Shown piece by piece: positions 1 through 52,654 of a stretch of DNA of 52,654 bases. The notes under the pieces were generated by a model that made no database searches, was not told the origin of the DNA, and saw only the letters and a program-made list of their open reading frames with translations. Position 1 is the first letter of the stretch. Each line of letters begins with the position of its first letter. The stretch lies in IMG/VR virus record IMGVR_UViG_3300048025_000051, positions 1-52,654 of that record, one strand, 5' to 3'. A program made the position numbers and the translations under genes. The DNA is from a virus. Lineage: Duplodnaviria; Caudoviricetes.

Positions 1-1500
1 TCCAGATACTGAGTGCTGTAAAGATTGATAACCTATAGCTGTATTAAAACTTGATCCTGTCTGGTTTTCTAAAACACCCTCTCCTAAACCAACATTGCCT
101 TGTTGTGTTGTATAAGTTAAGCTTTCGCCTATTACTAAGTTTGTACCAGAGTCAGTGTAATCGAACGTTACGCCGCCTCCACCTCCAGTTGCAGTTACTG
201 TAACAGTTCCAGTGCCTTGATCAATAGATATACCTGATCCAGCTACAATTGATGTTACACCTGTATTTTCTAAAGTTAATACAGCAGGTGAAACAGAAGT
301 TAATGTTGATGTGATACCTGTACCTGCTGCAAACTTTAAAACTTCAGCTTCAGTTATAGAAGTTGTTGTTCCAGCGTTGTCTTGAATACTCCAAGAGCTC
401 ATGGTGCCATCACCAGCTCCAGTAGCTCCAGTTGATAATGCTGTTATTCTACCGTAAGCATCTACAGTTATATTATCTATCTTAACATTGTTTGACTGAC
501 TACCATAAGTGCCAGCACCAATACCAGCCGTGTCTAGCGATATAGTTCCGGTGTTTACAATTGGACCACCAGTTAGACCAACGCCCGAATTTACTTGCGT
601 AACTCCGGATGCGCCACCTGATTGTGTAACCCAGTCGTAATCGGAGCCGTCCCAAGAAAGTACTTGAGTTGCTGATGCAGTCGATGTGTTTAAATGATTA
701 TCAACATCTGCGTTTGTATATGCAGTTGGGATAACTGTATCACCTTCTAGTGCTGTACCTGCTGTAGTACCGAAACCTGGGAAAGATACTTTCGCTGTGT
801 TTGCAGATACATTTGTATTTGCACTTACTCTAGCTTCTGTGTAGTATAGGTTTGTACCTTCATTTATATTTGAAGTTGTTAATGACACAGCGCCAGTTAA
901 TCCATTTACTGAAGTTACACTTTGTGTATTGTCAACCTTTTCCCATGCAGTGCCATTTGATATAGCCCAATCACCAATACCATATGTAATACCTAAATAA
1001 GTACCAGGAGCACTAACTACATAATAGAAACCTTGATTAGCTGGAGCGGGTGAAGGTAAAGCAGGTGTGTTTGTGCCTGCGTTCCACGTGCCTTTGTAAA
1101 CTACCGCACCTACTAAAGCATCTGGTATGTATTGTACGTCTACTTTAGTTGAAGAGTTTAATGGAGCATAGCCATTAGCTTGCCCTTTTTCACTAGTGCT
1201 TTGTTTGTTGTTAAATGTTGTCCAATCAGTTGAAGATAAGTAACCATCAGCAGAGCTTGAAGCTTGTGTTATTCCGATGCTACCTGTATCTGTTATTGTT
1301 CCACCTGTTAATGGTGATGTTGCAGTAACGCTTTTAACTGTTCCTGATGTTTGACCAGTTAATATACTGTCCTTTAGCGTTTCGAATGTTATAGAGTTCG
1401 TTTCTAAAGCTCCTACACCACTAGTAGGCGCTACGCTTATTACGAACTGGTCACTGTTTTTGACCGTAGTTTTTAGTGGGTAAGAGTATATAATCGCCAT
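1..1500 (-). CDS. Tail fibre / receptor-binding protein, 3' end outside window (absent from supplied ORF track)
   Basis: ATG at 1500; frame open for 500 codons to the window edge: MAIIYSYPLKTT...YKGTWNAGTNTP...VTSVNGLTGAVSL...ITVDAYGRIT...NTAIGYQSL. Gly/Thr/Ser-rich, with motifs typical of phage fibres. Confidence 0.8.
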   Translation of the reverse strand, partial: MAIIYSYPLKTTVKNSDQFVISVAPTSGVGALETNSITFETLKDSILTGQTSGTVKSVTATSPLTGGTITDTGSIGITQASSSADGYLSSTDWTTFNNKQSTSEKGQANGYAPLNSSTKVDVQYIPDALVGAVVYKGTWNAGTNTPALPSPAPANQGFYYVVSAPGTYLGITYGIGDWAISNGTAWEKVDNTQSVTSVNGLTGAVSLTTSNINEGTNLYYTEARVSANTNVSANTAKVSFPGFGTTAGTALEGDTVIPTAYTNADVDNHLNTSTASATQVLSWDGSDYDWVTQSGGASGVTQVNSGVGLTGGPIVNTGTISLDTAGIGAGTYGSQSNNVKIDNITVDAYGRITALSTGATGAGDGTMSSWSIQDNAGTTTSITEAEVLKFAAGTGITSTLTSVSPAVLTLENTGVTSIVAGSGISIDQGTGTVTVTATGGGGGVTFDYTDSGTNLVIGESLTYTTQQGNVGLGEGVLENQTGSSFNTAIGYQSLQHSVSG

Positions 1501-1529
1501 AGTTTCTTTATAATTCGTTTATAGGTTAT

Positions 1530-1558
1530 ATACTTACAGGTTTCACTATTGTTTTACA
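1530..1558 (-). promoter_or_regulatory. Putative class-II (phage sigma) promoter for the tail-fibre gene
   Basis: TGTAAAAC-N12-TGTAAGTAT, 30 nt upstream of the ATG; nearly identical to the site at 10446-10474. Confidence 0.55.
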
Positions 1559-1574
1559 ATACAAGGTGTATAGT

Positions 1575-1618
1575 GTGACATTAGCCTGTTACTATACTAC
1601 TTATAAGGCTAGTGTCAC
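1575..1618. repeat. 44-bp palindromic site A (13-18-13)
   Basis: GTGACATTAGCCT-N18-AGGCTAGTGTCAC; arms complementary at 12/13; sister copy at 8876-8919. Confidence 0.85.
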
Positions 1619-1666
1619 TAAAAATGACGTTAGATATATTGGAGTATAGTGTTACCCCCTATGTTA

Positions 1667-1763
1667 TTGACAATCAATACGTTACAAAAACGATTTTTAT
1701 TTCACCGGGTCCCCCTTTTTCTCTAGGTTTTTACGTATATACCCTTGATTATCAGTATATTAC
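1667..1763 (+). promoter_or_regulatory. Two IHF-consensus-like boxes (1667-1685, 1745-1763)
   Basis: TTGACAATCAATACGTTAC and TTGATTATCAGTATATTAC both contain WATCARNNNNTTR. Confidence 0.4.
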
Positions 1764-1813
1764 GCCCAACTGTTTGACTTTTTCTCGACATGTACTAACT
1801 AATTTCTAATACT

Positions 1814-1845
1814 TTACAGACAAAACAGTACTCATTGTGGATAAT
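1814..1845 (+). promoter_or_regulatory. Early promoter-like motif, copy 1
   Basis: TTACAGACAAA-N13-TGGATAAT. Confidence 0.75.
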
Positions 1846-1996
1846 ATATATGTAACACAATAACAATAATCACTATGAACTATCTAACTATGTTTACTTC
1901 AAATGAATTACTTAATATGATTAACACTATTAATACACATAATGAAGTGTAGTGTAATACTTCTAACTAATTTTTATACACTAAATAAATATACAC

Positions 1997-2028
1997 TTAC
2001 AAACAAAACAAAACTCAAACTGGATAAT
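1997..2028 (+). promoter_or_regulatory. Early promoter-like motif, copy 2
   Basis: TTACAAACAAA-N13-TGGATAAT upstream of ORF 2065. Confidence 0.8.
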
Positions 2029-2064
2029 ATAATAAACAAATACTAATACTTAAATAATATAACT

Positions 2065-2295
2065 ATGCAAAATTCAATTCAATCAAAACGCTTCGTCATT
2101 CGCAAATCTCTAATAGGTCAAAACTCTATCATTGAAGTCACATTTAAAAATGGCAAAACATTCAAATATAATCACGACAAAGCTTTTCAACTTATGTCTT
2201 CAAACCTTGAACACTTGAACTGTTGGTTAAAATATAACTCTTATACTTCATCAACTTCAATTCCAAAAGTTCTACAAAATGCTGAGGTTATTTAA
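2065..2295 (+). CDS. Hypothetical early protein (76 aa)
   Basis: ORF after promoter motif with A-rich leader; followed by hairpin GAGGTTA/TAACCTC (2284-2303). Confidence 0.7.
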   Translation: MQNSIQSKRFVIRKSLIGQNSIIEVTFKNGKTFKYNHDKAFQLMSSNLEHLNCWLKYNSYTSSTSIPKVLQNAEVI

Positions 2296-2375
2296 TTAAC
2301 CTCTTCATTGAACAAACTAAAACTCGCGCGTTGAAATGTGTACATCACGAGTATAAATAATGTTGAACAGATACA

Positions 2376-2419
2376 AGTCACAATGGTTAATGTGAGTTCG
2401 ATTCTCACTGTGACTACTA
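2376..2419 (+). ncRNA. Mini tRNA-like element 1 (acceptor stem + T arm, no anticodon arm)
   Basis: AGTCACA / ATGGTTAAT / GTGAG-TTCGATT-CTCAC / TGTGACT / A-CTA: perfect 7-bp and 5-bp stems with a canonical T loop; intergenic. Confidence 0.75.
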
Positions 2420-2441
2420 CTAACTTTTTAAAATTACAATT

Positions 2442-2582
2442 ATGACTATTACTAATAAAATACAAAAACTATATAACAAACTAGATTTTCTTCAAGACAA
2501 TGACAGATGGGTTCAATACCGTCAAGTGTACAAAGAAATAACTGAACTAGAAAGATTAAGAGATGAATCATACTCAAACTAA
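2442..2582 (+). CDS. Small hypothetical protein (46 aa, below ORF-track cutoff)
   Basis: MTITNKIQKLYNKLDFLQDNDRWVQYRQVYKEITELERLRDESYSN; A-rich leader; fills the gap. Confidence 0.55.
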   Translation: MTITNKIQKLYNKLDFLQDNDRWVQYRQVYKEITELERLRDESYSN

Positions 2583-2588
2583 TTCGCT

Positions 2589-2729
2589 ATGACTATAGAT
2601 AAAATATACAATGAACTACAGTTAATAAATGAGTTTGAAGCTAATTTCAATATCACTCCACAGTCTAAAACTAGACGTGAAGAACTTACAAACAAATTAC
2701 AACAACTAATGGATAATAATATAAAATAA
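2589..2729 (+). CDS. Small hypothetical protein (46 aa)
   Basis: MTIDKIYNELQLINEFEANFNITPQSKTRREELTNKLQQLMDNNIK; tiles between neighbours on the coding strand. Confidence 0.55.
   Translation: MTIDKIYNELQLINEFEANFNITPQSKTRREELTNKLQQLMDNNIK
2686..2717 (+). promoter_or_regulatory. Early promoter-like motif, copy 3
   Basis: TTACAAACAAA-N13-TGGATAAT upstream of ORF 2732. Confidence 0.8.
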
Positions 2730-2731
2730 TC

Positions 2732-2989
2732 ATGCAATACAGAGATATAAAATATAACTACAGCGAGTGGACTACTCACAATGGTAAAAAAGCAAGTGGT
2801 TATTCATGCGAAGCTTTTAACCAACATCCATACCACGTTCAATCATTCTCAACAGAACTCGAACAAGACATGATAACTCAAATTGATGAGTACATTGACA
2901 ATCGAGATAAGTATGAAGCTCGTCGCGAACAAACAAATAAAGCAGCGAAAGAATTTTATAACTCAATGGGTGAATATAAAGGCGATTAA
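2732..2989 (+). CDS. Hypothetical early protein
   Basis: 85-aa ORF directly after promoter motif. Confidence 0.7.
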   Translation: MQYRDIKYNYSEWTTHNGKKASGYSCEAFNQHPYHVQSFSTELEQDMITQIDEYIDNRDKYEARREQTNKAAKEFYNSMGEYKGD

Positions 2990-2990
2990 T

Positions 2991-3146
2991 ATGAAGAAAG
3001 ATCTATACAAATACCAAAGAGCTAGAAGCATTAGTAAACGTAAGGTTATTGCTAAAATAACTAAAGCTGAAATTGAAGCTATTGAGCGTGAATACTACGA
3101 TAGATTTAACTCAGAACTATCTTCATGGATAATAATTAAACATTAA
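2991..3146 (+). CDS. Hypothetical protein (start re-called to ATG 2991)
   Basis: ATG begins 2 nt after the previous stop; MKKDLYKYQR... Confidence 0.55.
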   Translation: MKKDLYKYQRARSISKRKVIAKITKAEIEAIEREYYDRFNSELSSWIIIKH

Positions 3147-3156
3147 AACCATTACT

Positions 3157-3360
3157 ATGGATAAATATAAATTTTATTTCAATGATGCTACCGTTGATTA
3201 CTATGCCGATTACCAAGACGCAAATGGTTGGGCAGGTACTGCACTTGAAATATACAAGTTCATTGCAGACGAGTGTGAATGGCACGACGAGAGTGATATG
3301 CGAGAACTATACCTCGACTTACTCGAGCAAGTGGAAGATAAAATAATAGAACAGTTATGA
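3157..3360 (+). CDS. Acidic hypothetical early protein
   Basis: 67-aa Asp/Glu-rich ORF; isolated TGGATAAT at 3126-3133 upstream. Confidence 0.65.
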   Translation: MDKYKFYFNDATVDYYADYQDANGWAGTALEIYKFIADECEWHDESDMRELYLDLLEQVEDKIIEQL

Positions 3361-3365
3361 GCAAT

Positions 3366-3397
3366 TTACAAACAAATTACAATATCTTTTGGATAAT
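3366..3397 (+). promoter_or_regulatory. Early promoter-like motif, copy 4
   Basis: TTACAAACAAA-N13-TGGATAAT upstream of ORF 3415. Confidence 0.8.
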
Positions 3398-3414
3398 ATA
3401 ATAAATAACAAACT

Positions 3415-3615
3415 ATGCAAACAATTAAATTCTATAAAAAATACGATACTCATTTAGCTAAACTAGGCGATGTTGAATACAAAGGCTACAATGTTGGCGA
3501 TCTTCCTAACTCATTTGGCTTTATATACAATAAGTCTCGCGATCAAGAAGGTAAATCAAACTGGTTTAACTACAAAGGTTTAACTTACGTTGAAGTAACT
3601 GAACTGCCATGGTAG
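3415..3615 (+). CDS. Hypothetical early protein
   Basis: 66-aa ORF after promoter motif. Confidence 0.7.
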   Translation: MQTIKFYKKYDTHLAKLGDVEYKGYNVGDLPNSFGFIYNKSRDQEGKSNWFNYKGLTYVEVTELPW

Positions 3616-3860
3616 TTAAAACTATGAAAGAACTGCTCAACTATGTTGAAGAGCAAAAGAAGATTCGAGCTGCGGAGCATAGACGCAAGTTCGCGCATCA
3701 CGGTGAATGTGGTGGACTAACTGACAAAGAGTGGAATTCAATCAAACATGGTCAGAAATCTAGTTTTCCAAAAGCTAGAAAGTTCACCCATCACAAGATG
3801 TGGCGCGAAACAGGTAGTAAATATACAGTCGAACAACTAAAACAAATAGCAAAATCATGA
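3609..3860 (+). CDS. Hypothetical basic protein
   Basis: 83-aa ORF overlapping both neighbours in operon style. Confidence 0.65.
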   Translation: MVVKTMKELLNYVEEQKKIRAAEHRRKFAHHGECGGLTDKEWNSIKHGQKSSFPKARKFTHHKMWRETGSKYTVEQLKQIAKS

Positions 3861-4093
3861 GTAAAACGAAAGAACTAGATCTTATAGCGCAGGGCGTTGC
3901 AGATCACTGTAAAGAAATAATGTATGACACTGTCGAATGGCAGATATCAGATCAACCCGTTGACGGTGATGATTTCAACGAGTTACATAGTTATGTAATG
4001 GATTTAGCTATTGAAAAAATGGCTATAGAACTACCTGAATTTAGAAGACTAAACATAGGTGATTACAAACAAAACGAAACAACTACTGGATAA
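3857..4093 (+). CDS. Hypothetical protein
   Basis: 78-aa ORF, ATGA overlap. Confidence 0.65.
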   Translation: MSKTKELDLIAQGVADHCKEIMYDTVEWQISDQPVDGDDFNELHSYVMDLAIEKMAIELPEFRRLNIGDYKQNETTTG

Positions 4094-4094
4094 T
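4063..4094 (+). promoter_or_regulatory. Early promoter-like motif, copy 5
   Basis: TTACAAACAAA-N13-TGGATAAT upstream of ORF 4111. Confidence 0.8.
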
Positions 4095-4110
4095 ATAATA
4101 AACAACAAAT

Positions 4111-4299
4111 ATGTATTGTAGATGCGGAAATACTGTGCACCCAGTGCGAATAGACTTAGGTTACAAAACTTGTGTTGAGTGTTCAACCACTCAAACTTAC
4201 AGCTATGTACCAATCATCGAGCACAAGACAGGCAATACTATTCAAATCGTCAGCCAAGAAGTATCAGCGAGTGTGCACAGAGCTTGGCGACGTAAATAG
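4111..4299 (+). CDS. C4 zinc-finger protein, DksA/TraR-finger-like
   Basis: CRCGNTVHPVRIDLGYKTCVEC resembles the C..CG..I...R......C..C finger pattern. Confidence 0.55.
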   Translation: MYCRCGNTVHPVRIDLGYKTCVECSTTQTYSYVPIIEHKTGNTIQIVSQEVSASVHRAWRRK

Positions 4300-4347
4300 A
4301 CTGTCGCGGTGTGTACTCAGGGAGGAGATGACACCGCAGGTCTAAAT

Positions 4348-4427
4348 GGGCGTGAAATGGTTAGCGCGAACAAAGTTCGAAAGTACACTATTCGCAAACG
4401 CAGGTTCGATTCCTGCCACGTCCACTA
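4348..4427 (+). ncRNA. tRNA-like element 2, resembling an isolated tmRNA tRNA-like domain
   Basis: GGGCGTG/CACGTCC acceptor stem with G3-U70, discriminator A, stemless D loop AAATGGTTAGC, GCGAA/TTCGC helix, AAAC linker, GCAGG-TTCGATT-CCTGC T arm, ends A-CTA. Confidence 0.75.
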
Positions 4428-4429
4428 TA

Positions 4430-4461
4430 TTACAAACAAAATTCATTATCTAATGGATAAT
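4430..4461 (+). promoter_or_regulatory. Early promoter-like motif, copy 6
   Basis: TTACAAACAAA-N13-TGGATAAT upstream of ORF 4472. Confidence 0.8.
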
Positions 4462-4471
4462 ATATACGATT

Positions 4472-4717
4472 ATGACTAAAATTAAAACACTTAAACAACG
4501 GCTTAAACCAGAGGTTAGAGCAAAGCTTGAGTCTAATGACCGTAAATACTCTGCATCAGTGCGCAGTTTATTTATTAAACTAGACAAAACTATCTTTGTT
4601 TCTAGCTTAACATTGGATGATGTTCGCATGCTCCATATATTTTCTAACGATACATATACAGACAAAGACGGATTTGAACTAATGTGGTGCGAGCATATAT
4701 TTGATGACAATGACTGA
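4472..4717 (+). CDS. Hypothetical protein
   Basis: 81-aa ORF after promoter motif. Confidence 0.65.
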   Translation: MTKIKTLKQRLKPEVRAKLESNDRKYSASVRSLFIKLDKTIFVSSLTLDDVRMLHIFSNDTYTDKDGFELMWCEHIFDDND

Positions 4718-4985
4718 TACAACTAAATTACAAGCACACGATAAAGCTTTTGCAAATATGCATCAGTTATCTATCGATATGGCTCAAACCAGACTTCGAC
4801 TAGAAGGCAAGGTGTCAAGTGTATTTGACGAAGAGCAATTACAAACTACATTAGATTCTCAACTAAGAGAATTCGATGCATGGAATTATATAGCAACATT
4901 AATAGAAAAGGATTATGGAAAACACACTTACGTTGATGAAATACTTGGGTATCAACGAGATTACGACTTCGCGGCAGAAGGCTAA
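4710..4985 (+). CDS. Hypothetical protein
   Basis: ORF overlapping previous stop; start uncertain (4704 or 4710). Confidence 0.6.
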   Translation: MTDTTKLQAHDKAFANMHQLSIDMAQTRLRLEGKVSSVFDEEQLQTTLDSQLREFDAWNYIATLIEKDYGKHTYVDEILGYQRDYDFAAEG

Positions 4986-5265
4986 TGGTACAAGAGCTTT
5001 TGAAGCTCCGTTTAAAATACGTAGAAAACCAGTGAGATTTTACTCTTACAAAAGCGGTTACGTAAGAATTGATAGAAACACTCACACATTGTACCAAATA
5101 AACAAGACGTATGACGTTGATTATAAGGTAGTTATGCACAACGGTGAATTTTACCAGTGCAAAAGCCGGCGACGTATGATGATATATAATGAAGAATCTA
5201 GACTAAACTATATTCTAAAGTACATACTAAAAAACTATTTTAAATGGAACAACTATGACAGATAA
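4915..5265 (+). CDS. Hypothetical basic protein
   Basis: 116-aa ORF in operon. Confidence 0.65.
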   Translation: MENTLTLMKYLGINEITTSRQKANGTRAFEAPFKIRRKPVRFYSYKSGYVRIDRNTHTLYQINKTYDVDYKVVMHNGEFYQCKSRRRMMIYNEESRLNYILKYILKNYFKWNNYDR

Positions 5266-5704
5266 TAAATTAAAACTAGACGAAAAGCTCGTGCAGCAAT
5301 TGCTGTCAGAGGATAACGTTACTACCCCTGAAGATACTAGCTTTGCTATTATGCTTGAGCGTACTAAAAACCATTTTGACTTTGAAATAACAAATGGTTG
5401 GGCTAAAAATCCTGACATGCTGTTTTACACAGAGACAACATCTGATGGTTATGAGGTGTGGATAGCAACAGATGACGATAGAAATATATCAATTAATGAA
5501 GACGTATACTATTATGAAAGTGATTGGCTTGAAAAAATGTCTGACGCTATGACAGATGGTTTAACTATTTACTTTCAAGAACTTGAAGATGAAAACTACA
5601 ATTTTGAAGAAGTTGTACAAGATGTATACGAAGAGTACTACAATGATAAAAAACAAGAACTAATTGAAAAGCTAATTGATGACGGATATGAGTGGGAAGA
5701 ATAA
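5255..5704 (+). CDS. Highly acidic hypothetical protein
   Basis: 149 aa, very Asp/Glu-rich. Confidence 0.7.
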   Translation: MTDNKLKLDEKLVQQLLSEDNVTTPEDTSFAIMLERTKNHFDFEITNGWAKNPDMLFYTETTSDGYEVWIATDDDRNISINEDVYYYESDWLEKMSDAMTDGLTIYFQELEDENYNFEEVVQDVYEEYYNDKKQELIEKLIDDGYEWEE

Positions 5705-5963
5705 TAATACAGAACAAAAGCCTCTACCTAAATGGTATGACGGAGCTAAATATACAAAATGGGAAACGGTAACTAACCCGTTTTCAGGTCAATCAGAGTT
5801 GTTATCGCCTAATGAAGTTGCAATGTATGACTTAATTATGGGTTTAACTATGACGCTTGAACGTACAGGTTACAGATCAGAAAGGTTAATGAAAGATCAC
5901 AGGAGAGGTCTTGACTGGTTTAGAGTGGCAAACCCTGAAGCATATATGACTTTGCTAGACTAG
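5688..5963 (+). CDS. Hypothetical phage protein
   Basis: MSGKNNN...VTNPFSGQSELLSPNEVAMYDLIMG...WFRVANPEAYMTLLD; start re-called. Confidence 0.7.
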   Translation: MSGKNNNTEQKPLPKWYDGAKYTKWETVTNPFSGQSELLSPNEVAMYDLIMGLTMTLERTGYRSERLMKDHRRGLDWFRVANPEAYMTLLD

Positions 5964-5970
5964 CAACAAA

Positions 5971-6013
5971 GGACGTAATGGTTAATACAAGTTCGATTCT
6001 TGTACGTCCACTA
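5971..6013 (+). ncRNA. Mini tRNA-like element 3 (acceptor stem + T arm, no anticodon arm)
   Basis: GGACGT(A) / ATGGTTAAT / ACAAG-TTCGATT-CTTGT / ACGTCC / A-CTA; intergenic; same linker, T loop and 3' end as element 1. Confidence 0.72.
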
Positions 6014-6030
6014 ATTTTAAATTAATTATT

Positions 6031-6234
6031 ATGCCTAACATGAGTTATTGCCGGTTTGAAAACACGGTAAACGACATGCAAGATTGTTTAAACGCAATCG
6101 AAGATCGTGAAGTAAACGATCTAAGCAATTACGAAATAAAAGCTTTAAATCATTTTTTAGAGCTAGGTAGAGTTATCGTAGATTACGAAGATGATATTCA
6201 ACAAATTTTAGACAGACACTACCATGATGGATAG
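6031..6234 (+). CDS. Hypothetical phage protein
   Basis: Begins MPNMSYCRFENT, an N-terminus I recall from other phage proteins. Confidence 0.7.
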   Translation: MPNMSYCRFENTVNDMQDCLNAIEDREVNDLSNYEIKALNHFLELGRVIVDYEDDIQQILDRHYHDG

Positions 6235-6421
6235 AGATAAACATATATGGGAAGGTTGGACAGTCGGTGACTTCATTGACGATATAGAACCTATGTTTGA
6301 TAGGTGTGCTCCATTTATGGACAAGCAAAGTCTTAAACGTTGGGTTGCACAAGAACAACCTTATTACAAGAAACATACACCAGAAGTATACAATTACTTT
6401 TTAAAAAAATCAGGATTATGA
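6224..6421 (+). CDS. Hypothetical protein
   Basis: 65-aa ORF in operon (IWEGWTVGDFI). Confidence 0.65.
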   Translation: MMDRDKHIWEGWTVGDFIDDIEPMFDRCAPFMDKQSLKRWVAQEQPYYKKHTPEVYNYFLKKSGL

Positions 6422-6552
6422 AGACAATTAAACTAACAGAAGGCGACGCGATCTTTGTTCACTATGTACTACGCCAATACGCTGATCAAACAGCAGGGCT
6501 AGACAGTGAAGACAAGATAGAAATCTATGACGTCGCAGCTAAATTTAAATAA
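6418..6552 (+). CDS. Small hypothetical protein (start re-called)
   Basis: ATGA overlap at 6418; MKTIKLTEGD... Confidence 0.6.
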   Translation: MKTIKLTEGDAIFVHYVLRQYADQTAGLDSEDKIEIYDVAAKFK

Positions 6553-6553
6553 T

Positions 6554-6997
6554 ATGGCAACAAGAAACTTAACAATGGTTGTTGATCGCGAGCACGCGGA
6601 AAAGCACAAGGAAGGCTTTGCAGCTAATCCTAGTAACTTTACTGACAATAGCTATGTAAATATGTACTTACACCATGATGGTTATCCTGAGTTTCAGGGC
6701 GTACAAATAGCTAATTGGGTGCATACTAACGGCAGACAAGACGGTAGTGCGATGGCAGCGAAGCTAGTTCATGACATGTACTATGACAGTTGCTACTTAT
6801 ATCCATTACCAGATGCGATAGATCACCAATATACTTATATTATTTGGTCAGGTAAAAAAGATATATGGATCAGTTGTTATGACAATTACAACAGTGAAAA
6901 TGTATTTGTACTAACGCCTGCTAAAGTAATATCACGTTATATGTCTGATTATGAGTACACTGATTTCGCTAACAATGAAACTAGATATAATGACTAA
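6554..6997 (+). CDS. Hypothetical phage protein with YxHxDGYP motif
   Basis: MATR...YLHHDGYP; function unknown. Confidence 0.75.
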   Translation: MATRNLTMVVDREHAEKHKEGFAANPSNFTDNSYVNMYLHHDGYPEFQGVQIANWVHTNGRQDGSAMAAKLVHDMYYDSCYLYPLPDAIDHQYTYIIWSGKKDIWISCYDNYNSENVFVLTPAKVISRYMSDYEYTDFANNETRYND

Positions 6998-7235
6998 AAA
7001 AGAACTAGATTACGTAGCTGAAAAAGTAGCTGACGCTATAGTTGAAAAACTATTTAATTCAGAAAACTTTGAAGTTTCGTCTATGCCATCTGCAACAGAT
7101 GAGCAAATGATTATAGCTGAAGTAGCAAGACTTATGACCCTACTGTCACAATATGAAGAGTCAGAAGAGTATGAAAAAGCTGCTATTATACAAAACAAAA
7201 TAACTAAATTAGAAAAAATACTTAAAAAATTATGA
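6990..7235 (+). CDS. Hypothetical protein with UVR-like helical C-terminus
   Basis: EEYEKAAIIQNKI resembles the UvrB/C coiled-coil motif. Confidence 0.6.
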   Translation: MTKKELDYVAEKVADAIVEKLFNSENFEVSSMPSATDEQMIIAEVARLMTLLSQYEESEEYEKAAIIQNKITKLEKILKKL

Positions 7236-8107
7236 TAAAACCAATGCTAGCGCATAAAGTAAGTGAGAACAGAATTGATTTCTCAGAGAAGGTTTTTATA
7301 CAACCTAAACTCGACGGTGTGCGCTGTCTAATTAAAAGAGTATCAGACTTTCCTGGTCAAGAGAACTTAGCATCCTTCAGTGTAAAAGCTTACTCACGAA
7401 CAGGTAAAGAATTTAAAAACGTTAGGCATATTACAAATGCTTTGAAAGGATTTTTCTTGCATAATCCTGACGTAGTGCTTGATGGTGAGTTGTATAATCA
7501 CGATCTAAGAGACGATTTCGAACAAATCATATCATTGGTCAGAAAACAAAAACCGACTGACGAGGATCGTCTAAACGCGCACAGACTAATACAATACCAC
7601 GTATACGATATGATAGCTGAAGGTCCTAGTTACGAAGACAGACTTAACTGGCTGTTGTCAAGTAAAAATCTATGGTCAGACTCGGTTATACATGTTTTAA
7701 CCCTTGGTGTTAGCAAGTATGAAGAAGCTGCTAACGTACACTACGATGGCTTTTTAAAACAAGGTTACGAAGGTTCTATATTAAGACTAAACGGTCCGTA
7801 CGAGCAAAAACGTAGCTACAATTTACAAAAATTCAAAGACTTCAGTGACACCGAAGCTACTATTATTGGCTATGAAGCTGGTAAAGGTAAGTTTACAGGT
7901 CTTATCGGTAAGTTTTTTATGGTAGATGATGATGGTAACGAGTTCGGTTGTCCAATCGGTAAAGGTTACAACTACTCTGATCGTCGTTACATACTAGATA
8001 ACATTCACGATTACATTGGTAAAGTAGCTACATTTACGTACTTCGAGCGTACTAAAGCTGGTAGTTACAGACATCCGTTGTATAAAACATTACGTAACTA
8101 TGAGTGA
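7232..8107 (+). CDS. ATP-dependent DNA ligase
   Basis: QPKLDGVR (KxDG), LDGELY, YHVYD, GYEGSILR, LQKFK motifs; C-terminal OB-fold region. Confidence 0.93.
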   Translation: MIKPMLAHKVSENRIDFSEKVFIQPKLDGVRCLIKRVSDFPGQENLASFSVKAYSRTGKEFKNVRHITNALKGFFLHNPDVVLDGELYNHDLRDDFEQIISLVRKQKPTDEDRLNAHRLIQYHVYDMIAEGPSYEDRLNWLLSSKNLWSDSVIHVLTLGVSKYEEAANVHYDGFLKQGYEGSILRLNGPYEQKRSYNLQKFKDFSDTEATIIGYEAGKGKFTGLIGKFFMVDDDGNEFGCPIGKGYNYSDRRYILDNIHDYIGKVATFTYFERTKAGSYRHPLYKTLRNYE

Positions 8108-8237
8108 TTCTTTGGCAGATAGATATTTTAATATAATAAAAAAACAAATTAAAGATGAGCAAACTTATTTGGAAGCTATACGCTCAAAACATGATAAGCG
8201 AAGAGGTAGCAAATATCTTACTAGATAAATTATACGA

Positions 8238-8738
8238 ATGAATATATTTTATCTAGACAAAGATCCTTATAAAGCTGCTAGTCATTTTTACGACAAGCAC
8301 AAGGTTAAAATGATACTGGAATCCGCTCAAATACTCTGTACGGCTCACCATGTTTACGGTAATTCTGACGATGTGCCTTATAAACAAGCACACCTGAACC
8401 ATCCGTCTACAATATGGGCTAGACAGAGTAAGCCAAACTATTATTGGCTATATGAGCACATGATAGCATTAGGGCAAGAGTACACAAAACGCTATGGCAA
8501 AGTACATATGTCAATAGATAAATGCAAAGATGCATTACGCTTTTGTCCTGATGGTATTGAATCTGTAGTATTTACAGAACCACCACAATGTATGCCTGAT
8601 GAATATAAAGTTGAAGGCGACAGTGTAACAGCGTATTGGAATTATTATGAACAAGATAAATATAAAATAGCAAATAAAAATGAGCAAATTATTATACGAC
8701 CACATGATGTCAACAAACTATATGAATTTAGCGCATAA
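8238..8738 (+). CDS. Pyrimidine-dimer DNA glycosylase-like protein
   Basis: MNIFYLD...DKHKVKMILESAQILCTAH...HLNHPSTIW...EYTKRYGKVH...PQCMPD family pattern. Confidence 0.75.
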   Translation: MNIFYLDKDPYKAASHFYDKHKVKMILESAQILCTAHHVYGNSDDVPYKQAHLNHPSTIWARQSKPNYYWLYEHMIALGQEYTKRYGKVHMSIDKCKDALRFCPDGIESVVFTEPPQCMPDEYKVEGDSVTAYWNYYEQDKYKIANKNEQIIIRPHDVNKLYEFSA

Positions 8739-8875
8739 GGTTAAATCATTAAAAAAAGTTAAGCAAAAACCTAAAAAAAATGGGAAAAACTAAAGAATTG
8801 TTTAATAAATTAAGAGAACAAGAAGAATTTTTAAAAGAACATATTATTATATGTACTTTAAAACCAGAAGGGACT

Positions 8876-8919
8876 GTGACAACAGCCCCTAATAATAACT
8901 AGTAATAGGCTAATGTCAC
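8876..8919. repeat. 44-bp palindromic site B (13-18-13) covering the start codon of ORF 8913
   Basis: GTGACAACAGCCC-N18-AGGCTAATGTCAC; ATG 8913 lies in the right arm. Confidence 0.8.
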
Positions 8920-9533
8920 AAGATAGAAATTTAAGTTTGTTAAATAAACACCGCATCGTCTATAGAAGAGGTACTATAAACGATAAGCCAGATCAAGTGT
9001 ATGACTGGGGTGATGTTTATCTAAATGGCACTCATGAATGTTATGAACTATTTAGAACTAAAGCTAAAATTACTACATACAAATCTCTTAAGTGGCATTT
9101 GCTTGTTATATGGTATTTAAACCCGCAGTTAGATCAAGATAAGTTTGAATTTATTGCGACGCATATAGTAAACAAAGACAATGGATTTGTAACATTTTCT
9201 GTTTCAGAACAGTTGTTTAAAAATATAATTTATGATGTTAGCATGTTTGATCTTGAACAACCTCCAAGAAACAAACTAAGAAAAGTTATATTTAAAGATA
9301 ATTGTAAATTATCTGTTACAGAAAAACTAAGTATAGTTGGTCAAATTATAGGTAGATCAAAAGGTGTAACGCCAGATGATATATACGATGCTATGTTATC
9401 AATAAACGAAACACAAGAAAAGATAACAATAAGTAAATTAGCAAAGTATCATAACTGTTCAACTAGAACTATTCACAGAAGTATGACACAAGAATTAAAG
9501 AAAGAAAAAGAACTTTTAAACTCACAATTATGA
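8913..9533 (+). CDS. DNA-binding protein with C-terminal HTH (regulator or replication initiator candidate)
   Basis: ITISKLAKYHNCSTRTIHRSM helix-turn-helix pattern. Confidence 0.6.
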   Translation: MSQDRNLSLLNKHRIVYRRGTINDKPDQVYDWGDVYLNGTHECYELFRTKAKITTYKSLKWHLLVIWYLNPQLDQDKFEFIATHIVNKDNGFVTFSVSEQLFKNIIYDVSMFDLEQPPRNKLRKVIFKDNCKLSVTEKLSIVGQIIGRSKGVTPDDIYDAMLSINETQEKITISKLAKYHNCSTRTIHRSMTQELKKEKELLNSQL

Positions 9534-9685
9534 AATATCCAGATGCAGATAAACACTTTTGGGCTAGTATGACAAAGAGTGTTATAAGAGTAGCAGGCTA
9601 TTGTCTTATACCTTTTAATATTTGGCTAGCCGCTACTATATTAATTATATCAGAAGCCGTAGGAATTATAGAAGAAACAGTATGA
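9530..9685 (+). CDS. Small membrane protein (51 aa, not in ORF track)
   Basis: MKYPDADKHFWASMTKSVIRVAGYCLIPFNIWLAATILIISEAVGIIEETV; ATGA overlaps at both ends. Confidence 0.65.
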   Translation: MKYPDADKHFWASMTKSVIRVAGYCLIPFNIWLAATILIISEAVGIIEETV

Positions 9686-10437
9686 AAAAGTACAATGTAC
9701 AGAACTACATAAGGTATAAAGAAGATGTTAAAAAGTCTATGCCTGTACAAGCGTCTTACGATAGCTATTCAAGAGAAGAACTAGTTGTAAAGTTTCTTCC
9801 TCTTGTAGAAAATTTAGCACGTAAGTTTTCAACAACTCAACAAGCTTCAGGTGTATTAAGTATTAATGACTTAATTCAAATTGGAGCTGAAGGTTTAATT
9901 AAAGCTGTTGATAAATTAACATGGGAAAAACTAAATGAGTCTGAAGATATTGAAAAAACTTTAAAATCATTTTTTAGTAAACGTGTTAAAGGTGCTATAC
10001 GTAGACGAATTGATATGCACAGAGGTGATATACGTATTCCAGAGCATAAGATAAACGAAATACGTAACAACCCTAAAGATAAAAAAATGGTTGAAATGTT
10101 TTTCAACTCTGTGTTTTTATCAATAGATGCTCAACCTACTAATGATGAAGGTGAGCAAATGATACATCAAATAGCAGACAGATCAGAGCCATACAACATA
10201 GCTTTGTTAAATAGTTATTTGAAAAGCTTATTGTTAAAACATCTTAGTAACAAAGAATATGAGGTGTTACGATTAAGCTACGGACTTGACTGCGATAAAC
10301 ATTCAGCTAAGCAAATCGCAGCTAAATTAAATATAGATGGAGTTAGTAATTATGTTCGTGTAAGCGAGCTAAAAAAGCAAGCGGTACAGAAATTAATTGA
10401 CAACGTTGATCACTCACAAGTGATTGACTATCTGTAA
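9682..10437 (+). CDS. Phage sigma-70-family RNA polymerase sigma factor (start re-called to ATG 9682)
   Basis: Region 2 (FLPLVENLARKF...DLIQIGAEGLIKAVDK), IRIP, region 4 HTH (EYEVLRLSYGL...SAKQIAAKL...RVSELKKQAVQKL). Confidence 0.9.
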   Translation: MKKYNVQNYIRYKEDVKKSMPVQASYDSYSREELVVKFLPLVENLARKFSTTQQASGVLSINDLIQIGAEGLIKAVDKLTWEKLNESEDIEKTLKSFFSKRVKGAIRRRIDMHRGDIRIPEHKINEIRNNPKDKKMVEMFFNSVFLSIDAQPTNDEGEQMIHQIADRSEPYNIALLNSYLKSLLLKHLSNKEYEVLRLSYGLDCDKHSAKQIAAKLNIDGVSNYVRVSELKKQAVQKLIDNVDHSQVIDYL

Positions 10438-10445
10438 GTTACTTG

Positions 10446-10474
10446 TGTAAAACTATATTTTTATGTGTAATTAT
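10446..10474 (+). promoter_or_regulatory. Putative class-II (phage sigma) promoter for the replication module
   Basis: TGTAAAAC-N12-TGTAATTAT immediately downstream of the sigma gene. Confidence 0.55.
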
Positions 10475-10500
10475 ATTAATAAGTAAATACCAATATACCT

Positions 10501-11052
10501 ATGAAACTAAATGAAAAGCTGGCTACTATCCAGACTAAGTTTAAATCGAAAAAAAGTAGGTTTAACTCATTCGGCAAATACAACTTCCGATCAGCCGAAG
10601 ACATTCTTGAAGCAACTAAACCCTATCTATTAGAGTTAGGAGTATCAGTTAAGATTGATGAGACAATCATTTCAACTGAACCAATGCCTATTGTAGAAAG
10701 TAAAGCTACAATATCTGATGGTGATAACAGTATTAATGCAACAGCATTAGTAGGCGTTGATCTAAATCAGAAAGGTATGCAAACTCCACAGCAGTTTGGT
10801 TCAGCTTCAAGTTATGGGAAGAAATATGCATTAGGTAATTTATTCCTAATAGACGATACGCAAGACTCAGATGCGTCTAATACTCACGGAAAGACCGTAA
10901 GTAAATCTAAACAGAAGCTTGATACAGGTACTGATGCTTTTAAGAAAGCAGTTGATTATATCAAAGCTGGTGGCTCAATTAAAGCTATCAACTCTAAGTA
11001 CGATGTGTCTGTTAAAGCTATAGCAGAACTTAAGAATTATGAACGAGGATAA
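10501..11052 (+). CDS. erf: ERF-family ssDNA annealing protein
   Basis: FNSFGKYNFRSAEDIL and GSASSYGKKYAL motifs. Confidence 0.88.
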   Translation: MKLNEKLATIQTKFKSKKSRFNSFGKYNFRSAEDILEATKPYLLELGVSVKIDETIISTEPMPIVESKATISDGDNSINATALVGVDLNQKGMQTPQQFGSASSYGKKYALGNLFLIDDTQDSDASNTHGKTVSKSKQKLDTGTDAFKKAVDYIKAGGSIKAINSKYDVSVKAIAELKNYERG

Positions 11053-11767
11053 GATAATCGATAAGCTAAGAAACGATGAAGATTACTACGGTGATTTTGG
11101 CAAGAAGTATCTTAGCAACTCTGACATATCAACTCTTTTAAGTAACCCTTTAGCTTTAGGTAAAAAGTTAAAACAATCACCGGCGTTTTTAATTGGTGGT
11201 TATTTTCACACTGCTATACTTGAACCTGATAAATTAAAAAACTTTAAAATAGTTGAATCAACAAGTAGAAATACTAAAGCATATAAAGAAATATCAGGTG
11301 GAGAAATGCTGTTGCTACAGTCTGAAGTTGACATGATCGAACTGATGACAGATAAGATTTTATCAAACGATGTTTGCGAAGGTCTTATAAGAGGTAACTG
11401 CGATTACGAGACACCTGGTATTGGTGAGATTGAAAATGAATTATGGAAAGGTAAAGCTGATATATTGAATCACGATGAAAAACTTATCATTGATTTGAAG
11501 ACTACAGCAGATCTTAACAAGTTTAGATGGTCAGCATCTAAATATAATTATGACAGTCAAGCTTATATATACCAAAAGTTATTTGGTTACGAGATGTTGT
11601 TTATTGCAATAGATAAAACAACACATCAAATTGGGATGTTTGATTGCTCACCTGAATTTTTACAGCGTGGTGCTGACAAAGTTAAGAGAGCAGTAGAACA
11701 ATATCAATTATTTTATCAACAAGAAGGTTTTGATCCTTCACAATTTTTTATTAACGAAACCCTTTAA
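11039..11767 (+). CDS. PD-(D/E)XK exonuclease (RecE/ExoVIII-like)
   Basis: LSNSDI, GGYFHTAILEP, KGKADIL...IIDLKTT, YDSQAYIY; adjacent to ERF. Confidence 0.85.
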   Translation: MNEDKIIDKLRNDEDYYGDFGKKYLSNSDISTLLSNPLALGKKLKQSPAFLIGGYFHTAILEPDKLKNFKIVESTSRNTKAYKEISGGEMLLLQSEVDMIELMTDKILSNDVCEGLIRGNCDYETPGIGEIENELWKGKADILNHDEKLIIDLKTTADLNKFRWSASKYNYDSQAYIYQKLFGYEMLFIAIDKTTHQIGMFDCSPEFLQRGADKVKRAVEQYQLFYQQEGFDPSQFFINETL

Positions 11768-11777
11768 ACCAATTAAT

Positions 11778-11957
11778 ATGGCACGAGCTAGAAAAAATCA
11801 AACTAAAGTTTGTACAGTAACAGGAGTTGAAACAAGTGTAAACAATTTTTACGCTAATCAAAACCATGTTAAAGCAGTAGATAATCTACGACGCAATAGC
11901 AACGCTACTAAAGATCAGTTGCAGCGCATGTTTAATCAAATTAATAACTACGCATAA
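11778..11957 (+). CDS. Small hypothetical protein (start re-called)
   Basis: MARARKNQTKVCTVTG... Confidence 0.6.
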   Translation: MARARKNQTKVCTVTGVETSVNNFYANQNHVKAVDNLRRNSNATKDQLQRMFNQINNYA

Positions 11958-12274
11958 TGGCAAGTATTATAGCAACAAGTATTGACCTTACTAAAATTCC
12001 TAAGGATAAAATTATTCCAGGTAAGAAAGGTAAATACCTACCTATTACTATTACAATCAATGATGAAGCAGATCAGTTTGGAAATCAAGGTCCTGTAATC
12101 GTACAGCAAACTAAAGAAGAACGTGAAGCTAAAGTTGATAAAGTTTATTTAGGTAATGTAAAAGTAGTATGGACAAACGGAGACAATGTAGCTGCTGCTC
12201 AGCGAGATGGTGGGGCTGCACCTGTACAACAAGCTGCGTCAATTCCAGCAGCTAATGATGACCTGCCCTTCTAA
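11957..12274 (+). CDS. ssb: Single-stranded DNA-binding protein
   Basis: Acidic C-terminal DDLPF tail; located in recombination/replication cluster. Confidence 0.7.
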   Translation: MASIIATSIDLTKIPKDKIIPGKKGKYLPITITINDEADQFGNQGPVIVQQTKEEREAKVDKVYLGNVKVVWTNGDNVAAAQRDGGAAPVQQAASIPAANDDLPF

Positions 12275-12363
12275 TGCCACTTTGTGAAATATGTAATGAG
12301 AATATGTCGCAGGAAGATCACGACTACTGCGACATATGTCCTAAGTGTTTAGAAGATTGGTAA
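12274..12363 (+). CDS. 29-aa Cys-rich zinc-finger microprotein
   Basis: MPLCEICNENMSQEDHDYCDICPKCLEDW; TAATG overlap with ssb. Confidence 0.55.
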   Translation: MPLCEICNENMSQEDHDYCDICPKCLEDW

Positions 12364-12381
12364 TAAATTAAATTAAATTAA

Positions 12382-14094
12382 ATGCAGACAACAGAGATCA
12401 ATGGATTCTTGATTGATGAGTTCAATCAATATGGTCTAAAAGAAGGAAAGACTCAGGGCGTTTGCCCTTTGTGTTCTCACGATAGACAACCTAAGAATCA
12501 GAAAGCACAATGTGCTTCTTATGATTGGGAACGGGGTCTCGGAACTTGTCACAACTGTAGTACGTCTTTTCAACTACACACTTACCAACGTAAAGGTGCT
12601 AGTGAAAAAGATTATGTGCGGCCTGAACAATACGTCGAAAAGTTATTACAAAGTAAAGTAGTCGACTGGTTTGAGTCACGCGGTATATCTCATGAAACTC
12701 TTACCGATCTTCGGGTCGGTGAGGGCTCTGAGTATATGCCACAGACTGGCAATAAAGAGAACACAATTCAGTTTAATTATTTAATGGGTGATCAACTTAT
12801 TAATGTTAAATACAGAGATGGTCGTAAAAACTTTAAGCTTTATAAAGGAGCTGAAAAAGTATTTTACAATATCAATAGTATTGTAGGTTACGATACTTGT
12901 ATAATTACTGAAGGTGAAATGGACGTGTTAGCTTTACACGAAGCTGGCATTAAGAATTCTATATCAGTACCAAACGGTGCAACATTAACTAACAATAATC
13001 TAGATTATCTAGACAACTGTATTGATTATTTTGAAGACAAAGAAAAAATAATCTTAGCTGTTGATCAAGATGAAGCTGGTCAAATGCTACAGCAAGAGTT
13101 TATTCGTAGGCTCGGAGCTGAAGTATGTTTCTTAGTAACGTTTGAAGATTGTAAAGATGCTAATGAATATTTATTAAAGTATGGAAAAGAAAAGCTGGCA
13201 GAGCGTATTACAAAGGCAAGACCAGTACCCCTTGAAAACGTCACAACTTTCAAAGACATTGAAGATGAAGTTACTGACTTCGTTAAAAATGGTTTCAAGC
13301 CCGGTTTCCAAATCGGCCTTCAGAATTTTGATGATATCTTTTCAACTTACACTGGTCAGTTTATTACTGTTACTGGTATTCCTAGTTCCGGCAAGAGTGA
13401 TTTTGTCGATCAAATGGTCGTTGGGTATAACGCGAACTATGGTTGGAAGACAGCGTTTGCTAGTCCAGAAAATGCGCCAACTTATTTACATGCCCATAAA
13501 CTAATGCGTAAAACGTGGGGCGACATGCCTACACGTGGAGATATCGGTGGTGGTAAATGGAATGAAGTTGCTGAGCATGTTAATGATAATTACTTTTTCA
13601 TTGATATGGATAAGTACAGTCTTGAATCAGTACTACGTAAAGGTGCTGAGCTTGTTAAACGTAAAGGTATTAAATGCCTGGTAATCGATCCATTTAATAA
13701 GATCAGAGATATTGATTGCAAAACAGAAGATGTTAATAGATATACAATGGAATATCTAAGTAAGATAGAAATGTTCTGCAAGAAATATGATGTGTTAGTT
13801 TTTATTGTAGCACACCCTACTAAAATGTATAAAGATAGTAATGGCAAAATTGAAGAGCCAACTATGTATAACATTAAAGGTGGTGGTGAATGGTATGATG
13901 CTAGTTACCATGGTATATTAGTACACAGAGACTACGAAGCCAAGACAGTTAAAGCTAAGGTACTTAAAGTTAAATTCCAAAACTTAGGTGAGAACGGAGC
14001 TGAAGCTCATTTCAAATGGGAACCAAAGTCAGGTCGTTTTATTCCTCATGTTTTGCCTGGTATGGCTGAAGGTGAGAAAATGCCCTGGGAATAA
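12382..14094 (+). CDS. Primase-helicase (T7 gp4/Twinkle-like)
   Basis: Zn finger CPLC...CHNC, TOPRIM ITEGEMD and AVDQDEAG, Walker A GIPSSGKS, LVIDP, VAHP. Confidence 0.93.
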   Translation: MQTTEINGFLIDEFNQYGLKEGKTQGVCPLCSHDRQPKNQKAQCASYDWERGLGTCHNCSTSFQLHTYQRKGASEKDYVRPEQYVEKLLQSKVVDWFESRGISHETLTDLRVGEGSEYMPQTGNKENTIQFNYLMGDQLINVKYRDGRKNFKLYKGAEKVFYNINSIVGYDTCIITEGEMDVLALHEAGIKNSISVPNGATLTNNNLDYLDNCIDYFEDKEKIILAVDQDEAGQMLQQEFIRRLGAEVCFLVTFEDCKDANEYLLKYGKEKLAERITKARPVPLENVTTFKDIEDEVTDFVKNGFKPGFQIGLQNFDDIFSTYTGQFITVTGIPSSGKSDFVDQMVVGYNANYGWKTAFASPENAPTYLHAHKLMRKTWGDMPTRGDIGGGKWNEVAEHVNDNYFFIDMDKYSLESVLRKGAELVKRKGIKCLVIDPFNKIRDIDCKTEDVNRYTMEYLSKIEMFCKKYDVLVFIVAHPTKMYKDSNGKIEEPTMYNIKGGGEWYDASYHGILVHRDYEAKTVKAKVLKVKFQNLGENGAEAHFKWEPKSGRFIPHVLPGMAEGEKMPWE

Positions 14095-14363
14095 TGCCTC
14101 CTTATAAGCAAGCTAAGAAGTCAGCTTGGAGTATGGGCAAGTATGAAGCTACAGATGAAGACTGGAAGGCTATGCGATGGTGTATAAACAACGGTATAAC
14201 AATAGCACCATTTGCTAAAGAGCCAGGTTCTTGGTATATCGATATAACAGTAAACGGTAAAACAAATCGATCACCTCATATTTATATTAGAGATATGATA
14301 TGGGAGAAGATCTATGAATATTATAGATATTATTATGAGAAATACTTTCGAGACAGCAAATGA
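14094..14363 (+). CDS. Hypothetical protein
   Basis: 89-aa ORF, TAATG overlap. Confidence 0.7.
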   Translation: MPPYKQAKKSAWSMGKYEATDEDWKAMRWCINNGITIAPFAKEPGSWYIDITVNGKTNRSPHIYIRDMIWEKIYEYYRYYYEKYFRDSK

Positions 14364-14976
14364 AGCTTATGAGTATATGCACAACGAAATCATTACAAAT
14401 GGTGTTGAGTTTGCAGGTACCAAAGCTTTATTTAATATAGGGTTTACAATAGAGAACCCAACAAACAAAGTAATTACAAACAAAGAGCGTAACTGGAATG
14501 AAGAGTACGCAGCTGCAGAGTGGCAATGGTATTTATCTGGTGATCCTAAAATTAAAAAACTAGGTGAGCTATACGGTAAGATACCACCGATATGGAAACG
14601 CATGGCCAATGAAGACGGCGAGGTCAACTCTAATTATGGTTATCAATGGAAACGACATGAGCAATATGAAAAAGTTATATACATGTTAAGATCAAATCCT
14701 GAAACCAGACAAGCTGCTATTAGTATATATGACGGCAAAGAAATACACAAGTACAGTAATGATACACCATGTACGTACGCAGTACAGTTTACAATAGTAC
14801 AAGGCAAACTGTATATGTCTGTCTATATGCGTTCTAATGATCTTTGGTACGGTTTCTGTAATGATCAGTATCAGTTTGCATCATTGCAAGAAATGGTTGC
14901 AGAGAGATTAAATTTGCCTGTTGGCACATACTACCATCACGCACACAACTTACATTTGTATAACGATAAAATATAA
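14335..14976 (+). CDS. Thymidylate-synthase-family enzyme, probably dCMP hydroxymethylase or methylase
   Basis: Catalytic PC (DTPCT); MRSNDLWYGFCND with Asp at the dCMP-specificity position; NLHLY. Confidence 0.8.
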   Translation: MRNTFETANEAYEYMHNEIITNGVEFAGTKALFNIGFTIENPTNKVITNKERNWNEEYAAAEWQWYLSGDPKIKKLGELYGKIPPIWKRMANEDGEVNSNYGYQWKRHEQYEKVIYMLRSNPETRQAAISIYDGKEIHKYSNDTPCTYAVQFTIVQGKLYMSVYMRSNDLWYGFCNDQYQFASLQEMVAERLNLPVGTYYHHAHNLHLYNDKI

Positions 14977-14981
14977 AACCA

Positions 14982-15743
14982 ATGTATTATTTATACCACA
15001 TACCAGGTAAAAAGATAGGTGTTACACGTGATCTTAATACCCGAGTAACCCTTATGCAAGGCTATAAGGAGGGAGAGTATGAAGTTCTTGAGCAGTCAGA
15101 CGATATAGATTTTATATCAGACCGCGAAATAGAACTTCAAAAGTCTTATGGCTATAAGGTCGACAGAAAATTATATAAAAATTTATTTAAATCAAATATG
15201 AATATAAACGCTACTGAACAAACGTCAACCTTTCCGTGTCCAGCTAATAAACTCAAAGGGCATCTGATGGATAACATCGGGCTCAGCTGGAAAACTCAAC
15301 ACGGTAAATTCGAAATCAATTCAACTACAATACCATGGATTATACATAATGCAAAGACGTCTATGTATAACAACGAGAGATGTTACATTTATAACAAAGC
15401 TTATTACGAAGCTTTCTTAGCTGAACCAGGTTCTGAAAGTATAGACGCAACTATCTTTGATAGTATTCGTGACTGGGCTGATAAACGAGGTATATATGAT
15501 AGTGGAGATACTAAAACGCAGTTTGTTAAACTTATGGAAGAAGTCGGCGAACTCGGAAAAGCAATTCTTAAAGACGATAAAGCTGAGTTTGTTGATGCTA
15601 TTGGCGATTGTATCGTTGTACTCACCAATCTTTCCCATCTCGGTGGGTATGATGTTGAACATTGTATTAGCAGTGCTTACGATGAGATCAGCAATAGAAC
15701 TGGATCTATGGTAAACGGAACATTTGTTAAAGATGCAGATTAA
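14982..15743 (+). CDS. MazG-like NTP pyrophosphohydrolase with N-terminal GIY-YIG-like segment
   Basis: C-terminal QFVKLMEEVGEL...DAIGDCIVVL; N-terminal YYLYH...KIGVT...R...REIELQ. Confidence 0.75.
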   Translation: MYYLYHIPGKKIGVTRDLNTRVTLMQGYKEGEYEVLEQSDDIDFISDREIELQKSYGYKVDRKLYKNLFKSNMNINATEQTSTFPCPANKLKGHLMDNIGLSWKTQHGKFEINSTTIPWIIHNAKTSMYNNERCYIYNKAYYEAFLAEPGSESIDATIFDSIRDWADKRGIYDSGDTKTQFVKLMEEVGELGKAILKDDKAEFVDAIGDCIVVLTNLSHLGGYDVEHCISSAYDEISNRTGSMVNGTFVKDAD

Positions 15744-16029
15744 AACTGAAGATAAGATAGTACAAGCTGTACTAAGGAAGATGGACGAGCGCAGTATCAT
15801 AGGTCAAAAGAAATATGGTGCTACAATGATGGAAGAGATTGAAGGTCAAGTTAAAGACTTAGATCGTTTCTTAGTTGATGTTCAAGAAGAATTAATGGAT
15901 TCGTTGCTATATATTGAAGCGGCACGACGATGTCTAACTGATGAGGTTGAAGAGGTTATGTTACGCCGAATGAATATCATTGGTCAAAACGGAAATGATG
16001 GAGAACATTATGGTGCGGAAGAAATATAA
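15733..16029 (+). CDS. Second all-alpha NTP pyrophosphatase-like protein
   Basis: RSIIGQKKYG...VQEELMDSLLY (EExxD). Confidence 0.55.
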   Translation: MQIKTEDKIVQAVLRKMDERSIIGQKKYGATMMEEIEGQVKDLDRFLVDVQEELMDSLLYIEAARRCLTDEVEEVMLRRMNIIGQNGNDGEHYGAEEI

Positions 16030-16465
16030 ACGAAAAAAAAGAGGACCGGTACAAGCAAAGAAGATATCATATGATGGTATCAACTTTGCTTCAGGCCTTG
16101 AGAGATATATGTATATGGCTTTGAAAAAAGCAAAAGTCAAAGCCAAATACGAAGGTGAAACATTTGTACTAATGAATGGCTTTCATTTTCCAAACGAGTG
16201 TTATGCTCGTCAAGCAAATGGTAAAGGTGATTATAAGAACAGAGGTTCTAAGCGTATACTACCTATTAAATACACACCTGATTTTATTGGTGATGGATTT
16301 ATTATTGAAACAAAAGGTAGAGCTAATGAATCTTTCCCAATGCGATGGAAATTATTCAAGCTATTAGTTACACAACAGTTTCCAGACACTGTGTTATATA
16401 AACCACAAAATCAAGCTGAATGCGACAGAACAATACAGCTGATCCTAGAAAATCAAAGGATATAG
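16010..16465 (+). CDS. PD-(D/E)XK endonuclease, T7 endonuclease I / Holliday-junction resolvase-like
   Basis: FASGLE...YTPDF...IIETKG. Confidence 0.8.
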   Translation: MVRKKYKRKKRGPVQAKKISYDGINFASGLERYMYMALKKAKVKAKYEGETFVLMNGFHFPNECYARQANGKGDYKNRGSKRILPIKYTPDFIGDGFIIETKGRANESFPMRWKLFKLLVTQQFPDTVLYKPQNQAECDRTIQLILENQRI

Positions 16466-16585
16466 CAAGGCGTAAGTACGCTGAAAGACAGATAGATAAG
16501 TTTACTAAATGGTCTATTGAACAACGTGGTTTTTTAAAGTACAAAGATCTAGTTGAACAACAAGACAAATATAATATAAATATAA

Positions 16586-16720
16586 GTGGCTAAATTAAAT
16601 TTATTTGCCTACAATGAAAAGGCAAAGGTACGTCGTCCAGGCGTTAAAGCAAAAACAAAAACTAGTAATAATAAACAAAGTAAAAATTATGTCAAAAAAT
16701 ACAGAGGACAAGGGCGTTAA
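16586..16720 (+). CDS. Small basic protein ending YRGQGR (not in ORF track)
   Basis: GTG start; MAKLNLFAYNEKAKVRRPGVKAKTKTSNNKQSKNYVKKYRGQGR. Confidence 0.5.
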   Translation: MAKLNLFAYNEKAKVRRPGVKAKTKTSNNKQSKNYVKKYRGQGR

Positions 16721-16853
16721 AAAAACGTGGTCATTATCGTTTGGTGTATACCCAGGTATATTGTTTGGTATGAGAACATACTCAGAGCCAAATCAAACTG
16801 CTCATGTTTTTTATCTACCGTTTGTAGATGTAGCATATGAAGTATTTAAGTAA
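16689..16853 (+). CDS. Small hypothetical protein
   Basis: WSLSFGVYPGILFGMRTY...YLPFVD; stop overlaps nrdB start; start uncertain. Confidence 0.55.
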   Translation: MSKNTEDKGVKKTWSLSFGVYPGILFGMRTYSEPNQTAHVFYLPFVDVAYEVFK

Positions 16854-17821
16854 TGGGTTTATTTGATGAGCGCATAGCGTACAAACCGTTTGAGTACCCT
16901 GAGTACTATACAGAAGGTTGGTTAAAGCAAGCACAGGCTTTTTGGTTACATACCGAAATACCCATGCAGGGCGATGTCAAAGACTGGAAAGAAAAATTAA
17001 ATGATAAAGAGAAAAATCTTGTTGGAAACATACTTCTTGGATTCGCGCAGACCGAATGTGCCGTTTCAGATTACTGGACCCAGAAGGTCGTATCGTGGTT
17101 TCCTAAACATGAGATACAACAAATGGCAATGATGTTTGGTTCGCAAGAAACAATACACGCTGTCGCATATAGTTATTTAAATGAAACACTTGGTCTTGAA
17201 AATTTCGAAGCTTTTCTCCACGAGCCTACAACTGCTGCAAGGTTTGACAATCTGGTTAGTTATAGCGGCACCGATCCTATCGGTATCGCTAAGTCTCTTG
17301 CTGTGTTTAGTGCTTTTGCTGAAGGGGTTAGCTTATACTCTGCATTTGCTGTACTTTATAGTTTCCAATTAAGAAACTTACTTAAAGGTATAGGTCAACA
17401 AATGAAATGGAGCGTAAGAGATGAGTCACTGCATAGCCGTATGGGCTGCAAACTATTTAGAGATATGTGCTCTGAAAATAATCAATTAAAAGATCTGTGT
17501 GAAAAAGATATAATAGTAGCTGCTGAAACTATGGTTAAGCTAGAAACAAATTATATTGATAAGATGTTTGAGATGGGTGATATAGAAGGCATCAAAGCAA
17601 ATGATCTAAAACACTTTATAAAAAAGAGAACAAATGAAAAACTGGTTGAACTTGGTTACAGCAACTTGGCGTCGCATTTTAAGTTTGACGACAATGCAGC
17701 AGGTAATCTTGATTGGTTCTATCATCTTACCGGCGGGCATACTCATACTGACTTTTTCGCAATCAGGTCAACGGATTATTCGAAGGCTAACGAGGGTGAG
17801 GACTTCGAGGATATTTGGTAG
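16853..17821 (+). CDS. nrdB: Class I ribonucleotide reductase beta subunit
   Basis: KPFEYP, ETIH...Y, AEG, RDESLH dimetal motifs; DFF...DY tail. Confidence 0.95.
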   Translation: MGLFDERIAYKPFEYPEYYTEGWLKQAQAFWLHTEIPMQGDVKDWKEKLNDKEKNLVGNILLGFAQTECAVSDYWTQKVVSWFPKHEIQQMAMMFGSQETIHAVAYSYLNETLGLENFEAFLHEPTTAARFDNLVSYSGTDPIGIAKSLAVFSAFAEGVSLYSAFAVLYSFQLRNLLKGIGQQMKWSVRDESLHSRMGCKLFRDMCSENNQLKDLCEKDIIVAAETMVKLETNYIDKMFEMGDIEGIKANDLKHFIKKRTNEKLVELGYSNLASHFKFDDNAAGNLDWFYHLTGGHTHTDFFAIRSTDYSKANEGEDFEDIW

Positions 17822-17856
17822 TTTATTAACTGAACAAGAATTATATAAAGAATTAT

Positions 17857-18093
17857 ATGAAGGGACAAAAACAGAGTAGAACAGATAACCTTGAGAAAAG
17901 AATGGCTGCAATGACTAATGTTGTTCAGGTATTAATAAAAGAGTTTGATAATTTAAAGACCATGGTGTTTGGTCAGCAAGAGATATTGAAACAATTAGAT
18001 GGTTACGAAAATGCGATCGATGAACTTAAAAAGAAAGTGGCTGAAGAGTCTAGTGATGGAACGTCGTTTGACACCGACGGAAAGATTAGCTAA
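17857..18093 (+). CDS. Hypothetical coiled-coil protein
   Basis: 78-aa helical ORF. Confidence 0.6.
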   Translation: MKGQKQSRTDNLEKRMAAMTNVVQVLIKEFDNLKTMVFGQQEILKQLDGYENAIDELKKKVAEESSDGTSFDTDGKIS

Positions 18094-18283
18094 TAGATTA
18101 GGGTATATGGGGACTGGTTTTTTTGTAACTGCTCCCCATTTATTACCTGACACACCAGGTATAGTAATATATTTTTTAGCTGGTTTATTTTGCACACCGC
18201 AAGTTTGGGTTGCAAAACAATGGAACTTAGTTATAGTTAATTTAAACGTGATGATAGCATACGCATTGCTATTTTTTAAATGA
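18056..18283 (+). CDS. Small multi-pass membrane protein (start re-called)
   Basis: Three hydrophobic segments; stop overlaps nrdA ATG. Confidence 0.65.
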   Translation: MERRLTPTERLANRLGYMGTGFFVTAPHLLPDTPGIVIYFLAGLFCTPQVWVAKQWNLVIVNLNVMIAYALLFFK

Positions 18284-20049
18284 TGTGGAATAATGAATGG
18301 AAAAAAGGAGTTGATTACCCGAGCTGGGGAGACACCGAAGTATACAAGAAGACTATATCCGGGGGATATTTATATATGGGAGAAACCCCAAGAGAAGCCT
18401 ACCAACGAGTTGCAACAACAGTAGCTAGACGATTATACAAACCAGAACTAGCAGATACTTTTTTTAATTACATATGGAAAGGTTGGTTGAACTTAGCTTC
18501 ACCTGTTTTATCTAACACTGGTACAGACAGAGGTCTACCTATTAGTTGTTTCGGTATTGATGTTGGTGATAGTATACATGATATTGGAGGTAAAAATTTA
18601 GAAATGATGCTACTCGCAAAGCACGGCGGTGGAGTTGGCATTGGTATTAATATGATCAGACCCGCTGGCGCTAAAATTACAGGCAATGGAACATCAGATG
18701 GAGTCGTACCTTTTTGCAAAATCTATGATAGCACAATCCTCGCTACCAATCAAGGATCTGTCAGAAGAGGAGCTGCGTCCGTTAATATCAACATTGAACA
18801 TGACGATTTCGAGGAATGGCTGGAGATACGAGAGCCTAAAGGAGATGTTAACAGACAGTCGCTTAATCTACATCAGTGCGCAGTTGTTGGTGATAAGTTT
18901 ATGCGAAAGCTTGAACAAGGAGATGCGGATGCTAGAAATAGATGGAGTAAACTTCTTAGAAAGCGAAAGTCAACTGGCGAACCGTACATTATGTTTAAAG
19001 GAAATACTAACAAAGCAAATCCAGAAGCTTACAAAGACAATGCTTTAAAGGTGCATATGACAAACATCTGCTCTGAAATTACATTGCACACAGATGAAAG
19101 CCATAGCTTTGTTTGCTGCCTGTCTAGTTTAAATGTTACTAAATATGAAGAATGGAAAAACACAAACCTTATCTATGATGCTACGTGGTTTCTTGATGGA
19201 GTTCTGGAAGAATTTATTCAAAAAGCTAAAGGGCTTAAAGGTTTTGGAAACTCTGTACGATCTGCTGAAAAAGGCAGAGCACTTGGCTTGGGAGTCCTTG
19301 GTTGGCATACGTACCTTCAACAGAATGGCATACCCTTCGAAGGATTGCAAGCCCAATTTGAAACGCGCCGTATATTTAGCCAAATTAAGATTGAATCTGA
19401 ACGAGCGTCAAGAGCACTTGCTGAGGTTTATGGCGAACCTCTTTGGTGTCGTGGGACTGGTTTTCGTAACACTCATCTTAGGGCTGTTGCTCCTACTGTG
19501 TCTAATAGTAAGCTTGCCGGTAATGTTAGTCCTGGCATTGAGCCTTGGGCCGCTAATGTTTTCACTGAACAAAGCGCGAAGGGTACGTTCATTAGGAAAA
19601 ACAAAGAGCTAGAAAAAGTTCTACGTAAAGCTAATATTAATACTAAAGAAACATGGGATAAGATCATGGCCGATGGTGGAAGTGTTCAAGATATTAAGGA
19701 GCTTGATGACTTTGGCTACGTTAACAGTAAGCTAGTGCGTTTATCTGAGCATGAATCGTTAGATCTAACGGGCTTTGATAAGGTTAAAGATGTATTTAAA
19801 ACATTCAAAGAAATAAACCAATTAGAGCTAGTTAATCAAGCTGGTATACGTCAGCAGTATATTGATCAATCAGTTAGTTTAAACTTAGCTTTTCCTTCTG
19901 AAGCTTCACCAAAGTGGATTAATCAAGTCCATATGGATGCTTGGAAGAAAGGAGTTAAGACTTTGTATTACATGCGGACTGAGTCAGTGTTACGAGGAGA
20001 TATAGCAGCAAGCGCTATGGATCCTGATTGTCTTGCTTGTGATGGGTAA
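18280..20049 (+). CDS. nrdA: Class I ribonucleotide reductase alpha subunit (no ATP cone)
   Basis: PISCF, GGGVG, TNICSEI, VCCLSSLN, APT, DQSVS, TLYY, C-terminal CLAC. Confidence 0.96.
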   Translation: MMWNNEWKKGVDYPSWGDTEVYKKTISGGYLYMGETPREAYQRVATTVARRLYKPELADTFFNYIWKGWLNLASPVLSNTGTDRGLPISCFGIDVGDSIHDIGGKNLEMMLLAKHGGGVGIGINMIRPAGAKITGNGTSDGVVPFCKIYDSTILATNQGSVRRGAASVNINIEHDDFEEWLEIREPKGDVNRQSLNLHQCAVVGDKFMRKLEQGDADARNRWSKLLRKRKSTGEPYIMFKGNTNKANPEAYKDNALKVHMTNICSEITLHTDESHSFVCCLSSLNVTKYEEWKNTNLIYDATWFLDGVLEEFIQKAKGLKGFGNSVRSAEKGRALGLGVLGWHTYLQQNGIPFEGLQAQFETRRIFSQIKIESERASRALAEVYGEPLWCRGTGFRNTHLRAVAPTVSNSKLAGNVSPGIEPWAANVFTEQSAKGTFIRKNKELEKVLRKANINTKETWDKIMADGGSVQDIKELDDFGYVNSKLVRLSEHESLDLTGFDKVKDVFKTFKEINQLELVNQAGIRQQYIDQSVSLNLAFPSEASPKWINQVHMDAWKKGVKTLYYMRTESVLRGDIAASAMDPDCLACDG

Positions 20050-20050
20050 T

Positions 20051-20085
20051 AAAAAAAAGGGCTCTCTTTCGAGGGCCCTTTCTTT
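20051..20085. terminator. Bidirectional intrinsic terminator between converging modules
   Basis: A-run, GGGCTCTC-TTTC-GAGGGCCC hairpin, T-rich tail. Confidence 0.85.
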
Positions 20086-20131
20086 ATTAGGAACTGTTGG
20101 GTATGGTACGCCCATTTTTTATTGTTCCTAT

Positions 20132-20485
20132 TTAATATGTCCAAATAACATTTGAAACTTTATCATTATCAATATCTATGTGTATGAAGTTCTTAGCGAC
20201 ACCTATTCTATTTATACCATGTTTTAAAAACAACTGAATAAGATTAAATCTATCTACACTATTATCGCAAGCTATATCTACAGCTAAACCTTTTAAATGA
20301 GATGACGCTGGTTTCCCACCAACTTTTTGGTTATGTGCTTCTGTACGATACCCAGAATTGATACTTATAGGTTTACCGTACTCTTCACGTATCATGTCAA
20401 GCTTGCTTAACATTTCCTTCCCCATCATCTGTCCACTGCCCTGTATATCAGGTGAGTCAAACTCTTCGTATTGAAAGTATTTCAT
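20132..20485 (-). CDS. Endolysin, peptidase M15A family (start re-called to ATG 20485)
   Basis: INSGYRT...HNQKVGG...SSHLKGLAVDI...FIHID. Confidence 0.88.
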   Translation of the reverse strand: MKYFQYEEFDSPDIQGSGQMMGKEMLSKLDMIREEYGKPISINSGYRTEAHNQKVGGKPASSHLKGLAVDIACDNSVDRFNLIQLFLKHGINRIGVAKNFIHIDIDNDKVSNVIWTY

Positions 20486-20487
20486 AA

Positions 20488-20904
20488 TCATTTTCCACAA
20501 GGCTCTCCTGTAGCCACATTAATCCAATTTTCTTTTTCAAACCAGTCACGTAATGTTGCTCCTTTTTTACGAGCACCTTTTACGTTTGACTTGCTAGATC
20601 TTTTGTAATCTCCTTTACCAGCAGCAGATCTTTTTGCTCTAATAACTTTATCTTTTTCTGCCTTACTCATTGACTTTACTTTAGCAGCAGGTAAACAAAC
20701 TTTCTTAGTACCTCCACCTTTTACTTTAGACTTCTTATTTAATGGAGATCTTAATGTCTTAGCATTAGCTAAAGCTTTATCATTACCAGTACCAATGCCA
20801 TAAGACGAAACTCTTTGTCTCATTTTATTAGTCTCAGGATTATGAAGCACACTAGCGTAGCAATGAGCTAATGGGCTTTCATTTAATTTTCTAACTTTGC
20901 CCAT
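20488..20904 (-). CDS. Basic hypothetical protein
   Basis: Lys-rich; KVCLP, LRDWFEKENW, GEPCG. Confidence 0.7.
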   Translation of the reverse strand: MGKVRKLNESPLAHCYASVLHNPETNKMRQRVSSYGIGTGNDKALANAKTLRSPLNKKSKVKGGGTKKVCLPAAKVKSMSKAEKDKVIRAKRSAAGKGDYKRSSKSNVKGARKKGATLRDWFEKENWINVATGEPCGK

Positions 20905-21041
20905 TACTTTTTCTTTTTACCCATTTTACCAGGACCACCAGCTTTAGTACATCTCACACCCCAACCAGAGGCATAAGCGCTGGGCCATACTTCAAACTTC
21001 TTTTTTGCTGCAGCCTTGCAGGGTCCACTAATTTTTCCCAT
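20904..21041 (-). CDS. Small basic protein (45 aa, not in ORF track)
   Basis: MGKISGPCKAAAKRKFEVWPSAYASGWGVRCTKAGGPGKMGKKKK; TAATG overlap. Confidence 0.65.
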   Translation of the reverse strand: MGKISGPCKAAAKKKFEVWPSAYASGWGVRCTKAGGPGKMGKKKK

Positions 21042-21043
21042 AA

Positions 21044-21385
21044 CTAATTTGTTTTTCTTCTATATATTTTCTGCTTATCTTCTCTTATAGCATAAGCTAT
21101 TTCTTCAGCTGTAAGTACCAACTTAAAGCTTAGGTCTGCTGACCACTGCCTTACGACTTTATTATCCTTCCACAATACTACAACAGGTACAGCTAATATT
21201 TGTTTCTGAAATGTCTTACTTTGATTTTCAAGTAAAGCGTATCTATATTTAGCACCTTCAATACTGTAAGGTAAGTCTATCTTATTTTTATTATTCCACT
21301 CAGCGTTTATTTGTACTACCTTATAATCTTGCGCTATAACTACTGATGAAATTAAAATTAATAGTAAATTAACAAGTGTTTTCAT
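21044..21385 (-). CDS. Exported thioredoxin-fold-like protein lacking CxxC
   Basis: Signal peptide; VVQINAEWN and ILAVPVVVLWKDNKVV patterns. Confidence 0.55.
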   Translation of the reverse strand: MKTLVNLLLILISSVVIAQDYKVVQINAEWNNKNKIDLPYSIEGAKYRYALLENQSKTFQKQILAVPVVVLWKDNKVVRQWSADLSFKLVLTAEEIAYAIREDKQKIYRRKTN

Positions 21386-21386
21386 T

Positions 21387-21671
21387 TTACATTTCTTCGA
21401 TTATTTCATATAGTTTTTCATCAATCTTATCTAACTTATCACTATTCTCTTCAACTTTGTCCTGCGTATTGATTATTGTTTCGCGAATAAGCTGATCTTT
21501 CAAATCGTATTCAGTTCGACTGATTGTAGGTTCAGGAAGTTCTTTAGCTAGTTCTATATCTTTTTTCAATGTAAAATACATTGCAGCGAGAGACACAGCG
21601 CCAACTACTACCATTCCTATGGTCTTCAAGTCAAGAGTTACTTTAGTATTTTCTCCAAGTTGTGTGGCCAT
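21387..21671 (-). CDS. Membrane-anchored coiled-coil protein
   Basis: One N-terminal TM helix followed by heptad repeats. Confidence 0.6.
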   Translation of the reverse strand: MATQLGENTKVTLDLKTIGMVVVGAVSLAAMYFTLKKDIELAKELPEPTISRTEYDLKDQLIRETIINTQDKVEENSDKLDKIDEKLYEIIEEM

Positions 21672-21680
21672 AATTTATGT

Positions 21681-24600
21681 TTATCTGTTTGTAGTTTTTC
21701 TTTCTTTACTTCTTCTTTTTGTTTGTCTAGTTTTTCTAGGTTGTGGTTTATTTTTCTTTGTCTCTTCTTTTATTCCTATTTCCCAGTCTTGCCAACCACC
21801 AAGCAAAGCTAATCTTTCCCATGTTTCAAGCTCACTATCAGAAGCTTTAGTAAGGTTGTTTATTTTCTTAACTGCTCTGTCTATAGGCAAGTTAGTTGTA
21901 GCTGAAACTACATTACCTACAGCTAAGTAAGCTGGGTTATCTAATCCCCAACCACCATTAATCATTTCGTCTTTATCCCATTTAAATGATCTTGCAGCTT
22001 GATTTATTTTAGATAGCTTAGAAGATATCGGTGGAGCTATTCTTTGTAAGTCAGCACCAACCTTTTCGTAATTAGGATTCTTCTTCTGAGACTCTTCTAT
22101 TATACGTATTATAGCATTTTTAGTTACTGACAATACGCCACCCGCTACACCTGTACCCCTTAATAAAGAGTCAGCCATGCCGTTAGCTATACCAATATAT
22201 TTATCTTTTTTCTCTGTGTCTGTAGGCTCTTCATCGTCAAACGCCATAGCAAACACGGCTTGTTGTAATGCGTTAAATAATAAATTTTGTACAGTAGAGT
22301 AATAAATTATTTTACTTACATTTGTTTTTCTATCACCTCTATTGTTTTTAAGATCACGTACAGATTTGTCTATTATTCTAGCATACTGAGACGGTGTGTT
22401 TTGAAAAGCTAATATTAATCTACCAAGCGGACCAGCTTGTTGCATTGATATACGGTCTGGTCTTGATGATTGCTGTGACTCTTCAGCTGTCTCTCTAAAA
22501 TCTTCAAACGCTTGAGTCTCAGCTTCAGCTTGAGACATTCCTTGTTTCATTAGAGATTTTATCCTGTTTCTATAAAACGTAGCTCCACCAGATGCAATAG
22601 CAAAACTATCCGCCACCTGTGTAGGTGTAAAACCAAATTGTAATAGTTTACTTATAACAGCTCTTGGTCCACCTTTCTTAGCCATATCAGCTATATCTGC
22701 TTCGTTTACATTCATGCGTAAACCAGATCTTCTAGCTTTTAAAAAGTCAGAATTTATAAGTTTAGAAAAGTCTGACCAGTATTGTTTTTGATTTGCAAAA
22801 GCTTTAGCCGCTGCAAGCGGATTGTTATCTGTAAAGTTTAAAAAGTTTATAGATGATAAGTTCTGTAACAATGCTGATCTAGAATTGAAGAACATAATAG
22901 CACCAATACTACCTTGCAACCAGTCTGTAAATCTAGCTGTTAAACTATCATCAGAGAAATTTCTATTTCGACCAGTCTTCATTCTGCCTAGCATGTTCTC
23001 CATAGCTTTACGCCACTTCTTACCATACACAGCTTCAAGTTTATTCATATTCTTTTCAGAGAATATAACATCAACATTGTTTTGCCATTGAGTTAAATAC
23101 TTAGCTCTAACACCTGTATTTATACTTTCTTGTATGTCAGTTGTTATCGTACCAGCTGGCCAACCTTCTTTAGGTTTAGTGTATTCACCTTTTTGTATAG
23201 CGATAACTTGGTCAGCAAACACTTGAAGATCAGCGTTTTCGGTTACATACTCTGTTAACTCTTTTAAATCTTGTTTACTAATACCTGGAACATCATAACC
23301 TTGCGTGTTCCAAATATAAACACGAACAGCTTGCTCTCTAGTAAATGGTTCACCTGGTACTTTTGCTCTTAGATTTTTAGGCACAAATCCTAATTGTTTT
23401 TTAAGAGCTCTATAATCAGCCATCACTGCTAGTCTAGCGTTGTCAATGTCATTTACAGCTCTAGCATAAGGATTAAGCAGGTGTGTTTTATACCAAGCCA
23501 TTTGAGCATCGCCAAGTTTACCTTTGCTAAGAGTTTCGTATAGTAAACCTACAAAGTCTTGAGCTGAATATGGTACACCTCTAAATACTCTACCAAGCGA
23601 AGCGCCTGCTACTTCTGCCTTTACTTTCTTATATTCTTTTTCCGATGCAATACCAGTTGTTTGTTCTAGTATATCGTTAAATCCTTTGTCTAAAGCTTCT
23701 GAGTTACTATATTTAACATAAGCTTGTCTTACTTTTGATTTAACATCTAGTACATTTAAAGCATTACGAACAGCTTTAACATTTTTATAAGCATCATCTG
23801 CAAAGTAAAAATCATTATAACCTTCAGCCGCTTTACTTACAACCCAGGTTGCTTTAGCTTCAGGTGTACTGTTACCTAGGCCTACAATATTTTTAAGAGG
23901 TATATCTAAACCTATTGCTTTTAAAAACTGGTGTATAGGTTCTGCAGCTGCTTGCGTTCTAGCTGTAAGTATGTATACATTATTGTTACCAAACTTTCTA
24001 TTACGAGCTACAGCTTTTTCAAACATAGGACCTTTACCACCTTCTGTTACTTTTTCAAACTCGCTAAAATCAAACTCAGCACCTTGCTGCAATAACTCGT
24101 CACCTTGTTTAGCAAATTCTTCTGCGTTTAAAACGCCTTCAGTCCCATCAGGCATAGTGTATAATACATTAGATTTAGTTGTAGCTAGTGTGTCATCAAA
24201 GTCCCAAACACTAATTCCTTTACTCTCAGCGTTAGCATCACGCGCGTTATCAATAGCTGTGTCTGACATTTTCATTATAGCTATTGTTTTTTCAACTGGT
24301 GTACCAGGGACATTTTCCGCTACTTTAAGTTGTTGCTCTGGATCAAGAGCTTCGTAAGATGTAATTCTACCTGACTTAACAGCGTCTGAATTAGCTTGCT
24401 CTGGAAACATTTGTCTAGCGACAATGTCAACCATACCAAACGAATCAAACGTACTTGGATCTTCTAGTCGTATATCAGCAGGAAGTTTTTTAGTGTTTGA
24501 ATAAGAAACTTTTACTTTTTCATCTAACTTAGTGTATTCATTTAAATACTTCTGCGCATTTTGTGGTGTTCTTTTACCGTCTATTACGTCAGCTACTAAT

Positions 24601-27600
24601 TGATTTTGTTTAGCAACGCTGTCAGCATTTATTTTAGACTTGTCTAGTTTAACACCTAACTCTTCAGCTAGCGACTTACCTGTATCGTAGTTTATAATAC
24701 TATTTAAATCAATACCAGCTTTTACAAAACGTATAGCTGGGTTTTGTAGTATAGTATAACCCTGTGGTAGTGTTGCGTCTAGCTTTGCTAAGTCTAATTT
24801 AAAGTCATCAGCTTTAGATAATCTAGTTTGGTAGTAATTACTTTTAATAGCTGGCATTACAATATTTGTAGTACCATTTGACAAAGCAAATATAATCGAT
24901 GCACCTATAACTGAGGCTGGTGGATTATGCTCTTCTCTATACTTATCACCTTTTCGTTGTTCTGGTTTAGCTCCTTTAGGCGCGTACTTTTCAGTTAAAG
25001 ATTTATAATTAAATGGCGCAGCTATCTTTATTAATCCACTAGTTGCTTGATAACCTTGAACTATAATCATTGCCGCTAAAGATTTTGGCATACCAGCCTT
25101 AACAGCCTTGTCAAGTCTTTCAACGACACCTTCTAAAACTTCCATGTTAACTTTAGCTTGCGCTTTACCATCTTTAGTATCAGCTTTTTCAACGCTAACT
25201 CTTATAGCTTTAGGTTGTTTCTTACCTTTTAAATTTACTTCTGCAGCTTCTAAAGCTTCAAGATAAGAAGGATCTGTTGTGCCATAGTACAACCTACCTC
25301 TTTGCGGTAAAAGATTAGTTACACCAGTTGGAGGTACAAAACTTTTTCCTAGCTTACCATTCTTTAATACTTTTCTCTCGCCTTTAACCCAGTTGCCATC
25401 AGTTAACTCATACCAGTAATCACCTTTTTTACCCTGTATGTTTTGAGATTTTAAATAATCATTAAGCTTTTTAGCTAAAGGTACTAATTTTCCATTTTTG
25501 CTTTTGCCAACTTGAACTCTAGTAGAACCACTAGAAGTAAACGCTCCAGCTAAAATATCGTTAGGTGTTAATCCGTATTTCTTTATAGCTTCAAGAAAAG
25601 TTTTTTGTATTTCAGCTCTATTTTCATCGCTTACACTAGCACTATCTAAACCTAAAAGATCTAATACTTGATTAATATTTCGAGCTACAGATACATCTTC
25701 TAATATACTAGTTTGTTTAGGTGTAAGACTGAATTTAGCACCAGCTCTAATTCTTTTTGGTTTACTAGGTATGGCGTCTTCAACCATACGGTTTCTAATA
25801 CTAGTATTAAATAAACCCCGTATAGTCTGACCGACTCTGTCTCTGTATATAGGCTTAACAGGTTTCTCTCTAATAAGATTTAAATAATCTTTTAGCGTAC
25901 CTGTTAGCTCACCATCTGTATACAAAGCATTCATTACATTGTTAGGTATAAACGTAGCCTTGCCAAAATCATCTTTTGTTCTTGGTAATCTAGCAAAGTC
26001 ACTAGTAGCGTTATCTATCAAGTATTGCTTTATACGTGTTAAACCTTCACTGTCTTTCTTAGAGTAGTTACGTTTTTTATCATATATAGTTTCTGGATTT
26101 ACACCAAACATTTTACCATATATTTCTGCAATAGCAACAGGTACGTTTTTAGTTTGACCAAACCTTGTAACCTCTTGACCTTCAAACGCTTTGTTAGTAG
26201 CGTCTGATATTTGTTTTTCAGCTTCAGCTTTATTTTTTACACCTAAGTTAGTTAACACCGTATCGCTAAACCTAGTTGTTTCAGTAGGTTTTTTAGGACC
26301 TTTAGCTTCTTCAGTAACTTCTACTGTAGCTTCTTCAGCTACAACGCTTTTAGCTTCTGTAACGTCAGCTGTAAACTCTTGACCTAAAACTCTATTAGAA
26401 GCTTCAATAGCTCTAGCTGGTAGAAACTTATTTATGTAAGCCGCTAATGGTACACCTGAATTAGGATCATACTCATTAATTAAATCTATTATACCACGCT
26501 TACCTGTTTCTATTTCGTCTGTAAGTAGTTGTCTATCAAAATTAGGCGCTTCAGCTCTACGCTGAACTAATCTAGATGTTATAGGTTTAAATTGTTCTAT
26601 AATGTCAAAAGCACCAGCTACACCTTGCTGGTTATATATGTCTTGAACACGCTGCGAAGATTGCTCTCGAGGTGTTAATGAAGCCGCTGCTCTAATTTCT
26701 ACATCTTCAACTGCTTCTGGTTTAGTTTCTTTTACTTGCTTACCCTCTTGTATTTGCTGTACGTCTGTAACGCTTAAAGTACCTTCTTTTAGTTTAGTAC
26801 CTAACGTTGTAAGAAAATCTACAACATTTGTTTCATCTGTTAAATTAAAACTTGTTTGATTATCTGTAGCTTTTTTAATAGAGTTGTTTATACCAAAATT
26901 TAAAAAGCTTAGTAATCCTTTATTCTGTTCAGCTTCTAAGTCTAATCTACCTGAAGATACTTCTTCTAAGAAATTAGTTAAAACTTCATCTGCATCTTGA
27001 CCTCTTGTTCTACGCTTTATTCTTCTATAAGCAGATGGGTTTGACTTTTCAAGATAATTCATTACTGTCTTTGATAGACCGTCAAAGTCTTTAGGATTAG
27101 AACTTAATCCTTCTGTAAATAACGTATGGCCAATCTCATGTATATTTGTACCTGTTTTACCATTAGCTATAGCATTTTCTTTCACTACAACTATATCGTA
27201 TGTAGTTTTACCTGTCTCAGTATTACGCAATGATAAGTTAACACCATTAGCAGAACCAGATTTTACGTTTTTAGTAAACTGCGCTAATTGTTTTTTAGCA
27301 TCTTCTTCTGTAAGTCCACTGTTTGGGTCTGCAAGTCTAGCATCTAGCATGTCGCTGAATGCATCTATAGCTTCAGCTTTAGTTTCAGCTACAAAAGAAT
27401 TTTGATCAACACCAGCTTCACTTAATGCTTCATTTGCTTTTAAACTTTGCTCTATGTTTGCGTCAAATGTATCTGTTTGCCAAAGCTTTTCAGCTCGCTG
27501 CTGTAACTGTAAGTTTGTAAACTCTCCACCTTCTTGCTCTAACTCAACTTTAGCTCTGTCAATATATTTATTACGCTCAGCTTTAGGTAATAAATCTATG

Positions 27601-30029
27601 TTAATCTTATAGTCTTTTCTAAAGTTATCTCTAGCTAATTGTTCAAATTCAAACTCAGCGTGTAGCCCTGCTAATATAGGTTTTTTTTGTGCGTCGCTTA
27701 GCTCATTACTTTCAAGTATTTGTTTTGCTTTAAGTCTTAATTGCTCTTGCCTTTGTGTTGCTCTTGCGTATAAATCAAAGCCTTCAGTAGTTAAATTAGC
27801 TACAACTTTTTCTTCTACTTGTTTTATTATTTCGTTGTTAGCATCGTTTAACTCTGCTACTTTTTGCTGTATTATTTTATATTCTGTAGTTCTTTTGTTT
27901 AGACTTAAACCTATCTCGTTTAACTCAACCATTTCATCTAGGTTCTTTCTATAGCCTTCAAAGCTATTATAGTCAGATAAGTTTGACAAAACCATACCTT
28001 TAACAACAGGAACAGAGTTTAAACCAGTACCTATAAAAGCACCGTCAAACATTCCTTGAGGTACATTGTCAAATATACTTACACCTTCTTTACCTCTACC
28101 TATGTCAATAATGTTCTGAACAAAAACAGTTCCACCTTCTGAAAGAGGTTCAACGATAGCACCATCAACACCAGCTCTTGTAAATTGTTTTCTAAAGTGA
28201 TTTTTAAAACCCTCATTAATTAAACTTCTTTTACCTATTAAATCAGCAGCATTAAATCCTCTTTTTAAGGCAAAAAATGTAGGTGCAAAACCTAACCCAA
28301 CTTCTGCAGAAGCAAATCCTAAAGCAACAGCCGCTTTGTAGTGTGTAGATCTATCTGTACCGAGTAACTCTTCTTCTTCATCTAATAATCTTCGTTGATC
28401 ATCATATGAGCTAGCGCCAATACCTATCATACCTGGGTACATACCAGAAGCTAACATTGTAAATGTACCAGCTTGCCCTACTGTTTGCTGTAAAGCATAC
28501 TCGCCAAAATTTTCCAAGCTGTTAAAAGCGTCATCAAAAGCAACATCGTCTTTGTACTTTTTTCTGTACATGTCTTCTGCTTTTTCAACAACATCAGTAG
28601 TAAAGTCTGTAATAGCATATGGATTTATAGGCGACGTATTTCTTATTACGGTTTCTATAACATCTTCGTCAACACCAAACAGTTTGTTTAAAGCTATTTC
28701 ATAAGAGTCGGTAGCTATTCTAGTAATACCACCTGCTAGCTTATAAGGTATAGAACCCATTTGAAGTTGTATATTGGCGCCGGCTTTTTGTAATGTACTG
28801 TAATTCTTTTTCAAGAATTCTAATTCAACTTCAGCTTCGTTTAGCCCTACAGGTATTTCGTTTATTTCTTTTTCTAAACCAGCCAGTGTACTACTTACCT
28901 CTTGATTTTCTTTAACTAGATCTTTATATAAATTGAAAGTTGCTTTTGGAACTTCTTTACCTGTAGACAGCACAACTGTCTCAGCGTTTCCAACAGCTTC
29001 TTTGTATTTATTTACGAGGTTATTATATAAGTCAACACTAGCTTGCGTAGGTAAGTTTTCTGGATCACCTAATTCATTTATTCTCTGCAGATATACATCA
29101 GCGTTTTTAGCGCTATTTAATCCACTTAAATCAAACTCATAATCAGGATCATCAAATCTAGCTGATATGTTTATTAAGTTTACGCTATTGGGGCTATCTT
29201 TATATTTGTTAAATATAGTTTGATACTGATCAGTTGCTCCTGTAAGTTTCTTATCTAACTTTATATACTCGTCAACCTTGTAAGGTACAAGTTTTTCTCT
29301 TTCTTCGTTTGGTATTGAATCTAAATACTCTGTAGACTTCCTTTTTTTAACGTCATATCTGTATTTATTTTTTATATTTTTTTCAGCAAGCTTACGTATT
29401 TGCTCATTACTAGGCTCTTCAACACCCTGTTCCACTAGCATTTCTTTAGCGTCGAATAGCTCTTGCTCATGTGGTTGCACTGTGTCCATTAAGTTACCTG
29501 CTTCATCATAGTCAGGTCTATACGTTAAATCAAACTCCTCTACATACTCACCAGTTGTAGGGTTTTTCCAACGAGGATCAAATACAGTTTTTATTAGATT
29601 TTCGTTTGTTTCAGGATCATACGGTTGTAGTTCTCTGCCAACACCTTTAGGTGTAAAATCTATAGGGTTATTTAAAAAATCATTATCAAGTTGATTAAAA
29701 GCCATTGCCTCTTCATAATCTTGCTCAGACTTTAAATCCGTTTTTGGCTGTATAGCTTTTAATTCTTTTTTTCTAGTTTGAGCTCTACTACTACGCTTTG
29801 GTTGTGATTCCGAAGAAATATCTACCGATTCTAATTCCATACTCTCGGGTGCTTGCCCGGTTATCGGTGTTACAGTTGCACCCGTTTGCGCAACACCGTT
29901 TGCATTTCCCTTGTCTTCAGTTTTGACAAGACCGTACTCACTTACGTACTCACCTAAAGACATGCTAGACTGCTTTGCAGCTTCTTCAACTTGCTGTAGT
30001 GAATACTGTTCGCCGTTTAATTCAAACAT
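21681..30029 (-). CDS. Giant multidomain probable internal virion/ejection protein (zincin HExxH, sigma-2-like, HAD phosphatase domains)
   Basis: 2782 aa; last of three genes after the tail nozzle; HEIGH, YDPNSGVPLAAY, DFDDT/LTAR/FADD motifs. Confidence 0.75.
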   Translation of the reverse strand: MFELNGEQYSLQQVEEAAKQSSMSLGEYVSEYGLVKTEDKGNANGVAQTGATVTPITGQAPESMELESVDISSESQPKRSSRAQTRKKELKAIQPKTDLKSEQDYEEAMAFNQLDNDFLNNPIDFTPKGVGRELQPYDPETNENLIKTVFDPRWKNPTTGEYVEEFDLTYRPDYDEAGNLMDTVQPHEQELFDAKEMLVEQGVEEPSNEQIRKLAEKNIKNKYRYDVKKRKSTEYLDSIPNEEREKLVPYKVDEYIKLDKKLTGATDQYQTIFNKYKDSPNSVNLINISARFDDPDYEFDLSGLNSAKNADVYLQRINELGDPENLPTQASVDLYNNLVNKYKEAVGNAETVVLSTGKEVPKATFNLYKDLVKENQEVSSTLAGLEKEINEIPVGLNEAEVELEFLKKNYSTLQKAGANIQLQMGSIPYKLAGGITRIATDSYEIALNKLFGVDEDVIETVIRNTSPINPYAITDFTTDVVEKAEDMYRKKYKDDVAFDDAFNSLENFGEYALQQTVGQAGTFTMLASGMYPGMIGIGASSYDDQRRLLDEEEELLGTDRSTHYKAAVALGFASAEVGLGFAPTFFALKRGFNAADLIGKRSLINEGFKNHFRKQFTRAGVDGAIVEPLSEGGTVFVQNIIDIGRGKEGVSIFDNVPQGMFDGAFIGTGLNSVPVVKGMVLSNLSDYNSFEGYRKNLDEMVELNEIGLSLNKRTTEYKIIQQKVAELNDANNEIIKQVEEKVVANLTTEGFDLYARATQRQEQLRLKAKQILESNELSDAQKKPILAGLHAEFEFEQLARDNFRKDYKINIDLLPKAERNKYIDRAKVELEQEGGEFTNLQLQQRAEKLWQTDTFDANIEQSLKANEALSEAGVDQNSFVAETKAEAIDAFSDMLDARLADPNSGLTEEDAKKQLAQFTKNVKSGSANGVNLSLRNTETGKTTYDIVVVKENAIANGKTGTNIHEIGHTLFTEGLSSNPKDFDGLSKTVMNYLEKSNPSAYRRIKRRTRGQDADEVLTNFLEEVSSGRLDLEAEQNKGLLSFLNFGINNSIKKATDNQTSFNLTDETNVVDFLTTLGTKLKEGTLSVTDVQQIQEGKQVKETKPEAVEDVEIRAAASLTPREQSSQRVQDIYNQQGVAGAFDIIEQFKPITSRLVQRRAEAPNFDRQLLTDEIETGKRGIIDLINEYDPNSGVPLAAYINKFLPARAIEASNRVLGQEFTADVTEAKSVVAEEATVEVTEEAKGPKKPTETTRFSDTVLTNLGVKNKAEAEKQISDATNKAFEGQEVTRFGQTKNVPVAIAEIYGKMFGVNPETIYDKKRNYSKKDSEGLTRIKQYLIDNATSDFARLPRTKDDFGKATFIPNNVMNALYTDGELTGTLKDYLNLIREKPVKPIYRDRVGQTIRGLFNTSIRNRMVEDAIPSKPKRIRAGAKFSLTPKQTSILEDVSVARNINQVLDLLGLDSASVSDENRAEIQKTFLEAIKKYGLTPNDILAGAFTSSGSTRVQVGKSKNGKLVPLAKKLNDYLKSQNIQGKKGDYWYELTDGNWVKGERKVLKNGKLGKSFVPPTGVTNLLPQRGRLYYGTTDPSYLEALEAAEVNLKGKKQPKAIRVSVEKADTKDGKAQAKVNMEVLEGVVERLDKAVKAGMPKSLAAMIIVQGYQATSGLIKIAAPFNYKSLTEKYAPKGAKPEQRKGDKYREEHNPPASVIGASIIFALSNGTTNIVMPAIKSNYYQTRLSKADDFKLDLAKLDATLPQGYTILQNPAIRFVKAGIDLNSIINYDTGKSLAEELGVKLDKSKINADSVAKQNQLVADVIDGKRTPQNAQKYLNEYTKLDEKVKVSYSNTKKLPADIRLEDPSTFDSFGMVDIVARQMFPEQANSDAVKSGRITSYEALDPEQQLKVAENVPGTPVEKTIAIMKMSDTAIDNARDANAESKGISVWDFDDTLATTKSNVLYTMPDGTEGVLNAEEFAKQGDELLQQGAEFDFSEFEKVTEGGKGPMFEKAVARNRKFGNNNVYILTARTQAAAEPIHQFLKAIGLDIPLKNIVGLGNSTPEAKATWVVSKAAEGYNDFYFADDAYKNVKAVRNALNVLDVKSKVRQAYVKYSNSEALDKGFNDILEQTTGIASEKEYKKVKAEVAGASLGRVFRGVPYSAQDFVGLLYETLSKGKLGDAQMAWYKTHLLNPYARAVNDIDNARLAVMADYRALKKQLGFVPKNLRAKVPGEPFTREQAVRVYIWNTQGYDVPGISKQDLKELTEYVTENADLQVFADQVIAIQKGEYTKPKEGWPAGTITTDIQESINTGVRAKYLTQWQNNVDVIFSEKNMNKLEAVYGKKWRKAMENMLGRMKTGRNRNFSDDSLTARFTDWLQGSIGAIMFFNSRSALLQNLSSINFLNFTDNNPLAAAKAFANQKQYWSDFSKLINSDFLKARRSGLRMNVNEADIADMAKKGGPRAVISKLLQFGFTPTQVADSFAIASGGATFYRNRIKSLMKQGMSQAEAETQAFEDFRETAEESQQSSRPDRISMQQAGPLGRLILAFQNTPSQYARIIDKSVRDLKNNRGDRKTNVSKIIYYSTVQNLLFNALQQAVFAMAFDDEEPTDTEKKDKYIGIANGMADSLLRGTGVAGGVLSVTKNAIIRIIEESQKKNPNYEKVGADLQRIAPPISSKLSKINQAARSFKWDKDEMINGGWGLDNPAYLAVGNVVSATTNLPIDRAVKKINNLTKASDSELETWERLALLGGWQDWEIGIKEETKKNKPQPRKTRQTKRRSKERKTTNR

Positions 30030-30033
30030 AATT

Positions 30034-31677
30034 TTATTGTTTTTTAATAGGTAAATTACCTGTAGATATTTCCGGTAAATTAGGTACGTTAGTTATTTCT
30101 ACATTTGCTGTAGGTTTAAAACTAGTACCTGTTTCTAAAAATTTCAAAGCGGCTTTAACTTCGCCGTCTGTAGCACTATCAAATATAGTCACAGATCTAT
30201 CAGCTCCTTCTACAGATTTAGTAAGTTTTCTAGTATCTTCCCCACCAACAGTTTCATCTTTAGATACAGTAACATTGTATGGAGGTCTAGAAACTAACTT
30301 TTCTAAAATATTTAAATTTAAAAGACCTCTCTCTGATTCTACACCTTCAAGCGAAGGTCCTTCAACAAATGCAGAGCTAATGTCTAATTCTTCTATATTT
30401 TCTACAGCAGCTTTATCTTGCGTTTGTTTTTCAGTAGCTTTCTTCTCTGCAGCTGTAGGTTCTTTTGGTTTTTCTATTTCTATTTTACTTGTTTTAATAA
30501 CTTTAGGTGATAAGCTTTTTAAAACTAAAGCTGTATTATATTCATCAAAAGCTTTACTAAATTTACTAATAGACTCTTCATTAAACAAACTGCTTGTGTT
30601 ACCACCACCTACGGTAAGCTCATCGTCCATTGGTTTACCGAATATATTATGATAAACTATGCGGGCTTTTTTAGGATCATCTAAGTATGTTTTCTTAATA
30701 GCTTCTAAACTAGATTTTGTAAGAGTATTTATTCTACTAACATCTGTATTTTGCATTACAAACTCTAAGGTGCCTTGATCATTTGTTTTTATAACAGTGT
30801 CAGGTGTTCCATCTTCTTTAGTGTTTAAAAACTCATCTTGAAGTTGTCCGTCTTTTAATATTTTAGATGACTCGTATACATCTAATACTTCATCATCAAA
30901 CATAGGAACTCTTTGAGGATCGTAATCTAAAAGCTCTAAAGCGTTTACATCCATATTATCACTCACTTGTTCCATGTAATTACCAGCTATTGGATTAAAA
31001 ACAGAAACGATTTTACCAGCTTCTTTGTTTTTTCTTTTTATTTGATCACTAGTTAGTTTAACTCTAAATTGACCATTATCATCTTCATACCACAAGGCGT
31101 CACTTCCACGTGTTGCTCCAAATAAAGATGGCATACCTAAGTTATATGTTTGGTTGTAAGAATCACCCGCTAAAGCTACACCTCCTTGCCTTCCAGCTTT
31201 GCTACCATCTTTAATTACATCGTCGCTGTAAGTAGAACCAGCATCTTTCATCTTACCTATTAACCCTCGATACTGCACTAGCTTACCAGTAAGCTTACTA
31301 TATAATCCTTGGTAGTAAGATCTTTCTTTATTTGTTTGTGACTTTTTAATTAAACCATTCACTTTAGATCTTTCACTGATAATATTATAACCTAAATCAT
31401 AAAATGATTTATTATTTATACCAGCATCTTGCATTTGAATCATTAACTCTTCAGACTGTTCTTGTTGAAAGTTCCAATCCTCTTCAATGTCTTTCCTCGC
31501 TTGCTTAAGCTCGGCATTTTCACGTTTAGTTACAGCGTTAATAGACTCGGCTATCCTAGCACCTGCTTCAGAAATAGTTTTAGCTTGGTAAAAACCAGAT
31601 TTGTCTAATACAGTTTGCGGGCTTTCATAAGCTCCACCCGGACTTCTATATACACCTGAAAATTTAGGTAATGCCAT
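30034..31677 (-). CDS. Probable internal virion/ejection protein
   Basis: 547 aa; position equivalent to podovirus ejection genes. Confidence 0.55.
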   Translation of the reverse strand: MALPKFSGVYRSPGGAYESPQTVLDKSGFYQAKTISEAGARIAESINAVTKRENAELKQARKDIEEDWNFQQEQSEELMIQMQDAGINNKSFYDLGYNIISERSKVNGLIKKSQTNKERSYYQGLYSKLTGKLVQYRGLIGKMKDAGSTYSDDVIKDGSKAGRQGGVALAGDSYNQTYNLGMPSLFGATRGSDALWYEDDNGQFRVKLTSDQIKRKNKEAGKIVSVFNPIAGNYMEQVSDNMDVNALELLDYDPQRVPMFDDEVLDVYESSKILKDGQLQDEFLNTKEDGTPDTVIKTNDQGTLEFVMQNTDVSRINTLTKSSLEAIKKTYLDDPKKARIVYHNIFGKPMDDELTVGGGNTSSLFNEESISKFSKAFDEYNTALVLKSLSPKVIKTSKIEIEKPKEPTAAEKKATEKQTQDKAAVENIEELDISSAFVEGPSLEGVESERGLLNLNILEKLVSRPPYNVTVSKDETVGGEDTRKLTKSVEGADRSVTIFDSATDGEVKAALKFLETGTSFKPTANVEITNVPNLPEISTGNLPIKKQ

Positions 31678-31745
31678 AGTTTTTAATTATTATGTTTGTA
31701 CACCTTTTGGTGTTAAAGTTGATACAGGATTTACAGTGTTATTAC

Positions 31746-32405
31746 CTACCCTTGATTTCCCATGAAGGCAGACGCCACATTTCCCAAAGCACCTGTAACA
31801 GCACTTTGTGTAGCGCTAGCTTGTCCAAGTAGGTTAGCCTCTTCCTGAGCTTTACCTGTTATCTGAGCTTGTAATCTATTCATATCTGCAAGATCTCTTT
31901 GTTCTTGTTGACCGTAAACAAACTCTTTACCCATGACATCTGCTTGTTGCATACGTTGAGCTTCAGCCATTTTCTCTTGCTGCATTTGAGCTTCGCCTTG
32001 GGCTGCTAGTTGTTGGTTGTTTGCTTCTTGCCTTTCGATACTAGATGATACATCTTTTTTACTTCTAAGAGCTGCTTGAGCTAGAGCAGTTGCCCCACCA
32101 GCACCAGCGCCTGTAGCTGCTAATGTATCTAAAGTATTAGCCAAAGATATATCAGCTTCTTCAGCTTGCATCTCTGCAGCTTGAGTGGCTACTCCTATAT
32201 TTTCATAAGGATTAGTTATCATGCTTGACAAGTCTTGAACGTCAGCATAAGGGTTAATTATATCTTGTCTTTTAAAGTTGTCTAATTTGTTTTGTAGGTT
32301 TCTTTTTTCATCTGCAGCTCTTCTAGCAGCTTTCTTTTTTCCACCACCGAACAAACCACCTATCAATGTTGAACCTAAAGAGAGACCTATTGATAATGCA
32401 TCCAT
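31746..32405 (-). CDS. Probable small ejection (pilot) protein
   Basis: Gly-rich hydrophobic N-terminus, Ala/Gln-rich helices, GAGAGGATALAQAA. Confidence 0.65.
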   Translation of the reverse strand: MDALSIGLSLGSTLIGGLFGGGKKKAARRAADEKRNLQNKLDNFKRQDIINPYADVQDLSSMITNPYENIGVATQAAEMQAEEADISLANTLDTLAATGAGAGGATALAQAALRSKKDVSSSIERQEANNQQLAAQGEAQMQQEKMAEAQRMQQADVMGKEFVYGQQEQRDLADMNRLQAQITGKAQEEANLLGQASATQSAVTGALGNVASAFMGNQG

Positions 32406-32422
32406 AACGTTTTATTTATTAT

Positions 32423-33943
32423 TTAATATGATGATTGTACATAGTTAGATGATACTGCAAATAATTCTTTCAGTCCACCTATATTAGTTCCTGATGTAGC
32501 TTGATTTGTGTTAGCGTCTATAACCATATCTGTAGATATTGTTACAGTAGCAAAGAATCCTTTTATACCTGTTAATTGAGATCCAAATCGAACTTCACCT
32601 TGCGTAGCTGTACTGTTGTTAACTAAGTAAGCTACATACTTATTTTCTTTTCTATCAAATCCAGCATGGTATCTATTCAAAGCTGGATTAGTTGTTCCAA
32701 ACGTAGTCTGATAATCTGCTCTAATAACAGCTTGCCCGTCAGCGGGGTTTATAACGTATTCACCACCCTCGTAACTTCTAATGACACTACTAGTGTCTTG
32801 AGTTTGAGAGTACGTAGAATCAAATTGATCTTCACCTGTGAATCCAGAAGCGAAGCTTGTTACTTGAAAACCATTACCACCTTCATAACTAACTGTGTTA
32901 AAGTTTTTTACTAAGCTAACATTTGGATTAAATAAAAATGTTATAGAAGTATTATTATCTTTACCATAAAAATTACCTCTATTAACGCTGTTGCTATAGT
33001 GAAAATATAGTTTGTTATCTTTTAAAGAATAAAAATTATTTTTTAAACTAAATATTATATCTGGATCGTAAGTAAAGAAACTTGTCCAACCTCTAACGCT
33101 TTCGTCAAAAGATAATGTTTCATAAGAGTTGTCAGTTGAGTTTATATTAGTTGTAGTGGAAACAACATATTGACTATTGTGTATATCCCAACCGCCTATT
33201 ACTCTACCAGAGCCTTGAGCGTCGTCCATGTTATTGAATCGATCTCTAAAGTAATCTCTCATACCATAACTAGATAATTCTGTTATACCATCTTGAGACA
33301 ATCTTAACACTACATTTTGTGTCTTATCTGTAAAGTATTTTCTATAACCATAAACAGCAAAGCTACCTGGATCTTTACTTATTCCAAATTCACCTGCGTA
33401 TGGTAGTATTTGACCTATAACTAAATTAAGTTGGCTAACAGCTGTACCACCACCTTCTGCAGTGTATATAGCGTCCTTGTCTATTAAAGCTCTATTAACT
33501 TTATTTTCTTGAAATATAATTAAGTTAGTATCTTCAGCATACAGTTTCTGTATAGTACCTTTAGATGGATCAAGAGATTTGGTTATATCTTTACCAACAG
33601 AAAAAACATTTGAATTGTTTACTCCAGTTCTTGAATTAAATATACCAGAGTATATAAGAGAACTACCTCTTATAAAACCGTTTGTTTCTTCCTCTACAAG
33701 ATAAGCTTTAACGCCGTAGTCAACATTAGTATTATTGTAGCCACCTGTGATTCTAGCTTCTTCAATAACCCAGCTAGAAACGTCGTCATATCCACCACTT
33801 TGGTACGATATAGATGGGTAACCACCAATATTTTGAGGTATACCTTTAGAACCATCATACGCTGGAGCGTTAACTCCAGTTGTAGAATTAGTCTTCTTAA
33901 GTAGAAAAGAGTTGAAGAATTTTATTTCAATTACTGCACTCAT
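32423..33943 (-). CDS. Tail nozzle/stabilisation protein, C-terminal-type part
   Basis: AGEFGIS, YFTDK, VLRLSQDGITELS, TLSFDESVRGWTSF, KENKY, as in P22 gp10-like/crAss muzzle proteins. Confidence 0.65.
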   Translation of the reverse strand: MSAVIEIKFFNSFLLKKTNSTTGVNAPAYDGSKGIPQNIGGYPSISYQSGGYDDVSSWVIEEARITGGYNNTNVDYGVKAYLVEEETNGFIRGSSLIYSGIFNSRTGVNNSNVFSVGKDITKSLDPSKGTIQKLYAEDTNLIIFQENKVNRALIDKDAIYTAEGGGTAVSQLNLVIGQILPYAGEFGISKDPGSFAVYGYRKYFTDKTQNVVLRLSQDGITELSSYGMRDYFRDRFNNMDDAQGSGRVIGGWDIHNSQYVVSTTTNINSTDNSYETLSFDESVRGWTSFFTYDPDIIFSLKNNFYSLKDNKLYFHYSNSVNRGNFYGKDNNTSITFLFNPNVSLVKNFNTVSYEGGNGFQVTSFASGFTGEDQFDSTYSQTQDTSSVIRSYEGGEYVINPADGQAVIRADYQTTFGTTNPALNRYHAGFDRKENKYVAYLVNNSTATQGEVRFGSQLTGIKGFFATVTISTDMVIDANTNQATSGTNIGGLKELFAVSSNYVQSSY

Positions 33944-33945
33944 TA

Positions 33946-33974
33946 ATTATCACTTATTTATATTATTTATTACT
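33946..33974 (-). promoter_or_regulatory. Putative class-II promoter
   Basis: AGTAATAA-N12-AGTGATAAT in the intergenic gap. Confidence 0.35.
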
Positions 33975-33983
33975 AAACTAAAG

Positions 33984-36900
33984 TTATACTACTTGAAACG
34001 AATAACCTTTTAACGCATCGGAAGCCTCCGCGCTCAGTGAACCATTGTGACCCGCGGCTAAACAGACGCCAGCAGTGTTAAGAGCAAGTATACCAACATC
34101 GCTAGCATCGTTTTCGTTAACAAATGCCCATTGACTTTGATTAGTACTGCAAGTTATTTGTTGCTTACCATCTATGGTTTGACCAATAGACGCGTTTGTT
34201 CTGTCTATAGTTATAACCTTATTTTCTGCATTGCTTGCTAAGCTATATGGAGATCCTTTGTAATAGTAAATACCATTAGTATCGTTACCAGGTTGGTCAC
34301 CAATTATTATAACTGTAAAAGTTAAGGTTATCGCATCTTGACCTGACATTGGGTCGCTGTTGGAGGGGAATCTAAAAAGCATAGTTGATATAGAACTAGG
34401 TGTAGTTCCAAATCCAAAAGTAAAAGCTATAGATGATTCTTCTCCACCTGCGTCTTTTAAATTTACAGTAGCCGTGTAAGTATCGTTTATATCTAAACCA
34501 CTGATAGAAGATAAAACTAAATCAGCAGCTAATAAACTTTCAGTTGATTGATTTGAGTTTTCAATTATATCAAAATTATCAGAAAAACTTTCTGCATTAT
34601 TAGTGCCAATAACGTCTACGACACGAAAACCAATATCTTCACCGGCGTTAGCTGTGTTAGCACCATTCACACCGCTTAGTGATTTTAATTTGTAGTTGTT
34701 TTGAAATGGTATTACGGTTAAATCAATAGTGGTGCCATCAGGTATTAAAGGCCCTTGTGGGTTGTAACCGTCAAAAATCTTTGGGGGTTTATTATCTAAG
34801 CTAACCGTTTTAGTTATTTGAGTTACAGACGGTTGACCGTTTTCAATAGTCAATGTTTCGTCGTCACTTAAATTAACAGTTGTATTTAACACCAATGTAG
34901 AGGTCTGATTATCATAACTAACAACCTCAACTCCACTTGGTAATGAACCACCCGTTACTGTAGCTCCAACAGCTGGTATAAAGTTAGTAGTTAAGGCATC
35001 TATAATTACATTAGTTGAATTAGTGACAACTCCATTTACATCAGCAGAGCCTTTGTTTTCAACAGAAACGCTTATGTTTATTACAAAATTTCTTTTATTA
35101 GGATCTTCACCGTACCATATATCGTCTACAAAACGTTGCTTTGTTCTTATATTCCAATCGCCAGATGTTGTTGTTTGGTAAACTTGAAGTATTTCACTCG
35201 CATCAAGAGCTTCATCTCCAGTATAAGTAATAGATTCATTTGTTAATGTTACTAAAGCAGCGTCAATAGGTGCGCCAGTTCCAGCGTCTATAACTCGAAA
35301 GTTAGCTGCTAATATATCTTGACCAGCGCTTAAGTCTTCTTCAAAAGCACTATCGTTAAAAGGAGCTATATCAGCCTCTGTGCTATTTGCAGAGTTTCTA
35401 ATAGCTTCATTTAATTCACTAATTAAACCAGCAGAAGAAGTTTCCCAATATATATCTAAATTAGATATTGTTGGTGCTGTTTCTAGTATAGCTAGATTTT
35501 CTATAGGTAAATAATCTTCTTGTGTAAAAGTAAAAATAGTGTTCGCGGCGTACGTTATAGCTTCACTAATAACAACTTCAGATGCTGCTGGATCGTAAGA
35601 AACAACAAACACATCATCAACTATATTACCTCCTGTTACTTTATAACCAGGTTCTAAAGTAAAACCTGGAGAAAAAAGAGTTAATGGTATTGTTGGGCTT
35701 GGTTGTGACTGTGCACCTGAGCCACTCGCTGTATAAGTGTTGGTATTAACAACTTCATTTAAAACTCCAAACTGTTTACTAGCATCCTGTGAAGTAACAA
35801 ATTCCCCAACAAAAGGATTAGCATCGGCTTTAAAAAATGGAGAAAAAGGACTTTCTATATCCGTAACAGGTATTTGCGCATTAACGTTGTTTTCAAATTG
35901 CTCTACATCAAACAAGTCGAAAAGATCTTCTATAGAATTTGTAGTAAAAGAAGTCCTATCAGGTTGAAATTGTTTATTACCAGTGTTGCTATATGTGTGT
36001 GTAGTATTTTCAACTCTACCAAATAATACCACGCTACTTCTAAATGTTTTATCTTGAGGTCCAACTTCTGTTAAATCTCTAGGTACTTTGTTTATATTGT
36101 CATTTAGTAAAGTTACAAAAGAAATATTAGGTGTAATTGGATCAGTAGGTGTTGGAGGACCTTTGACCGTAGATAAATAATTGTAAGGTATGTCTTTCAT
36201 AGCTCCAGCAGTATACACGTTGTAATACTCTTGCTCTTGCTGCTTAACTACTATTTTATAACTATACCAACCAAGTGGATTGTAGCCAGTGTCATTAACG
36301 TCACCGTTGTATATACCTGGCTCGTATGTATTAGTGTTTGGTCTGTTGGGACCAATAACACTATTAAAAGACATTTTTAAAGAATTACCTAACCATTCGT
36401 AAAACTCTCCTGATATATTGCTTCCGTTTATGTATGGTGAGTATACAGTGTCACCTGAAAAAGAAAGACCACCTGTGTTTATGACATTTTTATTGTTAGA
36501 TAATATAACACTAGATTGTCTGCCAAACTTATCAGAAAGCACAACTCCAACTTGATACGTTCTATTTGTTTTAACAGAACTACTAGGGTATTCTATAATA
36601 CTAGTAGTATCTAACACGCTATACGTTGGGTCTAAATCAAACGCTTTTTTCTCTCCAACGCTAACGCGGTAGTCTAATGAAGCTGGTGGAGTGTGTTTGT
36701 TTTGAAAGTTACCATATATAACTCTATTGCTAGCTGTTTCTTGAGATAAAGCTTTAACTGGAACTTTATCAAAAACTCTTATTAGCTCTGATTCGGGCAG
36801 TGTTTTAAAAGGTTTTTTATTTATATACTTATAATCATAATAAGTATCGCTACCGCTTAAAGCTGAAATTCTAGATGCTGGTACGGTCTCAACAACCTGA

Positions 36901-38201
36901 ACAGCTAAACCATCTGACTCTTTAAATAGTATATCTATTTCTTTTACCAAGTATTGAGAAGACATTGAATTAGCAGCTGATGGTAGCGGTATTCGTAGAG
37001 TTATTTCACTTACTTTATTTTTCATGAAATCAACAATAGTAGATGCAAATGTACTTTGTTGATCACCTAAATCTTGCTCTGTGTTTAAAAAATAACCATC
37101 TTGTTTTGGTATAAAGCATGGTTGAGTAAACGGAGCATATATAGAATATTCACCATCATTAAACTTAAATCTATAACTAAATCTTACAAACCTATCTTCT
37201 AAAAACCTAGAGTCTCCAGCATACGAACTATCGTAATATGGATTAAAATTAAAAACAAGTGTGTCACCAGTTCCAACTGTTATGTTTTGATCTAGTGTTA
37301 AAGTTGTACCTGAGTATGAATCTACTAAAACTGTAGAATTAACTATAGGGCCATTACCGTTAGTTGAAGCGGCTATAACACCTACAGTCATAAATTCTTG
37401 TGGTGTTTTTACTGTTGAGGCGCTTTGCCTAGTAGGGAAAAAAGGTATGTTTATTTGATCTATATCAACAGTTGTTGAGTTGGTAACACCAGTAACCACA
37501 CTAGCTGTTCCACCTCCTGGATAAAACTTACTTACAACATCGCGCATTGTAGTGTCGTACTCGCCTGAAGCTGGTGCAAGAAGCGGGTTATCATCAATCC
37601 TTTCACTGTCAATTTGTTGATACAGCTCTATAGGTTGATAAGGATTATACGAGGCAACTGATATCTGATCTTCAGTCGTATAATATGTGTTTGCATTTTC
37701 AGGATTAGATGCGGTTGCTACGTTTATTTTTCTAGGTTGATTAAAGTTATCAGTCCAAAACAATAAATTTTCTATTAAATTTATACCGTATATAGGATAG
37801 TTTTTAGAGAAATTTAAAAATGCTCCAGAAACTATTTTAACAGGCGGAGCTGGACTGTTTGTGTTGTATTTATATATAAAATGATTAGAACCACTATTAT
37901 CGGCAGTAACAAAATCATCACCCCCAACACGTGTACCATCAGTTAAAAAAACATATATACAGTTGCTAGTTTCATCTGTTACATAACCTATACAAGTCAA
38001 GTCATTAGAATAACTCTGCCCGTCTTCAAAAGTAGCTTGCACAGAGTTACCTAAAACATTTTCTAAAGCACCAACATCTGAACCTTCAGATCTACTCACC
38101 TGAGCGTTTATAGCATTTCTATATTCACCATTAGGAACAAGCCTAGCATCTAGGTCTTTGTTCATTTTAGATTGAATAAAAGCGTTTTTAACTTCTGCCA
38201 T
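33984..38201 (-). CDS. Tail nozzle/stabilisation protein, N-terminal-type part
   Basis: MNKDLDARLVPNGEYRNAIN, LLFWTDNFNQPRKIN, NRVIYGNF, RTYQVGVVLSDKFGRQS. Confidence 0.7.
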   Translation of the reverse strand: MAEVKNAFIQSKMNKDLDARLVPNGEYRNAINAQVSRSEGSDVGALENVLGNSVQATFEDGQSYSNDLTCIGYVTDETSNCIYVFLTDGTRVGGDDFVTADNSGSNHFIYKYNTNSPAPPVKIVSGAFLNFSKNYPIYGINLIENLLFWTDNFNQPRKINVATASNPENANTYYTTEDQISVASYNPYQPIELYQQIDSERIDDNPLLAPASGEYDTTMRDVVSKFYPGGGTASVVTGVTNSTTVDIDQINIPFFPTRQSASTVKTPQEFMTVGVIAASTNGNGPIVNSTVLVDSYSGTTLTLDQNITVGTGDTLVFNFNPYYDSSYAGDSRFLEDRFVRFSYRFKFNDGEYSIYAPFTQPCFIPKQDGYFLNTEQDLGDQQSTFASTIVDFMKNKVSEITLRIPLPSAANSMSSQYLVKEIDILFKESDGLAVQVVETVPASRISALSGSDTYYDYKYINKKPFKTLPESELIRVFDKVPVKALSQETASNRVIYGNFQNKHTPPASLDYRVSVGEKKAFDLDPTYSVLDTTSIIEYPSSSVKTNRTYQVGVVLSDKFGRQSSVILSNNKNVINTGGLSFSGDTVYSPYINGSNISGEFYEWLGNSLKMSFNSVIGPNRPNTNTYEPGIYNGDVNDTGYNPLGWYSYKIVVKQQEQEYYNVYTAGAMKDIPYNYLSTVKGPPTPTDPITPNISFVTLLNDNINKVPRDLTEVGPQDKTFRSSVVLFGRVENTTHTYSNTGNKQFQPDRTSFTTNSIEDLFDLFDVEQFENNVNAQIPVTDIESPFSPFFKADANPFVGEFVTSQDASKQFGVLNEVVNTNTYTASGSGAQSQPSPTIPLTLFSPGFTLEPGYKVTGGNIVDDVFVVSYDPAASEVVISEAITYAANTIFTFTQEDYLPIENLAILETAPTISNLDIYWETSSAGLISELNEAIRNSANSTEADIAPFNDSAFEEDLSAGQDILAANFRVIDAGTGAPIDAALVTLTNESITYTGDEALDASEILQVYQTTTSGDWNIRTKQRFVDDIWYGEDPNKRNFVINISVSVENKGSADVNGVVTNSTNVIIDALTTNFIPAVGATVTGGSLPSGVEVVSYDNQTSTLVLNTTVNLSDDETLTIENGQPSVTQITKTVSLDNKPPKIFDGYNPQGPLIPDGTTIDLTVIPFQNNYKLKSLSGVNGANTANAGEDIGFRVVDVIGTNNAESFSDNFDIIENSNQSTESLLAADLVLSSISGLDINDTYTATVNLKDAGGEESSIAFTFGFGTTPSSISTMLFRFPSNSDPMSGQDAITLTFTVIIIGDQPGNDTNGIYYYKGSPYSLASNAENKVITIDRTNASIGQTIDGKQQITCSTNQSQWAFVNENDASDVGILALNTAGVCLAAGHNGSLSAEASDALKGYSFQVV

Positions 38202-38207
38202 TTAATT

Positions 38208-39416
38208 CTAGTGTTTTAACCATTTAGACTTACCACGCATAACTTGTACTATTTCATTTAACTTTATGTTAGACAAACGTAGTTTAGTATTTCTAAGCTT
38301 AGTACTAGCTTCTCGCTTTAATCTTTGTACTATATATTCTGGTTGATTTATTCTGCTAGCAATTACCGCATGACTAATGTAAGCATACATAGCTTCTTCC
38401 GCTAGCTTAGGAACTCTTGTTTCAATGTCTGTAGATAATCCATCCGATATATATTCAAACACAATTATTCTATCTACAAGGTTTGCAGAGAAAGATATTT
38501 TACCTTCTCTATCATTTATAGTGAAATAACCATTTGCATTAGCGTATTGAGGATCAAGACCATACATTTGACCATAACCAACCTCAGGCCAGCCATAGTA
38601 ATATTCCCAACCAGCTATAGTATTATCTACTAAATCTTTGTTATTTTTAAAGAAGTTGTGTTTCCATCTATCTTCCACTATTGATGTACCTTCAATATTG
38701 TTTTCAAAGTTATCTTGCGTAGGTACTCCTTGCCCATCTTGTAGTGGTAAACTATAAGGATCACTAGTTAAATTATTACTAGGCATTATAATATGCTTAA
38801 CACCTTGATTATCAACCCAGTGTATATTAACGTAGTTAACGTAATCTTGAGGTAGTATAATGCTTAAGTTATGAGGTACAGTTAGCTCTTGAGAGTTTAC
38901 GCTTTTCAACGTATCATAGCTAAACTCTTGCATAGCTCGTTTAGCATGGAATATAACGTCTGTTCTTTTTACGTCTTGTATTAACTTACCAGAACCTACG
39001 TATGCTATTAAAAAATTATTAACTATATCACCTAGCTTTGTATAAGCATAAGATCCGTAGTTTTCTTCTACAACATTACCATAAGCTTTATCACTAATGT
39101 TGTTACCATAGTTACCACCATCTAGCTTTTTAAGCTGAACTACGATAAACAAGTTATTAGCAGGTGAGGCGTCAAATGTAATAACGTTTCTAGCTACTGA
39201 GTAATTACCTACAACTTCAGTCCAAGTCCCAGGTATACCAGTTGCGCTAGTGTATATTTTAAAATTATTTTTTTGGTAATTTATATCAGCTGGTAAAGCA
39301 GATCCAAAAACTAAATCAGTATTGAAAGTGGTTGTAAATGTTTTAGTATCACCATCACCTCTAAAGCCTTGAGCGCCTTCGTAATATTGCCTATTGTTTT
39401 CTGTTAGTAATGACAT
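38208..39416 (-). CDS. Tail/neck ring structural protein
   Basis: LPQDYVNYV, FEYISDG; position after the adaptor gene. Confidence 0.6.
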   Translation of the reverse strand: MSLLTENNRQYYEGAQGFRGDGDTKTFTTTFNTDLVFGSALPADINYQKNNFKIYTSATGIPGTWTEVVGNYSVARNVITFDASPANNLFIVVQLKKLDGGNYGNNISDKAYGNVVEENYGSYAYTKLGDIVNNFLIAYVGSGKLIQDVKRTDVIFHAKRAMQEFSYDTLKSVNSQELTVPHNLSIILPQDYVNYVNIHWVDNQGVKHIIMPSNNLTSDPYSLPLQDGQGVPTQDNFENNIEGTSIVEDRWKHNFFKNNKDLVDNTIAGWEYYYGWPEVGYGQMYGLDPQYANANGYFTINDREGKISFSANLVDRIIVFEYISDGLSTDIETRVPKLAEEAMYAYISHAVIASRINQPEYIVQRLKREASTKLRNTKLRLSNIKLNEIVQVMRGKSKWLKH

Positions 39417-39419
39417 TTA

Positions 39420-40169
39420 TTAACTTTTTGAGTTTACTTCTTCAGCTTGCACAGCTTGTTGTGCAGCTTGAACTATTTGAGGATCTCTTATTACTATACC
39501 TGAGTAAGCTAATATTCTTAATATAACCTCAACTTGCTCAGTGTTATCAAGTTCAAATTGAACAGAAGCACTTGAGCTGTAAACGTAGTTACCTAAAAGA
39601 GGATTTAAAGTAAAGCCCCAGACAACATCTGCAGGTTTTCTTATATAAGATATAGTTATATCACTAGATTTGTTTATAGATGTAGGGTATACATATATAT
39701 TAGGTTGACTAGTAACACCACCGCCAGTGCCTTGTGTAGCTTGCTCGTATAAATATACTGGAAATTGCTCAGTGGGTTTAGTTAGTGGAGATAAGTTTAT
39801 ATGTAGAAAATCATTTCTACTTACTCTCTGCAGTTCTTTTTCGTTATTGTATATAACAGTACCTATTCTATGTAAATCACTAGGAGATGCGAAATAAGCA
39901 TCAGCGTTTGCTGGGGTTGTATAAGTTGTATTACCTACTGTTTTAAATATAGATATAAGATTATCTACATTTTTTTGACGATTAGCGTATTCGTTATCAG
40001 TCTGTGGCACACGCAACTGTTGGTTCATATCTTCAAAGTAATTTTCAAAAATATCGAGCTGTACCTGTGTTGCTAACTTATTAAACTCATCAGGGGTTAT
40101 GTAACCTCTTTGTTCTTTGTTTAAAATAGACAACACTGTCGTGTAAACAGTATTTACGTTTATTGCCAT
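39420..40169 (-). CDS. Head-tail adaptor / ring protein
   Basis: LNKEQRGYITPDEFN, YIRKP; position downstream of the capsid genes. Confidence 0.6.
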   Translation of the reverse strand: MAINVNTVYTTVLSILNKEQRGYITPDEFNKLATQVQLDIFENYFEDMNQQLRVPQTDNEYANRQKNVDNLISIFKTVGNTTYTTPANADAYFASPSDLHRIGTVIYNNEKELQRVSRNDFLHINLSPLTKPTEQFPVYLYEQATQGTGGGVTSQPNIYVYPTSINKSSDITISYIRKPADVVWGFTLNPLLGNYVYSSSASVQFELDNTEQVEVILRILAYSGIVIRDPQIVQAAQQAVQAEEVNSKS

Positions 40170-40216
40170 TTATATTTGTTTTAAGTATTAGGGCCCGAGT
40201 GAACGAGCCCTATACT

Positions 40217-40245
40217 ATTGTTACATGTTATTTTAACTTTTTCTC
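40217..40245 (-). promoter_or_regulatory. Putative class-II promoter followed by a hairpin (40189-40212)
   Basis: GAGAAAAA-N12-TGTAACAAT; TAGGGC/GCCCTA stem in the leader. Confidence 0.4.
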
Positions 40246-40998
40246 GATAGACTTAAAGACCTCTACGCCTTCATCAGTCTTAAAGAAAGCTGCCATAGCA
40301 GAGTATGGGTTTTCTTCAAATGGAACACTCATAAGCTTCTTACCATTTGATGCCCAAGTAAACGAACGTTGGTCTTGAGCTAGCTTTATAATCTTAGCTT
40401 CAGTAGCTAATATTGCAAAGTTTCTAAGCTGAACGTTTTCATCTTTAGCTAACTCTAAAAACAAAACTGGGTTTTGTCTAGCGAAAATAAGCGAATCTCT
40501 TTTTAATTCTTTAGAAGACATTGTGCTAACTTTGCTACCAACTTCAACTCTCATTATAGCTTCTAGATGTTCTACCTCCATACCTCTAGCTGCATTGAGA
40601 GCGTCAATTTGCAACTCCATCATATCAAGCTCATTTTTAGCTTCAATTTTAGAGTCAAACTCTTTGTATCTTTTGTTTCTCATAGGGTGATACAAAGATA
40701 AAAGCTTTTGTAAAGCTTGCTGGTTTTTACGAACTACTAACGCACCATCTTTAAAAAGTATAGTGCCTAAAGTTGCTTCTCCATCTTGCTCATCTTTAAA
40801 TGGGCTGTTCATGTTTGTAGCAAACCTAAGTTCTCTTGTTGTTTGATTTGATTCGTCGTACCATAATAAAGGTTTTTTTGCACTGTGTTTAGATGGTATT
40901 CTAAACGTTAGTGGTTTATATTGACCTGTTACAAAATACGTTCTATCTTTAATTTCCCAACCTTTTTCTACGCTTGGGACTTCTTTTTCTTTTGACAT
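40228..40998 (-). CDS. Hypothetical virion-module protein
   Basis: 256-aa ORF directly after the major capsid gene. Confidence 0.7.
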   Translation of the reverse strand: MSKEKEVPSVEKGWEIKDRTYFVTGQYKPLTFRIPSKHSAKKPLLWYDESNQTTRELRFATNMNSPFKDEQDGEATLGTILFKDGALVVRKNQQALQKLLSLYHPMRNKRYKEFDSKIEAKNELDMMELQIDALNAARGMEVEHLEAIMRVEVGSKVSTMSSKELKRDSLIFARQNPVLFLELAKDENVQLRNFAILATEAKIIKLAQDQRSFTWASNGKKLMSVPFEENPYSAMAAFFKTDEGVEVFKSIEKKLK

Positions 40999-41031
40999 AA
41001 TATAATATAATAAAATTGATAAAAGTAATAA

Positions 41032-41058
41032 TTACCCCCGTCGGTAAGACGAGGGTAA
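41032..41058 (-). terminator. Hairpin/terminator after the major capsid gene
   Basis: TTACCCTCGTC-TTACC-GACGGGGGTAA on the - strand, followed by TTATTACTTTT. Confidence 0.65.
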
Positions 41059-41076
41059 ATACTACATAACTAATTA

Positions 41077-42537
41077 CTACTTAGTAAACAATACAAAGTT
41101 GTTAGCACCTTGTACACATAAACATCTTTCAGATAAGAAGTTTACTTCCATCGCGTCAAGATCAGATGTGTAAGCACCGCCAACAGATCCAGTCAACCAA
41201 GACTTCATACGACGATCGTCAGTCTGTGACGCTCTATATCGTACGTGTAAGAATGGACGACGTATGTTGCTACCAAGAACTTGATCGTATACAGTTGATG
41301 TACCAGCTGGAATCAAAACTCCATCAATAGCACTTACACCGTATCCTCCAGCTCCATTATCAATAGCACCACGGGTAGAAGCATCATTTAGATATTTCCA
41401 GTCAGTCTTATAGAAATCGTAAGAACCTCTACGGAAACCGCTAAAACCTAAGTTTAACGCCATATCTTCAGAGTTTTCAAACAAACCATAAGCAGTACCG
41501 CCATTACCACCATCAGAAACCCCAGCGAGCATATCGTCAAATCCTAGCGCAGTTTCGCGATTTAAGAAAAGCATGTTTTCTTCAATAGCTCCTTGAGTAT
41601 CTAGGTTTCTAAGAATGTCATCAAACGAACCAAGTTGGCCAGTTCCTACATTGTAACCAGCTTCTACGTTACCACGGTCTTTAATAGCAGCAAACAAACC
41701 TTGCGTACCTTTAAAATTTGCAGTTTCAGCAGCAGAACCAGTAGCAGCTTTTTCACCTTCAACCACGCTCATTTCAAGATAATCTTCGAAACGTAAGCGA
41801 GTTTCAGATTCAGCTTTTAGATACCATAGATATCCTCCAGTTCCATCTTCAGTAGCAACTTCAACCCAACCAATCTGAGCAGTGTCAGAACCAGAAACAA
41901 CATATTTGCTTCGAATAATAATTGGTGAATTAGAAAATTGAGTAAAAGAAGGATCTACACTTACATAACCACTAGTATTAGCGGCTGAGTAGTTTGGTGT
42001 AGAAGAACCTTTGTCGTATTCAGAACCGTATACAAACATTTTTACGCCAGTTCCAGCTAGACTAGATGTATTTGCAGCTGTATAAGGAGCTACTGTTACA
42101 ACAGCACCAACACCTACCGTACCGATATCAGAACCAGTTACTACAGCTTTTAGCTCAGCACCTAGCTTATCAATAAGTACAACTGTAGAATTTACAGAAA
42201 TAACATTGTTTACTCCGGCTTGAAGCGGAATAGTAATAGCATTAGCACCATCATTAGTACAGTCGTCGTATGCGATGTGTAAACGGTTTTGTTCAGACCA
42301 GATAACCTGATCAGAAGTCATAGGCATTTCAGCTCCTACCATACGTAAGAAACCAGATAACGTGCGGTTTCCATAGCGCTCTACTTCTTGTTCGTAGATC
42401 TCAGGTAGATACTGTTGTGCGAATGTATCAGAATCGCCAGCACCAGATCCTCCGTTAAACGAAAGGAAGTTAGTATCTAGCAATTGTTGTGATTGACTTG
42501 GGACAATACTCCCAAATAAAGGACTTATAGTAGCCAT
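41077..42537 (-). CDS. Major capsid protein
   Basis: 486 aa after the scaffold; QQYLPEIYE, W.EQ.RLH, TQGLFAAI, ERCLCVQGANNF; followed by a terminator. Confidence 0.85.
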   Translation of the reverse strand: MATISPLFGSIVPSQSQQLLDTNFLSFNGGSGAGDSDTFAQQYLPEIYEQEVERYGNRTLSGFLRMVGAEMPMTSDQVIWSEQNRLHIAYDDCTNDGANAITIPLQAGVNNVISVNSTVVLIDKLGAELKAVVTGSDIGTVGVGAVVTVAPYTAANTSSLAGTGVKMFVYGSEYDKGSSTPNYSAANTSGYVSVDPSFTQFSNSPIIIRSKYVVSGSDTAQIGWVEVATEDGTGGYLWYLKAESETRLRFEDYLEMSVVEGEKAATGSAAETANFKGTQGLFAAIKDRGNVEAGYNVGTGQLGSFDDILRNLDTQGAIEENMLFLNRETALGFDDMLAGVSDGGNGGTAYGLFENSEDMALNLGFSGFRRGSYDFYKTDWKYLNDASTRGAIDNGAGGYGVSAIDGVLIPAGTSTVYDQVLGSNIRRPFLHVRYRASQTDDRRMKSWLTGSVGGAYTSDLDAMEVNFLSERCLCVQGANNFVLFTK

Positions 42538-42548
42538 AATTATTTATT

Positions 42549-43745
42549 TTATTTTTTTATTGTTATTTTTTTAACTTTTAATTTTGAAGAGTCAACACCA
42601 CTAATAGCTTTAACTTTTAATCCATTAACAAATACTTCACCCTGTGCTGATTGTCTTGGTTCTGTCGAGATGTTTTTCGACTTAGCCATTACATCTTTAA
42701 CAGCGTCAGCTTTTCCTTGCTCATAGAAATGGTTAGCAATAGTGTCAACATTTTTAGCAGCATAGATAGCTTTGTGGTAACCTGGTGCATCAACAACTTC
42801 TCCTTTATCATTTAAGAACGTCTTAATGAAATTACTTATGTCGTTTTGCTCTTTAGCTACTTGATCTGGATTCTTTACACCATATCTAAACTTTTTATTT
42901 CCAACGTTGAAATCAAAACCTTTGAAATCATTTGAAAAATAACTAGATGTTTTGTTTAAAAAATCCTCATTAACCTTCTTTGCTTGTGCTTGCTCTTCAC
43001 TATAGCGATTGAAAAAGTCTACAGCTTTTTGTTGTTCTTGGGTTACGCCTGGTCTCAACTTGATCTCATCGTAGTACTTACCCTTTAGTCCTTCCAAAAA
43101 GCTTTTGGCCTTTCCAACTTCTTCTTTAAACGCAATTTTCTTCTTGCGTATATCTTTATCCTCGTCTAATTCTTCATCATAATCAAAGTCTTCTAATAAA
43201 AGACTTACATCCTCATGATCAAGATGCGGTCGTGTTTGTTTATAATATTCTCTAACTAACGTATTGTTATCTACGTTAGAGTAATCTGCGTTAAGCCGCA
43301 CGTAATCAGCGACTGTACCACCAGTTTCTTCCATGAACGAAACTAGCTTTTCAATATTTTCTGGTAGCGGTTTACCTGTTTGCTCCGCTTTTTCTACAGC
43401 TTTTTCTACAGCTTGTACAGTTTCATTAACTTCTTCTTCATCAACTAATGTTAATGGAGATTCTACTGCTTCTTCGGTGGCCCGTATTTCTTCAACCACT
43501 TCTTTGCTGTCGCCACTGTCTTCGGGCTTTTCGACAATAGCATTGCTATCATCTGTCTCTTGTGTTTGAACGGCATCTTCTTTTTTTATTTCTACTTTAG
43601 TAACTTCAGGTATAACTTCACCTTGCGCTTCAACCGATGTTTTTGGTATTTCAACTTTAGTTACTTTATTTGCTTTACCTAAGTTTTTAGGTTTAGAAGG
43701 AGTTTTCATCTTAAACTCTCCTTCTTGTTTTACTTCTTCTGACAT
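42549..43745 (-). CDS. Capsid scaffolding protein
   Basis: Acidic low-complexity N-terminus, helical core, HFYEQGKADA; between portal and capsid genes. Confidence 0.7.
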   Translation of the reverse strand: MSEEVKQEGEFKMKTPSKPKNLGKANKVTKVEIPKTSVEAQGEVIPEVTKVEIKKEDAVQTQETDDSNAIVEKPEDSGDSKEVVEEIRATEEAVESPLTLVDEEEVNETVQAVEKAVEKAEQTGKPLPENIEKLVSFMEETGGTVADYVRLNADYSNVDNNTLVREYYKQTRPHLDHEDVSLLLEDFDYDEELDEDKDIRKKKIAFKEEVGKAKSFLEGLKGKYYDEIKLRPGVTQEQQKAVDFFNRYSEEQAQAKKVNEDFLNKTSSYFSNDFKGFDFNVGNKKFRYGVKNPDQVAKEQNDISNFIKTFLNDKGEVVDAPGYHKAIYAAKNVDTIANHFYEQGKADAVKDVMAKSKNISTEPRQSAQGEVFVNGLKVKAISGVDSSKLKVKKITIKK

Positions 43746-43778
43746 AATATAATATAATTAAATAATTAAAAGTTTTTT

Positions 43779-46196
43779 TTAACGAGGTTCAAATTGTTCT
43801 AGTCCAAATCCTCCAAGTGAATCATTACCAGCAGACTCAAAGTTTTTAGGTAATTCGTCGTTTTGTCTTTGTGATATCATTTCAGATTGTTGCGTGCCAA
43901 TAATTCTAGCACGTTCATCTTTACGATTTTCTATTTCTTTTTCTCTAGTAGTTTCAGCATCAACTCTAGATTTAGCTAACTGAATGTTGTAGTTAAACTC
44001 TTGCTCCATCAACTGCTTTTTGATTTTAGCCTCCATCTCCATTTTTTGTATTTCAAATTGAGATTTAGCTTGCTCAAGCTGCATCTTCTGCTCTGTTAAT
44101 ACTTGTTGTTTTTGAGTTTCAACTAAAGCAGTTTGCTCTGCAGTCTGAGCGTTAGCCTGTGCTTGCGCTTGTATGTTAGCCATCTGAGCTTGCTGAGCTT
44201 CCTCAGCTTTAACCTTTTGTCTATACTTAAGATATTGATTAGCTAATTTTATGTTGCTTATCTCCCTAATATCAATAGCATCTTCTAAACCTATTTGACC
44301 TGTTTGCAAAGCCACTTGTATATTCTGCTCTAGCTTTTGCTTTTCTTCTTCATCTGGTTCTAAGTCTAAGAATATTCCAAACTCATGCATGTTTAATTTA
44401 TCTATTTCATCTAACGTAGCAACGTTAAATTGATTTATAGAAGACATTAAAGCATTTTTAGTAAGCGGAAAGCTTAACATGTCAGCAACTCTTAAGCTTA
44501 TGTTTTCTGCAGTTCTTATAGTTAAATACATTAACGATTGTAGTATGTGCTTAGTAGCTGTGTTTGATGCTGCAGCAGCTAGTTTCTGTAATCCTACTAA
44601 AGCATTTTTATCTGGTTGACTACCATCACGAGCTTCATTTAATCCCGTCACATCACGTATCATTTGTAAGTAGTATTGATACGTTTGAGTTAACGCCTGT
44701 ATCTTTGACATACCAGAAGATGTTTGTAGCTCTTGAATTGGTACTCTACCAGGATTCATATCACCATCAACTGTCTTAGATCTACCAACTATACTACCAG
44801 TTTGGAAGTACATATTTAAAGCCTCTTGAGGATTGTAGTTTGTACCATTACCAAGATCAACTTCCGCTAAACCATCTACATCTACAAATACGCCATCTGG
44901 TACCATGCGCGCTAGAACTTGCTGTATTTTCAAATGTGTTAATTGAATCATATCAGCAAACCCAATACACTTACTTACTAAACTTTCTATACGACCTTTG
45001 TACATTCTAGGAGCAGATATACTATAGTTCATTTGAACTTTAGTCTGATCACTATATGGTCTAGTCATATTTTCAGACAGTTGCCATTTAAGCATTTTCT
45101 CATGACCTAATATCTTAGCGCCACTATATAAAACCTCTATAGCTCTATGTACTCTTTCAAAGTTATCATTTTCAGGTGGATTAAAATCACCTGGCTTTTC
45201 TAAAGCTTTTTCTAAACCTTGATCTGTTTGTTTAATTTTAAATACCTGATTGTTATATGTTTTGTATTCAAAATAAAGAACCTGTATATTATTGTAGTTA
45301 TCGTCTTGACCTCTGTAATTTCTAGTATAATTAGAATCACCTGGGTATTTTTGTATTTCATCTAACTCGCTATCAGTTAGGTATGGAAATTGTTTTTTAA
45401 TCTCTTGTAAACTTACGCTTTTAACTTCACCTACGTAATATATATCTTCAAAGTTAGGATCTTCTGTGTAAGAATAAACCAAACTAGAAGGATCAACATA
45501 ATCTACTGTAACTCCATTGGATACATTGAAATCAGTTTTAACAGCTGATATACCTAACACAACTAAATCGTAAGCTAATCTTTTCTTTACTTCGTCATAC
45601 TTGTTATAATCAAACACGTTTGATATAACTTCTTCTTCAGCTATTTCTATAGATTGTTTATAGCTTAATTGAAGATACAAGTTTAATTCTTCTTTGTTTA
45701 TAGGTAAATCATCTGGATCAGGTGTAGCAAAATAGTTTTGCCCTGTCTCAGCGTTTAACTGCATTATAGTTTCTCTGTTTTCAATATCACGTAAAGCATT
45801 AAAAGCAAAGTCAGTTCTTTCTTTTATAGCATATGGATCTGATGCAAATGATTTTATAGCATAACCTTTGTCAGTCATACCATTTACAACAATATCTACA
45901 AACTTGGACAACACAGCTACTGGCTTCCAATCTAAATTAAGATAAGACAAATCACCGTTAATAGATAATTCATCTTTATATTTAGCTACAGACTGTTCGC
46001 CTCTAGCGTACAATCTTAATCTGTGGAAATCCTGCCAATTGTTTCCAAAGCGACCACCAGCTCCTAAGCCACGATCACCTCTGAACCATTCATTTTCAAT
46101 GGCTCTACCAACTTGATAACCGTAATCTAAAGTATTCTTTTCTACGTCTGGTACCACCTGACTTGGAAACGAACTATTAACATTAGTGTAAATCAT
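43779..46196 (-). CDS. Portal protein
   Basis: 805 aa after terminase; KFVDIVVNG, IRDVTGLNEARDG, Gln-rich C-terminal helix. Confidence 0.85.
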   Translation of the reverse strand: MIYTNVNSSFPSQVVPDVEKNTLDYGYQVGRAIENEWFRGDRGLGAGGRFGNNWQDFHRLRLYARGEQSVAKYKDELSINGDLSYLNLDWKPVAVLSKFVDIVVNGMTDKGYAIKSFASDPYAIKERTDFAFNALRDIENRETIMQLNAETGQNYFATPDPDDLPINKEELNLYLQLSYKQSIEIAEEEVISNVFDYNKYDEVKKRLAYDLVVLGISAVKTDFNVSNGVTVDYVDPSSLVYSYTEDPNFEDIYYVGEVKSVSLQEIKKQFPYLTDSELDEIQKYPGDSNYTRNYRGQDDNYNNIQVLYFEYKTYNNQVFKIKQTDQGLEKALEKPGDFNPPENDNFERVHRAIEVLYSGAKILGHEKMLKWQLSENMTRPYSDQTKVQMNYSISAPRMYKGRIESLVSKCIGFADMIQLTHLKIQQVLARMVPDGVFVDVDGLAEVDLGNGTNYNPQEALNMYFQTGSIVGRSKTVDGDMNPGRVPIQELQTSSGMSKIQALTQTYQYYLQMIRDVTGLNEARDGSQPDKNALVGLQKLAAAASNTATKHILQSLMYLTIRTAENISLRVADMLSFPLTKNALMSSINQFNVATLDEIDKLNMHEFGIFLDLEPDEEEKQKLEQNIQVALQTGQIGLEDAIDIREISNIKLANQYLKYRQKVKAEEAQQAQMANIQAQAQANAQTAEQTALVETQKQQVLTEQKMQLEQAKSQFEIQKMEMEAKIKKQLMEQEFNYNIQLAKSRVDAETTREKEIENRKDERARIIGTQQSEMISQRQNDELPKNFESAGNDSLGGFGLEQFEPR

Positions 46197-48422
46197 CTAT
46201 TTTATTATTTTTGATGTATGACCTGTATTGTCGTATTTGCCGAAGCTTAAACTAACTGGATCTTTTTTTACTAATTGAACTGGAGTATATTTATTTTTAT
46301 TACAAGCCATTATAGCTAATCCTGAGCTTATCGTTGCATCAAACTTAGTTCTATTATTTATATTGAACTTAGCCCAATCCTCTAGTGTTCTTTGGAAATA
46401 CATACTTCCATATTCATTTTCTTTTAAACCTACATAATCTTCTATGTACGATTCAATAGCAGCAGCATGTGCTTGCTTGATATCTTCTGATGAGTTAGGT
46501 ATTCCACCTATCTCTCTTTCTGTAACTGAAAGCTTGTTGTAAAGTTTATCAGGTCTATTTATAGAAAACTTCCTATAACCTCTACGCTTTAAGTAGTACA
46601 GTAATCTTGGTTTGTTATTCTCTGCTAGTATAGGCATACCATAAAAATGTAATGCCATAAGTACATCTTCAAAGAATATTTCTGCTGTTGGTGGTCTTGA
46701 TATATATTCTAAGAAAAACATATTAAACGGAGCGTCTTCCATGCTGAACTTAGTTAGACCGTGTAAAGATCCTTTGGATCCTTGCTTGTCTACAGTTCCT
46801 GATATATCATAAGAGTCACAACCAAAAGCACCGATATGTTCATTGCCAGGATATTTAACTCCATTTTTTATTATTACACGATTCTGCATGTTTGCAGGTG
46901 GAATCCAAGAAACAAGAAATCTACCATTTTTTTCAGGATAAAAATTAACTGTAGTATCTTTAATACCACCAGCCCATTGAAAGTTACCTTGTGTAACTAA
47001 AACTTTATTTTTAACATCTTCATTGTAATCTATCTGTTCGTATAATTTAGTTAGATTAAATAAAGATAATTTTGCTTCATCTCTAAACGCATGCTTTTCT
47101 GTTCTTGGGAACTGACGGTAGTATTCGTTTAAACCGTCTTGATCGTCTTTAAGACCATCAACTTCATTCTCCCAATGTTCTATAACACCTGTTGTTATTA
47201 AGTCGCCTTGCGGGTCTTTAACTGCGTCTTTTGGCGTTTCGAATACAGGTAGTCCATAAGCATCAATGAATCCTTCGTAGTTCCATTCCATAGGTATGAA
47301 CAAAGAATATAATCCTGAGCTAGTCTGTCCATTGCGGTTTCTCTTTGTAACGTCTGAAGCATAGTATAATTTTTTAAAGTTTTCACCACCTTTATCCAAA
47401 GCGTTACTTGTAGATCCCATTAAACATTTACCTACAATTTTACTACCTAATCTTAATGTCGTCTTCGTGACTCGCCAGTTGTTGAGGATATTGTCTGGCC
47501 TCTCCCATTTGCCCGATTCGTCGTGTACGAGGAGCTTGAGCTTTTCACCATCGTACGAGTTGTCCCCTGTGTTCTTCCAGTCGATCGTGGTGTCGAGACC
47601 GTCGATCTCCTGTGGTGCTTCACCTTGATCAAGTTTTCTTCTGGTAAGCTTCGACGCTGGTACTCTGTAGGCAAGCTCTGTTTTTGGGCGGTCCATACCG
47701 TCTTGTATTGGCTTGAAGAAGAACGGGTAGTTAAGGGATATTGGTACAACCTTATCGGTGAACATCTTTTTAGCGTCAGCCCCAGATTTGGACAATATGC
47801 CGAACCGTGAATCAGATGATATTGTGGCCATGTTAACAGTTTCCCCTGATGCCATGAATGAAAAGCCAGAGCGTCTGTTCTTGAGGTAGGCCATTCCATA
47901 ACAACGCTGGTCGGCTTTACACGCTTCCCAGAATATAAAGAAAAGCCTATTTGACTCTCTGTAATCGGCTGCGCCAACATCAATTTTACTCCACTGCAAG
48001 TACATGTAATGAGTGCCAGTGATATAAGTAGGAATACCTTTGTTATAGAACCAGAAACCTTCATCACGTCTTTTAAATTCTGTATCAATGTAATCATACC
48101 ATTGCTCTTTAAAGTTAGATGGGTAACGATCCCAATCAAATACACTTTTTATTTTAGATAAAGCTTTAGGGTATTCTTCTTTAACCCACATTTGTTCTTC
48201 AACTTTTTTAGAAGAACTGTAAACTTTTTCATGCATCAATGGTAATGCTATTCTTAGGTTTTGTATCTCAATGATATCACCTACAGTACCATCTTTACTT
48301 ATAATTATAATATCGTTTTCGACATCATAACCATACTCCCATTTTTTATACCTATTATTTTTTTTAATAACACTAGGTTTTATATGGTCTTTTATTATTT
48401 TAACTAAAGACTGATCGTACAT
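46197..48422 (-). CDS. terL: Terminase large subunit
   Basis: LKNRRSGFS (Walker A variant), LVHDESGK (Walker B), MGST, nuclease FGCDSYD, AENN, FDATIS. Confidence 0.9.
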   Translation of the reverse strand: MYDQSLVKIIKDHIKPSVIKKNNRYKKWEYGYDVENDIIIISKDGTVGDIIEIQNLRIALPLMHEKVYSSSKKVEEQMWVKEEYPKALSKIKSVFDWDRYPSNFKEQWYDYIDTEFKRRDEGFWFYNKGIPTYITGTHYMYLQWSKIDVGAADYRESNRLFFIFWEACKADQRCYGMAYLKNRRSGFSFMASGETVNMATISSDSRFGILSKSGADAKKMFTDKVVPISLNYPFFFKPIQDGMDRPKTELAYRVPASKLTRRKLDQGEAPQEIDGLDTTIDWKNTGDNSYDGEKLKLLVHDESGKWERPDNILNNWRVTKTTLRLGSKIVGKCLMGSTSNALDKGGENFKKLYYASDVTKRNRNGQTSSGLYSLFIPMEWNYEGFIDAYGLPVFETPKDAVKDPQGDLITTGVIEHWENEVDGLKDDQDGLNEYYRQFPRTEKHAFRDEAKLSLFNLTKLYEQIDYNEDVKNKVLVTQGNFQWAGGIKDTTVNFYPEKNGRFLVSWIPPANMQNRVIIKNGVKYPGNEHIGAFGCDSYDISGTVDKQGSKGSLHGLTKFSMEDAPFNMFFLEYISRPPTAEIFFEDVLMALHFYGMPILAENNKPRLLYYLKRRGYRKFSINRPDKLYNKLSVTEREIGGIPNSSEDIKQAHAAAIESYIEDYVGLKENEYGSMYFQRTLEDWAKFNINNRTKFDATISSGLAIMACNKNKYTPVQLVKKDPVSLSFGKYDNTGHTSKIIK

Positions 48423-48697
48423 TACCTTGATCTACCCTCAGCAAAACCTTTAAAACTTTTTTCTTTAGTTTCTCCAGGTTTATCTTCAAGCATATTTTTT
48501 TCTTCGTCTATTCTAGATAGTATTTCAAAAGCATCGAATATAGCTAGCTTTTTAGTAGCAGCTGCATTCTTAAGTCTATCTGCAGAAACATCATCTTCAG
48601 TATTAGTGATGATCTTTTCCTCAGCTACCTTAATAAGCTCGTTAACTGCTTTTTGCCCAGCTCGGATTATATTCCTTCTCGTTTCCTTTGAACTCAT
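48422..48697 (-). CDS. Probable terminase small subunit
   Basis: Helical 91-aa ORF abutting terL; call is positional only. Confidence 0.45.
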   Translation of the reverse strand: MSSKETRRNIIRAGQKAVNELIKVAEEKIITNTEDDVSADRLKNAAATKKLAIFDAFEILSRIDEEKNMLEDKPGETKEKSFKGFAEGRSR

Positions 48698-49247
48698 ACT
48701 TAACTAAAATATCATTTGATTGCATACAATATAGTCTTTGTTTATCTATAATAAACTCAAACTCTCTATTAGATTTAAAACCAACTAAGTCACCTTCGTT
48801 AATACCTAGTGACGTTAAAGTTTTATTTCCTATCTTTACTATACCTTTATTTTTCTGCTCTGGCTCTTGTGACCATTCATCGTTATTTTCAATTGGTATA
48901 ATAAAACAATGTTCACCTACCGGTAACCATTTAACCATACGTTTATAAAGATATATTTGATCGTATTGACAAAGGTATTTATTATCGCCAAATGTTTTGC
49001 TACTATCTACTTCTTTACCTTTAGTATTGTAATATCTTCTAAATACATTGTGATGTATAATAACTTCATCACCTTCTTGTATTGGTGTTGTGAAAGCAGT
49101 AGGTATTGTAAGCACCGTTGCTTTTCTATTTATTAACTTAAAGTTTTCTATACTAGAATTAACTACAAGCTTATCACCATCTATATCAACTTCATTGCTA
49201 TACCTATTTCCTTCTGGCATAACTATAAAATCAAAAACGCTTTTCAT
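48642..49247 (-). CDS. GroES-like co-chaperonin (tandem domains)
   Basis: IQEGDEVIIHHNVF and INEGDLVGF...YCMQSNDIL GroES-like strands. Confidence 0.6.
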   Translation of the reverse strand: MKSVFDFIVMPEGNRYSNEVDIDGDKLVVNSSIENFKLINRKATVLTIPTAFTTPIQEGDEVIIHHNVFRRYYNTKGKEVDSSKTFGDNKYLCQYDQIYLYKRMVKWLPVGEHCFIIPIENNDEWSQEPEQKNKGIVKIGNKTLTSLGINEGDLVGFKSNREFEFIIDKQRLYCMQSNDILVKYEFKGNEKEYNPSWAKSS

Positions 49248-49474
49248 TAATATTCTAAATCATATTCAACAGATATAGCCATGTTAGAATTAAACTTCTT
49301 CCATGGCAATACCTCGTTGTTTTTCTTTATGAATATGTTATAAGAAGCGTCAGGTTCTTCGAACATTATATGAGAGATCTCATGTCCACCATACACCTGC
49401 TGACCTACAGCATAGTGCATAGCTTCGTTCTTGTAATCAGAACCAATACTAATTTTCCTTATAACAGTACTCAT
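49247..49474 (-). CDS. Hypothetical phage protein
   Basis: IRKISIGSDYKNEAMHYAVGQ. Confidence 0.75.
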   Translation of the reverse strand: MSTVIRKISIGSDYKNEAMHYAVGQQVYGGHEISHIMFEEPDASYNIFIKKNNEVLPWKKFNSNMAISVEYDLEY

Positions 49475-49743
49475 TAGTCCTCTCCTTTTACAACTGAAAG
49501 TTCTTGAGCATCTTCAGCTTCAACCTCTTCATAACTACCGTCTTCAAGGTTAATACTAATAGATCCGTATTTATCTTCTAGTTGCTTTTTGGTTTCTTCA
49601 ATACCTTCATTAACACCAGCGATCTTATGCAGCAAAGCGTGCTTGTTAGTTTCTAATTGACCGATTTGATTGATGATACCACCTAGTTCTGTTTGTTGTT
49701 CTTTAATAGTTTTAAGCTCTTCAGCTGTAATCATGTTTGACAT
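49474..49743 (-). CDS. Hypothetical coiled-coil protein
   Basis: Heptad repeats ending LEDKYGSISINLEDGSY. Confidence 0.7.
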   Translation of the reverse strand: MSNMITAEELKTIKEQQTELGGIINQIGQLETNKHALLHKIAGVNEGIEETKKQLEDKYGSISINLEDGSYEEVEAEDAQELSVVKGED

Positions 49744-49766
49744 TTGATTTGATTTAATTGTTTAAC

Positions 49767-50165
49767 TTACTTATTATCACTTGATTTCTTTGATTTTTCC
49801 CAAGTTCTACCTACGAAGTACGCGCCGTATACCGTTATTAATAGTGATTGAAAAATTGGGATATAATCTTCTGCTACTACAAATCCACCTACGTTACCAT
49901 CAGCAAAAGCTAGAATAGTAAATATAGATGTAAGATACACAAGTACAAGTGGCCGAATATTTTTAGATAAAAATGAATCTGATTGCATATCCATTTTCCA
50001 TCTTTCAGTAACTTGCGCTTGTGCGTCTTGATCTGCTTTTTCTAATAACTCTTGAATCTTTTGCTTAGCAGCTAATCTTTCCTCATCTGTAGTTGTAAGC
50101 TTATCGATTACATTACCTACGTCTTTAATTATACCGCCTGATAAAAGACTTAAAAGTTTTTTCAT
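49767..50165 (-). CDS. Holin (GTA 3TM-holin-like)
   Basis: IDKLTTTDEE...DSFLSKNIRPL + two TM helices + YFVGRTWEK. Confidence 0.75.
   Translation of the reverse strand: MKKLLSLLSGGIIKDVGNVIDKLTTTDEERLAAKQKIQELLEKADQDAQAQVTERWKMDMQSDSFLSKNIRPLVLVYLTSIFTILAFADGNVGGFVVAEDYIPIFQSLLITVYGAYFVGRTWEKSKKSSDNK
49773..49801 (-). promoter_or_regulatory. Putative class-II promoter for the packaging/head operon
   Basis: GGGAAAAA-N12-AGTGATAAT, 30 nt upstream of ATG 49743. Confidence 0.4.
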
Positions 50166-50732
50166 TTAGCTTTTTTTAAAAGGATTATATGATCTATCAA
50201 ACTCACCTTTTGCGTCACCTAGTTGTGCGTTTCGTATATTTTGAGAAATATATTCCATGCCTTTAACAGGATTACTTTTAGAAAGTGATTTTAATTGTTG
50301 CGTATTTAGTTTATCCTTTCTCATTGTACCTAACAAAGCGTTTCTAACAGTCTTGTCTGAGTTAGCGTACCCAGTATACGTTCCTTTACCAGCATCTATG
50401 CCCTCTAAAGTCTGCACAGCTCTATCAACTATATCTTGACTTTTAAAGAATTTTTTAGATGCAGCTTCCCCTACATCTGCAGTATCTGCTTTAAAATCTT
50501 TGGGAATTGGTGTACCAAATTCATCTATTTCACCTGACCTTTCGTCCATTTGTTTAGCTGGTGATCCAGCTCTTTTATCAATAGGCATGTCTTTCATTAG
50601 GTCTTTCTTCTCTTGACCAGCAGACTCCATGTGCATAGCAGAACCTTCCATCATTAATCCTGATGGTTTACCTTTTTCATCGTACATCTTAATACAAGAT
50701 GATTTACTCATAGGGGATTTTTTATACGGCAT
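50166..50732 (-). CDS. Hypothetical protein
   Basis: 188 aa with SPM/SPAK motifs. Confidence 0.7.
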   Translation of the reverse strand: MPYKKSPMSKSSCIKMYDEKGKPSGLMMEGSAMHMESAGQEKKDLMKDMPIDKRAGSPAKQMDERSGEIDEFGTPIPKDFKADTADVGEAASKKFFKSQDIVDRAVQTLEGIDAGKGTYTGYANSDKTVRNALLGTMRKDKLNTQQLKSLSKSNPVKGMEYISQNIRNAQLGDAKGEFDRSYNPFKKS

Positions 50733-50737
50733 TTTAA

Positions 50738-51109
50738 TTATTTTTTTAGTTTATCTTTTAAATTTACTTTGTATCTAGTAAGATGTATGGTTTTATTTAA
50801 ATCACCACTAAACTTACAGATTAAATTATTTTTGTCTTTTAATTTATATTTTACTTTTACAAGGTAACCATTAGCTGGATTAAACAAGCGTGTTACAAAT
50901 GTTCTTTTATTTCTTTTAATTATATCTTCATGTATTGTATTATCAGTACTTGGACTGTAGTTAACAACTGCTGATACACCATAACTACCAGCGTAGATCA
51001 TTGTGATGTATTTAGAAGTTTTACTTTGCCACCAGCCACTAAAATCTTCTTGGCTATACGTTGATACTGAAATTAAAATAAATGATAGTACTAAAAATAA
51101 ATTTTTCAT
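50738..51109 (-). CDS. Exported protein with Bacteroidota-style signal peptide
   Basis: MKNLFLVLSFILISVSTYS-QEDFSGWW; beta-rich mature part. Confidence 0.7.
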   Translation of the reverse strand: MKNLFLVLSFILISVSTYSQEDFSGWWQSKTSKYITMIYAGSYGVSAVVNYSPSTDNTIHEDIIKRNKRTFVTRLFNPANGYLVKVKYKLKDKNNLICKFSGDLNKTIHLTRYKVNLKDKLKK

Positions 51110-51144
51110 AATATTAGATTAGATTGTTATACTAATATTATTAC

Positions 51145-51360
51145 TTATTTTTTACGTTTTATAGGTGTTTCTACTACATATTTAGCACCTGGAAAATTAT
51201 AATCGTAACCAGGGTGCATAACTTTCGTATAGCCTCTATCGTCCGTGCCTAACACTTTAAAGTCAACTCCTTTCATTGTTATCTTGCCACCTAGTATCTT
51301 ATTAGTTGACTTGTTAACATCAGGGCTGTTTCTTAAATATCCTTTCTTAGATGGCTTCAT
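51145..51360 (-). CDS. Small hypothetical protein (start re-called)
   Basis: ITMKGV...MHPGYDYNFPG. Confidence 0.65.
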   Translation of the reverse strand: MKPSKKGYLRNSPDVNKSTNKILGGKITMKGVDFKVLGTDDRGYTKVMHPGYDYNFPGAKYVVETPIKRKK

Positions 51361-51665
51361 TTTGATTTGCTGTAAGCTTCTTTTTCCCAAGGTAAATTTT
51401 TAGCACCTTCTTTAATACTAGATCGTGGTATTACTTTACCTTTCCAGTAAACATTTTTATCGTCATAATCAAGATCACCGCGCTTCATTTGATCTATGTG
51501 GATCATCTCGTGATCAACAACTTCTTGTAATTTAGCTGGTGAAACATTTTTATTTATAATGATAGTACCATTGTTGTTAGCTTTACCTAACACTCCATCT
51601 TCCATATCAACATGATACACAGGAGTATTATCTATTGAGAACGGTGGTGTTAGTTTAAAAGACAT
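51357..51665 (-). CDS. Small zincin metallopeptidase (start re-called)
   Basis: VVDHEMIHIDQ (HExxH)...LPWEKEAY. Confidence 0.75.
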   Translation of the reverse strand: MSFKLTPPFSIDNTPVYHVDMEDGVLGKANNNGTIIINKNVSPAKLQEVVDHEMIHIDQMKRGDLDYDDKNVYWKGKVIPRSSIKEGAKNLPWEKEAYSKSK

Positions 51666-51666
51666 A

Positions 51667-51939
51667 TTATTTGTAGCAATGTGCTTTAGCAGGTGAACCA
51701 TGATGCTTCTTGTCATACTTCATGTCACCAGCTAGTTTAGAAATGTGCTTTTCATCATTAGTCATCTGCTTGTTGCTACCACCATGCTTAGCATCGTAAT
51801 TAACATCACGCTTTAAATAATCAATATGCGCAGCGTCATCTCTTACAGCTGAACCGTAGTTACTTTTATTAACTGGAGTTTTCGAATGTCTTGCATTGCC
51901 AGTATATTTACCGTAGTGTCCTTTTTCCATAATTACCAT
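51667..51939 (-). CDS. Hypothetical basic protein
   Basis: 90-aa ORF in operon. Confidence 0.65.
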   Translation of the reverse strand: MVIMEKGHYGKYTGNARHSKTPVNKSNYGSAVRDDAAHIDYLKRDVNYDAKHGGSNKQMTNDEKHISKLAGDMKYDKKHHGSPAKAHCYK

Positions 51940-52193
51940 TTTACTTTGTCGGCCCAGTAAGCGGCAGACATTTTACCTTTTTTAATGTTCTTTGCATGTC
52001 GAGCTTTAAAGCTAGCTCTACGTGCTTTTGATTTTGCATCTGTTTTTTTGCCAGCAGTAGTAACACCTTGTTGTCCAAAGCGTATAATCCTTTCTTTGCC
52101 GTTTTCGCAAGCTTTAACAATGTGAGACTTAGTGTTGTGGCTAGGAGTTTTCCTAGGTTTATTACACTTAAGCGTCTTTTTATCTACAGCCAT
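51933..52193 (-). CDS. Basic hypothetical phage protein
   Basis: IIRFGQQG...RRASFKARH...SAAYWA. Confidence 0.75.
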   Translation of the reverse strand: MAVDKKTLKCNKPRKTPSHNTKSHIVKACENGKERIIRFGQQGVTTAGKKTDAKSKARRASFKARHAKNIKKGKMSAAYWADKVKW

Positions 52194-52399
52194 TAAACTC
52201 TACCTTGAGCTTTTTTAGTTATAGGTCCAGCTGTATAGTCGCAAGGATATTTTTTAACTTGCATACCTGTAATACCAGAACTACTACCTTTACCCATTGG
52301 AAAACCGGTAGTGTCTAGTGGTCCGTCCCAAACATGAGACTCTCCTACTTGTCCTTCAAGAACAGGTTTTCTAATTAATTTTTCTATCTTGTGATCCAT
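52193..52399 (-). CDS. Hypothetical protein
   Basis: 68-aa ORF, TAATG overlap. Confidence 0.65.
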   Translation of the reverse strand: MDHKIEKLIRKPVLEGQVGESHVWDGPLDTTGFPMGKGSSSGITGMQVKKYPCDYTAGPITKKAQGRV

Positions 52400-52401
52400 A
52401 A

Positions 52402-52654
52402 TTATCTTTGTTTAAAATCTTTTTCAGGAATTTCAGTGCTTGTTATTTTCCCTAAATTTACTTTTTTACCATCTTTAGTAATGCCAAAAGCTTGTTTTGT
52501 ATTTTCTACTACTGGTACTCTAGGCTTGTCAGTTAGTTCTTTTGACATTTTTTTAGGTATTTCTTTACCTACCATTTTAGCGCCTATCTCGAGTTTTTGG
52601 TTTAATGGTGAAACCATTCTAGTAGCTGAGTCATAACCCATTTGCTCTACAACA
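52402..52654 (-). CDS. Hypothetical protein, probably 5'-truncated by the window
   Basis: Frame stays open upstream of ATG 52641 to the window end (VVEQMGYDS...). Confidence 0.55.
   Translation of the reverse strand, partial: VVEQMGYDSATRMVSPLNQKLEIGAKMVGKEIPKKMSKELTDKPRVPVVENTKQAFGITKDGKKVNLGKITSTEIPEKDFKQR

What the first reader, a model, noticed from the sequence alone, without database searches (positions are those of the whole stretch)
2376..6013. Family of three anticodon-less tRNA mimics punctuating the early transcripts
Seen: three intergenic sense-strand elements (2376-2419, 4348-4427, 5971-6013) share one architecture: acceptor-like stem (7, 7, 6 bp), ATGGTTA linker containing the D-loop GG, 5-bp T stem with loop TTCGATT, then A-CTA. 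Stem sequences differ but pairing is kept (GTGAG/CTCAC, GCAGG/CCTGC, ACAAG/CTTGT), which indicates selection on RNA structure. Elements 1 and 3 are only 43-44 nt with no D stem or anticodon arm. Known: the acceptor/T-arm half and the GG-T-loop elbow are what RNase P, RNase Z, CCA-adding enzyme and EF-Tu recognise. Inference: either tRNA-punctuation sites that cut or stabilise early mRNA, or released mini-RNAs acting as decoys for tRNA-targeting defence or stress proteins. Standard tRNA finders would probably miss them.
Basis: partly seen in the sequence, partly recalled or inferred. Interest (0 to 1): 0.9.

Follow-up and report, generated by a model that had tools for sequence, protein, structure and literature searches.

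The report
Anticodon-less tRNA/tmRNA top-half RNAs in phage
Three short RNA folds between the early genes of a marine flavobacterial-type phage copy only the upper half of a tRNA; the longest is a tag-less mini version of the ribosome-rescue RNA tmRNA, a kind already reported in one phage, and the two 43-44-base ones belong to a large phage family that I found described in no paper.

Summary
E1 (2376-2419), E2 (4348-4427) and E3 (5971-6013) share an acceptor stem, a GG-bearing single-stranded linker, a 5-bp T stem with loop TTCGATT, a discriminator A and a CTA tail. ARAGORN and Rfam at its gathering scores miss all three.

They are not chance. The linker+loop pattern has paired stems in 108 of 121 matches in viral contigs, against 6 of 119 in bacterial and archaeal genomes. 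G·U outnumbers A·C 25 to 1, which fits a sense-strand RNA fold.

E2 aligns to the tRNA-like domain of tmRNA (37.8 bits, below the cut-off of 47). In three relatives ~80-nt tag-less elements reach 64-65 bits, one of them in the same slot as E2. G3:U70 is kept while its neighbours covary. That makes E2 a "TLD-only" mini-tmRNA, as reported for mycobacteriophage DS6A (PMC4131195).

E1 and E3 are the insert-less members. In relatives the E3 slot holds minis, insert-bearing forms, or real tRNA-Gln or tRNA-Met, almost all followed by the same N-CTA trailer.

The likely mechanism is excision by tRNA-processing enzymes, with E2 competing for SmpB. No RNA ends were obtained. This scan has reported both classes before on other DNA.

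The parts
2376..2419 (+). E1: 44-nt top-half mini. It has a 7-bp acceptor stem, the 9-nt linker ATGGTTAAT, the T arm GTGAG/TTCGATT/CTCAC, a discriminator A at 2416 and the trailer CTA. There is no D stem, no anticodon arm and no G3:U70.
   Evidence: 62 bits, but the model contains this sequence. Rfam tRNA 22.2 bits against a cut-off of 29. Orthologues with compensatory T stems lie after the homologue of gene 2065-2295 in L126, L127, L129, L168, L164 and L122.
4348..4427 (+). E2: 77-nt TLD-only mini-tmRNA-like RNA plus the CTA trailer. Acceptor GGGCGTG/CACGTCC with G3:U70, D-loop analogue AAATGGTTA, short helix GCGAA/TTCGC closing 20 nt, AAAC, T arm GCAGG/TTCGATT/CCTGC, discriminator A at 4424.
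   Evidence: Rfam tmRNA RF00023, 37.8 bits, E 8.4e-13, aligned end to end with the central 312 model positions replaced by 20 nt; tag-less ~80-nt elements in L172 (same slot), L138 and L140 reach 64-65 bits against a cut-off of 47; conserved across relatives, with G3:U70 kept.
5971..6013 (+). E3: 43-nt top-half mini. It has a 6-bp acceptor stem GGACGT/ACGTCC (A3:U70), A + ATGGTTAAT, the T arm ACAAG/TTCGATT/CTTGT, a discriminator A at 6010 and the trailer CTA.
   Evidence: 52 bits, but the model contains this sequence. Orthologues are in L126, L127 and L123; L123 reads GGGCGT and so has G3:U70.
2065..2295 (+). Early gene upstream of E1 (76 aa, no family). It serves as the anchor of the E1 slot.
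   Evidence: Homologues in 42 of 79 related loci. No Pfam or PHROG match.
4111..4299 (+). Early gene upstream of E2. It encodes a 62-aa protein with four cysteines (CxC...CxxC) and is the anchor of the E2 slot.
   Evidence: Homologues in 41 of 79 loci. In 31 of those 41 a G3:U70 top-half element follows within 700 nt on the same strand.
5676..5963 (+). Early gene upstream of E3; its stop codon ends 7 nt before E3. It is the anchor of the E3 slot.
   Evidence: Homologues in 32 of 79 loci. Slot contents are listed.
6031..6234 (+). Early gene downstream of E3. Its ATG lies 20 nt after the discriminator.
   Evidence: 21 of 79 loci. PHROG 8760, unknown function.

Best explanation
The three elements are genes for small RNAs that copy the acceptor/T-arm "top half" of a tRNA. 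They sit inside the early + strand transcripts of a phage related to phages of Flavobacteriaceae.

Shown:
- The folds are there.
- They are selected as sense-strand RNA.
- They belong to a family that is common in viral contigs and nearly absent from cellular genomes.
- E2 is homologous to the tRNA-like domain of tmRNA and keeps the alanine determinant G3:U70.
- E1 and E3 share E2's GG linker, T loop and tail, but have no insert and no G3:U70.
- Genuine tRNA genes of sister phages sit in the same slot and carry the same discriminator-CTA trailer.

Inferred:
- The host's tRNA machinery treats them as pre-tRNAs. RNase P would cut at 2375/2376, 4347/4348 and 5970/5971. RNase Z or trimming would remove the CUA trailer after 2416, 4424 and 6010. 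The CCA-adding enzyme would then complete the 3' end.
- This would release RNAs of about 40 and 77 nt and, as a by-product, cut the early message just upstream of the next gene.
- Released E2 would be charged with alanine, bind SmpB, and compete with host tmRNA, lowering trans-translation. This follows what is reported for a TLD-only RNA (Mao et al. 2009, as cited in PMC4131195).
- E1 and E3 cannot be alanylated. They may add to the same competition (the cited work says inhibition did not need charging) or may serve only as cut sites.
For: 1. Structure under selection.
- The 16 specified bases of linker+loop say nothing about the stems. Yet 112 of 121 matches in viral contigs have a 5/5 T stem, and 108 of 121 also have at least 6/7 acceptor pairs (106 of 119 without the window's own two).
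- In bacterial and archaeal genomes the same pattern gives 6 structured matches of 119.
- There are 73 distinct sequences, of which 60 are structured, with many different stems.

2. Sense-strand RNA.
- G·U versus A·C is 16:1 in T stems and 9:0 in acceptor stems.
- In 50 of 58 distinct elements, ORF cover is greater on the element's strand.
- All 25 model hits in relatives are on the early-gene strand.
- My scanner found 108 elements on + and 9 on -.

3. E2 as a tmRNA tRNA-like domain.
- 37.8 bits, E 8.4e-13.
- tRNA-sized hits in four Bacteroidota genomes reach at most 25.9 bits with that model.
- ~80-nt tag-less elements in L172, L138 and L140 score 64-65 bits against a cut-off of 47. The L172 copy starts 10 nt after the homologue of gene 4111-4299.
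- Of 47 elements with G1G2/C71C72, 41 keep G3:U70, while pair 4:69 takes four Watson-Crick types.

4. tRNA-like handling.
- The E3 slot holds minis, insert-bearing forms, tRNA-Gln or tRNA-Met in different relatives.
- 73 of 108 elements have CTA after the discriminator.
- RNase Z (3 of 4 above cut-off), SmpB (4 of 4) and tmRNA (4 of 4) are present in four Bacteroidota genomes.

5. Precedent.
- PMC4131195 (passages read): DS6A carries little more than the TLD, and a similar molecule, chargeable or not, strongly inhibits tmRNA, perhaps by titrating SmpB.
- PMC11915505 (passages read) says the same.
Against: - No RNA end, cleavage, CCA addition, charging or SmpB binding was observed. The only RNA data were assembled contigs of relatives, which cannot show ends.
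- E2 is below Rfam's tmRNA cut-off (37.8 against 47). Its junction reads UAGC...AAAC where host tmRNAs read UUGAC...GGAC, so SmpB binding may be weak.
- E1 scores better as tRNA (22.2 bits) than as tmRNA.
- E1 and E3 lack G3:U70 and the helix below the elbow.
- Only 3 of the 60 minis in A1 have G:U at the columns matching 3:70.
- Many relatives have nothing in these slots, so the elements are dispensable.
- It is not obvious why a lytic phage gains from blocking ribosome rescue.
- The four Bacteroidota genomes are not known hosts.
- Mao et al. 2009 was not held, so I know it only through two citing papers.
Confidence: 0.45

Rival explanations
1. Pure cis-acting punctuation. The folds matter only as tRNA-shaped cut signals that let RNase P and RNase Z divide or trim the early polycistronic RNA, as with plant mitochondrial t-elements. 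The released pieces would have no job.
For: - The elements are intergenic and co-directional.
- They end 20-47 nt before the next start codon.
- One slot holds a mini, an insert-bearing form or a real tRNA in different relatives.
- Real tRNAs share the CTA trailer.
- t-elements are a published precedent (PMC1920247, abstract read).
Against: - A cut signal needs no alanine determinant, yet G3:U70 is kept in 41 of 47 E2-type elements while its neighbours covary.
- The linker is strongly conserved across unrelated phages.
- Many relatives lack any element in the slot.
- No cleavage has been shown.
Confidence: 0.3
2. Decoys for other proteins that grasp the acceptor/T-arm half. Candidates are defence toxins that modify or cut tRNA 3' ends, defence proteins with SmpB-like domains, or EF-Tu, rather than SmpB itself.
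For: - The family is nearly confined to viral contigs.
- There are several copies per genome.
- Acceptor stems vary widely, as expected for a generic bait.
- SmpB-like domains occur in predicted RNA-targeting CoCoNuT restriction systems (PMC10542128, passage read).
Against: - No defence or anti-defence gene is linked to the elements here. The flanking proteins have no family.
Confidence: 0.12
3. Decayed remnants of tRNA or tmRNA genes with no present function.
For: - Relatives carry intact tRNAs in the E3 slot.
- The elements are absent from many relatives.
- E3 has lost the G3:U70 that its L123 orthologue keeps.
Against: - Stems keep pairing through compensatory changes.
- The GG linker and the T loop are conserved in unrelated phage lineages.
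- Stems of E1 and E3 do not resemble the tRNA-Gln or tRNA-Met of the same slot.
- Random deletions would not produce the same 9-10-nt linker repeatedly.
Confidence: 0.05
4. DNA-level or transcription signals: intrinsic terminators, promoter hairpins, or attachment or recombination sites.
For: - In RNA-library contigs of relatives, cassette differences abut the elements: a skip from 2423 to 2588, and replacement of 5960-6029.
- tRNA and tmRNA genes are common integration sites (recalled general knowledge).
Against: - No terminator-like site lies at any element, and the T run after E1 is 9 nt from the stem.
- G·U outnumbers A·C 25:1, which fits one RNA strand and not duplex DNA.
- Both acceptor strands are present, whereas an attP normally carries only the 3' part of the gene (recalled).
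- No integrase was seen among the proteins I scanned.
Confidence: 0.03

Closest known systems
"TLD only" / CDS-less tmRNA of mycobacteriophage DS6A (tmRNA Website tmID 11587; Hudson, Lau & Williams 2014, PMC4131195; PMC11915505; Mao et al. 2009 known only through these). Also the ~65-bp CDS-less plastid tmRNAs and the tag-less mitochondrial tmRNAs mentioned in PMC11915505.
   Same: [quoted passage not shown]
- It has no tag reading frame and no pseudoknots.
   Different: - The host group differs (Flavobacteriaceae-type marine phage rather than an actinophage).
- E2 is below the Rfam cut-off, and its junction motifs differ from host tmRNA.
- It sits inside an early operon after a conserved 62-aa four-cysteine gene.
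- It is accompanied by two still smaller relatives (E1, E3) that lack the helix stub and G3:U70, which is not reported for DS6A in the passages I read.
- I did not compare the sequences with DS6A.
t-elements of plant mitochondria and the mitochondrial tRNA punctuation idea (Forner et al. 2007, PMC1920247, abstract read).
   Same: tRNA-like folds without decoding capacity lie at mRNA borders and are thought to direct RNase P and/or RNase Z cuts.
   Different: - The setting is a phage in bacteria, not an organelle.
- There is a defined minimal design (6-7-bp acceptor, 9-10-nt GG linker, canonical T arm) shared by many phages.
- Cleavage is not shown here.
Canonical tRNA genes, including the phage tRNA-Gln(UUG) and tRNA-Met(CAU) of sister phages.
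   Same: - Acceptor stem, T arm with loop UUCGAUU, and discriminator A.
- The same CTA trailer and the same genomic slot.
   Different: - No D stem and no anticodon arm.
- ARAGORN finds 0 genes, and Rfam tRNA gives 22.2 bits against a cut-off of 29.
tRNA-like stable RNAs of phages T4 (species 1 and 2) and T5 (RNA1-3). These are recalled, and were also named in earlier notes of this scan; I did not check them here.
   Same: Phage-encoded, tRNA-like ends, no known decoding role.
   Different: They are much longer (over 100 nt, recalled).

Membership tests
Canonical tRNA (Rfam RF00005) | Cloverleaf with D arm and anticodon arm; score at or above the gathering cut-off | tested here: not met
   ARAGORN found 0 genes in the window. 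Rfam at gathering scores found 0 matches. E1 scored 22.2 bits against a cut-off of 29, with model positions for both arms deleted.
Canonical tRNA (Rfam RF00005) | 7-bp acceptor stem stacked on a 5-bp T stem with a 7-nt T loop (UUCRANY) and a discriminator base | tested here: met
   E1 has 7+5 bp, E2 has 7+5 bp, and E3 has 6+5 bp.
Standard tmRNA (Rfam RF00023) | tRNA-like domain: acceptor, stemless D-loop analogue, T arm | tested here: met
   This holds for E2 only. It aligns end to end at 37.8 bits, E 8.4e-13, above the 25.9-bit maximum of tRNA-sized hits in four genomes but below the cut-off of 47. Tag-less ~80-nt elements in L172 (same slot), L138 and L140 score 64-65 bits.
Standard tmRNA (Rfam RF00023) | G3:U70 alanine identity pair | tested here: met
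   E2 has it, and 41 of 47 E2-type elements in relatives keep it. E1 (U3:A70) and E3 (A3:U70) do not.
Standard tmRNA (Rfam RF00023) | mRNA-like domain with resume codon, tag reading frame and pseudoknots | tested here: not met
   E2 has only 45 nt between the acceptor 5' strand and the T arm. ARAGORN reports no tmRNA. The Rfam alignment replaces 312 model positions with 20 nt.
TLD-only (CDS-less) tmRNA, DS6A type | [quoted passage not shown] | tested here: met
   E2. The definition is taken from PMC4131195 and PMC11915505.
TLD-only (CDS-less) tmRNA, DS6A type | Inhibits host tmRNA, perhaps by titrating SmpB | not testable with these tools
   Needs binding and tagging assays. The window has no SmpB gene. 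SmpB is present in 4 of 4 Bacteroidota genomes searched.
t-element / tRNA punctuation signals | tRNA-like fold at the border of mRNAs, co-directional with the genes | tested here: met
t-element / tRNA punctuation signals | Endonucleolytic ends made by RNase P or RNase Z at the fold | tested here: inconclusive
   Only contigs of RNA libraries were available. No begin or end places were listed. Single contigs stop at 2377 and 4425, but these may be assembly breaks, and another contig bridges E1.
Intrinsic terminator | G+C-rich hairpin followed directly by a T run | tested here: not met
   None of the 3 terminator-like sites in 1500-7300 is at an element.

The most novel reading that the evidence does not exclude
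The ~40-nt minis, the TLD-only mini-tmRNAs and the insert-bearing forms may be one continuous, phage-specific family of "top-half" RNAs. In this reading the phage uses them as a kit. A constant acceptor/T/GG frame makes host enzymes excise, CCA-tail and stabilise the RNA. The space where the anticodon arm would be is left empty (E1, E3), holds a stub that makes an SmpB bait (E2), or carries other payload hairpins (relatives). The empty frames would themselves act in trans as general baits for proteins that recognise the tRNA elbow and acceptor end, including defence proteins with SmpB-like domains. The conserved 62-aa four-cysteine protein encoded just upstream of the E2-type RNA might be its phage-made partner.
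Probability: 0.12. Interest if true: 0.85.

Novelty: new variant of a known kind. Interest (0 to 1): 0.6.

Why it matters
- If the reading holds, marine flavobacterial phages, and many others, carry a class of small RNA genes that annotation pipelines do not see.
- These RNAs would tap two core host systems: tRNA maturation and ribosome rescue.
- E2-type RNAs extend the single published phage example of a tag-less mini-tmRNA to a large uncultured marine clade. They show the alanine determinant under selection, which makes "phages interfere with trans-translation" directly testable.
- The 43-44-nt minis define the smallest natural RNA that still keeps acceptor stem, T arm and the GG that forms the tRNA elbow.
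- Their interchange with real tRNAs in one genomic slot offers a natural experiment on what the tRNA-processing machinery needs.
- Practically, a covariance model of this family would improve phage genome annotation.

Tried and rejected
**Close GenBank relatives.**
- megablast of 1-12000 and blastn of 2300-6100 against the phage collection found nothing.
- TerL by tblastn places the phage near Flavobacterium (elemo), Cellulophaga, Tenacibaculum and Maribacter phages at 46-63% identity.
- Model R1 found nothing in two such records, MW202828.1 and NC_055854.1. The tool notes that an empty answer without a positive control shows nothing.
- The DNA ligase query in GenBank phages gave only distant hits and no flavobacterial relatives.

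**RNA evidence.**
- One run search listed 6 RNA runs that hold parts of 1600-8100. All are kept as contigs.
- I laid X15-X18. There were no begin or end places.
- The bin 4204-4420, which holds most of E2, has the highest summed depth in X16 (255.5 against 74.2 and 27.8 beside it) and in X17 (92.1 against 20.5 and 7.5). Depths are per contig and summed over relatives, so this is no measure of expression.
- Single contigs stop at 2377 (X17) and 4425 (X18), while an X15 contig bridges E1 (1838-2470). I draw no conclusion from these.

**Terminators.** None lies at the elements.

**Phage SmpB.** None is in the window. The record is 82% complete, so absence is not proven.

**Flanking proteins.** There are no informative Pfam or PHROG families.

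**The region upstream of E1 (2318-2375) as an RNA fold.** The z-score is +0.82, so it is not a stable structure.

**Literature.**
- Searches turned up no paper describing ~40-nt anticodon-less acceptor/T-arm RNAs in phages. This covers only the held library.
- Mao et al. 2009 and Jacob et al. 2004 were not held.
- Supplementary files were not consulted. The tmRNA database tables of PMC11915505 might list phage TLD-only entries that bear on novelty.

**Biases to keep in mind.**
- Alignment A1 (60 rows) was selected by me for pairing, so its 80.7% paired cells and its shuffle controls are partly circular. The unselected counts are those.
- My top-half scanner requires perfect 6-bp acceptor pairing and a GG. 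It includes true tRNAs in its counts and made a few false calls inside tRNAs (for example L138 9710).
- The four Bacteroidota genomes used as stand-ins for hosts were reached through chance pattern matches. They are not known hosts.

Full report
**What is in the window**

The window is an IMG/VR virus record of 52,654 bases, estimated 82% complete. Small early genes and replication genes lie on the + strand from about 1,500 to 21,000. Structural genes lie on the - strand, including portal, large terminase and a 2,782-aa protein. By large terminase, the nearest cultured phages infect Flavobacterium, Cellulophaga, Tenacibaculum and Maribacter at 46% identity, and one uncultured record reaches 62.6%. 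Marine and seawater metagenomes hold the DNA.

Component coordinates are given under the observation check.
- E1 (2376-2419): 7-bp acceptor stem, linker ATGGTTAAT, T arm GTGAG/TTCGATT/CTCAC, discriminator A, trailer CTA.
- E3 (5971-6013): 6-bp acceptor stem, one extra A before the same linker, T arm ACAAG/TTCGATT/CTTGT, discriminator A, trailer CTA.
- E2 (4348-4427): the same frame, with 36 more bases between GGTTA and the T arm, and a G3:U70 pair.

Minimum-energy folds reproduce the acceptor and T helices. Single-sequence z-scores are only -1.8 to -3.0. ARAGORN and Rfam at its gathering scores report nothing. No fourth copy exists in the window.

**Is it more than chance?**

The strongest test uses other genomes. 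I searched for the 16 specified bases of linker plus T loop and left the ten stem positions free.

| Collection | Matches examined | T stem 5/5 | T stem 5/5 and acceptor at least 6/7 |
|---|---|---|---|
| Viral contigs | 121 (119 without the window's own two) | 112 | 108 (106 without the window's own two) |
| Bacterial and archaeal genomes | 119 | 9 | 6 |

- The viral matches give 73 distinct sequences, of which 60 are structured, with many different stems.
- In the selected alignment, four of the five T-stem pairs and all seven acceptor pairs show changes on both sides (selected rows, so read with care).
- The six structured bacterial cases sit mostly on short contigs of metagenome bins.

The fold is therefore not a by-product of the motif, and the family is essentially a phage family.

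It is an RNA feature of the sense strand.
- Among 65 distinct sequences chosen symmetrically, G·U outnumbers A·C 16:1 in T stems and 9:0 in acceptor stems.
- ORF cover within 1.5 kb is greater on the element's strand in 50 of 58 distinct cases, greater on the other strand in 5, and tied at zero in 3.

**Relatives of this phage**

The DNA ligase (7232-8107) retrieved 79 related loci with 10-kb flanks. Many early genes are syntenic.
- A covariance model of the minis (R1) found 25 hits in these loci, all on the early-gene strand.
- A simple scanner for "T arm + 6-7-bp acceptor + GG in the linker" found 108 elements on that strand and 9 on the other.
- Of the 108, 85 have discriminator A. After the discriminator, 73 read CTA, 18 CAA and 5 CCA.
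- 49 of 79 loci have at least one element. 26 have a mini (linker up to 16 nt), 35 have an insert-bearing G3:U70 form, and 21 have both.

**E1 slot.** Orthologues of E1 follow the homologue of gene 2065-2295.
- They keep the acceptor AGTCACA/(T or C)GTGACT.
- The T stem changes in a compensatory way: GTGAG/CTCAC, AGTGG/CCACT, GTAGG/CCTAC.
- In L121 the same frame carries a 7-bp hairpin insert after GGTTA.
- The linker varies a little (AATGGTTAAT, AAAGGTTAAT, AACGGTTAAT...GGTTAGT), but GG is always kept.
- A second mini type with linker TTGGAGCAGAGG occurs in other relatives.

**E3 slot.** The slot after the homologue of gene 5676-5963 holds different elements in different relatives.

| Relatives | Content of the slot |
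|---|---|
| L126, L123 (L127 has the same mini but no homologue of 5676-5963 was found there) | E3-type mini; the L123 copy has G3:U70 |
| L147 | A mini with a different linker |
| L125, L129, L137, L161, L168 | Insert-bearing forms with acceptors of the GGGCG(T/C)G / C(A/G)CGTCC type; L125 and L168 start with A |
| L121, L122, L140 | Genuine tRNA-Gln(UUG) |
| L155, L156, L158 | Genuine tRNA-Met(CAU) |
| Many others | Nothing |

Five of the six genuine tRNAs there are followed by A-CTA, like the minis; the tRNA-Gln of L140 is followed by CAA. So the CTA tail is this clade's usual tRNA 3' trailer, not a special feature of the minis. But the tRNAs' stems are unrelated to E3, and the mini design recurs in unrelated phages, so decay of those tRNAs does not explain E1 and E3.

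**E2 is a tag-less mini-tmRNA**

- In a permissive Rfam scan, E2 aligns end to end with tmRNA (RF00023) at 37.8 bits, E 8.4e-13. The central 312 model positions are replaced by 20 nt.
- This is below the cut-off of 47. It is above what tRNA-sized sequences score with that model in four Bacteroidota genomes, where the maximum is 25.9 bits and the real tmRNAs score 129-145 bits.
- In relatives L172, L138 and L140, ~80-nt elements pass the cut-off at 64-65 bits. They begin GGGGGTGA..GGTTTTGAC, the same D-loop analogue as the flavobacterial tmRNAs GGGGTCGA.CGGTTTTGAC.
- The L172 copy starts 10 nt after the homologue of gene 4111-4299, the position that E2 has in the window.
- E2's own type (GGGCGTG-AAATGGTTAG-insert-AACGCAGG-TTCGATT-CCTGC-CACGTCC-A-CTA) is present after that gene in most close relatives, with inserts of about 36 to 153 nt.
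- Among 47 elements with G1G2/C71C72, 41 keep G3:U70. The neighbouring pair 4:69 is C:G 30 times, G:C 10, U:A 5, A:U once and U:G once.

A wobble pair kept while its neighbours covary points to selection for the wobble itself. G3:U70 is the textbook AlaRS determinant (established knowledge, not tested here).

The literature has this kind.
- Hudson, Lau and Williams (PMC4131195; passages read) list "Mycobacterium phage DS6A (TLD only)". [quoted passage not shown] 2009, which is not held).
- The 2025 tmRNA database paper repeats this and adds ~65-bp CDS-less plastid forms and tag-less mitochondrial tmRNAs (PMC11915505; passages read).

**How the three relate**

E1, E3 and E2 share the A-N-GGTTA linker start, the T loop, the discriminator and the trailer.
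- E3's acceptor (GGACGT/ACGTCC) is one base away from the E2 type (GGGCGT./.ACGTCC). Its orthologue in L123 has that G.
- I read E3 as an E2-type frame that lost the insert and, in this phage, the wobble.
- I read E1 as a second insert-less frame with its own acceptor.
- Rfam does not place E1 with tmRNA. Its best match is tRNA at 22.2 bits.

**Mechanism**

Shown: structure, selection, strand, family distribution, tmRNA-TLD homology of E2, slot sharing with tRNAs, and a common trailer.

Inferred:
1. The transcripts are handled as pre-tRNAs.
   - RNase P would cut at the 5' end.
   - RNase Z or trimming would act after the discriminator. A CUA trailer lacks the CCA that is recalled to block RNase Z.
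   - CCA would then be added.
2. RNase Z, SmpB and tmRNA are present in the Bacteroidota genomes I could search. These are stand-ins, not known hosts.
3. Excision necessarily cuts the early message 20-47 nt ahead of the next start codon, so a punctuation effect comes with it.
4. For E2, the conserved alanine determinant argues for a role beyond a cut site. The published precedent suggests competition with tmRNA for SmpB.
5. For E1 and E3 the evidence does not separate a bait role from a pure cut-site role.

RNA libraries gave only contigs of relatives and no usable ends. No terminator-like site lies at the elements.

**Novelty and verdict**

- E2 is a new member of a known kind.
- E1 and E3 are a smaller variant. 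I found no description of them in the held library.
- Earlier notes of this scan describe both classes on other DNA and reached the same comparisons. I found the DS6A papers independently, before seeing the notes that cite them.
- Overall this is a new variant of a known kind: real, widespread and unannotated, with a testable but unproven mechanism.

Noticed in passing
window 2022-2036, 3391-3405, 4088-4102 (exact); 2711-2725, 5260-5274, 20044-20058 (one mismatch); a looser copy at 4454-4468: The motif GGATAATATAATAAA recurs on the + strand just upstream of early genes: 6 matches against 0.27 expected. An A-rich box (ACAAACAAA...) often lies about 12 nt before it. It looks like an early promoter class. 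One copy lies between E2 and gene 4472-4717, so E2 may end a short transcription unit.
   Followed up: partly
window 4111-4299 (+) and relatives L121-L186: The 62-aa four-cysteine protein (CxC...CxxC, no Pfam or PHROG family) is the best-conserved early protein, at up to 97% identity. In 31 of 41 relatives that have it, a G3:U70 top-half RNA follows within 700 nt. 31 of 35 loci with such an RNA have the protein. It may be a partner of the RNA, or this may simply be conserved synteny.
   Followed up: partly
L126 3183-3380, L127 7420-7590, L155 7288-7466, L158 7354-7563, L168 6232-6400, L123 7032-7135: Between the four-cysteine gene and the E2-type RNA, relatives carry 100-200 nt of further conserved non-coding sequence. 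Shared blocks begin GGCGGCGGCATACTGGTCA and end CCAGTCCGTAACTGCTGCC. A separate tRNA-like element ends ...GAGG-TTCGAAT-CCTCA-CTAGTTA-CAAA. The window has only a 7-bp hairpin there, at 4306-4337. These are unidentified structured RNAs.
   Followed up: no
window 2322-2372 and the E1 slot of L126, L127, L129, L132, L134, L155, L158: A conserved block lies upstream of E1: an inverted repeat around GCGTTGA..TGTGT, followed by TATAAATAA-GTTGAAC. It does not fold stably as RNA, with z +0.82. It may be a promoter or a protein-binding site just before E1.
   Followed up: partly
L132 5304-5346, L137 5733-5775, L148 2905-2947, L171 5318-5360, L186 5375-5417: A second mini type occupies the E1 slot of other relatives. 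It has linker TTGGAGCAGAGG and T stems TGTGT/ACACA, TGGGT/ACCCA and TAGGT/ACCTA, which change in a compensatory way.
   Followed up: partly
L153 7725-7910: ARAGORN calls a 186-nt "tmRNA" with tag peptide ERTEVYYIC* directly after the four-cysteine gene. It is the E2-type frame with a 153-nt insert. Rfam does not call it tmRNA at its gathering score, so the tag call is doubtful.
   Followed up: partly
window 2423-2588 and 5960-6029, seen in contigs of runs X16 and X17: Strain variants in RNA-library contigs differ by cassettes that abut the elements. One skips 2424-2587 (gene 2442-2582), starting 4 nt after E1's tail. Another replaces the E3 slot. The tRNA-like elements may mark recombination joints of the mosaic early region.
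   Followed up: no
L003-L120, subgroup with acceptor GATAGT/(A or G)CTATC and T stem TAAGG/CCTTA: About 40 of the viral-contig matches are one nearly identical mini in contigs of roughly 28-105 kb, mostly from a single metagenome. This is a separate phage lineage with the same linker and tail (A-CTAAAA).
   Followed up: no
window 21681-30029 (-), 9622-10437 (+): The 2,782-aa ORF in the structural block has a polynucleotide-kinase-like stretch at residues 1926-2107 (PHROG 415, E 1.6e-06). A 271-aa early protein has weak sigma-70 region 2 and region 4 matches, both below the cut-offs.
   Followed up: no
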